A stretch of DNA of 64,000 nt from Candidatus Nomurabacteria bacterium (GCA_016699085.1 CP064958.1:3785-67784), one strand, 5' to 3'; positions 1-64,000 are shown, numbered from the stretch's first letter. A program made the numbers and translations. The notes: a model not told the origin generated them from the letters alone.

Positions 1-1
1 T

Positions 2-472
2 GGAGCTGATGCCCTACAAAGCAAAGCAGCTGATAGTATCAGTCCAGTCGTTCAGAAAGTAGGAGAAAATATCCAACTCGGCGATGTGTATGTATTTGAA
101 GGAGATACTATTGGTACCTATGTCCACAACGGTAAGTCAGGCGTCATGGTCGCGCTTTCAGGGGGCAATGAAGAGCTTGCTAAAAACATTGCTATGCACA
201 TCGCAGCAATGAAGCCAGAATTCTTGAACAAAGAAGCTATCCCGACTGAGAAGATCGACATGATGCGAGAGATCTTCGCAAAAGAAGTAGCAGAATCTGA
301 CAAGTCCGAAGATATCAAAGCTAAAATGCTTCAAGGCAAAATCGATACATACTTCAAAGAGCAGACACTCCTCGATCAGCCATTTATTAAAAGCCCGGAA
401 AAAACTATTGCAGCTCTCGCCAAAGATGCAGGCGCAACTGTTACTAAATATGTCTATTCACATATAGGCTAG
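2..472 (+). CDS. tsf: Elongation factor Ts, C-terminal part (5' end lies upstream of window)
   Basis: Frame continues open from base 2; GGNEELAKNIAMHIAAMKPEFL and dimerisation-domain residues typical of EF-Ts. Confidence 0.8.
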   Translation, partial: GADALQSKAADSISPVVQKVGENIQLGDVYVFEGDTIGTYVHNGKSGVMVALSGGNEELAKNIAMHIAAMKPEFLNKEAIPTEKIDMMREIFAKEVAESDKSEDIKAKMLQGKIDTYFKEQTLLDQPFIKSPEKTIAALAKDAGATVTKYVYSHIG

Positions 473-473
473 T

Positions 474-989
474 ATGATCACTCTTATTATTATTTTCTCT
501 GTCACCTTACTTACACTTGTGCTTTTGATCTGCTTAAAAGCTGGCCAGATTCGCGCCAACCAAATTGCAACCGGCAAAACAAATGAATACGGCGACAAAG
601 ATTCTTGGGTCAAGAGCTATGTCTTTTCTTTCAGGATGAAAATACTATTGGCAAGCAAGCGTTTGGCCTACCAACTGTTGATCAAAGCGATCCAATACTG
701 GATACGAAGCAACCGAGCGGTCTACAAACTCGTCAAGCGACGTTTCCCGCAACTTGGTTACCTCTTGGGCGAACGACCTGTTATCCGACCAACAGCAAGC
801 ACAGAGCCAGCATCACCATTTATTGCCCATATTAAAGAGCATCAGGAATTAATAAGGAAAAATGGTGAGCAGATGATTATTGAAACAGATATTGGTGTGA
901 TCCAAGCCAATATCTCAATCAATGAGAAGAAACCTCGCACGAGACGCAAACCTGATATAACAGATTCCCAAAAAGCAGATATGTGGTAA
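474..989 (+). CDS. Hypothetical protein with N-terminal TM helix
   Basis: 171-aa ORF, hydrophobic N-terminus, no recognisable domain; overlapping alternative-frame ORF 605..835 ignored. Confidence 0.35.
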   Translation: MITLIIIFSVTLLTLVLLICLKAGQIRANQIATGKTNEYGDKDSWVKSYVFSFRMKILLASKRLAYQLLIKAIQYWIRSNRAVYKLVKRRFPQLGYLLGERPVIRPTASTEPASPFIAHIKEHQELIRKNGEQMIIETDIGVIQANISINEKKPRTRRKPDITDSQKADMW

Positions 990-1043
990 GATAGACAAAA
1001 TATAAAAGTAACAGTGTTTCAAACGTTTTAAACCAAAAATACT

Positions 1044-1103
1044 GCCGCCTTACTTGCCTGAATGACTGAAATTATTCAGTCGGGCGGGGCTCAGTTGACC
1101 CCG
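1044..1103 (+). repeat. Partial copy of tRNA-Thr 5' end (acceptor 5' strand + D-arm) split by a 35-nt hairpin element
   Basis: gccgcctta + cttgcctgaatgactgaaattattcagtcgggcgg + ggctcagttg; compare intact tRNA gccgccttagctcagttgg. Confidence 0.5.
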
Positions 1104-1167
1104 TACTCAAAACAAACTATTATATTTTTATTCTTTAAATCCTTGTTATTCAATTTATCCCTTAAGA

Positions 1168-1240
1168 GCCGCCTTAGCTCAGTTGGTAGAGCAACTGTTT
1201 TGTAAACAGTCGGTCCTCGGTTCAAGTCCGAGAGGCGGCT
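1168..1240 (+). tRNA. tRNA-Thr (anticodon TGT)
   Basis: Cloverleaf: acceptor gccgcct/aggcggc, D-arm gctc-agttggta-gagc, anticodon stem aactg/cagtt with loop ttTGTaa, T-arm ctcgg-ttcaagt-ccgag, discriminator t; CCA not encoded. Confidence 0.85.
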
Positions 1241-1342
1241 CTTAGTGGAGAAATTACTTATATGATTGATACGGGGTAAATGCCGCGACTGTTTTGCCTG
1301 TCCCGTAGCATCCATCTTACTAGGTGGATTGATTCTGGAATA

Positions 1343-1414
1343 AACAGTCGTCCTCGCCTGCCCGAATGACTAAAATCATTCAGTCGGGGGGGTTCAAGTC
1401 CGAGAGGCGGCTCC
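1343..1414 (+). repeat. Partial copy of tRNA-Thr 3' half split by a second copy of the 35-nt hairpin element; last 23 nt identical to tRNA 3' end
   Basis: aaacagtcgtcctcg + cctgcccgaatgactaaaatcattcagtcggggg + ggttcaagtccgagaggcggctc. Confidence 0.55.
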
Positions 1415-1476
1415 AGAAAATAATATCCTTGCGTAAGAATGCAATCAAGTATAAAGTACATACAAAATACTTTCTC

Positions 1477-2076
1477 ATGGATCTCATACTCTCAACAAGG
1501 AATCAAAGCAAAATCGTTCAGATAAAAGAACTTTTTAAAAATCTTGATATTACCTTACTCTCTTTAGATGAAGCAGGGATAGAAGGCGAAGCCATAGAGG
1601 ACGGCCTGAGTATTCAGCAGAATGCCTTCAAAAAGGCAGACTACGCACACAGGAAATCAAATGGTGTATATTGGACAATGGCAGATGATACTGGTCTTTT
1701 CATTAAAGTTTTGTATGGTGCTCCGGGTGTTAAATCAGCTAGATGGGCAGGAGAAAAAGCAACAACAGAAGATACTATGAATTTCTGTTTGAAATGCATT
1801 GCGGGATTTGAAGACAGAAATGCAACATTTAGAACCTCTGTTGTAGTAATATCACCAACAAGAGTTGCAAGTTATTTTAAAGGAGAAGTGGGAGGAAGAT
1901 TATTGAAAGAACCACGATGTGTACCTCAACCACAAATGCCCTATAGTCCACTTTTTATACCAAACGGTTCGGATAAGGTTTGGGCAGAGATGAGCACTGA
2001 GGAGGAAAACGCAATTTCCCATCGCGGTATTGCATTTAGGCAAGCAATTGCCTTTTTAGAAAAAATTCAAAAATGA
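1477..2076 (+). CDS. rdgB: Non-canonical purine NTP pyrophosphatase (RdgB/Ham1 family)
   Basis: MDLILSTRNQSKIVQIKELF start like Ham1 (LxLATxNxxK); C-terminal ISHRGxAF motif. ORF-track start 1366 rejected because the first 37 codons translate the tRNA-fragment repeat. Confidence 0.75.
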   Translation: MDLILSTRNQSKIVQIKELFKNLDITLLSLDEAGIEGEAIEDGLSIQQNAFKKADYAHRKSNGVYWTMADDTGLFIKVLYGAPGVKSARWAGEKATTEDTMNFCLKCIAGFEDRNATFRTSVVVISPTRVASYFKGEVGGRLLKEPRCVPQPQMPYSPLFIPNGSDKVWAEMSTEEENAISHRGIAFRQAIAFLEKIQK

Positions 2077-2108
2077 GAGCAGGCAGCTTACAAATAACGT
2101 AAGCTGTT

Positions 2109-2360
2109 TTATTTTTTCTTTAAATCTTTCGGGTTAACAGGTATTAATTTACCATCTTTTTCTATCCACGTCATCGCGCCTTTTCGTTCTTGCCTCGCCA
2201 TATACCCTTCTAATACTTTATTAGTATCCGTTCTCATAAAACTTTTAAGCCTTGCAGAGACATGGTCTGCTACAGCAGTTTTAGCTATTTCATTTTTATT
2301 TATTGGCGTAGTTTTTCTACCATGAGGCTCTCTTTGTTGATGTAATTCGTATTTATTCAT
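2109..2360 (-). CDS. Hypothetical small basic protein
   Basis: 83-aa ORF, no recognisable motif. Confidence 0.4.
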   Translation of the reverse strand: MNKYELHQQREPHGRKTTPINKNEIAKTAVADHVSARLKSFMRTDTNKVLEGYMARQERKGAMTWIEKDGKLIPVNPKDLKKK

Positions 2361-2368
2361 ACAAAAAA

Positions 2369-2632
2369 TTAGTTAGTAAATGTAAATCCTTCTTTGGTAA
2401 GTATTTCCCTCCTTTTCTTTTCCCCGCCACGATTATAGTTCCCTATTTTCCCATCTGTTCTGATCACTCGATGGCACGGAATTTTTGGATCATAATTCTT
2501 GCTCATGTAGTAGCCAACAGTACGAGATGCCTTACTATTACCTGCTCGTTTGGCAACTTCACCATAGGTCAGAACACGTCCCTTTGGAATTTTCCCGACT
2601 ATAGCCAATACTTTGTCTCTAAAAGTTTTCAT
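2369..2632 (-). CDS. MGMT-family protein (O6-alkylguanine-DNA alkyltransferase C-terminal domain / Atl-like)
   Basis: LTYGEVA...NxxxRAVG...IPCHRVI active-site cysteine motif of methylated-DNA-protein-cysteine methyltransferase DNA-binding domain; only 87 aa so single-domain. Confidence 0.7.
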   Translation of the reverse strand: MKTFRDKVLAIVGKIPKGRVLTYGEVAKRAGNSKASRTVGYYMSKNYDPKIPCHRVIRTDGKIGNYNRGGEKKRREILTKEGFTFTN

Positions 2633-2832
2633 GATAGCGGTGCGATAAAATTATCATCATAATTTACATTCGCAATGTATAAAAGTATGATACAGGTAAT
2701 AAATACTATTACCAAGAGTATAAACCGTCTTTTCTCCCAAAGCAATTTCTGCTTGATTTTATAAGGTGTTTCTTTTTGCTCAATCTGTGGTAGTGGTTCC
2801 ATATTATGATGATAGTAATCTAGCATGCACAA
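2629..2832 (-). CDS. Possible small membrane protein
   Basis: 67-aa ORF with one strongly hydrophobic helix; overlaps sortase ORF start, weak. Confidence 0.2.
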   Translation of the reverse strand: MCMLDYYHHNMEPLPQIEQKETPYKIKQKLLWEKRRFILLVIVFITCIILLYIANVNYDDNFIAPLS

Positions 2833-3409
2833 CGAAACGCTGGCTAGATGTCCAGAGGGGGGTACAAGTATATAACGTTAGTTCGCTACCAGGAGTCGGG
2901 CTTTCAATATCGAGCCTCGTCGGATCAACGATTTCTGTACTTGTGATTTCATAGGTATAGATCTGATGATCCCAAACAACTTTAATAACAGAACCTGGGA
3001 CAAGTTTGGGCAAATGGTAGAACGTGCTGCTTCTTAGGCCACCGATAGACGCATAGCGGTGCGCAATCAAAACTGTATTACTTCCCATTGGCGGCGTACT
3101 GGCGTTGGGCCTGTGCCAGACATTTTCGTGTATTTCTTTAATTGAGTCGGCTTCAATAATTTCTTGATTGAGATCAATCGATGGAATAATGAGCCGATTT
3201 GGACCACCTATAAATGATGCCGCATAGTTGTCGCTCGTATAGACTGCGGTGTTGGCAAAAACACGCTTGACTGCAAAAGTTGCTTCCGGTACATACGGAT
3301 AGACGACGAGATAAAAAGCTACAGCATAAATCACATAGCTTACGCACGTATTAACCTTTCTCCAAACTCGCAATCGCTCAGTATTATTTTTAAGTTTAAA
3401 GCTTAGCAT
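2804..3409 (-). CDS. Sortase family transpeptidase
   Basis: N-terminal TM anchor, VLIAHR His motif, LTLYTCTP (TLxTC catalytic Cys); adjacent to LPXTG substrate gene. Confidence 0.75.
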   Translation of the reverse strand: MLSFKLKNNTERLRVWRKVNTCVSYVIYAVAFYLVVYPYVPEATFAVKRVFANTAVYTSDNYAASFIGGPNRLIIPSIDLNQEIIEADSIKEIHENVWHRPNASTPPMGSNTVLIAHRYASIGGLRSSTFYHLPKLVPGSVIKVVWDHQIYTYEITSTEIVDPTRLDIESPTPGSELTLYTCTPLWTSSQRFVVHARLLSS

Positions 3410-3453
3410 ACATACTAAAGGCCAGCTTACGCTGACCTAAAGGAATACCCTAG

Positions 3454-5583
3454 TTAAATATATCGCTTTTGAAGTCCCCAGGTAATGATCATCATCATGA
3501 CACCAAGTATTGCAACACCGCTTGTTGCAGCACCCGTCTGTGGCAATGTCTCAGCATTTGCGCCTAAGACTTCGCCGCCCGTTGCTCCGCCACCACCGCC
3601 AGCATTACTTCCATTTTCAATCTTTGCTCCAAGTACTGCTCCACCACCTGATGTCGGACGACTGCCACCGGTAACCGTACCGTAGTAAGTGCCCCCAGGA
3701 AGTCCTCCACCAGGTGTAGTGTTTGTACCACCAGTAGTATCTCCTCCATTGCCACCACCTCCGCTTCCGGGAATATCATCATTAGTTATAGTGCATGTTT
3801 TGTTTTCATCTAAGCCTATAGTGATCGATCCTGCACTGTCGCAATCTCCACTGTAACTAACCTCATACCCAGTAGCACCCGTCTCTGTTACTGTATATGT
3901 TCCGACATTGACACTAGCACTTACTCCAGAGACAACTCCTGTTGCTCCGACAAACAATGGGAAGTCACTAACGATTCCTGTGCCTCCGTTATTATTGACA
4001 ACGACTTTCGTAACAGTCACAGTGCCAGTCTGAGTTCCACCACCACTACCTCCCCCACCAGGATCTTCGCAAGAATCAGGCTTTGTGTAGTAAGCATAGA
4101 ATCCATCAGCCTTTGGTGTCGTATGCATTTCAAAATTGACTGCGTCATCTACTATAGAGAATGAATCCTTTTGTGTATCCTTGAGTTCCATTTTATTAAA
4201 ATCAACATCGTTCGTAACACCCATTAGTGCTGCATTCATGAATGTAAGTGCTCCGATCGTGTGTTCATGACCATCATCTGTATGATTTGCGTATTGATTG
4301 AGTCTAACATATCCATCATTTCGTTCTATAGCAAATCCTTGGACATCTTGGTAACTAGCTATATCAGGATCGATAACTGATGCTACGCTATTACCAATAT
4401 AGAACCATGTATCTGTTGGAATTTTATTTGCTAGTGTATTACCACCAACGTAAACATCACTCGTCATGTTCCCTGCACTAGTATTTTCTAGTGTGGTCAC
4501 AGACACTTTAGCAAATGCCTTATCAGTACATACATTTGTATTTTGACATTGTACTGTACAAGATTCACTGGCGCCGCTTGTGTCGCATGATTCCCATGAT
4601 TGATTCACAGTACCATCACCACAAAATGCAGGAATGAGATCCTCACCGCCTGTATCATCAACAGTGTCGCAATTCGCAATGCCGATTCGTAAGTGGTAGA
4701 GAACTCCTGCAGTATTCAAAAGTGGATCATCGCTACCTGCCATATTGGTCACCTCGATTTTGATTGTATTTGTGCCTGCATGTAGGATGCTTGGATCAAT
4801 ATCATACTTATCTTGAGTTCCTAAAGTATAATTATCCTCACTTGCATCAGCGCCAACAGCTATATCATTTACCCACACCTGATAGGAGTTATCAGCCGCA
4901 ATCATAAGCTGTGCCTTAAAGTAGGTTTCGTCAACTGGCAATGTAAAATTTTTCTCAAATGTCTTTGTTTCCGCAATGCTTGGATTTTGAACGAGAAGAC
5001 TATCCCAAATCCAGGTTGCATTGGGTACATCTGCACTCCAAAGGCCATGTTCTGTTGTTGCCACAGCATTACCACCACCACTAACAGTATTCGCTGTATT
5101 GCTTAGGACAATCGCAGCGTCCATTTGGCATGAGTCGCCATAGGTATCCTGAAATACATCTAAAAATGGAGAGTCACTGTCTTCGAGATTGCTCACATAT
5201 ATGACACCATCGATAACGGTTTGATTTTCGAAAGCTTTCTCACTAGATTGATTTATAGTTTTCTGTATGGGGGCTGTAAATATGTCTCCTATTGCAGCTG
5301 ACATTGAAAGTACAGTTTCAATGACTGATGGAGTTTCAACGACTGTTTCAGTTGGAGGCAGAACTTCTTCTGTACTAACTGTCTCGTCTGAGATAACGCT
5401 TGGTATAGTCTCCTCTGTCATTGGCACAATAGGAGGTACTACTTCAGTAACTACATTTTCGTCTTCAGCATATGCTCGAAATGCAAAAGTATCGCCAAAT
5501 GCAATAGTAATAAATAAAAGCATACTTGCTGTAAGTATCCAAATATAGGCCTGATTCTTTGCGAGAATAGAATATGACTTCAT
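3454..5583 (-). CDS. LPXTG-anchored cell-surface protein (Gly/Thr-rich, Cys-rich module, Ig-like repeats)
   Basis: Signal peptide; C-terminal LPQTG followed by hydrophobic segment and KRYI positive tail; low-complexity GGGSGGG linkers. Confidence 0.8.
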   Translation of the reverse strand: MKSYSILAKNQAYIWILTASMLLFITIAFGDTFAFRAYAEDENVVTEVVPPIVPMTEETIPSVISDETVSTEEVLPPTETVVETPSVIETVLSMSAAIGDIFTAPIQKTINQSSEKAFENQTVIDGVIYVSNLEDSDSPFLDVFQDTYGDSCQMDAAIVLSNTANTVSGGGNAVATTEHGLWSADVPNATWIWDSLLVQNPSIAETKTFEKNFTLPVDETYFKAQLMIAADNSYQVWVNDIAVGADASEDNYTLGTQDKYDIDPSILHAGTNTIKIEVTNMAGSDDPLLNTAGVLYHLRIGIANCDTVDDTGGEDLIPAFCGDGTVNQSWESCDTSGASESCTVQCQNTNVCTDKAFAKVSVTTLENTSAGNMTSDVYVGGNTLANKIPTDTWFYIGNSVASVIDPDIASYQDVQGFAIERNDGYVRLNQYANHTDDGHEHTIGALTFMNAALMGVTNDVDFNKMELKDTQKDSFSIVDDAVNFEMHTTPKADGFYAYYTKPDSCEDPGGGGSGGGTQTGTVTVTKVVVNNNGGTGIVSDFPLFVGATGVVSGVSASVNVGTYTVTETGATGYEVSYSGDCDSAGSITIGLDENKTCTITNDDIPGSGGGGNGGDTTGGTNTTPGGGLPGGTYYGTVTGGSRPTSGGGAVLGAKIENGSNAGGGGGATGGEVLGANAETLPQTGAATSGVAILGVMMMIITWGLQKRYI

Positions 5584-5687
5584 TGTGGTAAAAAATTATT
5601 CTAGTAAAACTACTGTGGCTAAACTATGGCCTAGTAATCTCTTGTTCTTATAATGTCATACTTTAGGCACTAATGTCAACGCGCAAG

Positions 5688-6677
5688 TTAGACAAAAACA
5701 ACAAAAGATTTATTAATATAAAAGAGGACGAGCAAAAGGCAGATTACCCCAACCGTTAAAAATATCTTTCTTACATTATGAGCGCGCACTTCTACATACA
5801 TGGTACCGAGCAACGTCACCGTTAGGACGATCATAGTAACAAGATATATATCTTGAATGATATTTGGATAGGTTGATTGGATATGTGCAAACCATGTTGC
5901 ATAGCGTGTTGTGGTGGAGTTAGTATCATCCACCGCAGATTCTTGTCCAATATTCTCAACAATGATAGTTGTTGGTGTTTCACTAATCGCCACAATACTA
6001 TCTCGCTCAGTGGTTGCGCCTTTAATAGCTGACGCTACAGCTACCTCATCTGTGACAGATGGAGAAGGTTTGACTGTAGTATCAACAAGAACTGAAGGCG
6101 TTGTGAGAGTTTTGGCCGGTAGTGGTTTGCCAAAGAGTTCAACAACAAAAATACTTTTTGCGCCTTGATACATACCTTCTTTGACTGCAATACCAATATC
6201 TGTAAAGTTTTCATTTAAAAGATTGTCGCGGTGACTTATAGAATTCATCCATGCATGTTCGATATCTCCTGAATTTGCAAAATTGACTGCCAAATTCTCG
6301 CCTGCATATCTAAAGCGATAACCAGCAACATCAAACCAATACCACGGTGTCACACCCTGGGGTGACGTATGAGCAAAATAATTTTTTGCGATCATATCAT
6401 CAATTTTAAGATTTGCTGCTTTGGTCAAAAGTGGATCAATAGTTAAGGTCGGCTTATTATCAAGACTACGATCAATATTAGTCAGATCAACTAAAACCGA
6501 AGCAATAACTTCAGCGCCTTGTTTGGTAGTCGTAAGGATAAGCGAATTACCGAATGACGTGATGCACAACAAAATTGCGGCTATGCCAATCACCACAAGC
6601 GAAACTTCTCGCAAGAGATGTGGGTGGTACGCATTGCCTTCATGCGAAATAAAAAAATTTTTCAGTCGAGGTAGCAT
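5688..6677 (-). CDS. CAP/SCP (PR-1-like, YkwD-type) domain protein with N-terminal membrane anchor
   Basis: HTSPQG...GENLA...AWMNSxSHRDNLLNxxFTDIGIAV CAP signature. Confidence 0.65.
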   Translation of the reverse strand: MLPRLKNFFISHEGNAYHPHLLREVSLVVIGIAAILLCITSFGNSLILTTTKQGAEVIASVLVDLTNIDRSLDNKPTLTIDPLLTKAANLKIDDMIAKNYFAHTSPQGVTPWYWFDVAGYRFRYAGENLAVNFANSGDIEHAWMNSISHRDNLLNENFTDIGIAVKEGMYQGAKSIFVVELFGKPLPAKTLTTPSVLVDTTVKPSPSVTDEVAVASAIKGATTERDSIVAISETPTTIIVENIGQESAVDDTNSTTTRYATWFAHIQSTYPNIIQDIYLVTMIVLTVTLLGTMYVEVRAHNVRKIFLTVGVICLLLVLFYINKSFVVFV

Positions 6678-6714
6678 TTAAATATTATACAATATCTACA
6701 CTAGAAATCAATAC

Positions 6715-7500
6715 TCAGGGGAAAAAACTTCGATCTATAATCGCACCAAATGAAGCGGCTGGGATCGGTAGTGTTATAAGACCAGCTGCATATGGCGCAA
6801 CAGCGTACGGAGGGAAAAGAAAGATGATACTACTATCGGTAGTATAAAAATCAGAAAAATTTGCGATGACTGGGGCCGTGCCCGCACTTATCATATCTGC
6901 CTGAGCATAATCTCCCAACTGTTTGGCTAACATATCACCAGTGATTGTTCCTAACACGGGCAAATATCCGGACTTGGTGAAGAAACTATCCAATGTCAAT
7001 GCTTTGCCTGTCGTGTCATAGGAAAATGTTTGTATATCTTGGAAACCATGTGCTCCTCCTGTATCTGTATAGATTTGCATGACATAGGTTGCGACCATAG
7101 CTGAAGACTTAATATCATACGTAATCGTCAGAATATATTTTCTACCATCATTTAAACCGAAATTTTCTTTCTCAATTTCAGTTAGACCTGTTGGATCATT
7201 TTCTTTTTTAAATGTTGCAATAGTTTTCTCGACATAGTCCCCTATCATTTTCGCGGCAGGGCCATTCTTGGGATAGGTCGCATGGATAGAGAAATAAGTA
7301 CTCTCTTCATCAGTATGTGAGTTTTGGATGACTACTTCTTCTATTTCAGTCGGTGCAATTTCTGGTACATTCGTATTGTTATTTTGGAGCTCTAACGGTA
7401 ATACCGGCACGTACGTCTTCTGGTACCAGGTATAAATACCAAATACAATAAGCGCAAAAAGCACGAGGTAGGCAAGTATTTTTCCTTTTTTCTTTGCCAT
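6715..7500 (-). CDS. Membrane-anchored DUF3298/DUF4163-like (RsiV-like) protein
   Basis: N-terminal TM; TDTGGAHGF motif characteristic of DUF3298. Confidence 0.45.
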   Translation of the reverse strand: MAKKKGKILAYLVLFALIVFGIYTWYQKTYVPVLPLELQNNNTNVPEIAPTEIEEVVIQNSHTDEESTYFSIHATYPKNGPAAKMIGDYVEKTIATFKKENDPTGLTEIEKENFGLNDGRKYILTITYDIKSSAMVATYVMQIYTDTGGAHGFQDIQTFSYDTTGKALTLDSFFTKSGYLPVLGTITGDMLAKQLGDYAQADMISAGTAPVIANFSDFYTTDSSIIFLFPPYAVAPYAAGLITLPIPAASFGAIIDRSFFP

Positions 7501-7522
7501 AATGCTTTGAGTATAGCACAGT

Positions 7523-8254
7523 CTACTTACTATTCACTGTTCCACTTTCAGGCAGTGCAGTGCTACTCGTCGCATCAAGAGCTTGAGTTGCTTCAGCGGC
7601 CAATCCTTCAGGCAAATCAGGCAAGATAGCCTCAACGTCTTCTATTGTTTTAAATCCGGTATAAAGCTTGCCATCGATTATGAGTGCCGGTAGTTTAGTA
7701 TCTTCTATTTTATAAATTGAAATTAGCGCGCGGATAGCAGAGAGGTCAAGTCCGTAGTCAAATGAGTACACACGAAGCTTGGAGTATTTCTCACGAAGCG
7801 ACGTCAGTGCGAATCCCTGCTTAATACATTCGCTACAGTTCTCGCTCGTCGTATAGAAATAGAGAATAAAGTGCGACGTAAAACCACAACGTTCGCTGAT
7901 TTTCTTCAAAAGCAAATAGTCCTTGATCTCAAGTAGTGAATAATACTTTTTTAGACTCGTCACACTATCTTCATCAGTAATATGCTCTTCACTGTAGGTT
8001 ATTTTCTCAGCCAGTGAATTGAGCTCCTGCGTCAACACTGACTCATCGACATCCTTACAGCTTAAATCTTCATCCAAGAGTGAGAACTGCGTCTCAGTCG
8101 ATAGAATATCAATCGAGATCTTATCCTGAATGCTTTTGATATTATCGATTTTCTTTTGCGTAAACAAATTACTCAGATATAGTGCTGTCACAAACAAAAG
8201 AAGCGTAATCGCAAAGACAATAACATATTTTTTCCAATCAATTTTTGCATTCAT
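7523..8254 (-). CDS. Membrane-anchored thioredoxin/glutaredoxin-fold CxxC protein
   Basis: N-terminal TM; CSEC (CxxC) followed later by LPALIIDGKLYTGF resembling the glutaredoxin cis-Pro/GG region. Confidence 0.4.
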   Translation of the reverse strand: MNAKIDWKKYVIVFAITLLLFVTALYLSNLFTQKKIDNIKSIQDKISIDILSTETQFSLLDEDLSCKDVDESVLTQELNSLAEKITYSEEHITDEDSVTSLKKYYSLLEIKDYLLLKKISERCGFTSHFILYFYTTSENCSECIKQGFALTSLREKYSKLRVYSFDYGLDLSAIRALISIYKIEDTKLPALIIDGKLYTGFKTIEDVEAILPDLPEGLAAEATQALDATSSTALPESGTVNSK

Positions 8255-8257
8255 ATA

Positions 8258-9553
8258 TTACAAGACTCTCCCCATTTGGCGTTCGTTCGTCCAGCTAGAT
8301 TCTTTGGAGAGAGTCGCATTATACATCGCCTTTATAAACCATACGGGCGAGAGGAATGTGTAGACGAAGATAAAATAGACAACCTCGATCGAGGGCATAA
8401 GTTTGCCACCTCGCATGGAACTTCCGATACTGAGTGAGAGTATGACAAAGCTATACAGGAGAGCAAAAATAATCATGTTTGTGCTCAGGGTAAAATAAAA
8501 CCAATTAGTATGTGCAAAGAATTGCGGCATATGGAAACCAACTGCTTGAATCTGTATCACTGCATGTTTTACGAAAACAAAGAGGCTTTCAAGCAAGAGT
8601 ACAGCAAGCGCTGTTACCGACAGAAGTGAAATCGCACCAGATGGCAGAGTAAAAAATGCTAAATTGCCATATTTTTTGCGGAACAATAGCTCCCTATAAT
8701 CTGCACCATTTTTGATGAAGCCATACGTCCAACGTAAGCGTTGCTTGTACAGTGCTGGCACATTAAACGGTGAGACTGTATAGACATACGCATCCGGACA
8801 GTGCTCGATCTGATAGCCGTGCTTGTGCATGCGAAGTGCAATTTCTTGATCTTCGGTATTGTGAGCTTTCCTGTACAGACCTAGATCATCAAAGACTTTC
8901 TTTCGAAATATGGAAAATGGACCAGGGGTCACGTGGATAGCTTTCAGAAAGCCAAGCATCTTTTTGGTATAGATCGCCATGTCATACTCGGCTTTTTGTG
9001 CCCACTGCAACATATTCTTGGGCTCATGGACCAAGATTGATGGTGCCACTGCCATGGTTTCAGGATTGTCAAAATACGTCGCGATACGCTTCAATGCTTC
9101 TGGATGAACAAATGAGTCAGCATCGAGTCCCCCGATAAGTTCACTCGAAGACATCGTAATACCCAAATTCATCGCTGTATGTTTGCCACCGTTTTCCTTT
9201 TGGACACCTTCGATCTGTGCATGTTTCATGAAGCGGCGAATAATAGACCACGTGCCATCAGTCGAACCATCGTCAACTAAAATAATTTTGAGTTTTGATT
9301 TTGGATAGTCGAGCGCCAAGAGTGATCGTACTGTTTTATATAACGTATTTTCTTCGTTATAACACGGCACAACAACCGTCACAGACGGATACCGAGAAAG
9401 CGTAATCGGTTTCTTGCGGATAATAATATCCTTGCGCCGCTCTAAAAAGGTCACCAAGAGAAAGACCTGGATATAGAGGGCTAAAAAGGAGAAAATGTAG
9501 ATAATAAGCTCTGTAATTGATGGCATAAACGCAAATATAAGCTTACCACACAA
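8258..9553 (-). CDS. Family 2 glycosyltransferase, processive type (cellulose/chitin/PNAG synthase-like)
   Basis: VVVPCYNEE, DDGSTDGT (DxD), QRLRWTYG (QxxRW), multiple C-terminal TM helices. Confidence 0.75.
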   Translation of the reverse strand: MCGKLIFAFMPSITELIIYIFSFLALYIQVFLLVTFLERRKDIIIRKKPITLSRYPSVTVVVPCYNEENTLYKTVRSLLALDYPKSKLKIILVDDGSTDGTWSIIRRFMKHAQIEGVQKENGGKHTAMNLGITMSSSELIGGLDADSFVHPEALKRIATYFDNPETMAVAPSILVHEPKNMLQWAQKAEYDMAIYTKKMLGFLKAIHVTPGPFSIFRKKVFDDLGLYRKAHNTEDQEIALRMHKHGYQIEHCPDAYVYTVSPFNVPALYKQRLRWTYGFIKNGADYRELLFRKKYGNLAFFTLPSGAISLLSVTALAVLLLESLFVFVKHAVIQIQAVGFHMPQFFAHTNWFYFTLSTNMIIFALLYSFVILSLSIGSSMRGGKLMPSIEVVYFIFVYTFLSPVWFIKAMYNATLSKESSWTNERQMGRVL

Positions 9554-9644
9554 AGGTGAAATTGCAATGAAGGTATATAACCATTATATGTCTTAATTGA
9601 CTTTTTAGTAAAATTAAGTATAATGTATATAAACCTACTTCCAT

Positions 9645-10019
9645 ATGACAATACAGTGCGAAAATAATACTTTACATGTTTCCTACGAAACCTCCGACTG
9701 GAGAAATGAGGAAATTAGCTTTTCGGAACAAAAATTTTTTCTACCTGAATTTCTTGAGCCAAAAAAGGCAGATGCCAGCAAAAGGTTCCCAATGACAATC
9801 AACGGGAAATCTGCTGACGTAATATTATGTGATGACAAGCCGATGGGAGCAATACGTGCACTATTAGTTGAACATGGACACACAGACATACAGCAGGCTC
9901 ATCTTTACATTATGAACAGAGAAGATTTCCCAGAATTGAATGGTCACATGTACCTAAGTTACCTCGTGACGTTTGAGGGAGAGAAGGAATTATTATTTCT
10001 ACTCATCCGAAAAAAATAA
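9645..10019 (+). CDS. Hypothetical protein
   Basis: 124-aa ORF followed by a strong hairpin terminator. Confidence 0.4.
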   Translation: MTIQCENNTLHVSYETSDWRNEEISFSEQKFFLPEFLEPKKADASKRFPMTINGKSADVILCDDKPMGAIRALLVEHGHTDIQQAHLYIMNREDFPELNGHMYLSYLVTFEGEKELLFLLIRKK

Positions 10020-10039
10020 AAAACAATCAAAACCAACAC

Positions 10040-10072
10040 ATTGAGGATACTCAATGTGTTTTTTTATTAAAA
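10040..10072. terminator. Bidirectional rho-independent terminator
   Basis: acacattgag-gata-ctcaatgtgt 10-bp perfect stem followed by T-run, between convergent genes. Confidence 0.7.
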
Positions 10073-10084
10073 ATAACAGTTAGA

Positions 10085-10609
10085 TTAATTCAACGCCTCA
10101 CAACCAATTCGGACATAGGAGAGCACTTGGAAATCCTCAGTCGTAACAGGTACCAGTATGCCTGCCGCTTCAGTAAGTGGATAGCGCAGTTTTTCAATAC
10201 CAACGACGCTTGCTCGATAAATTTCCTTTTCTTTATTTTGTGATCCTTCGATCGTATATGAAAATATATCAGTAATCGTATTATTCGAAAGCGTACCCGT
10301 TATCGTCCCCTCATAACCATTGGTCATATCAGGTCCCGCCTGTGTTCCCTTCTTGGTCCCAGCCACTACACCATCTGTAATCGTCATATCAATAAACTCA
10401 CTCACCGTATACGGCGCCTCAGTAGTCGCTGCGTGGCTATATGTATAACACTGTCGTCCATCAGCAAGTTGCACGACTACTTGAGTATTGTCAGTATTCT
10501 CTGCCACTGAAACAGGGCTCGCGCTTTTATCTCGAAGGAAGAAACTCGCAACAAACGCAACAGCCACTATGACAAGAATAACTAAAACGATTCTGGATAT
10601 TTTTGACAT
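10085..10609 (-). CDS. Hypothetical membrane-anchored protein
   Basis: N-terminal TM helix, Thr/Gly-rich extracellular part. Confidence 0.4.
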   Translation of the reverse strand: MSKISRIVLVILVIVAVAFVASFFLRDKSASPVSVAENTDNTQVVVQLADGRQCYTYSHAATTEAPYTVSEFIDMTITDGVVAGTKKGTQAGPDMTNGYEGTITGTLSNNTITDIFSYTIEGSQNKEKEIYRASVVGIEKLRYPLTEAAGILVPVTTEDFQVLSYVRIGCEALN

Positions 10610-10670
10610 GAATTCATTCTACCTCAGCTCAATACTTTTTGTTCATCCCAGTAGATTTTAATTTTTCATA

Positions 10671-11102
10671 TTATTTATTCAGATACGTAATCGTAAACTG
10701 CAACACTGTCGCAAACAAAACCCAGAGTAAATACGGAATATTGAGAAATATAATCCAGGTAAGTGTCGGTGATCCTGTCTCAATATGAGATTTGAGAGAG
10801 AATATATAGAGAGAGGCAAGTGCCCAGATAAGTGTGCCAAGTACAAAAAATATATCAACAGACGCGAGAAGATTATTCTTCAATCCAAACTGGATCGGTG
10901 TGAAAGCAAAATTGAAAACTAAATTCAACGCGTACGGAAGTGCCACCATCCATGGAATCTGTCCTTGATATGCACGATAGAAAACCGTACCAAATGTAAT
11001 CGCAATGATTATATACAGCACGGTCCACACCGGACCAAAAAGCCAGCTTGGCGGAGCCCATGTTGGTTTTATTAAAGTTGAATACCAGTTGTATGTGTTC
11101 AT
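10671..11102 (-). CDS. tspO: TspO/MBR (tryptophan-rich sensory protein) family
   Basis: WYxxLxKPxWAPPxWxFGPVWTVLY N-terminal signature, five TM helices. Confidence 0.8.
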   Translation of the reverse strand: MNTYNWYSTLIKPTWAPPSWLFGPVWTVLYIIIAITFGTVFYRAYQGQIPWMVALPYALNLVFNFAFTPIQFGLKNNLLASVDIFFVLGTLIWALASLYIFSLKSHIETGSPTLTWIIFLNIPYLLWVLFATVLQFTITYLNK

Positions 11103-11173
11103 AAAATTACTTGTCCCGTGGTGAGCTTTGCTCTACTAGTGGGATTTTGCCACAATTTACTAATTTTTATGGT

Positions 11174-11208
11174 TTCCTTATTGCAGTCTTTTGCAAAATG
11201 CTAGTATA
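11174..11208. repeat. 35-bp conserved motif copy A (ttccttattgcagtcttttgcaaaatgctagtata)
   Basis: Contains 10-bp perfect palindrome TTTTGCAAAA; overlaps the last 10 codons of the ArsR gene, 72 bp upstream of tspO start. Confidence 0.8.
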
Positions 11209-11450
11209 GAGATTGCCTTTGAGGTGAGTTTGTGGCGGACATTGGGGCCATCATTGCGCTTCATAATAAGTCTGGCAATCGCCATTTTGCGAATATGGTC
11301 TGAGGTATTTTCATACCCTATCTTGAGCTTCTCTGATATATCTGCCACTGATAATTCCGGTTGCTTTGCCAGTAATTCCAAAATCTTTAGCCGATTATGA
11401 TTGGCAAAGCCTTTTAATAATCTTTCAACTTTTCGATAATCTAGTGCCAT
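11178..11450 (-). CDS. ArsR/SmtB-family HTH transcriptional regulator
   Basis: NHNRLKILELLAKQPELSVADISEKLKIGYENTSDHIRKM winged-helix pattern, 90 aa. Confidence 0.75.
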   Translation of the reverse strand: MALDYRKVERLLKGFANHNRLKILELLAKQPELSVADISEKLKIGYENTSDHIRKMAIARLIMKRNDGPNVRHKLTSKAISILAFCKRLQ

Positions 11451-11475
11451 ACTTTTTTATTATACCCCTACCCTT

Positions 11476-11510
11476 TTTCTTATGCTAGTGTTTTGCAAAA
11501 TGCTAGTATG
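11476..11510. repeat. 35-bp conserved motif copy B (slightly diverged)
   Basis: tttcttatgctagtgttttgcaaaatgctagtatg, 25 bp upstream of ArsR start. Confidence 0.7.
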
Positions 11511-11640
11511 TACTAACTGTGTTTAATTTGAAACTGTAAGAAGTTTCGCTATCGTAAAAATATCTTTCATGTTATACGGCACCTAATAGTCGGTTTTTAG
11601 TAAGACGAAACCTTGCTGGTTGTATCCCATGTATCTAGAT

Positions 11641-12096
11641 TTATATGGTTGTATTATTTAATACCGCTTTAGCAAAAGGCACAGAAAAGGCTTTGCACCA
11701 GATCCAGACTTCTTCTGGAGATACACCTTCCGGCAATTCATAATTTTGAGAGCCCATATTTCCCTTCAACACACTAAGTTCACTACCTTTTATATAACTA
11801 CCGTTTTGTCCAAGGCCTACATATAGATCAGGTCCATTAGCAACCACAAAATCTTCTTCAAAACGAATATAGTTTTTACCACCAATCGATATAACATTTG
11901 CAGTACCAGATCCAGTATGGATTTTATCAAAGCCGGCAAACTGACCTTGTTTTATAACCTCGACACTAGTATCTTCTGTATTTTCGGCAATAGGTAACGT
12001 TTCGCTGACTATTTTATTTATAAAAAATGGAGAAATAAAATAATATCCTGCACCCAGTAAAATAATAACGATTGTGGTTATAACTATTTTTTTCAT
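11641..12096 (-). CDS. Secreted DM13-domain protein
   Basis: Signal/TM N-terminus; HTGSGTANVISIGGKNYIRFEEDFVVANGPDLYVGL matches DM13 domain pattern. Confidence 0.55.
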   Translation of the reverse strand: MKKIVITTIVIILLGAGYYFISPFFINKIVSETLPIAENTEDTSVEVIKQGQFAGFDKIHTGSGTANVISIGGKNYIRFEEDFVVANGPDLYVGLGQNGSYIKGSELSVLKGNMGSQNYELPEGVSPEEVWIWCKAFSVPFAKAVLNNTTI

Positions 12097-12125
12097 AAAT
12101 TTATTCTACCATTTTTCTCTCAATA

Positions 12126-12160
12126 TTCCTTATTGCAGTGTTTTGCAAAATGCTAGTATA
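12126..12160. repeat. 35-bp conserved motif copy C
   Basis: ttccttattgcagtgttttgcaaaatgctagtata, 30 bp upstream of DM13 gene start. Confidence 0.8.
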
Positions 12161-12182
12161 GGCTAATTGTCTGTAGAGTTAA

Positions 12183-12312
12183 ACAAGGGGCACTATATCC
12201 TGCGGAGCATCCTTGTGCCAAAACAGTACAATAGGCGCAACTGCAACACCCCCGCGACAATGTAATTTTTTTTCATATTGGTTTGATGAATGGTGACTGA
12301 CTCCATTTCCTT
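12183..12312. repeat. 125-bp repeat family, copy 1 (about 88% identical to 14981..15110)
   Basis: Direct comparison of the two regions; contains small minus-strand ORF. Confidence 0.75.
12193..12276 (-). CDS. Possible 27-aa peptide MKKNYIVAGVLQLRLLYCFGTRMLRRI inside repeat copy 1
   Basis: ATG..TAG ORF; reading frame preserved relative to copy 2 by two compensating 1-nt indels. Confidence 0.3.
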   Translation of the reverse strand: MKKNYIVAGVLQLRLLYCFGTRMLRRI

Positions 12313-12355
12313 TTTTGGGGAGATATTATAAAACGGCGTGGATTGTTCTCTTAAA

Positions 12356-13363
12356 TTAAACTAGCAAATATTTTGTTTGCTCAAGATATTTTTGTATACC
12401 TTCAATTTTCTCTAATCCTTTAGTTTTGTGCATATAAGGAAGTTTGACAGTTATATTTAAAACCAAAAAAGCATGAAATAATTTTTTGTCATATTCTTCA
12501 TCTCCAAAATACCCATCAACAAATTGCTCACCAGTTTTCCCTATTCCTCCTTTCGAAATTTTATGAAAGAGACTTCTTGTTATATCCATAAATGGGTGGT
12601 GAAAACATGGCCACGGATCAAATACTGTAAACGGTTCTGTGGCAAAAACATTTCCTCCTCCAAAATCATTATGGCAATAAACACTTTCTTTACTGTCTCC
12701 AATATTGGAAATTAAAATGTTAAAAACATCTTCTATTGAACCATGGATATCATCATCCAAAAGTTTATGTTCTTTAACGTATTCAATTTGTGTTTGCATA
12801 TTAGAATCACCTTTCAACCATTCAGCAATACTAAAATATTCAGGTTCACTTTTTTTATTAACAATATTACTGTATCCCTCCGTTTTTGCTTCGTGCATTT
12901 TTCGAAGCAACTTACCCAAATCGTGATATACATTTTTTTCTAGCATTTCTTCTTTTGTATAGGAACTACTAATAGTTTCAGAATCAATATATTCCATTAA
13001 GATATATGGTTGCTCACCAATCTCACCTTCTTCTAAAACATGCGGAACTTTTACGCCTACATTTTCCCAAGTAGTCAAAAATACCCCTTCAAGTCTAGAA
13101 TTTAAAGTACTTAATGGGATTTTTAAGATAAGTTTTTGCTCTAGTGTTTCAATAATACTTACAAGAGAAGAGATACCAGCATGTATAAAAGTAACATCAA
13201 CCTTTTTGCCAGAAAATAAAGGATGTTGAGCTATAAAATCTTTCATTAGAGGAACAAGCTTTTTTCTTCGCTCATTAAACTTTTGATCCACCTCATGTTC
13301 AGAAAGTTTTGGTTCGTTAGTAAAAGTAATTTTTTGAGATGTTTCCATAGCTATTTTATTCAT
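12356..13363 (-). CDS. Aminoglycoside/choline-kinase-type phosphotransferase (APH/ChoK fold)
   Basis: YCHNDFGGGN (HxDxxxxN catalytic loop) and VFDPWPCFHHPFMD (DxD/metal-binding loop). Confidence 0.6.
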   Translation of the reverse strand: MNKIAMETSQKITFTNEPKLSEHEVDQKFNERRKKLVPLMKDFIAQHPLFSGKKVDVTFIHAGISSLVSIIETLEQKLILKIPLSTLNSRLEGVFLTTWENVGVKVPHVLEEGEIGEQPYILMEYIDSETISSSYTKEEMLEKNVYHDLGKLLRKMHEAKTEGYSNIVNKKSEPEYFSIAEWLKGDSNMQTQIEYVKEHKLLDDDIHGSIEDVFNILISNIGDSKESVYCHNDFGGGNVFATEPFTVFDPWPCFHHPFMDITRSLFHKISKGGIGKTGEQFVDGYFGDEEYDKKLFHAFLVLNITVKLPYMHKTKGLEKIEGIQKYLEQTKYLLV

Positions 13364-13391
13364 AAATCTATTTTATCATTTTTTACTAAAT

Positions 13392-13426
13392 TTCCTTATT
13401 GCAGTGTTTTGCAAAATGCTTGTATA
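13392..13426. repeat. 35-bp conserved motif copy D
   Basis: ttccttattgcagtgttttgcaaaatgcttgtata, 29 bp upstream of kinase gene start. Confidence 0.8.
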
Positions 13427-13441
13427 AAAATTGTATACTCA

Positions 13442-13834
13442 TTAATGGTATTTCCAAGCTGTTTGTTTCAATTCCTTTCGGATAGCACTATGGTTGGGCA
13501 CAAGTTCGGCCACTAAATTCCAAAAATTTGCAGAATGATTGAATTCCTTTATGTGGCACAATTCGTGCACTATTATATAGTCGGCAATATGGGGCGGTAA
13601 AAATAAAATTTTGTAATTAAAATTTAAATTCCCCTGCTTGGAGCAGCTACCCCAGCGGGATTTGGTATTTCGAATGGACACCCTTCCCACCTTATAACCA
13701 TAGTGAGTATTGAGCTCGCCAATCTTCTTATGCACCAACCCCCGAGCATCTTCTTTGTATTTTTTATAATCCCACCGAGTATACTTTTTCTTTCCTAAGA
13801 AATTTAAAATTCCGTTTAATGATATTAAAGAATT
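13442..13834 (-). pseudogene. N-terminally truncated YgjP-like (DUF45) metal-dependent hydrolase fragment
   Basis: RWGSC...DYIIVHELCHIKEFNHS (HExxH) matches C-terminal half of the full-length paralog at 15133..15882; open frame only from 13834, TTG start at 13738, in-frame stop at 13835..13837; about 110 N-terminal residues missing. Confidence 0.5.
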
Positions 13835-13861
13835 TTAACACAGCACGTTGTCACATAACTA

Positions 13862-13896
13862 TTCCTTATTGCAGTGTTTTGCAAAATGCTAGTATG
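13862..13896. repeat. 35-bp conserved motif copy E
   Basis: ttccttattgcagtgttttgcaaaatgctagtatg; immediately followed by perfect hairpin ctaggaaggt-aag-accttcctag (13898..13920). Confidence 0.8.
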
Positions 13897-13916
13897 TCTA
13901 GGAAGGTAAGACCTTC

Positions 13917-13991
13917 CTAGACAGGTTTCGGCACCTCCCCAATTTGTAAAACTTCAGGTGGGCCATATTTTTTACAAAGTATTGCTTTCAT
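13917..13991 (-). pseudogene. 24-aa remnant of the N-terminus of a zinc-type alcohol dehydrogenase / quinone oxidoreductase (MDR) gene
   Basis: Minus strand encodes MKAILCKKYGPPEVLQIGEVPKPV then stop; classic MDR N-terminus; leader aaaaatgctaaaataaatttATG resembles leaders of neighbouring cassette genes. Confidence 0.4.
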
Positions 13992-14193
13992 AAATTTATT
14001 TTAGCATTTTTAATAACAAAGCATTCTCACGTGTGTGCGCAATCTCGATCGCAAAGGAGAATAGGAATGAGCGCGGGGCTCCCTATTGTTTTTTATTAAA
14101 TATATGTTATATTGTTGGTTGAATTAGGTCAACGGGCTATACCTAGTTTAATCAAAGACAAATAGCTCTTTCACAATTTAATACCACTGTAAA

Positions 14194-14832
14194 ATGTCAA
14201 AAAAAGACACTGGTTTAATGCTCTCTACAGTAAAGGGACCATTAGCAAATCTCCTTGATAATCTATCAGGAGCAAACGCCGGCTACTGGCTTAAAGTAGT
14301 TAAAAAAATCTTGAGAGGTGAAAATCCTTTCGCAGAGAGAGAAGCAGAGTTATCTGCTCAACGAACGCTTGTACTATCTTTTATTGTTGAAGTTGATGGG
14401 ACAAAACCCTACGGCTATGGTTTCGTAAGAAATCACAATTTCAATGAGGATAATTTTCCTATCAAGGATAAAACTAAGCGAACCGTAGTCATTGATGTGT
14501 TCCATTTCGGCACCCAATCAGCTGAGATTGATTTTGGACATCATCCTGTTACAACTAATTGGATGATTGGAAAAATGGAGAGGTATGGTTGTCGTCCCGC
14601 TAACACCGAAGAACTCGTGAGTTTAGCGAAATGCCACCCTGAAATCTTGAAAGATTTAAAAATCACAACACTCGATTTCAATTCAGCATGGCTTTATAAT
14701 GGCCGCGGAGGAGATTACGAAATCCCTGTACTAACACAGACAGAACATGGTCAAAATTTTATTGATTTGATTATGTACTTTAATGGTGTATGGGGAAAAG
14801 AACTTAGCTTTGCTGGTGTACGAATTCAGTGA
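14194..14832 (+). CDS. Hypothetical protein (only plus-strand gene in this island)
   Basis: 212-aa ORF, no recognisable motif. Confidence 0.5.
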   Translation: MSKKDTGLMLSTVKGPLANLLDNLSGANAGYWLKVVKKILRGENPFAEREAELSAQRTLVLSFIVEVDGTKPYGYGFVRNHNFNEDNFPIKDKTKRTVVIDVFHFGTQSAEIDFGHHPVTTNWMIGKMERYGCRPANTEELVSLAKCHPEILKDLKITTLDFNSAWLYNGRGGDYEIPVLTQTEHGQNFIDLIMYFNGVWGKELSFAGVRIQ

Positions 14833-14980
14833 CAGTGAGAAACTAATTATTTTTTTAAAACTATTTTCCTTCAAAAAGAAAGTAGTTTTTTTATTTCACC
14901 TTCATTAGTGAAGCAAAAAGATATGTTGTTTCAATTGATATGCAAGAACAGTCCTTGCATATCAGACAAGAGTTCCATCA

Positions 14981-15110
14981 AGGGGCATCATATCCTGCGG
15001 AGCATCCTTGTGCCAAAACAGTACAATACCTGGAACTGCAACAACCCCCGCGACAATGTAATTTTTTTCATATTGGTTTGACAAGCGGTGACTAACCCTA
15101 TTTCCATTTC
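14981..15110. repeat. 125-bp repeat family, copy 2
   Basis: Matches 12183..12312. Confidence 0.75.
14988..15071 (-). CDS. Possible 27-aa peptide MKKITLSRGLLQFQVLYCFGTRMLRRI inside repeat copy 2
   Basis: ATG..TGA ORF; C-terminal 13 aa identical to copy 1. Confidence 0.3.
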   Translation of the reverse strand: MKKITLSRGLLQFQVLYCFGTRMLRRI

Positions 15111-15132
15111 TTGCACCATTTCTTACATTAAT

Positions 15133-15882
15133 TTAACTAGTCTGAACCCCGACAGTTTCCAGCTTATCCTTCACTTTCTCCCATTTCGGAAACTTCTTCT
15201 TCAAGAACTTATAAAAAAGTTTATTGTGACTTCTGTACTTCATATGGCACAACTCATGGACGATAACGTAGTCGATACATTCGCGTGAAGTATGAATGAG
15301 TTTTGGATTCAAAATGACCGTGTCGTTGTCGAGGAAGCTACCCCAACGCTTCTTCATCTCTCTAATAACAAGTGGTGGCATCTTCTTGTAATCAAACTTT
15401 GCTTGCATCAACTCGAATCGCTCATGGAAGACTCGGCCAACTTTTTCTTCGTACCACTTGTCCAAAAGTTTCTTGGTGTGTCGTCCATCCTGCACGCCTT
15501 TGCTTGTATAGACCATAAGCAATCCCTTGGTCATAGACACCTTGTCTTCACTCGAACGCTTCACCATGAGCTTGTACTGCTTGCCGAGATAGAGAAATCC
15601 TTCGCCTGAGACGTATTCCTTCTGGTACACGCGTCGCTGATACTTCTTGAAGAAGCTCAGTTGTTTCTCAAGCCAAAACCACTTCTTTTTTAAGAAGGTT
15701 TCTACTCGCTCATCTTCTGCGCCATGCGGAGCTTTAAGGGTTATTCCGAGGTCTGGTTTTACTGTGAGACTGAGAGTCAGTCTATCTTGCATGACGAGGT
15801 CGTAGTGGTAGACAAATGAGCCAAATACAAATTCTTTTTTAGCTGAAGATTTCATAATTGTTTTCTGCAAGTGAAAGGACAC
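15133..15882 (-). CDS. YgjP-like (DUF45) metal-dependent hydrolase, full length
   Basis: RWGSF...DYVIVHELCHMKYRSHN HExxH motif; position downstream of hsdR is typical for this family. Confidence 0.7.
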   Translation of the reverse strand: MSFHLQKTIMKSSAKKEFVFGSFVYHYDLVMQDRLTLSLTVKPDLGITLKAPHGAEDERVETFLKKKWFWLEKQLSFFKKYQRRVYQKEYVSGEGFLYLGKQYKLMVKRSSEDKVSMTKGLLMVYTSKGVQDGRHTKKLLDKWYEEKVGRVFHERFELMQAKFDYKKMPPLVIREMKKRWGSFLDNDTVILNPKLIHTSRECIDYVIVHELCHMKYRSHNKLFYKFLKKKFPKWEKVKDKLETVGVQTS

Positions 15883-18800
15883 TCGAAATGACGAGCTTCA
15901 TGTCGTCATCCGACAGGTCGATATTCTTCTCCTTCTTCACTACATCGTAGAGATAGTCATCGATAGTGTTCATGATGCGACGCTTCACGTCGATATTCTT
16001 GTACCAATCGACAATTGCTTCCTGCTTCACGATACCGAAGATATCCAAGACAATGGAGATAAACACTTCCTCTGGCATGTTGAACTTCTTGAAGCAATCC
16101 CTGAGGTTGCGGTAGAAGACATCAGAACCTTTCTCGGCAACGATGGTGCTAGGCAAACTATCGTCCTTCTTGTTAACCACATCGTCTTCAATCAACTTCA
16201 ACTGCTTGAGTGCGGCGACATCAGCTATCTTGCCGTCTCGCATCTCCTGCAAGATTTGAGAGATTTTCTTAGAGAATCGTTCGTAGAATTCGGGGTCAGA
16301 CTCCATCCGTTCAGTGATGGTCTTTTGGGTCTGTGCCGCGATTGCTTCGGCTTTGGATTTATCAGAGCCGAGGTTCTCAATAGCTTCCTCAAACTGCTTG
16401 CGGTCAGTGATGTTGATTTGTGTCGTCAAAAGCTCAACGCCTCGCGCATCAACATACTTATCGAGAATATTCACGAGAGATTGTTTGTACTCGGAGAGGT
16501 CAACGCGGTCTGCATACTTCAAACTCGCAGTCTTACGAAGCTCCATGAACTTCTTGAGCTCACGCGTGTACATATCGAGATGAGGAAAAACATGGACGAA
16601 ATCTTGCAGGACAAAACACTCGTTCAAGTTCTTAATGAACGAATTGAGTGCTTTGTAGAACATCTCCCGTTTTGGAGCATCATCAAGAAGCTGAAGAAAT
16701 GCTTCATCGTCGGATGACCCCTTAATCTCCTTGAAGATGTCGTGTACCAAGCTGTAGCTCTCCTCAAGTTCCTGCACCTTCTCAGCAACATCAATAAGCG
16801 TTCCTTTAACATCGTTCTCGTCGTAGTTACCGAAGAGCTTCATCGCAGTATCGATGTTCTTGGCATTCTCTGAATAGTCGATAATATAGCCCGCGGTCTT
16901 TGGGAGCTTCTTGTTTTCGTGTAAGCGATTCACACGAGCGATTGCCTGGAGCAGGTTATGGTCCCTCAAGTCCTTTGCGAGATAGAGTACGGTATTGCGT
17001 GGAGCATCGAACCCAGTGAGCAGTTTGTCGACAACGATAATGATTTCAATGCCATCATCGTTGTACTTGAAACTATCGATAGCATCCTTCTCATACTTCC
17101 CAACATTACTGTGATTCTCACGGACGGTATCGAGATACTTCACCACTTCCTTCTTGTGTGTGTCTTGCTCGTCTCCGTCATCGTGTTCATCAGAGATAAC
17201 GACAGCCGTGCGGACGTTTGCACGAGTCTGGAAGAACTTCTGGAAGAGTACTGCTGAATACTTAGACGGAGCAACAATCTGCGCCTTGAGTCCAGTGTTC
17301 TGGAAGTGGTGCATGAAGTGCTTCTCTATATCGTAGGCAATCTCAACAATACGTTGAGGATTGTCTTTGATTATCTTGGAGCCAACATACTTCTGGAGTT
17401 CCTTCTTCTGTTTGTCGTTGAGGTCTTCGGTAACGCGAGCAACGTGTCGGTCGATTTGTTCTTCGTTCTGAATCAAATCAACATAGCGACCTTCATAGAT
17501 AAGAGGAAGGATGATTTTGTCAGCCAATGCGTCATCGATGGTGTACTTGTCGATATAGCCACCGAACTTTCTCCAGCTCTCTTTCTCTCCCTTCATGAGT
17601 GGCGTACCCGTAAAGCCGATGTAGCACGCACTCGGAATGATTCGATTCATTTCTACGTTTGCGATACCACTCTGGCTTCGGTGTGCTTCGTCGATAAGAA
17701 CGAAGATGTTTTGGTCTTCATCAACAAATCCTGCCTTTTTCTTGGCAGCTGATTCAAATTTGTGAACCAGTGTCGTAACGACAGCGAGGTTTTTATCCCT
17801 GATGAGGTCGAGCAGGTTTTGACCACTCGTTGCCTGTATCACTTCTTTTTTGAGATTACAGTTCTTGAACGTATCTTTGATTTGTTTATCCAAGTCCTTA
17901 CGGTCGGTCACGATAATGACGCGTGGATTGTTTATGTGAGGGTTCTCAATCAGAGCTTTCACAAACATCACCATGGTGAGTGACTTACCAGACCCTTGTG
18001 TGTGCCACACCAAACCACCTCGGCGACGAGTGATACCTGAAGGGCTTGTCTCTGTCTCAGCAACACGCTCAAGCATCTTGTGAATTGCAAAGTACTGTTG
18101 GTAGCGAGAGAGTTTCTTTACTCCAGCATCAAAGAGAATGTAGTTCTTAGTGAGGTCGAGAAGTCGAGCGGGCTCAAAGAGTGCCGCGATGCCACGGTCT
18201 TGTTCAGTTGGGAGACGATTCATTTTCTGCACGTGACCTTCGGTGTATCCGTTTAGGTCAGTGAGAATCTGGGCGTATACAGTCGGGTCTACTTTTGTAG
18301 CAATCAGTGCTTTTGCTTTAGCATTTTCGTCTGCTTCAGGCGTACTTTTCTCTTTCCAGACTGCATAGAATTTATTTGGTGTGCCAATAGTGCCGTACTG
18401 AAGCTCTTTGCCGTTTGTACCAACAAGAAGTTGGGTGTAGGTAAAGAATTTAGGACAAAACTCTGGACCCTGATTGCGGTTCATCTGGTTAATAGCTTCT
18501 AGCGTTGCTACTCCTGACTTCTTGTTCTCAATGACCGCGATAGGGATACCGTTTACGAAACAGACGATATCGGGACGAATGGTTTGCTTTCCAGTCACGA
18601 CGAATTCTGCCGTCACATGGAAGGCGTTATTCTCTGGATTTTGGAAATCTATAAAACGGAAGTTTTTAGAAACTGTCTTTCCTCCAACGCTTACCTTGAT
18701 AGTCTTACCACCGCTTGTTGGCATGATGGTGTTGTAGATTTTCTGTGCGGTATCAATAAGACCTTCGTACTGAATATGTTCGAGCTCATCTATAGCGTCG

Positions 18801-19027
18801 CGTACGTCCTTCTCGCCGAATTTGTACTCAGTGCCAGCGACTTCGTAGCTGTTGATTTCCATGAGCTTCTCATTGGCAATATCAGTGAGAATGAAACTAC
18901 TCGTGTCACCACCGCGCTGACGTAGTGCCTCTTCAGTAGAGATGTATTTGTACCCCATAGCCAAAAGGAGCTCCAATGCTGGGAGTTGGGACTGTCGTGC
19001 TTCATCAAAGTGTACTTTTTCTAGCAT
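15839..19027 (-). CDS. hsdR: Type I restriction enzyme R subunit (HsdR)
   Basis: WHTQGSGKSLTM (motif I), VLIDEAHRSQ (DEAH), FTGTP, LQAIARVNR (motif VI); 1062 aa. Confidence 0.9.
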   Translation of the reverse strand: MLEKVHFDEARQSQLPALELLLAMGYKYISTEEALRQRGGDTSSFILTDIANEKLMEINSYEVAGTEYKFGEKDVRDAIDELEHIQYEGLIDTAQKIYNTIMPTSGGKTIKVSVGGKTVSKNFRFIDFQNPENNAFHVTAEFVVTGKQTIRPDIVCFVNGIPIAVIENKKSGVATLEAINQMNRNQGPEFCPKFFTYTQLLVGTNGKELQYGTIGTPNKFYAVWKEKSTPEADENAKAKALIATKVDPTVYAQILTDLNGYTEGHVQKMNRLPTEQDRGIAALFEPARLLDLTKNYILFDAGVKKLSRYQQYFAIHKMLERVAETETSPSGITRRRGGLVWHTQGSGKSLTMVMFVKALIENPHINNPRVIIVTDRKDLDKQIKDTFKNCNLKKEVIQATSGQNLLDLIRDKNLAVVTTLVHKFESAAKKKAGFVDEDQNIFVLIDEAHRSQSGIANVEMNRIIPSACYIGFTGTPLMKGEKESWRKFGGYIDKYTIDDALADKIILPLIYEGRYVDLIQNEEQIDRHVARVTEDLNDKQKKELQKYVGSKIIKDNPQRIVEIAYDIEKHFMHHFQNTGLKAQIVAPSKYSAVLFQKFFQTRANVRTAVVISDEHDDGDEQDTHKKEVVKYLDTVRENHSNVGKYEKDAIDSFKYNDDGIEIIIVVDKLLTGFDAPRNTVLYLAKDLRDHNLLQAIARVNRLHENKKLPKTAGYIIDYSENAKNIDTAMKLFGNYDENDVKGTLIDVAEKVQELEESYSLVHDIFKEIKGSSDDEAFLQLLDDAPKREMFYKALNSFIKNLNECFVLQDFVHVFPHLDMYTRELKKFMELRKTASLKYADRVDLSEYKQSLVNILDKYVDARGVELLTTQINITDRKQFEEAIENLGSDKSKAEAIAAQTQKTITERMESDPEFYERFSKKISQILQEMRDGKIADVAALKQLKLIEDDVVNKKDDSLPSTIVAEKGSDVFYRNLRDCFKKFNMPEEVFISIVLDIFGIVKQEAIVDWYKNIDVKRRIMNTIDDYLYDVVKKEKNIDLSDDDMKLVISSVLSLAENNYEIFS

Positions 19028-19033
19028 GGTGTT

Positions 19034-20260
19034 TTAGTTATGGGTTGATAATTTTTCTGGTGTCCGAATCGTTCCTGTAATGAGATTGTTCAAAAGATAC
19101 CGTTTTTGTTCTTGGAGAACTTTTAGCTTACGCTTAAGAACTTGAATTTCTTCGTCCGCAGTAGTAAGTATGTTTGCAATTGCATCTTGTTCGATTTTTG
19201 GAGGAAAAACAGCCTTAAAACCTTCAAAGACTTTAGCCGACAAATGTTTAACCGTTGTAGAACTAGTTTCTTGTTCGATTATTTTTAAAGGAACTTGAAT
19301 CTTATAGAAGAGATAGTCTTTATTTGCATTCTTAAATGCCACCAACTTTCCCACTCGTTGGTTTAAGAGAGCCTTGCCTTTAGACCATTTACAAGTCATG
19401 AAATCACCGTCCATCCCGATCAAAATATCCCCGTCCTGTACAGTGTAAGAATCTGGAATATCCGTCCCGGAATAGTACAAAATCTGACCATCTCCCTTTA
19501 AATCTCTATTTCTTACCACACGAACACCTCTCTCTTCAGAAAAATATTTAGACGGAAAAGGAAATCCGCTCCAAAATTTACATGCATCACCAAACGACTT
19601 GGATTCCCATTTGTCTTTAAACTCTGGTAAACGAGTTTTGCCCGTAAGTAATTCCTGCATCAAACCTTTTTTAATATGCTTTTTGTTTTCAATCTTCTGG
19701 GCAAGTTTTCCAATAGCTTTGTCCCAAGTCTCAAGTACTAAAACAATTCTTTTCTGCTCAGAAACGGGCGGGAGTTTTATGTTTACATGATTGAGTAAGG
19801 TGCCACTGGTTAGAGCACGGGTTGTGTATGAACTTTTCTCCATTATCTCTTTACGGGCTGATTGAGTACGAAAACAGTATTGAGCATATTCAGGAACTAG
19901 CACTTTACTTTTAGGACGAGCCCGTAGAACGAAGCCACTAAAAACAGTGTCTCGAAAGTCATCTAGTGCAACAGCAGAAAATCCGATTTCATCCAATGTT
20001 TCTGAGGTTCTAGTAAAAAAAACATCGCCTCTCTTTACATTGAATCTACCTAACTCAGATTTATTAACCTCAACTCTCCCTAATACATTATCTTTGTAGA
20101 GTCCACCGCCTTTATTAACGTCCATGTAATTGATTATCGGGGTGCCGTGTCCAAAAAACTCTTTTTCTTTGTTGAGTCCGTTTTTGAAATCAAAAAGACC
20201 TACGAGCTTCATAGCTCGCCATCCTTTCGGGATATTCTCTTGTATAGGTTTATTTTTCAT
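19034..20260 (-). CDS. hsdS: Type I R-M specificity subunit (HsdS), two target-recognition domains
   Basis: 408 aa, duplicated TRD architecture with conserved central and C-terminal coiled regions. Confidence 0.85.
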   Translation of the reverse strand: MKNKPIQENIPKGWRAMKLVGLFDFKNGLNKEKEFFGHGTPIINYMDVNKGGGLYKDNVLGRVEVNKSELGRFNVKRGDVFFTRTSETLDEIGFSAVALDDFRDTVFSGFVLRARPKSKVLVPEYAQYCFRTQSARKEIMEKSSYTTRALTSGTLLNHVNIKLPPVSEQKRIVLVLETWDKAIGKLAQKIENKKHIKKGLMQELLTGKTRLPEFKDKWESKSFGDACKFWSGFPFPSKYFSEERGVRVVRNRDLKGDGQILYYSGTDIPDSYTVQDGDILIGMDGDFMTCKWSKGKALLNQRVGKLVAFKNANKDYLFYKIQVPLKIIEQETSSTTVKHLSAKVFEGFKAVFPPKIEQDAIANILTTADEEIQVLKRKLKVLQEQKRYLLNNLITGTIRTPEKLSTHN

Positions 20261-21098
20261 CTAGCTTTTTAATGGCTCCGAGTTGTTGTGAAATGGATTG
20301 CAATTGCTTCTTCACCTCAGCGTCCTTATCTTTTTTCTTCTTTTCATCTATCTTTTGATCCAGGATTAGCTCAATTGAGAGCTTAAGTGGCAAGAAATAC
20401 TGCCGACACTCATCTTCAGAGAGTTCGTGCACGCCCCTACTTAGAATTCCGTATATTGCTTTCATTTCAACAAGCTGGCTTGGAAGATGTTCTTTAAGAA
20501 GAACGATTTTATCCTCCATCCTCGTAGTCTTAAATACATCAGCCGCAACCTTTAGATCTTTAGCTCCACTAAATGTTTCTTGGATAAGATTCTCAAAGAT
20601 TCGACGCAAATAAACAAATGAGCCCGCCCCTGCACCGTGAGCTGCAAGACCAATAGCTTTTTTAAGATTCTTCAAATCCTCTTCAGGAAGAACCTTGTCA
20701 TACTTTTTACCCAATTCAGCAAATTGCAGGTCAGCCAAAGATGGGAATTGGCCAACTTTCATGACTTGCTTGGTCATTTCATTCTTATATACAAAGAAAC
20801 ATAGAGTATCGTTGTCCTTTCTCTTGCACTTAAGAGTCACGACAGCAAAGCCGCTAACCTTTTCAGGTGTGTACTGATTTACATACTCTGTGTCTAGCTT
20901 TTTTATCCACGAAAAACCCACACTGTAGGTAGTGTCGGTGTGATTTTTTGCTGAGTAGGCATCTACGTCTTCAGAAAATAGCTCCAACGGTTTCTCAAGA
21001 TCAGAGTATTCAAATAATTCGTATATTGGGGTTTCAAAGTAAAAATCATGCTTAGTTAATTTCGCCTTTTCTAATTCTGTGTTCGCTTGTTCGGTCAT
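20250..21098 (-). CDS. Hypothetical protein embedded between hsdM and hsdS (possibly DUF4145-like)
   Basis: 282-aa ORF with start/stop overlapping neighbours; C-terminal region GLAAHGAGAGSFVYLRRIFENLI...LSRGVHELSEDE loosely resembles DUF4145 proteins often found in type I R-M loci; assignment by memory only. Confidence 0.55.
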   Translation of the reverse strand: MTEQANTELEKAKLTKHDFYFETPIYELFEYSDLEKPLELFSEDVDAYSAKNHTDTTYSVGFSWIKKLDTEYVNQYTPEKVSGFAVVTLKCKRKDNDTLCFFVYKNEMTKQVMKVGQFPSLADLQFAELGKKYDKVLPEEDLKNLKKAIGLAAHGAGAGSFVYLRRIFENLIQETFSGAKDLKVAADVFKTTRMEDKIVLLKEHLPSQLVEMKAIYGILSRGVHELSEDECRQYFLPLKLSIELILDQKIDEKKKKDKDAEVKKQLQSISQQLGAIKKLDEK

Positions 21099-21099
21099 A

Positions 21100-22614
21100 T
21101 TAGTTGATTCCTAGTTCCTTTAAATATCCGACCATTTGTTTTTCAAGCTTCTGAAGCTCAGGCTCAAGGGAGGCGAGCTCCTTGAGGTTTGCCTTAATAT
21201 CTACAGGCGCCTCTTCCTCGAAGGTATCGACATAGCGAGTGATGTTGAGATTGAATTCGTTTTCTTCTATCTCACTGACGCTGACCTTGCGAGAAAACTT
21301 CTCAATATCCTTCCTCTTCTTGTAGGTATCAAAAATCTTCACAATATTTTCCTCGGTCAGCGTGTTCTGTGCTTTGCCTTGCTTGAACTCCTTTGAGGCT
21401 TCGATAAATAGGACATCTTTCTTCTTTTCATTCGCACCACCTTTCTCGCGTGAACGGTCAATGACCAACACAGCAACTGGAATACCAGTAGTCTGGAAGA
21501 GTCCTGCTGGAAGTCCGATGACGGTATCGATAATATTTTCATTCAAGAGTTGCTCGCGAATCTTTCCTTCAGCACCACCTCGGAAGAGAACACCGTGAGG
21601 GACGATGACCGCGACGCGTCCAGTTTTTGGCTTTGCGGTTTCAACCATATGAGTGATGAATGCAAAGTCGCCTTTATCTTTTGGCGGTACACCACGCCAG
21701 AAGCGATTGTATTTATCTGACTCGGCATGTTCAGCACCCCACTTCTTGAGGGAGAAGGGTGGGTTCGCGACCACTACGTCGAAGTGCATGAGGCTGTCGT
21801 TCTCCACCAAGAGCGGATTGTTGAGCGTGTCGCCCCATTCGATACGAGCAGAGTCTTTGCCGTGGAGGAACATGTTCATACGAGCGAGCTGGTATGTAGA
21901 GCCAGTAGATTCCTGACCGTAGAGCGCATAGTTCTTTGAACCTTGCTTCTCAACTTCCTCACCAGCCAAGAGAAGTAGACCTCCCGAACCGCAGGCAGGG
22001 TCTGAAATTCTGTCACCCTCTTTTGGTTCGGCAAGCATTGCGACGAGATGTGCGACTGAACGTGTGGTGAAAAATTCTCCCGCTTTTTTGCCAGCATCCG
22101 CACCAAAACGCTCAATCATGTACATGTAGGAATTACCGATTATGTCATCGTCTACATCAGAGAGGTCAATCTTTGCAAAGTCCTGAATCAAATTACGGAG
22201 CATCTTGTTGCGCTGTTCAAGTTTGCCAAGGATTGATTCGGAGTTGAAATCGACACTGAACACGCCATCAAGTTTTTCCTTGTTAGCATCTTCAATGCGG
22301 TGAAGTGCTTTGTTTATTTCTTCACCAATATTATCCTCCTCAATCTTGCTGTAGAGATAATCAAAGGACGACTTCGGGGGTAGGTAGAAGCGGTCGAGCT
22401 TCATTTTTTCTTCGATACGCTTTTCGTCGCTTCCGAAACGCTCCTTGTATTCGTCGTGACGCTTTTTGTTGAGGTCACTTATATATTTCAAGAAAAGCAT
22501 CGTCAACGCATAGTCTTTGTAGACACCACCGTCCACGCTACTACGTGAAGAATCAGCCGCCGACCAGAGCGTCTTGTTGAGGTCTTCCTGTGTGTATTTT
22601 TTGTGAGTAGTCAT
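21100..22614 (-). CDS. hsdM: Type I R-M N6-adenine DNA methyltransferase subunit (HsdM)
   Basis: VVANPPFS catalytic motif IV, SAM-binding DPACGSGG motif I, 504 aa. Confidence 0.9.
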   Translation of the reverse strand: MTTHKKYTQEDLNKTLWSAADSSRSSVDGGVYKDYALTMLFLKYISDLNKKRHDEYKERFGSDEKRIEEKMKLDRFYLPPKSSFDYLYSKIEEDNIGEEINKALHRIEDANKEKLDGVFSVDFNSESILGKLEQRNKMLRNLIQDFAKIDLSDVDDDIIGNSYMYMIERFGADAGKKAGEFFTTRSVAHLVAMLAEPKEGDRISDPACGSGGLLLLAGEEVEKQGSKNYALYGQESTGSTYQLARMNMFLHGKDSARIEWGDTLNNPLLVENDSLMHFDVVVANPPFSLKKWGAEHAESDKYNRFWRGVPPKDKGDFAFITHMVETAKPKTGRVAVIVPHGVLFRGGAEGKIREQLLNENIIDTVIGLPAGLFQTTGIPVAVLVIDRSREKGGANEKKKDVLFIEASKEFKQGKAQNTLTEENIVKIFDTYKKRKDIEKFSRKVSVSEIEENEFNLNITRYVDTFEEEAPVDIKANLKELASLEPELQKLEKQMVGYLKELGIN

Positions 22615-22616
22615 GG

Positions 22617-23201
22617 TTATTTGATGGTTAAGCTTTTAAATGTTGCGTTGATAATGTTTTGTTTGATTTCCTTTTCTCTATCAATAATTTTTTGCTGTTC
22701 GCGAATGTTTATAAAAAGATTTATGAGTGCCTCCTGCTTTCGCAGGGGAGGTATCGGGATGTCTATTTTTTCTAACTCTTTACGAGGCAGTGCTCCGATG
22801 TATGAACCTGAAATAATCTGAGTGAGAGACTCCTGACCCTCTTTAGAATTTAAATAGTGTGAAAGATATTCTGGAAGTACTTCTTTCGAGGTGACACGGA
22901 TGACATGGACGGAGGAAGAAGGAATGACGTTCGATTCATCGGCAATATATGTGGTTGACCTGAATGCGCCTGACTTCATGCCACGAGCGACGAGAAGGAC
23001 ATCGTTCTTTTGGAGGTGACCGGAATACCCAGGGGTATCGTGAGATATTCTGGTGAGGGTTTTCGTATTATCAAACGGTACTCCTTGGACGAGGTCTTTT
23101 GCCTGAAATACAAAGAGGTCGCCAGTGTTGTCTGGCTTGATGGCACCTCGGAAGGTGTACCCTGCAATTACCTCTGATACTTCATGCAATTTCATATACA
23201 T
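22617..23201 (-). CDS. Half-size type I R-M specificity subunit (single TRD HsdS)
   Basis: 194 aa; one TRD plus conserved C-terminal helical spacer (LRKQEALINLFINIREQQKII). Confidence 0.65.
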   Translation of the reverse strand: MYMKLHEVSEVIAGYTFRGAIKPDNTGDLFVFQAKDLVQGVPFDNTKTLTRISHDTPGYSGHLQKNDVLLVARGMKSGAFRSTTYIADESNVIPSSSVHVIRVTSKEVLPEYLSHYLNSKEGQESLTQIISGSYIGALPRKELEKIDIPIPPLRKQEALINLFINIREQQKIIDREKEIKQNIINATFKSLTIK

Positions 23202-23372
23202 GAGTATAACTTACTGCATTGAAATGTAAAGTCAAGTACTTAAGGCCGTTAAAAAACTATTTATGCCCTTCTGATCCCACCGGACACGTATTCTTCCCCA
23301 TCGCGCCATAAAACCCACACCCTTCGACTCCGCTCCTTCGACTCTGCTCAGGACAAGTCAGGGCAAGCCAGC

Positions 23373-24224
23373 TTAAATATCGCATGTATTTTTCCCCATT
23401 AATTGATTAAAAGCACACCATGAAAAAATACTTTCAAATATCGCGAAGCCGGAGAAGAAGATGAGGATTGGGCTCCAAGAGGTGGTGATGGCCCAGAGGA
23501 GTAAGGCTACGCCTAGGGTCGCGCGAAGCAAGCGACCCGATTTGCCGACGTTTCGTCCTGAGCCTGTCGAAGGATGTTTTTTGAACTTCTTCATTAAGAA
23601 TTTTAAGATGAAGCCGGTAATGAACGCGAGAATATACATGATGACGATGAGCCCCCAGCCAAACGGAGATTTGATAAAGCTTATCGGGGATTCTTCGAAA
23701 AAGTCTCGCTTAAGCTCGGGAATGGTCGTAAGTGCACTGATCCCCTCTTTACCATCAAATGCTTCTATCTCACCTATAGCGAGAGAGTACTTGCTGTCGT
23801 TGTTGCTACTCCACACGCGGATCTCGTAGATACCAGCATCAGCGCGGGCTCTGAACTGCGGCCCCATCCAGTACGTGTCGGCACCAAAGGGCTCGTAAAA
23901 CTTTTTCCATTCGAAATTTGTACTATCGAGAAGTGCAATTTCTTTCTCGCCATTTAGCACCACCGCAGACACATCTTTCTTCTGCCCAGCGATATCGGGC
24001 ACAAGTACATTTACATACAAATCAAAAGCTTCCTTGGAATCGATAATATAGACATCTGGCTCACCCGTAAGCTCGCCATAATACGCCTTGGAGATTTCTG
24101 GATCTGGCACCGTCGTAAATCGGCTCTCGGTGATGCGTGGTTGGTGGGCGGAGGCGAAAGAGGGCGCAAATACGAACAATGCGAGGAGTGTAAGAGGTAT
24201 TATTTTAGTTAATTTAGAAAGCAT
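23373..24224 (-). CDS. Hypothetical secreted/membrane protein
   Basis: Signal peptide, two predicted C-terminal TM helices. Confidence 0.5.
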   Translation of the reverse strand: MLSKLTKIIPLTLLALFVFAPSFASAHQPRITESRFTTVPDPEISKAYYGELTGEPDVYIIDSKEAFDLYVNVLVPDIAGQKKDVSAVVLNGEKEIALLDSTNFEWKKFYEPFGADTYWMGPQFRARADAGIYEIRVWSSNNDSKYSLAIGEIEAFDGKEGISALTTIPELKRDFFEESPISFIKSPFGWGLIVIMYILAFITGFILKFLMKKFKKHPSTGSGRNVGKSGRLLRATLGVALLLWAITTSWSPILIFFSGFAIFESIFSWCAFNQLMGKNTCDI

Positions 24225-24281
24225 AATAATGACATTTTAGCATTTTTTGATTGTGGCGCAGAAGTCCGAGTCTTTAATAGT

Positions 24282-24638
24282 TCATTCAGACTTCCGTAAA
24301 ATTTTCTCCATTGGTCTTCCTTTTGCCAATTCATCAACCATTTTATCCAAATAGCGGATTTCACGCATGACTTTATCCTTGATATCTTCTATCCGAACTC
24401 CACAAATCACACCCCTAATCAAAGCTCTTTTTGGATTAGGTTTGGGAGCCTTAGTAAAAAAAGTCTTGAGGTCTGTCTCTTTGGCTAGCTGCTTTTGAAA
24501 TTGCACCTTCGTGTATCCTGTCAGCCACCTAATAAGCTCATCGACTTCAGTCTTCGTGCGGCCTTTCTTCTCTGCTTTCGTAATGTAGCATGGATATACT
24601 TTCGCGAAGCTCATAGCATATAGTCTTTCTGTTTTCAT
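24282..24638 (-). CDS. DUF2200-family protein
   Basis: MSFAKVYPxYITKAEKKGRTKxEVDELIRWLTGY... matches my recollection of DUF2200 consensus. Confidence 0.55.
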   Translation of the reverse strand: MKTERLYAMSFAKVYPCYITKAEKKGRTKTEVDELIRWLTGYTKVQFQKQLAKETDLKTFFTKAPKPNPKRALIRGVICGVRIEDIKDKVMREIRYLDKMVDELAKGRPMEKILRKSE

Positions 24639-24657
24639 AGGATACTATTATTTCCAA

Positions 24658-25071
24658 TTAAAATGTTAGTTTTTTTATTTGATCTTTTATTTGATCTCGA
24701 ACATTTCTTGTAAATACCAAATCTTTACCTTTTGGATCAGGAATACTCCAGCGAGTTAATTTAGATGAGTTTATGAGATACTCAGGCAATTCTTCAGTAT
24801 CTTCCATAATTGCCACCACTATATCTGCACTATTGACCATTTCTTCTGTCATTTGTTTACGAATAGCAGGTGCCACGTCTAAACCTTCCTCACTCATGAC
24901 ATCAAGCACTTCTTGAATATTTGGAAGCAGTTCACCTATTGGTTGTTCTGGACCACTTAATTTGGTACCAGCAGATACGACAGTGTGTTGATCACCAAAT
25001 TGCTTGCGAAAAAGTGCTTCTGCAATTTGGCTTCTTCCTACGTTTCCTTTACAGAGAAATAAAATGTTCAT
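24658..25071 (-). CDS. Low-molecular-weight protein-tyrosine phosphatase / ArsC-type arsenate reductase family
   Basis: N-terminal CKGNVGRS = C(X)5R(S/T) P-loop. Confidence 0.7.
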   Translation of the reverse strand: MNILFLCKGNVGRSQIAEALFRKQFGDQHTVVSAGTKLSGPEQPIGELLPNIQEVLDVMSEEGLDVAPAIRKQMTEEMVNSADIVVAIMEDTEELPEYLINSSKLTRWSIPDPKGKDLVFTRNVRDQIKDQIKKLTF

Positions 25072-25075
25072 GAAA

Positions 25076-25405
25076 TTATTCCATTACTTCAATCGGATAC
25101 ACATCAGTCGCTGGCTCTTCATATGGGTGCACTCTTTTTATAGTTTGCAAAATATCTTTCAATTTACTTCCCTCACACACTGTTTCAATACGTATTTCTT
25201 CGACTTCTTCTAGTTTCCCTATTTCACCGATAGTAGGATTAGCACCTTCTGTTGGCTTAAACCTTCCAATGCCTTTTATGCTAAACGTACAATGGGAATA
25301 GTTCCCTATTATGCCCGCACCTGCATCGCCAATCGCATTACGCAATTCTTCGGCATTTGCTTCGGGTACGTACACTACAATTTTATAGACTTTTTTAGGA
25401 TTCAA
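25076..25405 (-). CDS. Small Nif3-fold (COG3323-like) protein
   Basis: AGAGIIGNYSHC ... HPYEEPATDVYPIE C-terminus characteristic of NIF3/COG3323. Confidence 0.5.
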   Translation of the reverse strand: MNPKKVYKIVVYVPEANAEELRNAIGDAGAGIIGNYSHCTFSIKGIGRFKPTEGANPTIGEIGKLEEVEEIRIETVCEGSKLKDILQTIKRVHPYEEPATDVYPIEVME

Positions 25406-25544
25406 AATAAATGTATATTAATCAAAATAATTCTTCAAACGCATGACCCTAGTAGGAAAACTCAATGTCGAATGCACAATTCGTTTCCTACGGGGCGAGA
25501 CAACATTTAAATAAAGTTTCTCCTTACCTATCGACACGATGACT

Positions 25545-26792
25545 TTAATCGAAGTAATTTTTTAACCTCATGATCTTTTCGTTCTGACGGAGTTTGTCAT
25601 GGACTTTAGCTTCGATCTGACGAATACGCTCACGAGTAACGCCGAATTCTGAGCCAACTTCTTCGAGCGTGTGCTGTACACCATCGATGAGACCGAAACG
25701 CATTTCGAGAATCTTCTTCTCTTTGGGTGAGAGTTCGCTCAAGACTTCTTGGATCTTGTCAGTGAGTATTCTTCGTGAAGACTCTTGGTCAGGCCTGAGG
25801 ATTTTGTCATCAGGAATAAATTCACCACGAGTTGACTTCTCATCATCATCCCCGATTGGTTGCTCGAGTGAGATGGTGTCTTGGTTAATGTTTTCGATCA
25901 CGTGGACTTTCTCGACATCAATGCCCATTTCAGTTGCGATCTCTTCGGCAAGTGGCTCACGGCCCAAGTCTTGGGAGAGGCGGCGGACGACTTGTTTGTA
26001 TTTAGAAATAGTCTCAACCATGTGCACAGGAATACGAATCGTGCGAGATTGGTCGGCGAGCGCACGAGTGATTGATTGGCGGATCCACCATGTTGCATAG
26101 GTTGAAAATTTATACCCTTTGGTCCAGTCAAATTTCTCGACAGCCTTAAAGAGGCCCAAGTTGCCTTCTTGGATAAGATCAAGGAGGGTGAGGTCGGAAC
26201 TACGACCAACGTATTTCTTGGCAATAGAGACAACGAGACGAAGGTTCGCGCGAGCAAGCAAGTTCTTGGCTTCGAGATCACCCGCTTCGATGCGACGCGC
26301 GAGCTCTTTCTCTTCTTCGGCTTTGATGAGCGGGTACTGACCGATTTCTTTTAAATATATTTGGATTGAGTCGTAGGTAGAGTCCTTGCCGTATTTATAC
26401 TCGTTTTTATCTTTGACAATAGCATCAAGATCAAGCAAGTTACCACCCTCGAGCACATCGATTCCGGCTGCACCGAATTTCTCATAGAGATCATCAAGGA
26501 AAAGAATGTTCGTTTCAATATCTGGGAAAATTTTAAGTATCTCATCATAGGTGATAAAGCCACGCTTCTTGCCCTTTTCCACCATCGTCGTTGCTTTCTG
26601 TTCCAGAAGTTCAGCCTTGGTCAATTTCTTGCCAGAATGCATGACTGCTTTGGGTTCAGATTTCTTAGCTTGGACTTTAGTTTTAGCTTTAATAGGCACT
26701 TTCTTTACCACTACCTTTTTAGCCTTTGGTTTTGCGACAACCTTTTTCTTTGCCTTCACTACTTTTTTCTTTTTTGCTATTTTTTTACTCAT
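25545..26792 (-). CDS. rpoD: RNA polymerase sigma-70 factor RpoD with about 50-aa Lys-rich N-terminal tail
   Basis: Regions 1.2-4 conserved ([14 protein letters not shown], region 4 HTH); N-terminus [20 protein letters not shown]. Confidence 0.9.
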
Positions 26793-26803
26793 GCGTTTAT
26801 AAA

Positions 26804-28540
26804 TTATACTTGTTTACTTTTAATATCATGGATCTTTTTTGAAATCTGCTGGCATTCGCCGAGGAGCTCGAGGCTCCGTACCGTATCTTTATCACGTTCT
26901 GCTTTCTTAAGTTCGATAAGTAATTCTTGGAATCGCTTCTCCAGAAAATGTTTTTCAAATTGCAGCAAGAGTTCATTGGTTTCGGTTTCTAAACTCTCTT
27001 TGCCAGCCGTGAGAATTTCTGCCTGCAATGTGATATCATCTCTCACCTTCTCTTCGAGTTTGGCAATCTCTAGTTCGATAGCGCTTCCCGTAATACGTTC
27101 CCACTCAGTTTCGTATTGTATACGTGCTATTCTACTATCATTTCGCAAATGTCCAAGCAAATAGTAGCCAAGTAATTGCTCATAGAGCCGCTCAGCATTC
27201 GACTTGATAGCGATCGGCGTCTCGACATCTACTACCTCAGGGACAGCTGGCTTTTGTAATTTAGAAACTTCTTCATCTATGTATTTCGGTGCTATGTGCG
27301 CCAGATCAGCAATTTTTGAAATGTAGTGACCTTGCACGATGCGCGACTGTAAAAGCGCAACGTACGGTAATATTTGCTTCTGGATAGCGAGCATGCGTTT
27401 CTCTGCATCCATGTCCGTTCTAAAAAGAATATCTAAGTAAAAATCAATCACATGTTTACCGGCACCGGCAAGTTTCTCCCAGGCATCCGTACCATGTTCT
27501 AAAATATAGTCTGCTGGATCTTGCCCTTGTGGCAGGGACAAGAGAGACACTTCCATACCTTCAGCAAGCGCGAGTTTAACACTCCTGCCACCTGCTTCGA
27601 TACCTGCACTATCACCATCAAAGCAAAAGATGACATTGTTGGTAAATCGCTTGATGAGTGCTAGATGCTCTTTGGTAAGCGCTGTGCCTGATACAGCCAC
27701 ACTATGCTTCGTACCTGCTTGTTGTGCCATGATGAGATCCATTTGACCTTCGACCATAATGACGGCGTTTTCTTTGAGTATTGCTTGCTTGGCTAGATGA
27801 TAGCCATAGAGAATATGACTTTTGCTATAGAGTGCAGTTTCAGGACTGTTGACGTATTTGGCACTATCAGCAGGTACTGCGACTCCAGGATTTGCAAAAA
27901 TTCTTCCCGTGAATGCAACTACTTTGCCGCGACTATCCATAATCGGAAACATAATCCGATCTCGAAAGCGATCAAAGTAATCACGCTTGCCACGAATAAC
28001 GAGGCCTGCTTTGACCAACTCTTCATCACTATAATTTTTTGTTTTCAGATGTTCATAGAGCGCACTCCACGATGATGGTGAAAATCCGATACGAAATTCT
28101 TTGATGGTTTTCTCGGTCAGTCCTCTTGTTTGTAAGTATTTCTTTGCATGAGGATTGTTTGCCAGCAGGCCTTCATAAAATGAAGTCGCATCTTCCATGG
28201 CATCATGTAACCTCACACGCTCCCCGTCTTCTTTGGTGTACGTTTTCGTGAGTGTAATGCCTGCACGTTCAGCGAGAAGCTTGAGCGCAGCCACGAAATC
28301 TATACCCTCGATTTCTTGGACAAAGCTAAATATATCCCCGCCTCTGCCGCAGCCGAAACAGTGATAACTATTACGAGACGGGGAAACGAAGAACGAAGCA
28401 GACTTTTCATTATGGAATGGACAACGCGCCTTGAAATAGATTCCAGCTTTTTCAAGTCGAATGTAGGATGCGACAACATCATGGATCGGAAGGCGCTCTT
28501 TGATTTGTTCTGCCGGTGATTGCATAGATGGCAGGGACAC
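26804..28540 (-). CDS. dnaG: DNA primase DnaG
   Basis: [13 protein letters not shown]...CFGCGRGGD zinc-binding domain, TOPRIM domain (EGQMDLI, DGDSAG). Confidence 0.9.
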
Positions 28541-28567
28541 AAGTGTTTAATTGATACGCTTCTTTAT

Positions 28568-31500
28568 TTATTCTTCAGTTTCGATTTTAGCAACTGGATG
28601 AAAGCCAGTTCCTGCAGGAATCAAGCGGCCGATAATAACATTTTCTTTGAGTCCTCGCAGTGAGTCAACACCGCCACGAATTGCATTGTTGATAAGCACG
28701 CGGTTTGTGTTCTGAAATGATGCCGCAGAGAGCCAGCTCTTGGTCGTTAGTGATGTTTCTGTAATACCGAGAACAATAGTTTCTGCTTTAGCTGGTTCAC
28801 CTTTCTCTGCTTCGATACGATCATTTTCTTCCATAAGTTCAATCGCCTCGACAATTTCACCAGGACTAAATGTTGTATCGCCTGAGTGTTTGATTTTCTT
28901 TCGTGAGAACATTTGACGAATAATGATCTCGATATGTTTACGAGAAATCGATGCACCCTGAAGCTCGTACACTTTGTTAATTTCTTGAATGATATATTCT
29001 TCAGCTTGTTCTCTACTGCCGAATTTGAAGATTTCCATAATGTCTGCTGAACCATCAGTTAGGAGCTCGCCTTTTTTGACTTTATCGCCTTTCTTCACTA
29101 AGAGTGTTCGTCGAGGCAATATCGTGTATTCGATTTCATTTGATTTACCGTCTAGTTTAGTGTCTGAAAGTACAACCAGTGTTCGATCTTTGCCATCAAC
29201 TTTGATTTCTGATACATCACCATCAGTTCGTGAGACAATAGCAGCATTTTTAGGAATGCGTCGTTCGAAAATTTCTTCAATACGAGGCAAACCTTGAGTA
29301 ATATCAACACCCGCTACACCACCGGCGTGGAACGTACGGAGCGTCAACTGTGTACCCGGTTCACCGATTGCTTGGGCCGCGACGATACCGACTGCTTCTC
29401 CTAATTCAACGAGCTTGTTACGTCCAAGATCGAGACCGTAGCATTTCTGACAGAGACCATGAAGCGTTTTACACGTTAGTGGAGATCGAACAAAGACTTC
29501 AGGTATGCCAGCTTTTTCGATTGTCTGTGCATCTTCTTTGGAAATCATGTGACCCTTTTTATAAAGCGTCGTACCTGCATCATCTTTTATTTCAGATAGA
29601 AGTATTCGGCCTCGCAAATTTTTCGCTAGACTGATTTCCATACCAGCAATCATTTCTTTGACAACACGCTTGCCTTCTTTGGTGCCACAATCAACTTCAG
29701 TGATCATGACGTCTTGCGCGACATCAACCAAACGGCGTGTGAGGTAACCGGCTTTAGCGGTATTGAGTGCCGTATCGGCAAGACCCTTACGTGAACCGTG
29801 GGTTGTAATAAAGTATTCAAGCGGTGAAAGACCTTCCATGTATGACGGCACAATCGGGAAATCGATCGTCTTACCAGTCGTGTTTTGTATCAAACCTTTC
29901 ATACCAGCCATCTGTGTCACATTACCCATCGATCCTCGAGCTCCTGAAGTCACCATGTCATAGACAGAGCCTTTCGTATCGAGATTGTTCAGCAATACTT
30001 TTTCCAATTCCTTTTTAGTGTTTTCCCAAATTTCAATTACCTTCTGATACTTTTCTTCATGTGAGAGCAAGCCATCGTTGTACTGAGCAAAAATCTTGCT
30101 TTCGAGTGCTCGTGCGCGACCAACGATTTCTTCTTTTTCAACAGGTACTTTTACGTTATCAATACTCCAGGTTATACCTGATTTTGTTGCATAGCGATAA
30201 CCGAAGTCCTTGATCTTATCGAGGATAGCCGGTGTTGCATCGATGCCGTAGCGACTAATGATCTGATCAAGAATAGCTGACATTTTTTTCTGAGTAATTT
30301 CATCATTAACGAATGGGAAATCATCAGGCAAACAGCTGTTAAACAAGAGCCTACCAACAGAAGTCTCAAATGGCTCATTGTTAAACAATGCATATTTTTG
30401 ATTATCAGTGCCAAGTACTTTGATTTTTGATCGGAATGAAATGGCATCGTAGTCATAAGCAGTGATTGCTTGATTCGGATTTGCAAAGAGCATTCCCTCA
30501 CCTCGTTCGCCGCTAACTGACTTCGTCATCCAGAAACAACCAAGCACAATATCAAGCAATTTTGCAGAAACGATCGGATCACCGTTTTGTGGCTTCAAGA
30601 GATTTTTATTTGCTGCCATCAAATCTCGCGCCTCGTTTTGTGCATCATCTGAAAGTGGCAAGTAGACTGCCATCTGGTCGCCATCGAAGTCAGCGTTGAA
30701 CGCTGCACATACGAGTGGGTGCACTTGGATAGCATTACCTTCAATAAGTATCGGATTAAATGCTTGAATACCGAGTCGGTGCAATGTTGGTGCGCGGTTA
30801 AGTAATACATATTTACCGTAAATAACTTCTTCGAGTATCGCCCAGACTTCAGCCACACCTTCTTCGATAAGCTTGTTAGCGCCACGAATGTTGAATGCTA
30901 GTTCATTCTTAAGAATTTTTGAAATAATAAACGGTCGGAAAAGTTCGAGTGCCATGTGTTTCGGCAATCCACATTGGTTAAGCTTAAGCTGTGGACCGAC
31001 GACGATAACTGAACGTCCTGAGTAGTCAACACGCTTACCGAGCAAGTTCTGTCTAAAGAGACCTTGTTTTGATTTTAAGTTATCTGACAATGACTTCAGA
31101 GCACGCTTTTGAGACTGAGACACCGCCTGTGAATCATTTTGTTTAGCAATCGAATTATCGATAAGTGCATCGACTGCTTCCTGGAGAATTCTTTTTTCAT
31201 TGCGCAAAATAACATCAGGCGCGCCGATTTCTTTAAGCTTCTTGAGACGGTTGTTACGGTTGATCACACGTCGATACAAATCATTGAGATCTGATGTTGC
31301 ATGTCGCCCACCATCAAGCGCAACCATAGGGCGAAGCGCTGGTGGTATAACAGGGATAAGCGTCAAGAACATCCACTCAGGGCGAATGTTTGAGTAGAGC
31401 ATTGAGCGAATGAGCGACAATCGTCGTTCGAGTTTCTCTTTTTCAACTGAGCTTGCCTTCTCGAATTGCTCATCGGTTGCCTTCTTTAGCTTCTCAAGGT

Positions 31501-32176
31501 CTAGGTTTTTAAAAATTGTGTAAATTGCTTCAGCACCGATAGCTGCTTCAAAACATGTACCATACTTAAGTGAGAAGTGGTGATAAGCGATTTCATTCAA
31601 AACCTTGCCTTCAACAATTTCCCCAATCTCTTTTTTAGTTGTCGTCAAGATTTCTTTGAGACGCTCACGAGTCTCTTCGTCCTGGATACTTTTAATTTTA
31701 GTTTTGTATTCACTTTCAATACTTTTCAAAAGATCGTTTTTCTCATCTTGGTTGACCTTCGTGATGATATAGCCAGCGAAGTAAATAACTTTTTCGAGAT
31801 CAGCAACTGGAATAGAGAGCAATATTGACATACGTGATGGCACACCTCGAAGGAACCAGATGTGCGCAACTGGACTCGCAAGTTCGATATGACCCATACG
31901 TTCTCGACGAACGATAGATTTAGTCACTTCGACGCCACATTTTTCACAGATAATATCTTTGTAGCGAATTCGTCGGTATTTACCACAGTAACATTCATAA
32001 TCTTTTTCAGGACCAAAGACGCGCTCGTCAAAAAGTCCACCTCGTTCAGATCGGCCTGTACGGTAGTTGATCGTCTCAGGCTTGGTGATTTCACCGTATG
32101 ACCACTCTCGTATATCGTCCGGAGAAGCAAGCTTGAGTGTTATGTAATCAAAATTTGTTGTATCAATTGTTTTCAT
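28568..32176 (-). CDS. rpoC: DNA-directed RNA polymerase beta' subunit
   Basis: NADFDGDQMAV catalytic motif, zinc-binding Cys cluster at N-terminus, 1202 aa. Confidence 0.95.
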   Translation of the reverse strand: MKTIDTTNFDYITLKLASPDDIREWSYGEITKPETINYRTGRSERGGLFDERVFGPEKDYECYCGKYRRIRYKDIICEKCGVEVTKSIVRRERMGHIELASPVAHIWFLRGVPSRMSILLSIPVADLEKVIYFAGYIITKVNQDEKNDLLKSIESEYKTKIKSIQDEETRERLKEILTTTKKEIGEIVEGKVLNEIAYHHFSLKYGTCFEAAIGAEAIYTIFKNLDLEKLKKATDEQFEKASSVEKEKLERRLSLIRSMLYSNIRPEWMFLTLIPVIPPALRPMVALDGGRHATSDLNDLYRRVINRNNRLKKLKEIGAPDVILRNEKRILQEAVDALIDNSIAKQNDSQAVSQSQKRALKSLSDNLKSKQGLFRQNLLGKRVDYSGRSVIVVGPQLKLNQCGLPKHMALELFRPFIISKILKNELAFNIRGANKLIEEGVAEVWAILEEVIYGKYVLLNRAPTLHRLGIQAFNPILIEGNAIQVHPLVCAAFNADFDGDQMAVYLPLSDDAQNEARDLMAANKNLLKPQNGDPIVSAKLLDIVLGCFWMTKSVSGERGEGMLFANPNQAITAYDYDAISFRSKIKVLGTDNQKYALFNNEPFETSVGRLLFNSCLPDDFPFVNDEITQKKMSAILDQIISRYGIDATPAILDKIKDFGYRYATKSGITWSIDNVKVPVEKEEIVGRARALESKIFAQYNDGLLSHEEKYQKVIEIWENTKKELEKVLLNNLDTKGSVYDMVTSGARGSMGNVTQMAGMKGLIQNTTGKTIDFPIVPSYMEGLSPLEYFITTHGSRKGLADTALNTAKAGYLTRRLVDVAQDVMITEVDCGTKEGKRVVKEMIAGMEISLAKNLRGRILLSEIKDDAGTTLYKKGHMISKEDAQTIEKAGIPEVFVRSPLTCKTLHGLCQKCYGLDLGRNKLVELGEAVGIVAAQAIGEPGTQLTLRTFHAGGVAGVDITQGLPRIEEIFERRIPKNAAIVSRTDGDVSEIKVDGKDRTLVVLSDTKLDGKSNEIEYTILPRRTLLVKKGDKVKKGELLTDGSADIMEIFKFGSREQAEEYIIQEINKVYELQGASISRKHIEIIIRQMFSRKKIKHSGDTTFSPGEIVEAIELMEENDRIEAEKGEPAKAETIVLGITETSLTTKSWLSAASFQNTNRVLINNAIRGGVDSLRGLKENVIIGRLIPAGTGFHPVAKIETEE

Positions 32177-32193
32177 AATGTGTAGATAAGTAA

Positions 32194-35100
32194 TTATGCT
32201 TCTCGACCGTTACTTTTAGTGGTTTTCTTTAGTTCAACATTGAGTGCAAGGCCGCGTAGGTAATTCAAGAGCACGCTGAATGACGCCGGCGCATTTGGTT
32301 CTTGCAGTTCTTCACCTTTGATAATCGAATCGAATGTTGCTGATCGGCCGAGAATATCGTCTGACTTGATCGTCAACATTTCTCGAAGCACGTGTGATGC
32401 GCCGTATCCTTCGAGTGCCCAGACTTCCATTTCACCGAAGCGCTGACCTCCGCCTTGAGCCTTACCGCCGAGTGGCTGCTGTGTAATGAGTGAGTACGCA
32501 CCAATAGAACGCATGTGAATCTTATCTTCAACCATGTGATGGAGTTTCAAAATATACATGTACCCAATTGCAATCGGTTGATCGAATGCTTCGCCCGTTC
32601 GCCCATCGAAAAGCGTCACTTTGCCTGACTCAGGTAGTCCTGCTTTGACGATTTCTTCTTTGATTTCTGTAATCGTTGCACCTGAAAATGGCGGCACGAT
32701 CGCTTGGTATCCCAAGGTATGCGCTGCGTAGCCCAAATGCATTTCCAAAATTTGTCCAAGGTTTGCACGTGATGGAATACCAAGTGGCGTCAAGATAACA
32801 TCAATCGGTGTACCATCTGCCTGGTATGGCATTTCTTCTTCAGGCAAAATAATCGAAATAACACCTTTGTTACCGTGGCGTCCTGCGAGCTTGTCACCGA
32901 CAGAAATATTTCGGACTTGCGCAACTTCAATAACTACCTTTTTAATAATGCCAGATTCGAGATTGTGACCTTGATCGCGTGAGAAAATTTTAACACCAAT
33001 AATGCGTCCTCGCTTGCCGTGTTCCATACGAAGTGACGTGTCTTTAACATCACGAGCTTTCTCAGCAAAGATTGATCTAAGTAGACGCTCTTCAGCAGTA
33101 AGTTCTGTCTCGCCTTTTGGTGTGATCTTACCAACCAAGATATCATTCTCGCGTACTTCAGCACCGATTCGGACAATGCCGTCTTCATCCAAGTCTTTGA
33201 GTTTGACCTCACCAACGTTTGGAATATCTCGTGTAGTGATTTCAGGCCCAAGCTTTGTGTCTCGAACGATACAAACGAATTCTTCAATATAAATAGAAGT
33301 AAACTTACTGTTTTTTACAAGACGCTCAGATAAAATAATCGCGTCTTCGTAGTTAGATCCTGACCATGACATAAACGCCACTAAGACGTTTTGTCCAAGC
33401 GCGATTTGTCCACGATCAGTGGTCGATGTGTCAGCTAGTATTGAACCTTTTTTTACTTTATCTCCGACAACAACACTCGGTCGCTGATGAAATGAACTAA
33501 AGTTGTTCGTTCGCTGGAAGGACATCAATTGATGAGTCTGTTTCTTTTCTTTGACATACTCAACTTCAATTTTATTTGCATCAACATAGGTCACAACACC
33601 ATCTTCTTTGGCAGTGACGAGACGACCTGAATATCGGGATGCAAGCTCTTCCATACCAGTTGCTACAAGTGGTGCTTCGGGTACGATACAAGCCATAGCC
33701 TGCTTCTGCATGTTACTTCCCATGAGTGCACGGTTCGCATCATCGTGCTCGAGGAATGGCATCATTGAGGTTGCGATTGAGAATGCTTGGTTGGTCGCGA
33801 CATCGATATAATGAATCTGGTCACGTGGCACAATGCCTGGCTCTGTTTTGACTCGAGCTTCAACCATTTCTTCTTCAATATTGCCGTCTTTGTCATATGG
33901 CACACCGGCATGTGCAATGTTAAAGCTCTCTTCTTCGAGCGCATTCATATAGACTACTTCGCCAGTAATCTTGCCGTTCTTCACTTTGATATATGGAGTT
34001 TCGATAATACCGAAATTACTAACACGAGCGTAGGTAGATAGGTGGAGTATGAGACCAATGTTCGGACCTTCTGGTGTATGGATCGGGCAAACACGGCCGT
34101 AGTGTGACGTATGTACGTCACGCACTTCAAGACCTGCACGCTCTCGGGTAAGTCCACCCGGACCAAGTGCTGAGAGAATACGCAAATGTTCGATTTCATT
34201 CAAGACATTTTCTTGTCCCATGAATTGTGAGAGCTGGTTCGTTGTAAAAAATTCTTTGATTCGTGCCTGCAGTGGTCGTTGATTGATGATGTTTATCGGG
34301 AGCGCTGTTGCGACATCGATTGTCGACATACGGTCTTGGATATTGCGCTTGATCTGTGTCATACCGACGCGGATTTTTTGCTGAAGAAGTTCACCAACAT
34401 AGCGGACTCGGCGTTGACCCAAGTGATCGATGTCATCAGCTTCGCCGTCTGGATTCATGTTGAGTCCAACAATGTGTTCAACTATTGAAACGAGATCTTC
34501 TTTGGAAATAGTACGACGTTCGAGGTCCTTGTCATCCATGCTCATTTCAAAACGCTTGTTGAATCGGAATCGGCCAACTGGGGACAGGTCATAGCGTTCG
34601 ATTGAGAAAATGCCAGTGATAAATTCTTTGGCATTTTCGGGCGTTGCCAAATCACCATCACGGAGGCGCTTGTAAATTTCTATGTATGATTCTTCACTGG
34701 TTTTTGCTGGGTCTTTCTCAAGCGCAGATTTGATCATGGTTACTGCTTCTTCGGCTTTGAAAGCTTTGAGCATTGCTTCATTGGTACTGTAGCCAAGCAC
34801 ACGCAAGAGCGAACTGATCGGGAATTTGCGCTTTTTATCGATGCGAACATAGAGTAAACCATCTGCATCAGACTCGATTTCTATCCATACACCTCGAGCT
34901 GGGATTATTTTTGCGCCAAAAAGTTTCTTGCCTTTAATATCAAGATCAGTAAAAAAGACACCATAACTTCGCGCGAGCTGTGAGACAATAACACGCTCAA
35001 CGCCGTTGATGATAAAGGTGCCGTGATCAGTCATGAGCGGAAGATCCGCCATAAATATTTCTTGTTCTTTTGTTCCACCGAGTGTTTTGTTGGTGAGTTT

Positions 35101-35379
35101 AACTCGAGTTTTGAGCTGGGCTTCGTAGGTTAGTTTGTTTGCCTTGGCATAGTATTCATCAAACTTTGGTTCACCAAGATAAAACTCCGAAAACTCAAGC
35201 TGAAATTTTTTGCCTGAGTAATCATTGAGTGGAGTAAATTCTTTGAAGACTTCTTTGAGTCCTGTTTCAATCAGCCACTTGTATGAAGTGAGCTGTGTTT
35301 CTAATAGATTTGGAAATTCGACCAATGGCTTCTTATACTTTGAGAAATATTTTTTCTCGATCTTTGCTTTGGTGGGCAT
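32194..35379 (-). CDS. rpoB: DNA-directed RNA polymerase beta subunit
   Basis: Conserved beta motifs throughout; likely start MPTKAK at 35379 rather than track start 35415. Confidence 0.95.
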   Translation of the reverse strand: MPTKAKIEKKYFSKYKKPLVEFPNLLETQLTSYKWLIETGLKEVFKEFTPLNDYSGKKFQLEFSEFYLGEPKFDEYYAKANKLTYEAQLKTRVKLTNKTLGGTKEQEIFMADLPLMTDHGTFIINGVERVIVSQLARSYGVFFTDLDIKGKKLFGAKIIPARGVWIEIESDADGLLYVRIDKKRKFPISSLLRVLGYSTNEAMLKAFKAEEAVTMIKSALEKDPAKTSEESYIEIYKRLRDGDLATPENAKEFITGIFSIERYDLSPVGRFRFNKRFEMSMDDKDLERRTISKEDLVSIVEHIVGLNMNPDGEADDIDHLGQRRVRYVGELLQQKIRVGMTQIKRNIQDRMSTIDVATALPINIINQRPLQARIKEFFTTNQLSQFMGQENVLNEIEHLRILSALGPGGLTRERAGLEVRDVHTSHYGRVCPIHTPEGPNIGLILHLSTYARVSNFGIIETPYIKVKNGKITGEVVYMNALEEESFNIAHAGVPYDKDGNIEEEMVEARVKTEPGIVPRDQIHYIDVATNQAFSIATSMMPFLEHDDANRALMGSNMQKQAMACIVPEAPLVATGMEELASRYSGRLVTAKEDGVVTYVDANKIEVEYVKEKKQTHQLMSFQRTNNFSSFHQRPSVVVGDKVKKGSILADTSTTDRGQIALGQNVLVAFMSWSGSNYEDAIILSERLVKNSKFTSIYIEEFVCIVRDTKLGPEITTRDIPNVGEVKLKDLDEDGIVRIGAEVRENDILVGKITPKGETELTAEERLLRSIFAEKARDVKDTSLRMEHGKRGRIIGVKIFSRDQGHNLESGIIKKVVIEVAQVRNISVGDKLAGRHGNKGVISIILPEEEMPYQADGTPIDVILTPLGIPSRANLGQILEMHLGYAAHTLGYQAIVPPFSGATITEIKEEIVKAGLPESGKVTLFDGRTGEAFDQPIAIGYMYILKLHHMVEDKIHMRSIGAYSLITQQPLGGKAQGGGQRFGEMEVWALEGYGASHVLREMLTIKSDDILGRSATFDSIIKGEELQEPNAPASFSVLLNYLRGLALNVELKKTTKSNGREA

Positions 35380-35610
35380 AGAAATTGTTGTGCCAAAGAA
35401 AGTATACAGACACAAAAATAAACGAAAAAAGCGAGGGAAGCAAAAGCTACCTTTCTTTTAAGGTCTACTGCGTTGTATTACTTTTTTGTAGCAAAATGGA
35501 TAGTGACTTTGCTAATAAGGTTAGATTGAAGCCAGAGTTACTCAATCTTTCAATCGGGATAAGTATATAGGAGGAGCTAGTAGTTGTCAACTACTCTGGT
35601 GGATAATTCC

Positions 35611-36297
35611 CTACAATTTCTTGCCTTTTGCCTTCCATTCGTCTATTTTCTTGTGATCACCTGAGAGAAGTACCCTCGGGACTCGATGTTTCTTCCCTTT
35701 CCATTCCAAAATTTCTGGTCGTGTATAAAATTCACTACTTGAAATGCGTTCTTCTTCGAGAGATTCGAATTTGCCAAGCACTCCCGGAATCTGGCGGGAG
35801 AGCGTATCAATAAAAAGCATTGCTGGTAGTTCGCCGCCAGTAACAACATAGTCACCTATTGAAATTTGCTTTGCTTTGAGAATTTTTGACACTCTTGCAT
35901 CAATGCCTTCATAACGTCCACAAATGAGAATAACATCAGTATATTTTTTAACTGTATCTTTAATGTATTTTGTTGTCAGCATTTCCCCACTTGGTGAAAA
36001 ATTGATAATCAAAACTTTTGACTTTTCACTTTTCACTTTTGACAATATTTTCTCTACTGCTTTCAAAATCGGTTCCGCTCGCATGATCATGCCAGGCCCT
36101 CCGCCAAATGGCCGGTCATCAACAACTGCTGAAATGTTCCCATCCGGCCAAACTTTTTTGTATTTACCCGTCACGAACTTGCGTGGATTGTAGAAGTCCA
36201 CTTTGATTTTCTTATTCTTTATCGCCCGACCGATAATCGACTCCTTGAGATAAGAATCAAAGCTCTCGGGGAAAATGGTAATAATATGAAATTTCAT
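35611..36297 (-). CDS. trmD: tRNA (guanine37-N1)-methyltransferase TrmD
   Basis: MKFHIITIFPE start, SPOUT knot motifs. Confidence 0.9.
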   Translation of the reverse strand: MKFHIITIFPESFDSYLKESIIGRAIKNKKIKVDFYNPRKFVTGKYKKVWPDGNISAVVDDRPFGGGPGMIMRAEPILKAVEKILSKVKSEKSKVLIINFSPSGEMLTTKYIKDTVKKYTDVILICGRYEGIDARVSKILKAKQISIGDYVVTGGELPAMLFIDTLSRQIPGVLGKFESLEEERISSSEFYTRPEILEWKGKKHRVPRVLLSGDHKKIDEWKAKGKKL

Positions 36298-36340
36298 AAT
36301 TTTAGATTACAGGTTATGTACTAAACATTCAAGTAAATAT

Positions 36341-36369
36341 AAAAAGTGCCGAACAAATTCGCTCGGCAC
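36341..36369 (-). terminator. Rho-independent terminator of 36393..37088
   Basis: gtgccga-(loop)-tcggcac hairpin followed by T-run on minus strand. Confidence 0.6.
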
Positions 36370-36392
36370 GCCCTTTATTGTTGAAAAAATAT

Positions 36393-37088
36393 TTAATTAT
36401 TAATTGGTAACAGATTGATTTTTTCACTATCTATGTCACCATCTCTATCAAATGGTAAATTATAGAAGTAATTGACAGGTTTGCCATCGGGAAGGCACCC
36501 ATAATAGAGTACCAGGTAAAAATTTCCGTTCAAATCTCTTGTTGGCTTAGACATTGGTATAAGTGTAGCAACATATGAATACTTACTTAATTCATTTGGA
36601 ATTTTTACTTCAAGTCGCCATTTATAACATTCATTTGAATGATTTTCATCAATTCCATTACAACCAAAAAAATTCCTGAAAACATATAGCGTGTCCTGAA
36701 GTGCAAGTGTCATATAAATTCCACTGTATTTCACAGAGTCTTCACCTGGCCAACTATATACATAAGAAATTGAGCCTGCAAGGTACTCACTGGTTGAAGC
36801 TGGTTGATCATTATCATACAAAACACCCTCAACGACATGGCATTTTTTTGATTTAATTATGGGAACCTCCTGAGACTTTTTTGGATTAGATTCAAAAAGA
36901 AGTGCATGCCTTGGATCTGATTTCGACCCAATAGTGAGTGCAGTTTGGCAATCACCAGCAGCTAAATATCCCGTAGAAAGAGTTTGCGAAACCCCATTCA
37001 ACGAAGTTAAGGTAGCAAAAATACTCAATAAAAAATGTAGTTTCATGATTTTAAATTTAAAGAGCGTTAGAAAAAACTTTTTATACAA
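36393..37088 (-). CDS. Hypothetical secreted protein (occupies the usual rimM position)
   Basis: Signal peptide, Cys-containing, no RimM PRC-barrel motifs. Confidence 0.5.
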   Translation of the reverse strand: MYKKFFLTLFKFKIMKLHFLLSIFATLTSLNGVSQTLSTGYLAAGDCQTALTIGSKSDPRHALLFESNPKKSQEVPIIKSKKCHVVEGVLYDNDQPASTSEYLAGSISYVYSWPGEDSVKYSGIYMTLALQDTLYVFRNFFGCNGIDENHSNECYKWRLEVKIPNELSKYSYVATLIPMSKPTRDLNGNFYLVLYYGCLPDGKPVNYFYNLPFDRDGDIDSEKINLLPINN

Positions 37089-37187
37089 TACACTATAAAA
37101 TTACAAATGTCAACAAACAAAATCCGCTCAAGAGCGGATTTTGTTTGTATTTTCTATTTACTATTCACTAATTACTTTTTACTTTAT

Positions 37188-37496
37188 CTATATTCCCTTC
37201 AAATCTTCCATCGCTGCTTCAACAGACGAAGCACCTGGAGCTTTCATACCACCTTCTGGTTCATTGATTTTCAAATTGACTCGAGCATTGTTCTTCATAC
37301 CGATGACGCGTAGGAGCGTGCGGATAGCTTTGGCTGTGTTACCTTGGCGACCGATAATTTTACCCATATCTGCCTGATTTACAGTAAGCGTAATGAGGAC
37401 ACCCATTTCATCAACCGTACGGTCGATCTTCACATCGTTAGGATTGTCGACCAATGCTTTGACTATATATTCGAGAAACGCTTTATCGTCGTTCAT
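37188..37496 (-). CDS. KH-domain RNA-binding protein (UPF0109/YlqC family)
   Basis: IGRQGNTAKAIRTL GxxG KH motif; conserved rpsP-KH-trmD context. Confidence 0.75.
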   Translation of the reverse strand: MNDDKAFLEYIVKALVDNPNDVKIDRTVDEMGVLITLTVNQADMGKIIGRQGNTAKAIRTLLRVIGMKNNARVNLKINEPEGGMKAPGASSVEAAMEDLKGI

Positions 37497-37610
37497 ATGT
37501 TATAGAATGTTCATAATATGCAGTACTTTCGACAGTACAGTCTGCTTGGCTATATTGTATATAATTAGCTACAGTGCGTCAATATAAAATCTCACCTTAG
37601 AGGTGAGATT

Positions 37611-37919
37611 TTATGCAGCTCCTTTAGCTTCTTTGCGTTTCTTGGTTGGGCTTTTCTTTGAGAGGACATTTCGTTTCTTGCCGGTAATCACGCCTTCTTT
37701 GATCATGTGGTTATGCATTGTGTCAGTTAGCTTGGCACCCATTTTCATCCAGTGTGCTATGCGATCTTTGTTGATCGTCATTTTGCCGCCATGAGGATTG
37801 AAGGTCCCCAAGATTTCGAGAAACTTACCGCTCTTGGTGCTGTTTTTAGAATCAGTTAAAACGACGCGGTAATGCGCTTCGTTTTTTCGCCCTATTCGCT
37901 GTAATCTGATCATTAACAT
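37611..37919 (-). CDS. rpsP: 30S ribosomal protein S16
   Basis: MLMIRLQRIGRKNEAHYRVVLTDS...; start taken at MLMIRL. Confidence 0.85.
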   Translation of the reverse strand: MLMIRLQRIGRKNEAHYRVVLTDSKNSTKSGKFLEILGTFNPHGGKMTINKDRIAHWMKMGAKLTDTMHNHMIKEGVITGKKRNVLSKKSPTKKRKEAKGAA

Positions 37920-37990
37920 GTGTGGAACTATACTAGCAGATATACACTTTTTGGTCAAATAAAAAATCCCACAGCTCTTTGTACTTGGTA

Positions 37991-38671
37991 CTAAAGTATA
38001 GCTGTGAGATTATTGAAGTCACATTCGTATATAACTTTATCGGCGAATCCTAATTCGATTGCGGGTAGTGGTGGAATACGAGTATCCATACGAAAAAGTT
38101 CACGCAAACAATCCTTTGATATTTTTTTTGTTGATGCATTCAAGAAAAATCCATACATCTGCTCTTGTGGAAGTTGCAACGTCTCTTTTTCCTTTTTTTG
38201 TTCCTCAAAAAGAGCTTTCAAATCAGTCTCCGCAGTAATCGGTTTTGATTTTGCGCTAATTAAGTGAAAATACAAAGAAGAGCCAGGTTCATACATAATA
38301 CGTATGGTGCAAGCTTGAAATACTAATGCACCAATAGAATCTACTCGTCCCCATGCAACCCCAACTATTACAACATTATATTTTTCACGATACTCTTCTA
38401 AAATTAAACGATACATTTGGTAGCCTGCCTTTACATTGCCCCCATTTGTTTCAAAAAAAATGAAAATTGGTTCTGTATTTTCTTGGCAAAGTTTGTACAG
38501 TTTATCATTTAAAGAAAGAAGATCTTTTTTACTTAGACCATTTTGTGTAATAAAAACAATTCTGCGTTCCAACTGTTCTTCTGGTGTGAAAGAAGGCAGT
38601 GGAGATTTTTGATGTTTTTTCAAGGTGCCTCCTTTTAATTTGACAGTATAGGAATTAAATAAGTATGTCAA
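37991..38671 (-). CDS. ClpP-family (S14/crotonase-fold) serine peptidase-like protein
   Basis: IFIFFETNGGNVKAGYQMY (cf. ClpP IYLYINSPGGSVTAG), VDSIGALVF (Ser), YFHLI (His), ELGFADKVI (cf. ClpP EYGLIDEVL). Confidence 0.45.
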   Translation of the reverse strand: MTYLFNSYTVKLKGGTLKKHQKSPLPSFTPEEQLERRIVFITQNGLSKKDLLSLNDKLYKLCQENTEPIFIFFETNGGNVKAGYQMYRLILEEYREKYNVVIVGVAWGRVDSIGALVFQACTIRIMYEPGSSLYFHLISAKSKPITAETDLKALFEEQKKEKETLQLPQEQMYGFFLNASTKKISKDCLRELFRMDTRIPPLPAIELGFADKVIYECDFNNLTAIL

Positions 38672-38729
38672 TTTATAAACCCCGTTTTTAAAATTTTAAA
38701 AACGGGGTTTATGATTTACATACCATAAA

Positions 38730-39038
38730 TCATTCTTTGTTGTAACACCGGTTGCAACTAGAATACTGGAAAAAATCACGGGGATCCTCAGGAAACAAAT
38801 CTGATTCCGGATCTGTGGCATTTTCCATATTCCAATCTTTCCCCACTAAAGAGGTGAAGTTATCTTCCACTTCCGGGTTTGGTTTGCTCAAAGGAGTGTT
38901 TTCGTCATTTTCTTCTTCATTCTCTGAATGATTCGTAGTTGTTGCATTACTTTTCATGGGATTTTCTATTTGTTTAGTGAAAAAATTGGTTAAAAAGTCA
39001 TGTATAAGCGCATACTGTGCCCAAACAAGACCTTTCAA
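38730..39038 (-). CDS. Hypothetical acidic protein
   Basis: 102-aa ORF. Confidence 0.35.
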   Translation of the reverse strand: MKGLVWAQYALIHDFLTNFFTKQIENPMKSNATTTNHSENEEENDENTPLSKPNPEVEDNFTSLVGKDWNMENATDPESDLFPEDPRDFFQYSSCNRCYNKE

Positions 39039-39173
39039 ACAATTTCTACCTATCCCCTATGTCGTACAATTTTGCCTATTATTATAGACGATTTTTTATA
39101 TTTTGTCAATATACGACTACCTATGCTAGAATATATCCATGAATAAAGGGCATTTCGACTATTCTACTCCTAT

Positions 39174-41150
39174 ATGAAACCAAAACACAAGCCAAAAGGT
39201 GCAAAACTAAAACCCCACAAAAATAAACACGATCATGGCGCTAAAAAATCCGATTCACTTTTGGAAGGCGCTTTGTCTGTCTCAGGCAAAGGCATAGGCA
39301 TGCTCAGGCTCAAAGAAAAGAAGCTTGAGATCGAAATCATGCCTGAGTATTTACACACTGCACTCCATGGTGATGTTGTCACCGTCAAAACTCTCCATAA
39401 AGGCAAAGGTGGCAAGGCAAGCGGCGAAGTAGTCGACATACTTGCTCGCGCCAAACCTGGTTTCGCAGGAGTACTTGAAACCCACAACGATAAATACTAT
39501 CTTCTACCGTCAGATTCAAAAATGTATACCGATATATTGATAGACAAAGCCAACTTAAACGGCGCAAAAGTTGGAGATAAAATTTTCGTCACGATTACAA
39601 AGTGGACTGAAGGCTCTATGCCAGAAGGCAACATCCAAGAAGTACTCGGTAAACCATACGAGAACAATGCCGAAATGCGAGCCATCGCACTTGAACGTGG
39701 TTTTGCAACTGACTTCCCTCCGATCGTTGAACGTGAAGCACATGCATTACTAACTGAGAAACCGGATCTCAGTACTCGCCGAGATTTTAGAACTATTCCT
39801 ACGTTTACGATCGATCCATTTGATGCCAAAGATTTCGATGATGCACTATCATTTCAAACTCTCCCTGACGGCACGTACGAGATCGGTATTCATATTGCCG
39901 ATGTATCGCACTATGTTCGCCCAGGCACAGAGCTCGACAAAGAAGCCTACAATCGTGCCACGTCAGTCTATCTCGTTGATAGGACGATTCCCATGCTTCC
40001 TGAAATTCTTTCCAATGATCTCTGTAGTCTCAAAGAAGGCGTCGACAGATTAACGATGAGTGCAGTTTTTATTATTGATACTAATGCGCACGTACTCAAA
40101 GAATGGTTCGGTCGCACCATCATTCATTCAGACAGACGTTTTACCTACGAAGACGCTCAGGCAATCCTCAATGCTGGCGAAGGGCAATTTTATGATGAAC
40201 TCAAAGTGCTCGACACGCTTGGCAAGAAACTTACAAAAGGCCGCTTCCGTGAAGGCGCTATATCACTCGAGCAAGATGAAGTTAAATTCGTCCTTGATGA
40301 GTATGGGGTACCACTCAAAGTAGTCAGGAAGACTCGCATCGATACAATGAAACTTATTGAGGAATTTATGCTTCTTGCAAATAAGAGCGTTGCGAAACAT
40401 ATTGCTTTGGGGGCACCGAAAGATGAGCGAGTTTTTATTTACAGAGTCCATGACACTCCCGATAAAGAACGCATTGAGGAACTGGTTTTCTTCTTGAAAT
40501 CCCTAGGCTACACACTCAAGCTCAAAGACGGTCTTCCGTCCCCACAAGATATCAATCGCCTCATGCAAGAAATTGAAGACAAGCCGGAACGCGCAACGAT
40601 CCAAACCGCAATCGTCAGATCAATGGCCAAAGCAATTTATTCAACCAACAATATTGGCCACTATGGACTCGCTTTCAAATACTACACACACTTCACCTCC
40701 CCGATCCGCCGATACCCAGACGTTATTGTCCATCGTTTATTGATGGAATATTTAGAGAAACGGAAAATCAACAAAGAGCATTTTGCCAATTACACAGCAT
40801 CGGCACTGCATTCATCGATGCGAGAGAAACAAGCAGCCGATGCTGAGCGAGGATCGATTAAGTATAAACAAGTTGAATATATGGCAGACCACATCGGCGA
40901 AACATTCCAAGGTGTGATTTCTGGTGTTACCGAATGGGGACTCTATGTTGAAGAAAAAGAGACAAAGTGTGAGGGCATGGTCAAGCTTCGCGATTTGACT
41001 GATGATTACTATGTCTTCGATCCAAAGCGCATGCGTGTCGTCGGTGAAAAGAAAAAGAAAGTCTATCGTATCGGCGACGAATTAACCGTAAAAGTTGTTA
41101 CAGCAAACCTTGAGAAAAAAATTATTGATTACGCCATTATCGAAAAGTAA
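39174..41150 (+). CDS. rnr: Ribonuclease R (RNB-family 3'-5' exoribonuclease)
   Basis: Lys-rich N-terminus, cold-shock/OB domains, RNB motif TIDPFDAKDFDDALS, C-terminal S1 domain. Confidence 0.9.
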   Translation: MKPKHKPKGAKLKPHKNKHDHGAKKSDSLLEGALSVSGKGIGMLRLKEKKLEIEIMPEYLHTALHGDVVTVKTLHKGKGGKASGEVVDILARAKPGFAGVLETHNDKYYLLPSDSKMYTDILIDKANLNGAKVGDKIFVTITKWTEGSMPEGNIQEVLGKPYENNAEMRAIALERGFATDFPPIVEREAHALLTEKPDLSTRRDFRTIPTFTIDPFDAKDFDDALSFQTLPDGTYEIGIHIADVSHYVRPGTELDKEAYNRATSVYLVDRTIPMLPEILSNDLCSLKEGVDRLTMSAVFIIDTNAHVLKEWFGRTIIHSDRRFTYEDAQAILNAGEGQFYDELKVLDTLGKKLTKGRFREGAISLEQDEVKFVLDEYGVPLKVVRKTRIDTMKLIEEFMLLANKSVAKHIALGAPKDERVFIYRVHDTPDKERIEELVFFLKSLGYTLKLKDGLPSPQDINRLMQEIEDKPERATIQTAIVRSMAKAIYSTNNIGHYGLAFKYYTHFTSPIRRYPDVIVHRLLMEYLEKRKINKEHFANYTASALHSSMREKQAADAERGSIKYKQVEYMADHIGETFQGVISGVTEWGLYVEEKETKCEGMVKLRDLTDDYYVFDPKRMRVVGEKKKKVYRIGDELTVKVVTANLEKKIIDYAIIEK

Positions 41151-41153
41151 TCC

Positions 41154-43499
41154 ATGGGAAAAAAGCAATTGAAACTACTAAGCCAAATTGGTATGACCAT
41201 CGTGGCACTTGCAGTCGGCATTGCCATTGCTGCTGGTATTTTTAGTGGTGCATCTATACTAGGGACAACTATCAAATCAACGAGTGTAAAAATACTCGCC
41301 TATATAAACAAGCCTGTTACCCATATTGAACAAGCATTACAAGGGCAACCACTAGCGACAACCCAAGCGCTATTTGATCCCAATGCTCCCATTGAAATCA
41401 AACTCGGCAATGTTAGCGATGGTGATTTTTCTCCGCCAGAATCTGGCAAAGTCATCCGCATTAATCTAGACACGATGCAGCTAGACCAATACGAAGATGG
41501 GACTCTCAAAAATACAATGAAAGTGCTTTCCAAAGGCAAAGTCGGTTCGTATTGGGAAACACCTGGCGGCAACTACACCGTATTAACCAAAGAAGAAAAA
41601 CATCTCTCAAGTATGGGGCAAGTATGGATGCCGTGGAGCATGCAATTTTTCGGCAATTATTTTATCCATGGCTGGCCGTACTATCCAAATGGCAACCCAG
41701 TGACTGACATCGGCTACTCTGGCGGCTGTATTAGACTTTCAAATGATGATGCCAAATCACTCTATAAATGGGCAGACCTTAGGACTGAAGTATCTATTTA
41801 CAATACTAAAGGTACATTACCGAAAGAAGTCGCCTTGAGGTCACCGTACTTTTTAAGGAATCCAAACATCACTCCGCAAGTGAGCGCGGGGGCATTTGTT
41901 GTAGGTGATATCGAATCAGGCGACATACTGCTACAAAAAAACATGAATGCCATTCACCCTATTGCGTCTGTCTCCAAACTCATGACTGCACTCGTTGCGC
42001 TCGATATAGTCCATCAGCGTGCCTTTGCCAAAATTTCAAACCAAGCATTAGCAACAAGCGGACAAAACGCAGGCTTTACCACACATGATCATCTAAAAAA
42101 TTCTGATATCCTCTACCCACTCTTGATGCAATCGTCAAATGATGCAGCAGAAATTTTAGCAGAACAAAATGGCCGCAAAAGCTTTATAATCGCAATGAAT
42201 GAAAAGGTTGGCTCACTCGGACTTTTAGCAACTTCATTTGATGACCCATCCGGACTCTCAGCAAAAAACACCTCGACCGCGCTTGATCTGTTTAAGCTTG
42301 TTCGGCATATCTCCACATTTAAAAACTATATCTTCGATATTACGACGACCAAACAATACTCCACTTCATCACATGCGTGGGTAAGCAGCAATCAATTCTT
42401 AAATGTAAGCGGATATGTCGGTGGCAAAAGTGGCTATACTGATCCAGCCAAACAAACAGGTATATCACTTTTCAAAGTGCCTATTTCAGAATTTGAAACT
42501 CGTACGATTGCGGTAACGCTTCTCCAAAGTGATGATAGGCGCACCGACGTCCTCAAACTCATGGACTACGTCAAAAAGAATATGTACCTAGGCGCACCAC
42601 GCGCTATCAAAGTAGCGACCAATACCGCCACACCAAGCAAAAAAGTATCACTACTTTTTGGTGGTGACATTATGCTTGATCGTGGCGTCAAAACATCTGT
42701 AGAAAAAAATTTTGGTGGCGACTATAATAAACTTTTTGATAATATAGGAAGCATCAAAGATGCTGACATAACATTTGTGAATCTCGAAGGTCCTGTATCA
42801 GATGTGGGCAATAATGTTGGCAGCAAGTATTCATTCCGCATGGATCCAAAAGTACTACCAGCACTCCTTAATGCTGGTATTGATATCGTTTCATTTGCAA
42901 ACAACCACGTCGGCGACTGGAACAAAGCAGCATTCAATGACACACTCGGAAGACTTACAAAAAATGGCATTCTCTACACTGGCGCAGGCAGTAGTAAAGC
43001 TCAAGCAGAAGAGCCTACGATCATTGAGAAGAATGGTCTTAAGGTTGGCTACTTAGGATTCTCTGATGTTGGACCTGATTGGGTCGCAGCAACTGACAAA
43101 GCATCTGGGATACTACTAGCCAGTGATCCAGATTTTGAAGGTATCATACGACGCGCACGCGCAAAGGTAGATATACTCATTGTCTCTGTCCACTGGGGCA
43201 CCGAATACAAAGAGCACACAGCTCATCAATCCTACCTCGCCCACCGTGCGATAGATAATGGCGCCTCACTTGTTATCGGCCATCATCCACATGTCGAACA
43301 AGCAACCGAAACCTACAAAGATGGTCTTATTGTCTACAGTTTAGGAAATTTTATTTTCGACCAGTACTTCTCGCCCGAAACTATGCAAGGTCTCATTGTT
43401 AGTGTTGATTTTGATGGTAATAAAATTACTACTGTTACCAAAAGTACGGTAAAACTCAACACTATGTACCAACCAGAATCGATTACCCCCAAAGAATAA
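41154..43499 (+). CDS. Triple-domain cell-wall enzyme: L,D-transpeptidase (YkuD) + D-Ala-D-Ala carboxypeptidase (S11) + CapA/PgsA-type metallophosphoesterase
   Basis: HGWPYY...YSGGCIRLSNDD (Ldt Cys); ASVSKLMTALVALD (SxxK) and SSN/KSG-type PBP motifs; VSVHWGTEY...IGHHPHV (CapA). Confidence 0.7.
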   Translation: MGKKQLKLLSQIGMTIVALAVGIAIAAGIFSGASILGTTIKSTSVKILAYINKPVTHIEQALQGQPLATTQALFDPNAPIEIKLGNVSDGDFSPPESGKVIRINLDTMQLDQYEDGTLKNTMKVLSKGKVGSYWETPGGNYTVLTKEEKHLSSMGQVWMPWSMQFFGNYFIHGWPYYPNGNPVTDIGYSGGCIRLSNDDAKSLYKWADLRTEVSIYNTKGTLPKEVALRSPYFLRNPNITPQVSAGAFVVGDIESGDILLQKNMNAIHPIASVSKLMTALVALDIVHQRAFAKISNQALATSGQNAGFTTHDHLKNSDILYPLLMQSSNDAAEILAEQNGRKSFIIAMNEKVGSLGLLATSFDDPSGLSAKNTSTALDLFKLVRHISTFKNYIFDITTTKQYSTSSHAWVSSNQFLNVSGYVGGKSGYTDPAKQTGISLFKVPISEFETRTIAVTLLQSDDRRTDVLKLMDYVKKNMYLGAPRAIKVATNTATPSKKVSLLFGGDIMLDRGVKTSVEKNFGGDYNKLFDNIGSIKDADITFVNLEGPVSDVGNNVGSKYSFRMDPKVLPALLNAGIDIVSFANNHVGDWNKAAFNDTLGRLTKNGILYTGAGSSKAQAEEPTIIEKNGLKVGYLGFSDVGPDWVAATDKASGILLASDPDFEGIIRRARAKVDILIVSVHWGTEYKEHTAHQSYLAHRAIDNGASLVIGHHPHVEQATETYKDGLIVYSLGNFIFDQYFSPETMQGLIVSVDFDGNKITTVTKSTVKLNTMYQPESITPKE

Positions 43500-43532
43500 T
43501 ATGGTATAGTCGAGGTATAAAAATACTAGTTT

Positions 43533-44354
43533 ATGAGAATTTCATCTATCAAAACTTCAACGTATGTCTATAGTATTTGCACCATTGTGCTAGTTTTTTC
43601 TATTTATTTTATTGACATTCATCTCTATGCAAAGCCAACACACCAGGGAGTATCTGAAAACAATGTACCTTCTAGTTCTCTTGTAGCGTCCCTCCCTGTT
43701 GCAACAAACATTGTCGAAACACAGACAGCAAAATATACCATCAACAACATATTTAATGTCGTACCGATTGACCCAGCCGGGAATAAAAAAGTTGTACTTC
43801 TTACTATGGACGATGGGCCAAAATCAAAGACTACTCTTGATCCAATCCTAGCCACACTCGATGCTAAAAATGTTCACATACTTTTCTTTGTAGTTGGGTC
43901 ATACGTCAAATTACACCCTGATCTAACTACCGCCATGCAAGCTCATGGCCATACTATAGGTAATCACACCTGGGATCATGCCAACCTCACGAAACTGCCG
44001 ATCGAAAAGCAGATCAAAGAGCTAGACGATACATCAAAGATTATCAAAGACACAATCGGCACACTGCCGCAGTTTTTCCGCCCACCGTACGGCATGGCTA
44101 CAGCAGAAGCAAAAGAGTATGTTAAAGAAAATAAAATGACGTACATGACCTGGTCGCTCGGAGGCGAAGATTGGGTGAAGAAATACCAGAGCAAAGATGC
44201 ACTAGCACAGCATATCGTCGAACAACTTCATCCAGGAGCCAATATTTTGATTCATGAATTCCCATGGACCCGCGACGCGTTGCCAGAGATTATCGACGGC
44301 ATACGAGCGGCAGGCTATATCATCATCGATCCAAAAGAAATTCAGACACTATAG
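43533..44354 (+). CDS. Polysaccharide deacetylase (NodB/CE4 family)
   Basis: LLTMDDGP and HTIGNHTWDH NodB motifs, N-terminal TM. Confidence 0.8.
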   Translation: MRISSIKTSTYVYSICTIVLVFSIYFIDIHLYAKPTHQGVSENNVPSSSLVASLPVATNIVETQTAKYTINNIFNVVPIDPAGNKKVVLLTMDDGPKSKTTLDPILATLDAKNVHILFFVVGSYVKLHPDLTTAMQAHGHTIGNHTWDHANLTKLPIEKQIKELDDTSKIIKDTIGTLPQFFRPPYGMATAEAKEYVKENKMTYMTWSLGGEDWVKKYQSKDALAQHIVEQLHPGANILIHEFPWTRDALPEIIDGIRAAGYIIIDPKEIQTL

Positions 44355-44418
44355 TAAAATAAAATGCCCCGTACGTTCGGAGCATTTTTCTTATTCTGCA
44401 TATTTTTATATTATACAT

Positions 44419-44991
44419 TCAAGCAAGAAGTTCTTTGGCTTTTTCGGCTATAACTCTTGCCTGCATAATTCCTTCTTCCTTCGATACATTTAATAACTTA
44501 TGAAAGTATGGAAGATTTTCTTTCTCTAAAAAAACATCCATCGACTCACTGCTACGGGTCGTAACTACAATAACATGAGCTTTTGGTAAATATTTTATCA
44601 CGTAGCTATAGTACAAAAAAATGCCTGCATTAAAACCATTATCTAAATAATATTTAGCAGTTCTTTTTTTATCTTTCTTAGCTTCACAATCAATAGTGAC
44701 ATCAAATGCTTTGCCTGCAACGCCGCCGGTAAGTGTTACTATTTCTTCTGTACTTACATGCATCATTGCATCAAGAATTATAATATCGTACAGTATGCCA
44801 CTTTGTATCGCTGCGATGGCATCTTTAACCGTACGTGTATGATTTACAATTTTAAAACCCAGATTGAAAAGTCGTAAAAAAAACTTATTTTCAAATTTTG
44901 GATGTTCAATATATAGCACTCTATTTTGGCATGCCATAAAAAGAATTTTTCGTGAACAATACTTATCTGGGATATTACTATTTATTCTCAA
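44419..44991 (-). CDS. Hypothetical protein with possible receiver (CheY-like)/flavodoxin-like fold
   Basis: ILFMACQN...DIIILDAMM pattern; weak. Confidence 0.35.
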   Translation of the reverse strand: MRINSNIPDKYCSRKILFMACQNRVLYIEHPKFENKFFLRLFNLGFKIVNHTRTVKDAIAAIQSGILYDIIILDAMMHVSTEEIVTLTGGVAGKAFDVTIDCEAKKDKKRTAKYYLDNGFNAGIFLYYSYVIKYLPKAHVIVVTTRSSESMDVFLEKENLPYFHKLLNVSKEEGIMQARVIAEKAKELLA

Positions 44992-45012
44992 TATGTCAAG
45001 GAGACCAGAAAC

Positions 45013-47235
45013 TTACTTCGCTATCTGCACTGCTTCGTCGAACTTGATCGATAGGAGCTTGGATGCACCATCAGAGCCGATTGTCACTCCGTAGAGTACA
45101 TCAGCGCGAGACATGGTTTCTCGATTATGCGTTACGACGATGAGTTCAGAGTATTTCGATAGACTTTCGATCATATTGCCGTATTTTTTACTGTTAGCTT
45201 CGTCGAGTGCTGCATCAGTCTCATCGAGTACGAGAAATGGTGGCGGATTGACTTGCGACATGGCAAAGAGAAGCGCGATAGATGTGAGCGATCGCTCGCC
45301 ACCTGAAAGCATGTTGAGGTCTTTGACCTTCTTATGTGGCAATGACACATTGATCTCAATGCCACGCTCAAATGCTAATTCCCCATCAGCTGACATTTCT
45401 TCTTCATCTTCCTCTTTGCTCTTCCTCTTATGCTCAACCACTATAGCGAGAAAGGCACTACCCCCACCGAACATGAGTGCAAAGAATTCTTGGAACTGTT
45501 TATTGATCTTGAGTATGCCAGCTTTGAATTCTGTATCGAGCTTTTCCTTGAGTTCTGCAATGAGACGTTTGAGTTCGTTGATAGATACTTCCAAATCTCC
45601 AAGCTCTCGCGCTAGGAATTGATCACGCTCCTTGATGCTTTCGTACTCTTTGAGTACATCACTGCCACTACCACCACCGGCATCTTCAATTTTAATTTTG
45701 ATGCGTTCAATTCTCTTACGCAGATCTTCTTGTACTGACCGCTCAACTGCTTCCCCTTTGTTTATATGTTCTGGAGCGCCTACCAATACTCGCGCTTCTT
45801 GTTGTTCATTAGCATACGCAGTCGTTACTGTTTCAAGCACATCTTTACGCAACCGGAGCATTTCTAATTTTGCATTGATAGCGTTTTGCTTGGCTTTAAG
45901 TTCATAGGATTCACGTTCGCTTTCACGCAGTGCTCGCTCATGAAGTAGCGTAGCATTTTGAAGCTTCTGTAATTCCCTTTCATAAGCAACATACTCTTCG
46001 TCGTACACTTCGAGTGCGCGGATCAGCTCTTTGATTGAACCTTCGACATTTTGTATATGTTCACTATCTTCTGTAGTTTCGCTTTGTGCTACATCTACTT
46101 TTTGGAAGAAAACCAATTTCTCTCTGACATTACGAAGAATAGGAATCGCATCAGACAATGATGCTGCTTCGATCGCTTCGGCAATCATAGCTTCAAGTTC
46201 TCCGATGAGCACTTCAACTTCTTCTTTCGGAATCATTGTTTGCTTTTGTGGAGCGTCTTTTTTCACTGTGAGTGCCTCGAGAACCCCCTCAAGACGTCCC
46301 AGATTTCTACTCGTATCATCTCGCTTTTTCTTAAGTGCAAAAATTTTCTCCTCTAGCGTTGCAATATCACGGGTGACACTCGCATCAGTTGGCGCCACTG
46401 CCGGCACCTCAACACCTGCGAGGGCTTCAGTGATTTTCTTGGCTTCGATTTCATGCTCTACTCGTTCTTTTTCGATTGCAGCTTTTTCGGTTGTTATGTA
46501 ATATTCCTCATTTGCAAAATACGTCGTATATAATCCTTGCAGTTCCGTACGAAGCTCTTTGGCTTTTTCGATTTTTTCAACTTGTTTGCTCAAAAACGTA
46601 ATATGCGGAGAAAGTTCCCGTCGTAGTGATCCTACTTCTTTCATATTGGCGAGTGTACGCTCGAGTTTGCGCTCACTTTCGCGGAGCTTGTACTGATAGA
46701 CACGAAGTCCCAGTGCATCTTCGATCATGCTACGACGATCTTTAGAAGATGCATTGAGTACTCGATCTGCTTCACCTTGGGAAATCATATGGTGGCCAGA
46801 ACTACCAATATGCACTGAGGCGAGAAGCTCTAAAATATCTTTAAGTCTCACTTCTGAACCATTGATACTGTATCGATTGGCACCATCGCTATAGACTTCA
46901 CGACTTAGTGTGATTTCATCAAACGCAATATTTGGAAGTCCGCTCGAATTATTGGCAAATGAGAAAATTTTTTTGCGATTATCAAACACAATACCGACTG
47001 ACGCACGCGAAGGTGCACTCAAACCTTTTGATCCCTTAAAAATAAGGTCAGTGCCAGATTTGCCACGCATTGACTTGATTGACTGCTCGCCCAACACAAA
47101 ACGTATAGCTTCAACGACGTTTGATTTACCAGAACCATTGGGACCAACGATTGCAGTTACGGGTGACGTAAAATCAAGAACCGTCTTTTTGCCGAATGAT
47201 TTAAATCCACTTAGTTCGAGGCGCTTGAGGTACAT
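45013..47235 (-). CDS. smc: SMC chromosome-condensation ATPase with shortened coiled-coil (740 aa)
   Basis: N-terminal MYLKRLELSGFKSF...GPNGSGKSN Walker A; C-terminal LSGGERSLTSIALLFAM...VLDETDAALD signature/Walker B; conserved rnc-smc neighbourhood. Confidence 0.8.
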   Translation of the reverse strand: MYLKRLELSGFKSFGKKTVLDFTSPVTAIVGPNGSGKSNVVEAIRFVLGEQSIKSMRGKSGTDLIFKGSKGLSAPSRASVGIVFDNRKKIFSFANNSSGLPNIAFDEITLSREVYSDGANRYSINGSEVRLKDILELLASVHIGSSGHHMISQGEADRVLNASSKDRRSMIEDALGLRVYQYKLRESERKLERTLANMKEVGSLRRELSPHITFLSKQVEKIEKAKELRTELQGLYTTYFANEEYYITTEKAAIEKERVEHEIEAKKITEALAGVEVPAVAPTDASVTRDIATLEEKIFALKKKRDDTSRNLGRLEGVLEALTVKKDAPQKQTMIPKEEVEVLIGELEAMIAEAIEAASLSDAIPILRNVREKLVFFQKVDVAQSETTEDSEHIQNVEGSIKELIRALEVYDEEYVAYERELQKLQNATLLHERALRESERESYELKAKQNAINAKLEMLRLRKDVLETVTTAYANEQQEARVLVGAPEHINKGEAVERSVQEDLRKRIERIKIKIEDAGGGSGSDVLKEYESIKERDQFLARELGDLEVSINELKRLIAELKEKLDTEFKAGILKINKQFQEFFALMFGGGSAFLAIVVEHKRKSKEEDEEEMSADGELAFERGIEINVSLPHKKVKDLNMLSGGERSLTSIALLFAMSQVNPPPFLVLDETDAALDEANSKKYGNMIESLSKYSELIVVTHNRETMSRADVLYGVTIGSDGASKLLSIKFDEAVQIAK

Positions 47236-47243
47236 AATAATTG

Positions 47244-47939
47244 CTAATCAAGCCAGCCTTTTACTTTTAATGCTTCTTGGGCTGCCTTCTGTTCAGCTTC
47301 TTGTTTTGATTTACCTTTGCCTTGTGCAATAAGTTCACCGCCGAAATAAATGCCAGTGGTAAAGTGCTTATCATGATCGGGACCACTCTCTCCCATAACA
47401 CGGTACAGTGGCGTCACGCCGAAATATTCTTGTGCACGTTCTTGGATCAAACTCTTTGGATCGCGCCATAGCTTCTTGGCAACAATCTCATCCATCAAAG
47501 TAAAAAGTTCATTTGCAATAAATTCTTTTACCGCATCGTAGCCTTGATCAAGATAAATAGCACCCAAGTAGGCTTCAAAGGTATTCGCGAGTATGTATTG
47601 CCTCGCTTTGCCCATATCTTTTGACTCACCTTTAGACAGGAGCAGGAATTCATTCATACCAAGTTTTGTAGCAACTTCTGCAATCGTATTAGCATTAACG
47701 AGTGCTGCGCGAAACGATGTGAGTTCCCCCTCGCTATGGTTTTCGTATTTTTTATAGAGATAGTCCGTGACAACAAGTTCGAGTACTGCATCACCGAGGA
47801 ATTCTAAGCGCTCATTATGCCAAAGCCCAAGCCCCGGATTCTCGTTAATATACGAGCGGTGAATGAACGCCTGCATTAACAGCTTCTTATCGTTGAAAAT
47901 AGTTTTTGTTTTTTGTTCAAATGCTCCAAAATCAATCAT
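47244..47939 (-). CDS. rnc: Ribonuclease III
   Basis: ERLEFLGDAVLELVV RNase III signature, C-terminal dsRBD. Confidence 0.9.
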   Translation of the reverse strand: MIDFGAFEQKTKTIFNDKKLLMQAFIHRSYINENPGLGLWHNERLEFLGDAVLELVVTDYLYKKYENHSEGELTSFRAALVNANTIAEVATKLGMNEFLLLSKGESKDMGKARQYILANTFEAYLGAIYLDQGYDAVKEFIANELFTLMDEIVAKKLWRDPKSLIQERAQEYFGVTPLYRVMGESGPDHDKHFTTGIYFGGELIAQGKGKSKQEAEQKAAQEALKVKGWLD

Positions 47940-48006
47940 ACTAGAGGTTAGACGTTAGGCACTAGGCGCTAGCAATTGCTACAGCCTAAAGCCTAGAGCC
48001 TAAAAT

Positions 48007-48903
48007 TTACTTAGTAATAATTTCGACTGCCTTCGCCAAAAGCGGCAAGATATCATCGTAGGTCTTGATCTCTCCTATTTCATGCAAAGGAAACCACCGT
48101 GCACCATCGAGCCCACCAGAGCTCGAAAGCTTCAAATCTTGGTATGGTGCTTCTGCCAAGAAGAAATGTACCACCTTTCGGATCTTACCTTTTTCTGGGT
48201 GGGATGCAATATATTCTGACTCACCTAATTTTTCGAGCACTTTTATTGGCAATCCTAATTCATCATTGATCTCTCGAACGACTGCGACATCTTCTGCCTC
48301 ATCACCATCAACACCACCTTTGGAAAGTGTCCAGTAACCGAAAACATCATGCACGAGCGCAAGATAAATCACATCGTTAGTCCTCGCGTAAATGACTGCG
48401 CCTGCTTTTTTCTCAACAGGAAGCTTGGTTATATCGATCGGTGTATCATCTTTCTTTTTCTTTGATGTTTGCTCTTTGCCTGGCTCACCGATTTCTTTAT
48501 AGACAGCACCCAAGACGCCATTGACGAACTTGCTCGATGTCTCTCCGCCAAATGCTTTAGCGAGTTCGATGGCTTCATTGATAGCAACTTTTGGCGGCAC
48601 TTGCTCGCGATTACCGAACAAAAGTTCCGCGAGGCCCAATCGTAAAATATTTCGATCAACAACAGAAATTTTATCGAGCGGCCATTCTGGAGCTGCCTTT
48701 TCAATAATTTCATCTATGATGGTACGTTTTTTTAATACGAGTTCAGTCAACTCATGCATGAATTCGAAATCCTCAAGCCCTGGACCGAATTCGCCCTCAT
48801 TGCGCCTGAGTACTTCTTCTATATGCGCATCATCTTTGCTGTTGAAATCCCACTCAAAGAGTGTTTGGAGAACGATTGAACGTGAGAGATGCCGATTTGC
48901 CAT
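48007..48903 (-). CDS. nusB: NusB antitermination factor fused to a C-terminal Nudix hydrolase domain
   Basis: N-terminal 145 aa NusB-like; C-terminal GGVDGDEAEDVAVVREINDELGL Nudix box (GX5EX7REVXEEXGU). Confidence 0.8.
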   Translation of the reverse strand: MANRHLSRSIVLQTLFEWDFNSKDDAHIEEVLRRNEGEFGPGLEDFEFMHELTELVLKKRTIIDEIIEKAAPEWPLDKISVVDRNILRLGLAELLFGNREQVPPKVAINEAIELAKAFGGETSSKFVNGVLGAVYKEIGEPGKEQTSKKKKDDTPIDITKLPVEKKAGAVIYARTNDVIYLALVHDVFGYWTLSKGGVDGDEAEDVAVVREINDELGLPIKVLEKLGESEYIASHPEKGKIRKVVHFFLAEAPYQDLKLSSSGGLDGARWFPLHEIGEIKTYDDILPLLAKAVEIITK

Positions 48904-48989
48904 AAATAAGGAACAAAGTTATAGATTAGAGTGCCACATAGATATGTATCTACTGTAACATATTTTTCTCTGGGGAAACAATACTAAAG

Positions 48990-49208
48990 CTACTTTTTGA
49001 GTGCCTTTGCCTTAGCAGCTTTTTTCTCTGCTTTTGCCGTCACATTCATGACGGTTTTGCCCCGATAGGTGCCAGTCGTGAGAGAAACATGGTGGCGCAA
49101 GTGTGCTACCCCAGTTTCTTTATCAATAGAAAAAAGCTTGCGCTTGAGTGCGTGATGAGAGCGTCTATTTGCAGTGTGACTGCGCGTATGTCGCATTCGG
49201 ACTACCAT
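48990..49208 (-). CDS. rpmF: 50S ribosomal protein L32
   Basis: RHTRSHTANRRSHHAL matches L32 N-terminal motif. Confidence 0.8.
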   Translation of the reverse strand: MVVRMRHTRSHTANRRSHHALKRKLFSIDKETGVAHLRHHVSLTTGTYRGKTVMNVTAKAEKKAAKAKALKK

Positions 49209-49238
49209 GCGAGAAACTGTAGCATAGAAAATATTTCT

Positions 49239-49832
49239 TTACAAGTCTTGGTGTATATAGGTTTTGCGGTGGAGGGGCGATAGTCCATATTTACTGATTG
49301 CTAGGTAATGCGCCTTCGTACCATAACCTTTGTGGACATCGAATCCATAGCCAGGGTATTTTTTCCCCATGGTTGCCATATATCTATCTCGCAGTACTTT
49401 CGCACAAATAGAAGCACACGAAATCACTGGTTCTTTTTCATCACCTTTGATAATGGTTGTTTGATTTGTATATATAAACGGCGCCTTGAGTCCTCCATCG
49501 AGTACCATACGTTCTTTAGATTTGATTTTTAGTTTTTTGAGACAGTTGATCAATGCTTTACTAATTGCTTGATTAATACCGATTCGATCTATTTCTTTGG
49601 CACTAATCAAAACGACTGCAAAGTCACAATGCTTTTCTTTTTGCCATATCTTAAATCTAGCAAACCATTTTTCCCTCTGTAATGCAGTTAACTTCTTCGA
49701 ATCCCGAAGCGGTAAGGCTATTTTTCTAATGAGCGATCTGTAATTTGAAATTTTGAATTCAAAAACTCCAACAGCCACAGGACCCGCTATTGGTCCTCGT
49801 CCCGCTTCATCAATACCGACAATAGTTTGCAT
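49239..49832 (-). CDS. rnhB: Ribonuclease HII
   Basis: IVGIDEAGRGPIAGPVAVG; start taken at MQTIVGID. Confidence 0.85.
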   Translation of the reverse strand: MQTIVGIDEAGRGPIAGPVAVGVFEFKISNYRSLIRKIALPLRDSKKLTALQREKWFARFKIWQKEKHCDFAVVLISAKEIDRIGINQAISKALINCLKKLKIKSKERMVLDGGLKAPFIYTNQTTIIKGDEKEPVISCASICAKVLRDRYMATMGKKYPGYGFDVHKGYGTKAHYLAISKYGLSPLHRKTYIHQDL

Positions 49833-50215
49833 AGTTTGATTGTAGCAAAAGAAAAGCCCGCCATCTTTTAGAGATGACGGGATGTTAAAAATTTCAATGA
49901 CTCTGGCAGTATCAATACGAGTCACGGACTCGCAAAGCATGATATGTCTTTATTCAAGCCTTCAGGGAACACGGTCCCCTTTTTCGCCTCAAAAGTTCGA
50001 GTTGATGGTTTTACTTTCTGATGTGGAATATTGCGGCTAAAACAAATTTGAAGGCAGCGTTATTCGAAATCAAGGAAAGTCCAAAAAGTACGCTATTTTT
50101 TATTGGCAGAAGCGAATGAACATGAGCTAAAATAGAGTATACGCAAAATCAATTTTTTGTCAAACAAAAACCCCATCAGCATAGCTGTGGGATTGGGACT
50201 GTTAAGTACTTTTAT

Positions 50216-51268
50216 TTATTCAGTTCTACACTCTTCTGTATTGCCAACATACTCTCTTAATGCCTTAAAAAAATCATCCAAGGAACCATTATCTTCTCTC
50301 CACAACTTCAATGCTGTGTTTGGTTTTTCTTCTGGCCCTTCAGGAATTCTTACATATTTTCTTTCTGGTGATTTACTACCAGATAAAATCATTACCATAA
50401 CGAAAACTATGAATATCACTATTGCAAAAAAATTCAGTTGCATAGCAATATCACCATTACTTGCAGATGCATTATTAGCAATCAAGAGGAGCATCAAACT
50501 TGCTGCAACTTTTGAAAGTAACCTTAAATAATTGTATGCAGGTACCGGCTCAACTGTCGCCCATTCGTATTGATGGGCAGTTTGCGTAACACCATATGGT
50601 TCTTCTTCTAACATATCTACCATTTCTGTCTTTTGATTTTCTTCTTCAATAGCCAAAGTTGCGACCAATCGAGATTTATCACGTCTTTCTTTCCATATCT
50701 TATAACTAGCTATAAGAAGTACAAAAGCAACAAGAATGCCATATATTTTGTATAATTTCGCATCGCTTTCTCGTACCTGCTCTGCATGCAATTGCATAGC
50801 CTCTCTTTCTTTTTTAGAATACTGGCTGGCAGTATCCTTTGATACCGGAATCATATTCGATATACCATTTGGGACTGGATATGCTTCTTTGAAAGCATCT
50901 TCAGCAGTCGTCTGTGCTGTTTTGATTGCAACACTTTCAGCTGTAACAGCAGAGCTATTTTCATGATTTCCTTGTAGGTATCTATAAACGATTTCACTCG
51001 CAGTTTCCAAAGGTTGATTTAAGTGTTGGATAATCTGATTATTACCGAGGTTGAATTTAAAAATTCTACCCTCCTTAATATGATCCATATCATGAATATT
51101 CTTCATTCCTGGATTAAGGGTAATAGAATTCATGAGAATTTGTCTTGTACTATCCATTAGACTGGATTTCGCGGAAGCGGTTAAGGTACAAATTACAAAC
51201 ATTGTGACAATGAGAAGTATATTTTTCATTTGTTCGATTGTTTTAGAAGTTTGGCTGTATTGTAGCAT
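50216..51268 (-). CDS. Hypothetical secreted/membrane protein
   Basis: Signal peptide plus internal TM helices. Confidence 0.5.
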   Translation of the reverse strand: MLQYSQTSKTIEQMKNILLIVTMFVICTLTASAKSSLMDSTRQILMNSITLNPGMKNIHDMDHIKEGRIFKFNLGNNQIIQHLNQPLETASEIVYRYLQGNHENSSAVTAESVAIKTAQTTAEDAFKEAYPVPNGISNMIPVSKDTASQYSKKEREAMQLHAEQVRESDAKLYKIYGILVAFVLLIASYKIWKERRDKSRLVATLAIEEENQKTEMVDMLEEEPYGVTQTAHQYEWATVEPVPAYNYLRLLSKVAASLMLLLIANNASASNGDIAMQLNFFAIVIFIVFVMVMILSGSKSPERKYVRIPEGPEEKPNTALKLWREDNGSLDDFFKALREYVGNTEECRTE

Positions 51269-51461
51269 TTATAATTGCAAATGTCAATAAAGCTTATTTT
51301 ATTGCTTATATGGTTCATTGACATAGCATTTCCAATGCTTTATAGTTAGTTTTCCCTATCACAAATCTAGCTGTAAACCGTTAGAATAGGGCTAGTGGCA
51401 AAGTGAAATACCTTTTTGCGATGTTTTACTTTTCACTATCATTTTATTAGTAAGAGTAGTT

Positions 51462-52082
51462 ATGGAGGCCATTTTGGCTAACAAACGCTCATTTTATAAC
51501 CATATGAAACCAACACTCAAAACAAAAGTATTGGGCACATTCGTTTTTGTTGTGCTAGCCCTCGGTGTTTCTTTCATGAGTTACTCTAATGCATTTGCAA
51601 AATTAGTGACTCAAGGTACGAAAGTTAATGCGACAGGTACAATCCTTTCTATGGACACTGAAGCACAGTCATTTGTGTTTCAAGGTACAGCGACAGGCGT
51701 TGTGACAGTCTATGTAACTGAAGGCACGATGTTTGGTGGTAACCTCGCTGGTCTGTCAGACTTATCAGCTGGTGACACTATTCAAGTCGTAAACCAGAAG
51801 ACTGAAGGCGTAAACTATGCCCTCAAGATTCGAGAAATCAACACTGGCGCAGGCTACGGCTATGGCCCTAATCAAGTTTCTATCGCTAAGGCAATGGTAG
51901 TTTCTACATCAGAAAACCATGTCCTTGTCGCTGTTGGTCAAACCAATATTGACATCACGGTTAATGCTGCAACAACATTTGTTGGAACAACATTTGAAGA
52001 TATCACAGCTGGCGATATGCTTATGATTACTGGTGCTGATACAGGTACAGAATACGTCGCAGATATGGTTACACTTTTGTAA
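51462..52082 (+). CDS. Hypothetical secreted protein with internal repeats
   Basis: N-terminal TM/signal; repeated VTxGTxF..ITAGD segments. Confidence 0.5.
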   Translation: MEAILANKRSFYNHMKPTLKTKVLGTFVFVVLALGVSFMSYSNAFAKLVTQGTKVNATGTILSMDTEAQSFVFQGTATGVVTVYVTEGTMFGGNLAGLSDLSAGDTIQVVNQKTEGVNYALKIREINTGAGYGYGPNQVSIAKAMVVSTSENHVLVAVGQTNIDITVNAATTFVGTTFEDITAGDMLMITGADTGTEYVADMVTLL

Positions 52083-52108
52083 TCCATCTCAAAGACAAAT
52101 AATAAAAG

Positions 52109-52132
52109 CCGCATATATGCGGCTTTTATTAT
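52109..52132. terminator. Bidirectional terminator
   Basis: aagccgcatat-atgcggctt perfect palindrome flanked by A/T runs between convergent genes. Confidence 0.7.
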
Positions 52133-52138
52133 TGCTCC

Positions 52139-53794
52139 CTATTCAAATTCGTAGACTATGATCGTTGGTGTATCGAGCACTACCTTGAGTTCCGACGATT
52201 CGGTAATGCGCCAGTATTTCTGCCAGTCAGATTCTTTAAGTAAGACTATGTAGCCCACATTATTCGCCTTGAGTGTTGCTACAGCTTCAGGGGTTGGTGT
52301 TACGCCTTGCACCCAAAGCGTGATGAAGACTTCCCATGGGTCAGTTCGTGCACTATCGAGGTAGGCATTATCGACATTTTTACTTGCAACAACTGAATTG
52401 TTAAAAAACATTATTGCAGGATTCACGATTCGGCGATAATTTGCAAATGAAATATCCATATATTGATGCCACGGCAGTAAGAGCACCGCTTTCGTATCTT
52501 CACCGACAACATACTTTGAATCGATGTAGGTTCTGGCACTATACCAATCTTTCGGATACTCACTCGGTGTAAGTTGACCTTGATACCCCCAAGCCATCGG
52601 ATAAATAGCTACCAAGGTCACAGCAACCAGTCCTGCTACTAGTGTTCGTCGAGCAACTATTTTATTTTTAAAATAAAGTTCCGTCATAACGAGCACGCCG
52701 TATGAAACGAGGAATGCATATGACAATGCGATCAGCCCACTTAGCTTTTCTGTTTCCCGCAATCCTTTAAATCCTGGGACGACCCCCAAGAGCCAATCAA
52801 CAATTGCTTTGGAAAATGCACTACCATAACCAACAGAAACTATAACTACCGGGATAAACGTCACAAAGAGTATAAATGGTAACAGATTGCGATTTTTTTC
52901 TTGCCAAGCACGCCGTATACCAAAGCTTGCAATGAGGATATATAAACCAGGCACAACAAACCAATACGGATTTGTATCTTTAGGCAGTAGTTCATCGCTA
53001 CTCCAAAAGCCGTAGAGTCCAAGCACATTAGGATACACACCGAGCTTCTGATCAGCCGTGGTGGCAAACGCGCGAAAATCTGTTGTCACGATTTCTTGAT
53101 ATGAGGAATCTTTTTTGTGTAATGCCCCATAAAGCCAAAAGCTATTGACGACACCAACACAGACGATGACAGCAAGCACTACTTTGCATGCACGCAAAAC
53201 TTGCGCTCGAGAAAAAAGGTTTCGATTAATGACAACCCACCCTAGCATATACACGAAACCAAACGCGTATGCAATGTACGCAAAGTGAAGTGAGAATATC
53301 GGATAGAGTGAAGCAACAATAGCAAATTTAATAATATGTTTTTTAGTTGGAGCATTGACGAGTGTTACAAGATACGAAATAAAAATCGGCAACATCCCAT
53401 AACCTGCCATAACGAGCCATTGACCTGAGAAAAATCGCTCATAGACCCATGGATTTGCCATGTAGATGATACCCGAGAGTGTAGCGAGAGATCGAGAAAA
53501 GTATTTTTTACTGAGGCGATACATAGCAATACCTGGCAACAGTAAGACCCCAGCAAGCAGTAATTTCGTTGTGAGTGGCGTGCCAATACTTTGTGCTACG
53601 ACGTAGAGAATATATCGAAGCGGATAGTTTGATGGAATAATACCTCCTGTGATAGGTTGCACATGCATATCTGGCGGAAAGCCCATATCGAGGAGAAATA
53701 TATATCCAGGCGCAAACAGTGGCACCATGACTGCCATAACGAAAGCAACGAACAGGATATAGGGTAGATATTTCTCTATGGTTTGCATATGCAT
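52139..53794 (-). CDS. Large polytopic membrane protein (possible GT-C-type glycosyltransferase)
   Basis: 551 aa, more than 10 predicted TM helices; function not assignable from sequence. Confidence 0.55.
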   Translation of the reverse strand: MHMQTIEKYLPYILFVAFVMAVMVPLFAPGYIFLLDMGFPPDMHVQPITGGIIPSNYPLRYILYVVAQSIGTPLTTKLLLAGVLLLPGIAMYRLSKKYFSRSLATLSGIIYMANPWVYERFFSGQWLVMAGYGMLPIFISYLVTLVNAPTKKHIIKFAIVASLYPIFSLHFAYIAYAFGFVYMLGWVVINRNLFSRAQVLRACKVVLAVIVCVGVVNSFWLYGALHKKDSSYQEIVTTDFRAFATTADQKLGVYPNVLGLYGFWSSDELLPKDTNPYWFVVPGLYILIASFGIRRAWQEKNRNLLPFILFVTFIPVVIVSVGYGSAFSKAIVDWLLGVVPGFKGLRETEKLSGLIALSYAFLVSYGVLVMTELYFKNKIVARRTLVAGLVAVTLVAIYPMAWGYQGQLTPSEYPKDWYSARTYIDSKYVVGEDTKAVLLLPWHQYMDISFANYRRIVNPAIMFFNNSVVASKNVDNAYLDSARTDPWEVFITLWVQGVTPTPEAVATLKANNVGYIVLLKESDWQKYWRITESSELKVVLDTPTIIVYEFE

Positions 53795-54174
53795 TATTTT
53801 TTAGCCTTGGCTTCCCTGCTGTATTCCCAGATCTGTTTGATAACACCGATTGATAAGAAATAAAATGCAAAGGTTGCTACTCGCTCGGCCGTTGCATCTG
53901 TTATAACGAACATAAACTTAGTCAAAATCAAAAGTATCGGAATAAGAATGAGACATACCAATGCGCACGTGATAGCAAATCTCGAGTCAATATGCCAGTA
54001 GAATAATGCCGTTGCAAATGCCAAAAATACTCCCCCTTCGAAACTCAAAACTACAGTACCCAAAACAACAACGAGCGCAACTAGGCCTGCACCTATATAG
54101 TCACGCTTGTGTAATGTTGTGAGCCACCCATAGACATCACCAGGAGTTAGTAGATAGTCAGTAAGTCTTGCCAT
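53794..54174 (-). CDS. Small 4-TM membrane protein (GtrA-like?)
   Basis: 126 aa, overlaps downstream gene start by 1 nt (operon). Confidence 0.45.
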   Translation of the reverse strand: MARLTDYLLTPGDVYGWLTTLHKRDYIGAGLVALVVVLGTVVLSFEGGVFLAFATALFYWHIDSRFAITCALVCLILIPILLILTKFMFVITDATAERVATFAFYFLSIGVIKQIWEYSREAKAKK

Positions 54175-54268
54175 AATGTATACAGCCTAGCACGAAAACT
54201 ATCGAGTCATAAGCACTTTACAAAAATGGTGATGAGAGTACAGTACAGAGGAACCTAAACCTCTTTAT

Positions 54269-54784
54269 ATGGGAATCTACGGAGAAATTAAGGCAAGACC
54301 AGAAAAATACACCGTAAACACTATGGACGTTGGAGATATAGCATATTTAGATCCAAGTGAAATCATCATTACAAGAAAAGCTATTATTGTTGATTTATTA
54401 TCGTATGTGCTATTTCCTGAAGATGTAACAAAAAAAGAAATTACAACTCTGATACAAATTAAACGTATTGGAAGTGGAATAACTGAAAAGGACTTCATGC
54501 TCTACTTTCCAAAAAAATTAAATTTTGTTTTTATTATAAGAGGAATGGGTGTATATTTTGAATCTCTGGACGAAAAAATGTTTAACGTTATATTCTATAC
54601 ATTCCACCTTGACTTAAGTTACTGGCCCCGAGATGAAGAGGAGAAAATCGCCCCATCCATAAAAGAAGTAGATCTTAAACAAGCATTGAATCATGCAGTG
54701 GAAACTGAAAACTATGAGGAAGCTATTCGACTTAGAGAGGAAATAAGAAAGAAAAAGACACAAAATAAAAACCCTAAAAGCTGA
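54269..54784 (+). CDS. UVR-domain-containing protein
   Basis: C-terminal ALNHAVETENYEEAIRLREEIRKK resembles UvrB/UvrC UVR motif. Confidence 0.5.
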   Translation: MGIYGEIKARPEKYTVNTMDVGDIAYLDPSEIIITRKAIIVDLLSYVLFPEDVTKKEITTLIQIKRIGSGITEKDFMLYFPKKLNFVFIIRGMGVYFESLDEKMFNVIFYTFHLDLSYWPRDEEEKIAPSIKEVDLKQALNHAVETENYEEAIRLREEIRKKKTQNKNPKS

Positions 54785-54866
54785 TCGCAAGATCAGTTTT
54801 TTCTTTTGACAAATACATAGTTTAGGGTAGGATGATACTGTTTTTCGTTCATTTAAAACTATACCC

Positions 54867-55631
54867 ATGATACACATACCTGCTTATGTCATAGCCATAA
54901 TGCCCAATAAAACCAGAAGGTTATTCATTAATGAAAAAGTCGCAGCACAATGTGGTGCTCGTGTTATTACCGAAAGTCCAAGCAGTACAATCTTTGAAAC
55001 CAAGGCAGAATTGCGCGAAGCATTGAAACTCGAAGCCCGTAGAAATACTATCGAAGCTTTTATGAAAACCGTGGGTCACTCAAAAGATAGAGGAAGAATT
55101 GTGACGGTTCTGTCCTATACACCGGAAGAATTCTCAACATACCTCACAGCAAAAGGTATCAAAGTAGGTACTGCCGGTACATTGAAAAATCTGATGGTAA
55201 CCAAGGGTTACTTTACGTTCTTTGACTTCCTAGAGCGAATAAGTTCACAGAAGCTCGCCAGCATGATCGGTTACGGAGATACATATATTCATACTATTCG
55301 ACAAGTTATTGAAGAAGAAAAAATTCCATGGGAATTAATATTCAAAAAAAGGAAACCGAGGAAAATGAGTAACGAAAAAATTAAAGCTCTACTTAAAAAG
55401 CCGATAGCTGATCTTATCGAACTGGGGCTTGATCATAGAATATGCCTACGCATGCAACGTACTACTGGCGCGAAAAATCTGAGGGAGTTTATTACTAGCA
55501 AACAAGACTACGAAAACAAGGGCGAAGAAATCCATAGTTTTGGCAAAAAAGCTTTGTTAGAATTGGAAAATTTTTTGGAAGACAGAGGTATACCACGAGA
55601 TATTGACCTCAATAAATACTTTTCTGAATAA
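54867..55631 (+). CDS. Hypothetical protein with helix-hairpin-helix-like C-terminus
   Basis: 254-aa ORF. Confidence 0.45.
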   Translation: MIHIPAYVIAIMPNKTRRLFINEKVAAQCGARVITESPSSTIFETKAELREALKLEARRNTIEAFMKTVGHSKDRGRIVTVLSYTPEEFSTYLTAKGIKVGTAGTLKNLMVTKGYFTFFDFLERISSQKLASMIGYGDTYIHTIRQVIEEEKIPWELIFKKRKPRKMSNEKIKALLKKPIADLIELGLDHRICLRMQRTTGAKNLREFITSKQDYENKGEEIHSFGKKALLELENFLEDRGIPRDIDLNKYFSE

Positions 55632-55708
55632 GTTTATTTTTACTTTACACCAGCGAACCTGGTGTATTTTTATTTTTATTTTTTAGTACCATATCGTTTC
55701 TCATACAA

Positions 55709-55760
55709 TTTGCTCCTATAATCTATATATACGGCCGTATATATAGATTATAGGAGCAAA
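55709..55760. repeat. Perfect 52-bp palindrome
   Basis: tttgctcctataatctatatatacgg|ccgtatatatagattataggagcaaa, zero mismatches, no spacer. Confidence 0.9.
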
Positions 55761-55806
55761 AAGTGAAGAATTAGAGGATTAGGGGTTAAAGTGGTCGATG
55801 GTATCA

Positions 55807-55835
55807 TTGACTTTTCTATTAATTTATGCTATGCT
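55807..55835 (+). promoter_or_regulatory. Sigma-70-type promoter P0 (TTGACT-N17-TATGCT)
   Basis: Same architecture as P1-P3 downstream. Confidence 0.5.
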
Positions 55836-55872
55836 GTTTGCATTCATTGTTCATTGATAAAAAAGTATACAC

Positions 55873-56241
55873 ATGCAAAAGATAACCTTAAAGTCATTTA
55901 GAGATTCCAATCTCGGGTTAATCATCTGGGTTTTGGGATTAGTGTTTGGAGAAATATTAAAATTTATATTCTCCCCTTTTGTGTTTATGTTTTCACCCTC
56001 TAGGAAACTTGCATACAAGCTTGCCTGCTCAAAAAAATTCGTATACTGGCGTAAAATCACCAGAGATGGCAGTGTTATCACTGTAAGTGCCCATCATGGG
56101 CATGCTGAAAAACCTGAATTCGTGCAAATATATGAATTTGATACATCAAATAATACATACGAGGAATACAGAAATACCGACAACGGTAAACAGAACCACA
56201 TAAAAGGAACGCTGAAAGTAGGAATAAAAAAGTTCACCTAA
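55873..56241 (+). CDS. Hypothetical small membrane protein
   Basis: 122 aa, N-terminal TM helices. Confidence 0.5.
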   Translation: MQKITLKSFRDSNLGLIIWVLGLVFGEILKFIFSPFVFMFSPSRKLAYKLACSKKFVYWRKITRDGSVITVSAHHGHAEKPEFVQIYEFDTSNNTYEEYRNTDNGKQNHIKGTLKVGIKKFT

Positions 56242-56253
56242 AAACAAACCCAG

Positions 56254-56556
56254 ATGCAAAACATTACCGAGTTCGAAAATTTCCTTTTCGCTAATCTATT
56301 GGGTTACGTAACGAGAACTGCTACCTCAAAAAAGGAGGCAGATAATTTTTTTCAAACGTTTAAGAAAGACCTCAACAAGCAGGTCTGGGATCTGCTCGAA
56401 GAGCATGATGTAGCTGTGTTTGTACAAATCAACGCAGCAATTGAGGAACTCAGGGATTACTCACTGGGTTTTGGTGATAAAGAAAAGTGGTGTCTGCGTT
56501 TTGTAAATAATCTCAAGACGCATACGCAAAGTGAAACATTTGAGTATAGTAACTAA
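56254..56556 (+). CDS. Hypothetical small protein
   Basis: 100 aa, 12 nt after previous gene. Confidence 0.5.
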   Translation: MQNITEFENFLFANLLGYVTRTATSKKEADNFFQTFKKDLNKQVWDLLEEHDVAVFVQINAAIEELRDYSLGFGDKEKWCLRFVNNLKTHTQSETFEYSN

Positions 56557-56585
56557 TATCATATTGCCAATATGGCCATAAGCAA

Positions 56586-56615
56586 AAGCGATCGCACGAT
56601 CGCTTTTTATTTTTC
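56586..56615 (+). terminator. Rho-independent terminator
   Basis: aagcgatcg-cac-gatcgctt + tttttattttt. Confidence 0.65.
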
Positions 56616-56630
56616 GATCCCAATTTTTGG

Positions 56631-56668
56631 AAAAATAAAAAGCATCTACCTAGTAGATGCTTTTGTTT
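56631..56668. terminator. Bidirectional terminator
   Basis: agcatctac-cta-gtagatgct flanked by A-run and T-run. Confidence 0.65.
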
Positions 56669-56682
56669 GTATCATTTCTTCT

Positions 56683-56784
56683 CTAATCACTTGCCATGAT
56701 AGCAAACATGAGGAACAGGAAACCGAGGAAGTAACAACCTGTGAAGAATAAGACAAAAGCTACAACAAAAAAGAAAAGTGCCAT
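56683..56784 (-). CDS. 33-aa hydrophobic peptide MALFFFVVAFVLFFTGCYFLGFLFLMFAIMASD with its own promoter and terminator
   Basis: Minus-strand ATG..TAG; upstream TTGACT-N17-TATAAA promoter (about 56838..56866 minus strand); ends at bidirectional terminator. Confidence 0.35.
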   Translation of the reverse strand: MALFFFVVAFVLFFTGCYFLGFLFLMFAIMASD

Positions 56785-56896
56785 AGTCTGAAAATTTAGG
56801 TTAAGAAATTTTTTATTTTGTTTGATATATTTATAGCATAAATATATAGTAAAGTCAATACAAGCCTTCTATCTTAGTATTTAAAATATAGATTAT

Positions 56897-56924
56897 TTGA
56901 CTTTTTGATAATTCACTATATAAT
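56897..56924 (+). promoter_or_regulatory. Sigma-70-type promoter P1 (TTGACT-N16-TATAAT)
   Basis: tattTGACTttttgataattcactaTATAAT 15 nt upstream of ATG 56940. Confidence 0.6.
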
Positions 56925-56939
56925 CCAGAAAACGACAAA

Positions 56940-57383
56940 ATGAAAAATAGAGTACTCCCCGCAAGGCCATACAGACCAGACACACTCGGATCTATGGGCA
57001 AGGCCAGCAGCATGATCGTAAGGCAATACCAATTCCCCCATGAATACCAAGAGCATGAAAAGCTCGTATTTACAGATCATGATCGGTGCATACAAGCCAA
57101 CTACGATCAAGCAATGGCATGTATCAGAAAGCATACACAAAGAGGAGATTTAGGATTAGAATCTTGGTTCTTAAAATCCAACGATGAGAAGATACTGACT
57201 TTCCTAATAGAATTTCTCGATGTCAAAGATGGAACAATGTGGACAGGATACCGCATCAGAGGATCAGTTAATCAAAGCGATGGTGGTGCAATCTGGAGTT
57301 TGGAACTTTTTGCAAAAGCACCAGGCAGTAGCACAGCGGTATATACAGGCACAAAAGACGTACCAAATGTATATGACTATTAA
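56940..57383 (+). CDS. Hypothetical protein
   Basis: 147 aa. Confidence 0.5.
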   Translation: MKNRVLPARPYRPDTLGSMGKASSMIVRQYQFPHEYQEHEKLVFTDHDRCIQANYDQAMACIRKHTQRGDLGLESWFLKSNDEKILTFLIEFLDVKDGTMWTGYRIRGSVNQSDGGAIWSLELFAKAPGSSTAVYTGTKDVPNVYDY

Positions 57384-57404
57384 TTAAAAATGTGCACAAC
57401 AAAA

Positions 57405-57432
57405 ACAGCTCTCCCAGAGCTGTTTATTTTTT
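57405..57432 (+). terminator. Rho-independent terminator
   Basis: acagctct-ccc-agagctgt + T-run. Confidence 0.65.
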
Positions 57433-57479
57433 ACTTTACTCGTATGTGCCAATGTGTTACTCTTGGCAAAATTACGTAC

Positions 57480-57794
57480 ATGGAACAAGCAACCACGAAA
57501 AATACTAGTCAGAAAAAATTTACTTTTTTCGAGAGTTTACTATTACCTTTTTGGAAACGAGATGCTTACAAAAAAGCCAAGGAACTAATCACTACTCCCA
57601 ACACGAAGCAAATTGACATAATCCGAGCAATTAGAAAACTTTCTGATTACCACATATATGACAAAAAAGGCAATGTGGTAGGAAATCCCTACTACATAGA
57701 GAAAGTTATGGATGTAGTTGAGGAACACAGATATGATGTATTGGATCGAATAGCGAGAAACAATCTTGCTGAATTCGAAACAGATTTTGCTTAA
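57480..57794 (+). CDS. Hypothetical protein
   Basis: Start taken at MEQATTKN after terminator; track start 57390 lies inside the terminator. Confidence 0.45.
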   Translation: MEQATTKNTSQKKFTFFESLLLPFWKRDAYKKAKELITTPNTKQIDIIRAIRKLSDYHIYDKKGNVVGNPYYIEKVMDVVEEHRYDVLDRIARNNLAEFETDFA

Positions 57795-57838
57795 TGCACT
57801 GCATACAATGCAAGTACAATCTTATTCGAAATCTACAG

Positions 57839-57867
57839 AACGCTGACCATATGGGCAGCGTTTTTTA
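57839..57867 (+). terminator. Rho-independent terminator
   Basis: aacgctg-accatatggg-cagcgtt + tttttt. Confidence 0.65.
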
Positions 57868-57889
57868 TCTTGCCATTTATTTGAGTATA

Positions 57890-57917
57890 TTGACTTTTTG
57901 ATAATTCTATATATAAT
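57890..57917 (+). promoter_or_regulatory. Sigma-70-type promoter P2 (TTGACT-N16-TATAAT), near-identical to P1
   Basis: tatatTGACTttttgataattctataTATAAT. Confidence 0.6.
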
Positions 57918-57932
57918 ATAGAAAAATAAAAA

Positions 57933-58238
57933 ATGTTCGACTGTTCTAAGAATATATACAAAAAGTTAACAATTACACTTTTCAACGGTGTGGAAATATC
58001 TGGCTATATCGGAAAATCTTCCAAAGATAGCGCATTTTTACCGCGAGTATTTCAGACATACCTAAAGGAAAAATTTGGCGTACTAGAACATGAGTGCACA
58101 GCAATGATCATTGCTGGTGACCCAATAAAGATGAGAGTGTTCCCCGAGCGGACACCATGGGCATGGCGTAGAATGGCGGAAAAGGCTGCCAAGAAAGTCA
58201 AGTGGGAACAACTCCCCAAGGTATTTGATTCCAACTAA
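57933..58238 (+). CDS. Hypothetical protein
   Basis: 101 aa. Confidence 0.5.
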   Translation: MFDCSKNIYKKLTITLFNGVEISGYIGKSSKDSAFLPRVFQTYLKEKFGVLEHECTAMIIAGDPIKMRVFPERTPWAWRRMAEKAAKKVKWEQLPKVFDSN

Positions 58239-58283
58239 GATTTTATTTAACGAAACCGACCTACTGACAAAACAGTACGGTCA

Positions 58284-58350
58284 CGTGGGAGCCAAAGGAG
58301 GCTCCCACAATATGGATAATCCTTACCGAAATTTGGTAAGGATTTTTTAT
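58284..58350 (+). terminator. Tandem hairpin terminator
   Basis: gtgggagcc-aaaggag-gctcccac and ataatccttacc-gaaatttg-gtaaggatt + T-run. Confidence 0.6.
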
Positions 58351-58394
58351 TTTCCTACTTCCCTACTTTTGACTTTCAACTTTATTTGAAGATA

Positions 58395-58423
58395 TTGACT
58401 TTTAATAAAATAAATGTTAATAT
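58395..58423 (+). promoter_or_regulatory. Sigma-70-type promoter P3 (TTGACT-N17-TAATAT)
   Basis: gatatTGACTtttaataaaataaatgtTAATAT. Confidence 0.55.
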
Positions 58424-58443
58424 ATACAAAAAAGAAAACTGTT

Positions 58444-58935
58444 ATGAAAATACACTTCCCGATTACTTCTGCTGAATTTGTTGTTTTACATGCACAAATG
58501 AAACAAAAAAGAGGGAGAAATCCTTCGCTTAGTTTTGCAGGAATCAAAAATCCAAAGAGAGCGCTACAGTTTGCAAAATCGGTTGCATCTTTCAATACAA
58601 AACCTGCAGCCCCTCCTCCTGGAGATAAGGTGATCATACTGCCGAACCAAGAAGAGATGCTCGAACGCCTCATGGCAGTTGATGACAACCCGCATACCGT
58701 GCGGGAGTTCTATCCAAAACTACTCAAGTACGCAGGACAGAGAAAAGTTGCCGCGGGCATAGTCATGATGGCTGAACTTGCTTTGTTTGACTACACGAAA
58801 GGCATGCCTGACTTCATGTTTTCAGTAATGAATATGAGGATGCCTGAATACATAGACGCTCTTACCGATGACAAAGTAGTCGCAACTGAAGCTAAGAAAA
58901 TTCTTAAAGAGGCATTAGTAGCCACAACTGCATGA
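58444..58935 (+). CDS. Hypothetical protein
   Basis: Start taken at MKIHFP downstream of P3; track start 58414 lies inside the -10 element. Confidence 0.5.
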   Translation: MKIHFPITSAEFVVLHAQMKQKRGRNPSLSFAGIKNPKRALQFAKSVASFNTKPAAPPPGDKVIILPNQEEMLERLMAVDDNPHTVREFYPKLLKYAGQRKVAAGIVMMAELALFDYTKGMPDFMFSVMNMRMPEYIDALTDDKVVATEAKKILKEALVATTA

Positions 58936-58963
58936 TCCGTTTGAAAGTCTGTTAATTCACAAA

Positions 58964-58992
58964 ACGCTGTACCTTATGGTCAGCGTTTTTTA
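58964..58992. terminator. Terminator shared by convergent genes
   Basis: acgctg-taccttatggt-cagcgt + T-run. Confidence 0.6.
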
Positions 58993-61900
58993 TTTTTCTA
59001 CTTCCTTCTTTTTGAACCATCTCTTCACTTGTAACTTTTTACTTGTCACTAGTAGATACCCTACACAACCAAGCAGTGTTACCCCCGAGATTAGCACTCC
59101 AATCAAAAAATATTTTTGTGGTTTATATTCTAAAACAATATTTACTAATCCCGTATCTTCGATCCAAAATCCATTAATTGTAGAATAGATTTGCTCAGAT
59201 TTATATATATTTTTATCTATAGTAGCGACCCAGGAAGGATCAAAGCTCTCAGTAAATGAAAGGAGGAACGGTTTATTTGTTTCAATTATAAGTTTGTATT
59301 TTGTTGGGCCTATTTTTTTTACTTCTATAATATTTGTTTCAGAGTCATTTAATGTTTCTAATAATTTAGAGGTTGCCTTATTGGATTCATTTAAATTAAT
59401 AACTTTAAATTTATCTAGTATTTGATTATAAAATTCATTCTCACTATTAAATTCTGCTTCGGTTGCAAATAACACCTCCCCGATTGCATTGAAACCCATA
59501 TTATTTTTAATTCCAAACAAATGCTCACCTTTATCTAATTCGAAAGGGATTTTCTGTGACCAGGAAAAATTATTCGAGTAATCTTTAGTTTGTATTGTTG
59601 TTAAATAATTATCATCAATATAGACATCGAAATTACCTCCATTTTCGTTTTTTAGATATTTAATAAAAAATAAGTAACTTTCATCCTTATCTAAAACAAA
59701 AGGTAATTGCATCATATTTGGTTCACGATATTCATTTAGATTGTATAAGGAAAAATCCTTCATCTCAATTTTAACTGAAGAAGTGATATCAATATCATCT
59801 TCATACCAAATTTGAATTTGTATAAAAGATGTATCTACATTTGTTGGAGTAATATAAATTGATTGTTTTTCCCAGTTAGATGTTCCATTTTCTATAAATT
59901 TTGCAATTTCTCCAAATTCACTACCTATATGTGTTTCATTAGCGTCATATTCAAATAATTTTACATGCACAGAAGAGGCATTCGAAGTTTTTATACTGAA
60001 ATTAAATTTTGAGTATTCATTATATTGCATCGGAATCAAGGGAGATTTAATTGTTTTCCATCCTTGTGATGGAGCCTCAAGTTTGACTATAAATCCTCCA
60101 TTAATTTCATTCATGTACAACTTTTGCTCCTTAGTTAAATTAGTTTCCCATCCTATAGATATATCTTCTGAATCTTTAACAGACAGAAATTTAGTGTCGT
60201 TTGATAAATTAAATTTTGGTAATATCGACGGAGCACTTGTGTAAAAAAAACCTTTTCTATTTGTAAAATCAGTATAATCAATCCAAAGATCTTTTTGCTG
60301 GTTTTTTAAAATAGTTAACCACGATCCAATCTTTTGTGTAAACTTCCAACCAATTACTTTATCAATACTGTCTGGTGGCAACACAACATCTATTGTTGAT
60401 AAAGGTGAAAAGATTTTTTTATTCATCAATAAATCTTCTTTATCGAAAGTATCTATAAACTGAAATTGATTATCACCGTGTAGATTTTTAACATATGGGC
60501 AGTTAATATTGTCAGGTATTAAAATTTGATTAGAAAAAATTGTGCAGTTATTGACAGTAAATAGATCAGCAGTTATGCCGTTTAGTTTAAAAAGATACCA
60601 ACCATCCTTTTCATAAATTAAAGACATATTTTTCTTCATACTATCGAGAGCTTCATTATCGATAGAATAATATCTATCGTTATGGAAAACTACATAACCC
60701 ACGCCAAGAACTGACAGGTAGTTATAATAATCATTTCTATTAAAAAGATTCGCTGCATACGGGATATCATATAAATTTTCAACAATATAATTGTAATTCC
60801 AATTTGTATTGTATGTAGGATTAATTGATGATTTCATGTCAAATGGTCCGATCATGTGACCTTCACTCCACGAAGTTTTAATTTCTCCATACCTTGGATA
60901 CCAAAGGACCTTGTATGAGTCTGGCTTTTCCTTAAGTAAGTCTGTGATTTCATAATAAGGACTAGGAATTTTTATTGGATTCATAGAATTAATATTCGAA
61001 TCAATGATCCCGAATATACTAGATCCAATTATAATTAGACTAAAAATAACACCTAAAAAAGTATTTGCTCTAATATTTACTAACTTTACAAATTTATACT
61101 TATAAAGGAGGGAGTTAGCACTTAGGGCAAATAATATACTTAGGAAAAAAACTTGATACAACTGAAATTTCAACGGAGATCTAAAAATCCATCCTATTGG
61201 GGTCGAATCAATGAACCACCAATAAAAACCCCCTGCTAAAGATTTTTGGCCAAAGGCTAGTAAAGTACAAACTAAAAAACCAATTGAGGCGAACCAGATT
61301 ATTTTATTTTGTTTTTTAAAATAAAGTATGAAGAAACTCAAAAATAACACACCATATAAAGAAAAATTATGAATTACTTTATATAATGCATTGTCAGGAG
61401 TAGTTTTTATATACGTAAATCTATCCCTTTCAGTAACCAATATTCTAGCTAAGTTATTATCAGACACTATTTCGAATGTATTTTTTTCAACATTAGATGA
61501 ATGACCTAAATCGACACTATTTTTCAATCCGGATGATATATACGGTAAAATAAACCAAAGAAAGAGTGCCCCGAATAAAATTGCGATTAAACTAAAATTC
61601 CTAAATTCACGAATTATATTGGATTTCAAGACTAACACAGAGAATACAAAAGAAACGATCAAATTCATTATTAAAATAAAAGGATGACCAACTGAAAGTA
61701 ATAGAGTCAAAGCAAATAAAATAATAAATTTTTTGTAATTTTTTTCTGAGTATCTAAGAATCAAAAATAGCAAAAGTGGAAGTACCCCAAGTGAAAGAAT
61801 AAGCGATATTTCCCAGAAAAATTGAAGAGGTGTGGGGCTATATGCAAAAAAAAGTGAACCCAGTATTAGAGGAACAAAAGAAAAATTTGAATATTTAATT

Positions 61901-62238
61901 TTTAACCTATTAAACAATTCTTTAAGGAAAATAAACATGAAAAAACTAACACAGGCATAGGTGATTAAAGGCATTAATTTAAGAATAACTTCTACATTTA
62001 AGCCCAAATAAGCCATAAGTATATACGGCAATCTTGGAACAAGTCTAATTAACTGCTCAAGATTTGATTGAGATGTTAAATCATTCCAAAGTGGGAAATG
62101 ATATCTTATGAAACTCTCTTTAAAAATTGGGAAATTAAAATCCCTTTGAATAATTACACCGTTTTGTAGAAAAAGATAACCAAAAACTAAGATTGCGATC
62201 AGAGTAAATAAAAAAAAGTAATTTCTATTTTTAAACAT
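58990..62238 (-). CDS. Very large polytopic membrane protein with big extracytoplasmic domain (YfhO/GT-C-like?)
   Basis: 1082 aa, about 12 N-terminal TM helices, C-terminal TM; adjacent to polysaccharide-modifying genes. Confidence 0.6.
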   Translation of the reverse strand: MFKNRNYFFLFTLIAILVFGYLFLQNGVIIQRDFNFPIFKESFIRYHFPLWNDLTSQSNLEQLIRLVPRLPYILMAYLGLNVEVILKLMPLITYACVSFFMFIFLKELFNRLKIKYSNFSFVPLILGSLFFAYSPTPLQFFWEISLILSLGVLPLLLFLILRYSEKNYKKFIILFALTLLLSVGHPFILIMNLIVSFVFSVLVLKSNIIREFRNFSLIAILFGALFLWFILPYISSGLKNSVDLGHSSNVEKNTFEIVSDNNLARILVTERDRFTYIKTTPDNALYKVIHNFSLYGVLFLSFFILYFKKQNKIIWFASIGFLVCTLLAFGQKSLAGGFYWWFIDSTPIGWIFRSPLKFQLYQVFFLSILFALSANSLLYKYKFVKLVNIRANTFLGVIFSLIIIGSSIFGIIDSNINSMNPIKIPSPYYEITDLLKEKPDSYKVLWYPRYGEIKTSWSEGHMIGPFDMKSSINPTYNTNWNYNYIVENLYDIPYAANLFNRNDYYNYLSVLGVGYVVFHNDRYYSIDNEALDSMKKNMSLIYEKDGWYLFKLNGITADLFTVNNCTIFSNQILIPDNINCPYVKNLHGDNQFQFIDTFDKEDLLMNKKIFSPLSTIDVVLPPDSIDKVIGWKFTQKIGSWLTILKNQQKDLWIDYTDFTNRKGFFYTSAPSILPKFNLSNDTKFLSVKDSEDISIGWETNLTKEQKLYMNEINGGFIVKLEAPSQGWKTIKSPLIPMQYNEYSKFNFSIKTSNASSVHVKLFEYDANETHIGSEFGEIAKFIENGTSNWEKQSIYITPTNVDTSFIQIQIWYEDDIDITSSVKIEMKDFSLYNLNEYREPNMMQLPFVLDKDESYLFFIKYLKNENGGNFDVYIDDNYLTTIQTKDYSNNFSWSQKIPFELDKGEHLFGIKNNMGFNAIGEVLFATEAEFNSENEFYNQILDKFKVINLNESNKATSKLLETLNDSETNIIEVKKIGPTKYKLIIETNKPFLLSFTESFDPSWVATIDKNIYKSEQIYSTINGFWIEDTGLVNIVLEYKPQKYFLIGVLISGVTLLGCVGYLLVTSKKLQVKRWFKKKEVEK

Positions 62239-62241
62239 ACA

Positions 62242-63297
62242 TTATAACATTATCAATTTATTGTTAGTTATTAGAAATGTTTCTATATCAACTAACTTAA
62301 GAGTTTTTATATACACAGGCTCTATATTCAAACTATGGAGCAATTCTGTATTTTTATTATCGTATGATAATGGAAGGAAAGGAATTCCACTTAGATAAGC
62401 GATAATTTCTGCATGGAATTGTGGTGCAATAAGAGTAATATTCGTTGAATATTTTTTAAAAAATAGATACACAGAGACAGGATTATACTGGAAATCAGTT
62501 ATTGTCTGAACGTTTGAAAGTTTTGTTTTTAGATTTGAAATATAACTATATCCTTCTGGATCAATGTCTTTTGGTTCAAATATGCTTAAAATGAATCGCT
62601 GATTTTGGTATTTTTCGATTACTTCAGTTATAAGTTTCGTATAATCATTTGCGTGCTTTCCAGTAAATCTTCTAAAGCAAACCACCATCACAGGTTGTTC
62701 TATTCTTATATCTTGCTCGATTCTAGCTACATCTTCAGTATATTTGTTTAAATTGATCTCAGATAAATAAAAAGCCATATCTCTCTCGATAGAAACTTTC
62801 TTATTAAACCGTCTGAAATTTTTATAACTTTCTTCATCCCGTGCGTATATATGACTCGCACCAACGGACGCTAGGAAGGCACCTATGTGACCTAAAAATG
62901 TTGTTGATTTATAGTAGCCAACTCCAAAAAAGTAAACTTTCTTGAATAGAAAAAATCTGCAGAAAAATATTATAAAACTAAAAATAAAAACTTTTAATCC
63001 GAAATCTAGCCCCCAAAGTCCTCCCCCACCTACAACAATATTTTTTGAATTGAAAAAACTCTTTAGAACTTTATATTTTTCTTTTAGATGTATAGCTATA
63101 AAGCCAAAATCTTTATGGTAAATTGTAAATCGTTTTAAATTGAAATAAAGAATCTTAATTTTCTTATACCCTGCTTCAAAAAAGAGATTTTGCATAATCT
63201 CAAGTAATAATTCATCACCTAAATTACCCCCACCGTAATATCCGATTAGAAAGGAGTTTTCTAGATTATTTTTTTTAATAAATTCTTTAATTTTCAT
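62242..63297 (-). CDS. Polysaccharide pyruvyl transferase family protein (CsaB-like)
   Basis: IGYYGGGNLGDELL N-terminal motif of PS_pyruv_trans family. Confidence 0.6.
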   Translation of the reverse strand: MKIKEFIKKNNLENSFLIGYYGGGNLGDELLLEIMQNLFFEAGYKKIKILYFNLKRFTIYHKDFGFIAIHLKEKYKVLKSFFNSKNIVVGGGGLWGLDFGLKVFIFSFIIFFCRFFLFKKVYFFGVGYYKSTTFLGHIGAFLASVGASHIYARDEESYKNFRRFNKKVSIERDMAFYLSEINLNKYTEDVARIEQDIRIEQPVMVVCFRRFTGKHANDYTKLITEVIEKYQNQRFILSIFEPKDIDPEGYSYISNLKTKLSNVQTITDFQYNPVSVYLFFKKYSTNITLIAPQFHAEIIAYLSGIPFLPLSYDNKNTELLHSLNIEPVYIKTLKLVDIETFLITNNKLIML

Positions 63298-63300
63298 AAG

Positions 63301-64000
63301 TTAGGATAGCAAAATCTTTTCAAAAGCCTGGGCGGCATTTGGGAAGGTAAACTGCTGACTGTGAGCCTTGGCTTGGTCTGCAAGTTTGGCGCAAAGTGCC
63401 TTATCTTCCAAAAGCTTAAGCACAGCTAGCGCGAGCGATTCTGGGGTGTTCTTTTGACTGAGAAGCCCTGTCGTACCGTCTATAATAGCGTCCCTGAAGC
63501 CCGCTACGTTATACGTTACACTAGGGGTTGCCATTGTGCCAGCCTCGATGATAACGAGCCCGTAGCCCTCTTTGACTGAGCAACTCGCGAGCACGTGCGC
63601 TTGAGCTAGGAGAATGTATTTTTCTTTATCATTTGCCCTACCAAAAAAGGTCGCTCCAAGGTCTAACTTTTGACTTTTAGACTTTAGACTTTCGACATAG
63701 ACTTCTTCACCAGGCCCTACGATCCATGTCTGGAGATTTGGGAGAACTTTTTTCACGAGCGCAGCCATATCGAGAAAGTCTTCGACACGTTTCATTTGGG
63801 TTAGTCGACCGATAAAAATAATAGTTGGTACCGCACTTTTCTCCATGAGTATAGGTTCAGGCATGACGATCGCTTCTGGCGTAATCGTTATATTTTTATT
63901 TGGTATACCTATCGATATGAGGTCACCCTTGGTCGAATCAGACACCGTGATAAATCTAGTTGTTCGATAAAGCTGCAGAAGCAGATACTCAGTCGCATAG
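63301..64000 (-). CDS. Glycosyltransferase family 4 (GT-B), C-terminal part; 5' end beyond window
   Basis: EGYGLVIIEAGTMATPSVTYNVAGFRDAIIDGTTGLL (EX7E region). Confidence 0.75.
   Translation of the reverse strand, partial: YATEYLLLQLYRTTRFITVSDSTKGDLISIGIPNKNITITPEAIVMPEPILMEKSAVPTIIFIGRLTQMKRVEDFLDMAALVKKVLPNLQTWIVGPGEEVYVESLKSKSQKLDLGATFFGRANDKEKYILLAQAHVLASCSVKEGYGLVIIEAGTMATPSVTYNVAGFRDAIIDGTTGLLSQKNTPESLALAVLKLLEDKALCAKLADQAKAHSQQFTFPNAAQAFEKILLS

Follow-up and report, generated by a model that had tools for sequence, protein, structure and literature searches.

What maintains a run of small ORFan genes, most of them preceded by a predicted promoter and followed by a predicted terminator, inside a conserved envelope operon of a minimal bacterial chromosome, and do the promoters and terminators repeated among these genes take part in their turnover? 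CPR bacteria have minimal genomes with few regulators, and the ways in which they acquire and express accessory genes are poorly understood. The locus analysed here belongs to a closed 808-kb CPR genome, with rpoB/rpoC and similar genes on the replicon; the source is labelled Ca. Nomurabacteria at NCBI and the closest species representative is labelled Ca. Saccharibacteria. Throughout, the window is the whole stretch of 64,000 nucleotides that was analysed (CP064958.1:3785-67784), in which we also observe a type I restriction-modification system and, at 9597-10070, a single promoter-ORFan-terminator module that is stable among strains.

An accessory islet in the envelope operon

A sequence-only reading of the window had flagged a cluster of small genes at 55800-58995 and likened it to a phage moron or accessory module. 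The cluster is real and is the right-hand two thirds of a larger islet, which reaches left to 54175 and thereby includes two further genes, A and B:

53794-54174 (-), 126-aa membrane gene, left neighbour of the islet
54175..58989 (+), accessory islet, genes A-I (4.8 kb), absent in L006/L008, GC below core
58990-62238 (-), 1082-aa membrane gene, right neighbour of the islet

The neighbours are conserved cellular membrane and polysaccharide genes, not phage genes, and the islet genes run on the strand opposite to this envelope operon. In the sister species (L006/L008), the operon is uninterrupted: the homologous flanking genes abut or overlap, with a ~1000-aa membrane gene directly meeting a 143-aa homolog of the 126-aa gene, and none of genes A-I is present at the homologous junction. 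The islet is an insertion into the envelope operon. The GC content is 0.38 in islet coding sequences and 0.31 in its intergenic regions, compared with 0.42 in the core. Absence from the sister species, low GC and the sharing of gene family F with a temperate phage are in line with the accessory, moron-like character proposed earlier, as is the strain comparison described below, and conserved syntenic housekeeping homologs, which would have spoken for a different assignment, were looked for in the relatives and not found. We consider this locus to be, in all probability, a hyperplastic accessory region of a CPR/Patescibacteria chromosome and not a housekeeping one.

Genes and predicted products

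54269..54784 (+), gene A, 171 aa, C-terminal UVR motif; terminator 54776-54801
54867..55631 (+), gene B, 254 aa, basic, helical; terminator 55646-55666
55873-56241 (+), gene C, 122 aa, N-terminal membrane anchor (ORF scan, hydrophobicity)
56254-56556 (+), gene D, 100 aa, acidic; terminator 56584-56607
56683..56784 (-), gene E, 33 aa, very hydrophobic, Phe-rich; ORF served by a separate promoter copy and terminator
56940..57383 (+), gene F, 147 aa; terminator 57403-57425
57480..57794 (+), gene G, 104 aa (134 aa in the annotation, starting at 57390); terminator 57840-57866
57933..58238 (+), gene H, 101 aa; codons 39-94 a divergent, apparently imported tract relative to L001
58444..58935 (+), gene I, 163 aa; terminator 58961-58989 plus T-run

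No Pfam, PHROG, PADLOC or NCBIfam assignment was obtained for the originally flagged genes, in agreement with the lack of recognisable domains reported for them. To their left, A matches the Pfam UVR family (E 3e-5), and its homolog (46% identical) heads the same A-B-C array in L009. B, which is conserved together with A at the left end of the islet, probably consists of two helix-hairpin-helix-type domains, the C-terminal one resembling the RpoA alpha-CTD. Its best PDB sequence matches are weak hits to RpoA CTDs (E 0.34), the matches of its structure model (pLDDT 78) to NusA-AR, Rad51-NTD and RuvA are local and non-significant, and only 3 homologs were found among the 1.84 billion representative proteins searched.

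Genes C and D are predicted to be bicistronic because C has no terminator and lies 12 nt from D, with no hairpin in the gap. E is missing from the NCBI annotation, is identical in L001 and has a hydropathy (KD) of 2.5; C and E are the sole islet proteins with hydrophobic segments, so that the secreted factors suggested earlier are unlikely beyond these two. The annotated 134-aa ORF of G spans the terminator of F, and the likely start is therefore 57480; the promoter scan gives G no convincing promoter of its own, and it is probably transcribed by readthrough from F. Gene I has only 3 distant homologs.

The most informative product is F, which represents a family of conserved ~150-aa proteins (21 homologs; dN/dS 0.10-0.15). 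Its structure model (pLDDT 92) has no fold match in the PDB and one structural relative in a viral structure library (E 5e-4). One F homolog is encoded in the temperate-phage contig L018, which carries an integrase, Mom, NinB, a GIY-YIG endonuclease and Lar; there, a Lar-like restriction-alleviation gene and a homing-endonuclease gene adjoin the homolog, which has no promoter of its own. Taken as a set, the islet proteins are, by sequence comparison, ORFans under purifying selection, and it is solely the phage association of family F that suggests that this cargo might serve strain-level conflict or interaction functions.

Promoters, terminators and regulatory repeats

54217-54244 (+), candidate promoter of A (promoter scan)
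54806..54833 (+), predicted promoter of B, TTGACA-16-TAGGAT (promoter scan; A-B intergenic region conserved in L009)
55709..55760 (no strand), perfect 52-bp palindrome inside a 121-bp segment (55676-55800) missing from L009
55807..55835 (+), P1, TTGACT-17-TATGCT with TG, predicted to drive the C-D operon (promoter scan)
56638..56664 (detected on both strands), bidirectional terminator common to the convergent C-D and E units
56831..56859 (-), P5, TTGACT-17-TATAAA with TG, serving E; inverted 89% copy of P1
56892..56924 (+), P2, TTGACT-16-TATAAT (site 56897, 11/12), 33-bp unit with two copies in L001
57890..57917 (+), P3, TTGACT-16-TATAAT (11/12; promoter scan), mosaic by repeat alignment
58258..58350 (+), 3' element of H with three hairpins, of which the third is the terminator (58318-58344 plus T-run)
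58395..58423 (+), P4, TTGACT-17-TAATAT with TG (promoter scan)

The scan recovers the four promoters placed earlier at 55807, 56897, 57890 and 58395, and also the minus-strand promoter assigned to the 33-aa peptide, which reads ATTGACTTTACTATATATTTATGCTATAAA from 56859 to 56831 and is the 89% inverted copy of the promoter at 55806-55832. The 22-bp identity that had been ascribed to the first two promoters (TTGACTTTTTGATAATTC..TATATAAT) belongs instead to the second and third (56897 and 57890), which match at 39/46 positions as far as the ATG. These two are indeed near-identical; their supposed strength is ordinary for this organism. Since near-consensus promoters are found all over the window, including a perfect TTGACA-17-TATAAT at 39109 (-), promoter quality in the islet is unexceptional, and what is special is promoter density together with identity at non-consensus positions. 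The five promoter copies form two sequence sub-families with AT-rich upstream DNA, and P3 is a mosaic, with an upstream half like P4 (91%) and a core like P2. Exact repeats in the islet reach 18 nt, whereas the longest in shuffled sequences (n=300) has a mean of 12.3 and a maximum of 17. The P2-type string occurs in 2-3 copies in the islet, identical even at non-consensus spacer positions, and searches of the viral and metagenome collections gave no match to it; exact copies of the P1-type pattern occur in 9 unrelated phage contigs, and convergence may explain some of the likeness among promoters. The leaders of the islet cassettes are short and A-rich, with no obvious Shine-Dalgarno sequence, and the 37-nt leader between P1 and the C-D genes is conserved.

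Predicted hairpin plus T-run terminators follow eight of the nine genes (A, B and D-I), C being the exception to the earlier statement that every gene has one. This amounts to ~8 terminators in the 4.8-kb islet, compared with ~0.2 per kb in the rest of the window. Such hairpins also lie 22-140 nt 5' of P1, P3 and P4. The 3' element of H has a fold z-score of -8.1; the terminator hairpin of I is 82% like that of G, the spacer downstream of it is 82% like that of H, and the terminator abuts the stop codon of the 1082-aa gene on the opposite strand. From the promoter and terminator scan, ~7 transcription units are predicted for the nine genes, so that the proposal of one unit per gene fails for C-D and for G and stands for the others.

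Gain, loss and replacement among strains

Islet content differs among strains that are ~95-99% identical. L001 and L002, 99.5% identical to the window on the left side, carry an extra cassette, X, which comprises a promoter, a 133-aa gene and a terminator and is bounded by identical 33-bp promoter repeats, present in two copies in these strains and one in the window. This is the only clean two-copy versus one-copy indel. Metagenome-assembled contigs are prone to misjoining at repeats, but the genome that contains the window is a closed one, and the same arrangement was obtained independently for L001 and for L002. In L010-L012, where the right flank is ~95% identical and the short contigs allow comparison of the right part of the islet, not the left end, only F is kept, joined directly to the 3' element of H (92% identical in L011); G, H and I are missing, and other small genes occur. 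The right junction of F thus differs between strains. H shows a change on a smaller scale: it is 79% identical to its L001 counterpart at the amino acid level, while F and G are 100% identical, and codons 39-94 (dS ~1.0, dN/dS 0.21) have the signature of allele replacement between 100%-identical cassettes.

Over larger distances, coding DNA of the islet has diverged far more than its regulatory DNA. The similarity of L021 to the window extends over the promoter, F and the terminator and ends ~50 nt upstream of the ATG; P2 is 94% identical in L021, as against 60% at third codon positions of F, whose dS is ~1. Likewise, identity to L009 is 92.7% in the A-B intergenic region, compared with 57-68% in the flanking coding sequences, and P1 with its leader is almost unchanged in L009, where protein C has just 53% identity. 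Independent cases come from L015 and L013, in which F homologs lie between direct repeats of promoter regions that are their own and different from those of the window (30 nt at 87% and 81 nt at 79%). As aligned here, the junctions of gain, loss and replacement fall in the regulatory repeats, those other than cassette X being near the repeats and not provably within them. That the repeated promoters and terminators are such junctions is the point that the earlier reading had missed.

A model of cassette exchange and its alternatives

We think it likely, judging from these comparisons, that the islet consists of self-contained cassettes, which recombination at common regulatory sequences shuffles within a bacterial chromosome. 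Each cassette would start with a near-consensus sigma-70 promoter (TTGACT, 16-17 nt, TATAAT or a TG-extended -10), continue through a short A-rich leader into 1-2 ORFan genes and close with an intrinsic terminator. Promoter and terminator segments, predicted to be active in vivo, are repeated between cassettes and would therefore also provide portable homology, such that recombination between repeats, presumably homologous (RecA-type) and not site-specific, would delete, insert or replace whole cassettes and leave expression intact. Against this mechanism counts the length of the repeats, 18-33 bp, which is close to the shortest length at which homologous recombination is efficient.

It is unlikely, given the repeat structure, that this is an ordinary strain-variable islet in which the likeness stems from a long promoter consensus or local duplication and the repeats have no role in recombination. 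The near-consensus promoters across the window, the exact P1-type matches in unrelated phages and the stability of the lone module at 9597-10070 fit that explanation, but it does not account for the P2-type string being repeated within the islet and unmatched elsewhere in the searched collections, the limits of the cassette X indel exactly at this repeat, the mosaic promoters and terminators, or the same architecture built on different repeat sequences in L013 and L015. A decayed prophage or integrated-element remnant, with former morons or early genes as cassettes, would agree with the low GC, the opposite strand, the clean insertion and the phage and viral-library relatives of F; it is nevertheless improbable, as integrase, phage structural or replication genes and att-like terminal repeats were all looked for in the islet and are absent, the islet proteins have no match in PHROG and the islet genes none by tblastn among 50,697 phage records, IMG/VR yields no member of families F or B, and F in the phage lacks its own promoter. 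Such an origin would also be compatible with shuffling.

Persistence and turnover might alternatively reflect addiction, with C-D and F-G as toxin-antitoxin or defence/anti-defence pairs and E as a type I toxin. In favour are the small size of the genes, some of them paired, the strong hydrophobicity of the 33-aa peptide, the Lar-like gene next to the phage homolog of F and the restriction-modification system encoded elsewhere in the window; yet PADLOC, Pfam and NCBIfam searches with the islet proteins gave nothing below E 0.004 for toxin, antitoxin or defence families, which also deprives the earlier suggestion of toxin/immunity or anti-defence effectors of support, F occurs without G in L011, L013, L015 and L021, and no antisense promoter facing E appears in the scan, making this explanation quite improbable. 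We give very little credence to an integron-like, site-specific system in which the promoter-like repeat is the recombination site of an unrecognised recombinase, possibly B. Identical repeats do mark cassette boundaries, B resembles a helix-hairpin-helix DNA binder, is conserved with A at the left end and adjoins the palindrome, but domain searches detect no recombinase in the islet proteins or adjoining genes, the boundaries are non-uniform, as the right junction of F illustrates, and the repeat sequences differ between lineages.

Relation to known cassette systems

Integrons rely on the IntI integrase, attC/attI sites and a common Pc promoter that serves promoterless cassettes. The islet shares with them tandem arrays of small, mostly ORFan cassettes that vary in number and order among strains, but has no IntI tyrosine recombinase, attC, attI or common Pc; its cassettes bring their own promoters, and the hairpins at their 3' ends are terminators with T-runs, unrelated in sequence. 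Phage morons of the HK97/HK022 type are extra DNA relative to related genomes (PMC3594210), and the islet cassettes resemble them in this respect, in having their own predicted promoter and terminator and in deviant GC. Morons, however, are located within a phage or prophage between conserved phage genes, whereas the islet is flanked by cellular envelope genes, comprises several tandem cassettes with common regulatory repeats and is associated with no prophage.

The closest parallel is with the promoter-early stem-loop (PeSL) cassettes that T4-type phages carry in their hyperplastic regions (Arbiol et al., 2010, PMC2839356; Comeau et al., 2014, PMC4122927). Both systems combine a strong sigma-70-type promoter and a terminator hairpin in repeated composite motifs, which are gathered in a variable region directly 5' of ORFans, insulate each gene and are sites of gene swapping. 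Moreover, ORFan192 lies between two PeSLs in RB49, where phi1 has a single PeSL (PMC2839356), just as cassette X lies between two motif copies where a close relative has one. Unlike PeSLs, the islet is located in a bacterial (CPR) chromosome with no phage genes, not in a T4-type phage with early promoters; its motifs have no sequence similarity to phage PeSLs, its hairpins and promoters are side by side (22-140 nt apart) instead of overlapping, and both are predicted from sequence. Excised mini-circles with one hybrid motif are a further trait of PeSLs.

Implications

A broader reading, which we regard as doubtful, is that lineage-specific mobile promoter/terminator cassettes are a general device of Saccharibacteria-like CPR, located at a few chromosomal hot spots and served by a dedicated factor. 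ORFan genes, some common to CPR phages, would be captured, expressed and exchanged in a cellular counterpart of the PeSL system, and the strict conservation of promoter and leader would reflect such a factor (e.g., B) beyond sigma-70 contacts alone.

At this locus, ready-to-express units appear to be added, removed and replaced within one species at repeated regulatory sequences, a mechanism documented for T4-type phages but, to our knowledge, not for any bacterial chromosome. Short promoters and terminators seem to be kept almost unchanged by selection while coding DNA is saturated, and these conserved elements are candidate components of the genetic tools now emerging for Saccharibacteria. 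Family F, whose predicted fold is confident but unmatched, is a conserved protein family common to CPR chromosomes and a temperate phage.

The islet as an insertion in the chromosome

The window is a piece of bacterial chromosome that carries, among others, rpoB/rpoC and the genes for a type I restriction enzyme, RNase R and SMC. The source genome, deposited as 'Candidatus Nomurabacteria bacterium', is closed at 808,221 bp, and the label Candidatus Saccharibacteria is attached to L006, the closest species representative found; the host is therefore placed as a small-genome CPR/Patescibacteria organism. Within this chromosome, the small genes A to I form a 4.8-kb inserted islet between two minus-strand genes; exact protein look-ups in the source genome return QQR50349-QQR50357, with locus tags IPF86_00290-00330. 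The main features of the islet are as follows.

54175-58989, plus strand except for E: islet genes A to I
55807, plus strand: predicted promoter P1, driving C-D
56683-56784, minus strand: gene E, a 33-aa peptide, with predicted minus-strand promoter P5
56897, plus strand: predicted promoter P2, driving F
57890, plus strand: predicted promoter P3, upstream of H
58395, plus strand: predicted promoter P4, upstream of I

The sister species (L006, and L008 which is the same organism again) is collinear with the window between RNase III and the 551-aa gene. There, the gene for a membrane protein of about 1000 aa leads straight into a gene homologous to the 126-aa one (58% identity), with overlapping stop and start codons; counterparts of A-I are absent between the flanking genes. 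A metagenome scan with the flank protein retrieved the same sister species again and nothing else. The GC content is 0.38 in islet coding DNA and 0.31 in islet intergenic DNA, compared with 0.42 in the core.

The gene of the 1082-aa membrane protein that borders the islet (58990-62238) is split into 664 and 352 aa in the close-strain contig L001 (12050-15312), and its final ~20 codons cannot be aligned with the L011 strain type (L011 1493-1560), so that the islet variation also affects the 3' end of this neighbour. Elsewhere in the window, a type I restriction-modification locus (15839-23201; HsdR of 1062 aa, neighbours on the same strand) indicates that the strain has at least one defence system outside the islet. 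A 350-aa ORFan without family matches (50216-51268) is missing from the sister species, where about 160 bp stand in place of about 1.6 kb; near-consensus promoters are located back to back at its upstream end (51287(-) and 51318(+)). A 781-aa single chain at 41154-43499 combines L,D-transpeptidase (YkuD), D-Ala-D-Ala carboxypeptidase (S11) and PGA_cap, an unusual cell-wall enzyme fusion.

Predicted promoters and terminators

The sequence-only reading had correctly located the four plus-strand promoter-like sites but took the first two for the near-identical pair, which in fact comprises the second and the third (56897 and 57890). These two score 11/12 each, share TTGACTTTTTGATAATTC and TATATAAT, and are identical in 39 of 46 positions as far as the ATG, whereas those at 55807 and 58395 are of the TG-extended -10 type. 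The minus-strand promoter proposed for the 33-aa ORF was likewise recovered as a predicted promoter, an inverted copy of the 55807 promoter (89%). A hairpin with a T-run, which had been assigned to every gene, is predicted after A, B, D, E, F, G, H and I but not after C. Similarly, the notion that each gene is a separate transcription unit does not extend to C-D, which is bicistronic (12-nt gap, no hairpin), or to G, which has no good promoter. The annotated G ORF reads across the terminator of F, so that the actual start of G is likely at 57480. Predicted terminators number about 8 in the 4.8 kb of the islet versus about 0.2 per kb elsewhere, and the longest exact repeat in the islet is 18 nt, the maximum in 300 Markov shuffles being 17.

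Near-consensus promoters are widespread across the window, with a perfect example at 39109(-); hence consensus quality is not the unusual feature of the islet. An isolated module in the style of the islet cassettes, made up of a promoter (ATTGACTTTTT...TATAAT), one 124-aa ORFan gene and a terminator, is located among minus-strand genes at 9597-10070 (+) and is unaltered in all three contigs that carry it.

Conservation of regulatory and coding DNA

The predicted regulatory DNA of the islet is better conserved than the coding DNA. In the more distant relative L009, the order of A, B and C is kept with protein identities of 46%, 64% and 53%, respectively; coding DNA is 57-68% identical versus 92.7% for the A-B intergenic region (terminator, promoter, leader), and the B terminator and the P1 promoter with its leader are almost unaltered. 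Likewise, in the comparison of F with L021, positions -50 to -1 are 94% identical, versus 78% for the CDS and 60% for third codon positions (dS ~1). The homology between the window and L021 around F ends about 50 nt upstream of the ATG, suggesting that promoter, gene and terminator move as one block.

The P1-type string ATTGACTTTT-N5-AATTTATGCTAT(AAT) has 9 exact matches in unrelated phage contigs (L025-L033, IMG/VR), each right behind a terminator hairpin, and the similarity between P1 and P5 may therefore be partly convergent. This string is a recurrent strong TRTG/extended -10 promoter form of low-GC phages. The P2-type string had no match in IMG/VR or in the metagenome collection, and the source samples apparently lie outside these collections.

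A perfect, spacerless 52-bp palindrome (55709-55760), unique in the window, is located between the B terminator and P1, inside a 121-bp segment (55676-55800) that is missing from L009. Rfam searches yielded only sub-threshold matches. Those to miRNA precursors on the palindrome are spurious, and the Phe leader match over E (56633-56752 (-); 27 bits versus a cut-off of 55), which spans the Phe-rich 33-aa ORF and its terminator, has no gene downstream and is for that reason probably an artefact of composition.

Strain variation at the regulatory repeats

Whether the module varies among related genomes had been raised from the sequence alone; cassette content does differ between close strains. 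The junctions of these differences appear to fall in or near the regulatory repeats, with one clean indel of two copies versus one. Specifically, L001 and L002, with 99.5% identity to the window on the left side, contain an extra cassette (promoter, 133-aa ORFan, terminator) flanked on both sides by the 33-bp segment ATTATTTGACTTTTTGATAATTCACTATATAAT, which is present in a single copy in the window. In L010-L012, with a right flank about 95% identical to the window, F (87% nucleotide identity) has the same promoter upstream and is directly followed by the three-hairpin 3' element of H (92% identity to the window); these contigs lack G, H and I and carry other small genes. In the window, this element (58258-58350) consists of three hairpins in series (fold z-score -8.1), the last being the predicted terminator; in the strain type where the 100-nt element is joined straight to F, the stems stay paired through compensatory and wobble changes.

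Several islet sequences are themselves composite. P3 is a mosaic with an upstream half resembling P4 (91%) and a core resembling P2, the terminator hairpin of I resembles that of G, and the spacer beyond the I terminator resembles that beyond the H terminator. Three short-read contigs start 3 nt ahead of the P2 repeat, as would be expected where a repeat with more than one possible neighbour interrupts the assembly.

L001 matches the window at 100% in F and G, whereas codons 39-94 of H differ (dS ~1.0, dN/dS 0.21). Because of this combination, the tract is interpreted as an imported allele, and diversifying selection or DGR-type hypermutation of H was rejected.

The islet proteins

All islet proteins are ORFans, with 1-4 sequences per 90%-identity cluster and no paralogy among them. 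As the sequence-only reading held, the small proteins lack recognisable domains (no match in Pfam, PHROGs, PADLOC or NCBIfam); the sole family match, a UVR motif, is in A, a gene just beyond the range considered there. With tblastn, no islet protein had a match in 50,697 phage records. Apart from C and the 33-aa peptide, no product has membrane-type segments, which makes a cytoplasmic location probable for most of them. Among 1.84 billion representatives, B has just three homologs. It resembles a tandem helix-hairpin-helix protein; its best PDB sequence matches are RpoA C-terminal domains, none of them significant. I has three distant homologs.

Two other lineages also carry members of family F, which has 21 in total, in small islets of ORFans; these occupy another place in the chromosome, close to holB, dus, serS and dprA, and F there again has its own predicted promoter and terminator. 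Lineage-specific direct repeats of the promoter region flank F in these relatives (30 nt at 87% in L015, 81 nt at 79% in L013); judging from this layout, the two loci are independent replicates of the islet architecture. F evolves under purifying selection (dN/dS 0.10-0.15). Its confident predicted model (pLDDT 92) has no fold match in the PDB and one match to an uncharacterised viral structure (E 5e-4). L018 (JGI 3300078411 Ga0668521_000219), a temperate-phage-like contig that also encodes NinB, an integrase and a Mom-like protein, has a homolog of F at 3631-4125. Its neighbours are a gene for a GIY-YIG homing endonuclease on one side and a Lar-like restriction-alleviation gene on the other, and it has no promoter of its own there. 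IMG/VR yielded no members of family F or family B.

Relationship to known cassette systems

Toxin-antitoxin and defence readings, in line with the toxin/immunity and anti-defence functions suggested from the sequence alone, gained no positive support, and neither did an integron reading. The islet is more readily compared with the promoter-early stem-loop (PeSL) cassettes of T4-type phages (PMC2839356, PMC4122927), with which it shares the presence of two copies versus one around an ORFan, the position upstream of ORFans in a variable region and the (here predicted) insulating hairpins. The proposed likeness to phage morons holds for 'own promoter and terminator, deviant GC, extra DNA' (PMC3594210), promoter and terminator being predicted here, but not for the location, given that the islet does not reside in a phage genome. 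By analogy, the islet would work like PeSL cassettes and morons yet belongs to neither class, because both are defined by residence in phage genomes whereas the islet is part of a bacterial chromosome. On comparative grounds, the islet is best read as an array of autonomous promoter-ORFan-terminator cassettes with shared regulatory sequences, in which the common promoter and terminator sequences would also serve as recombination substrates.
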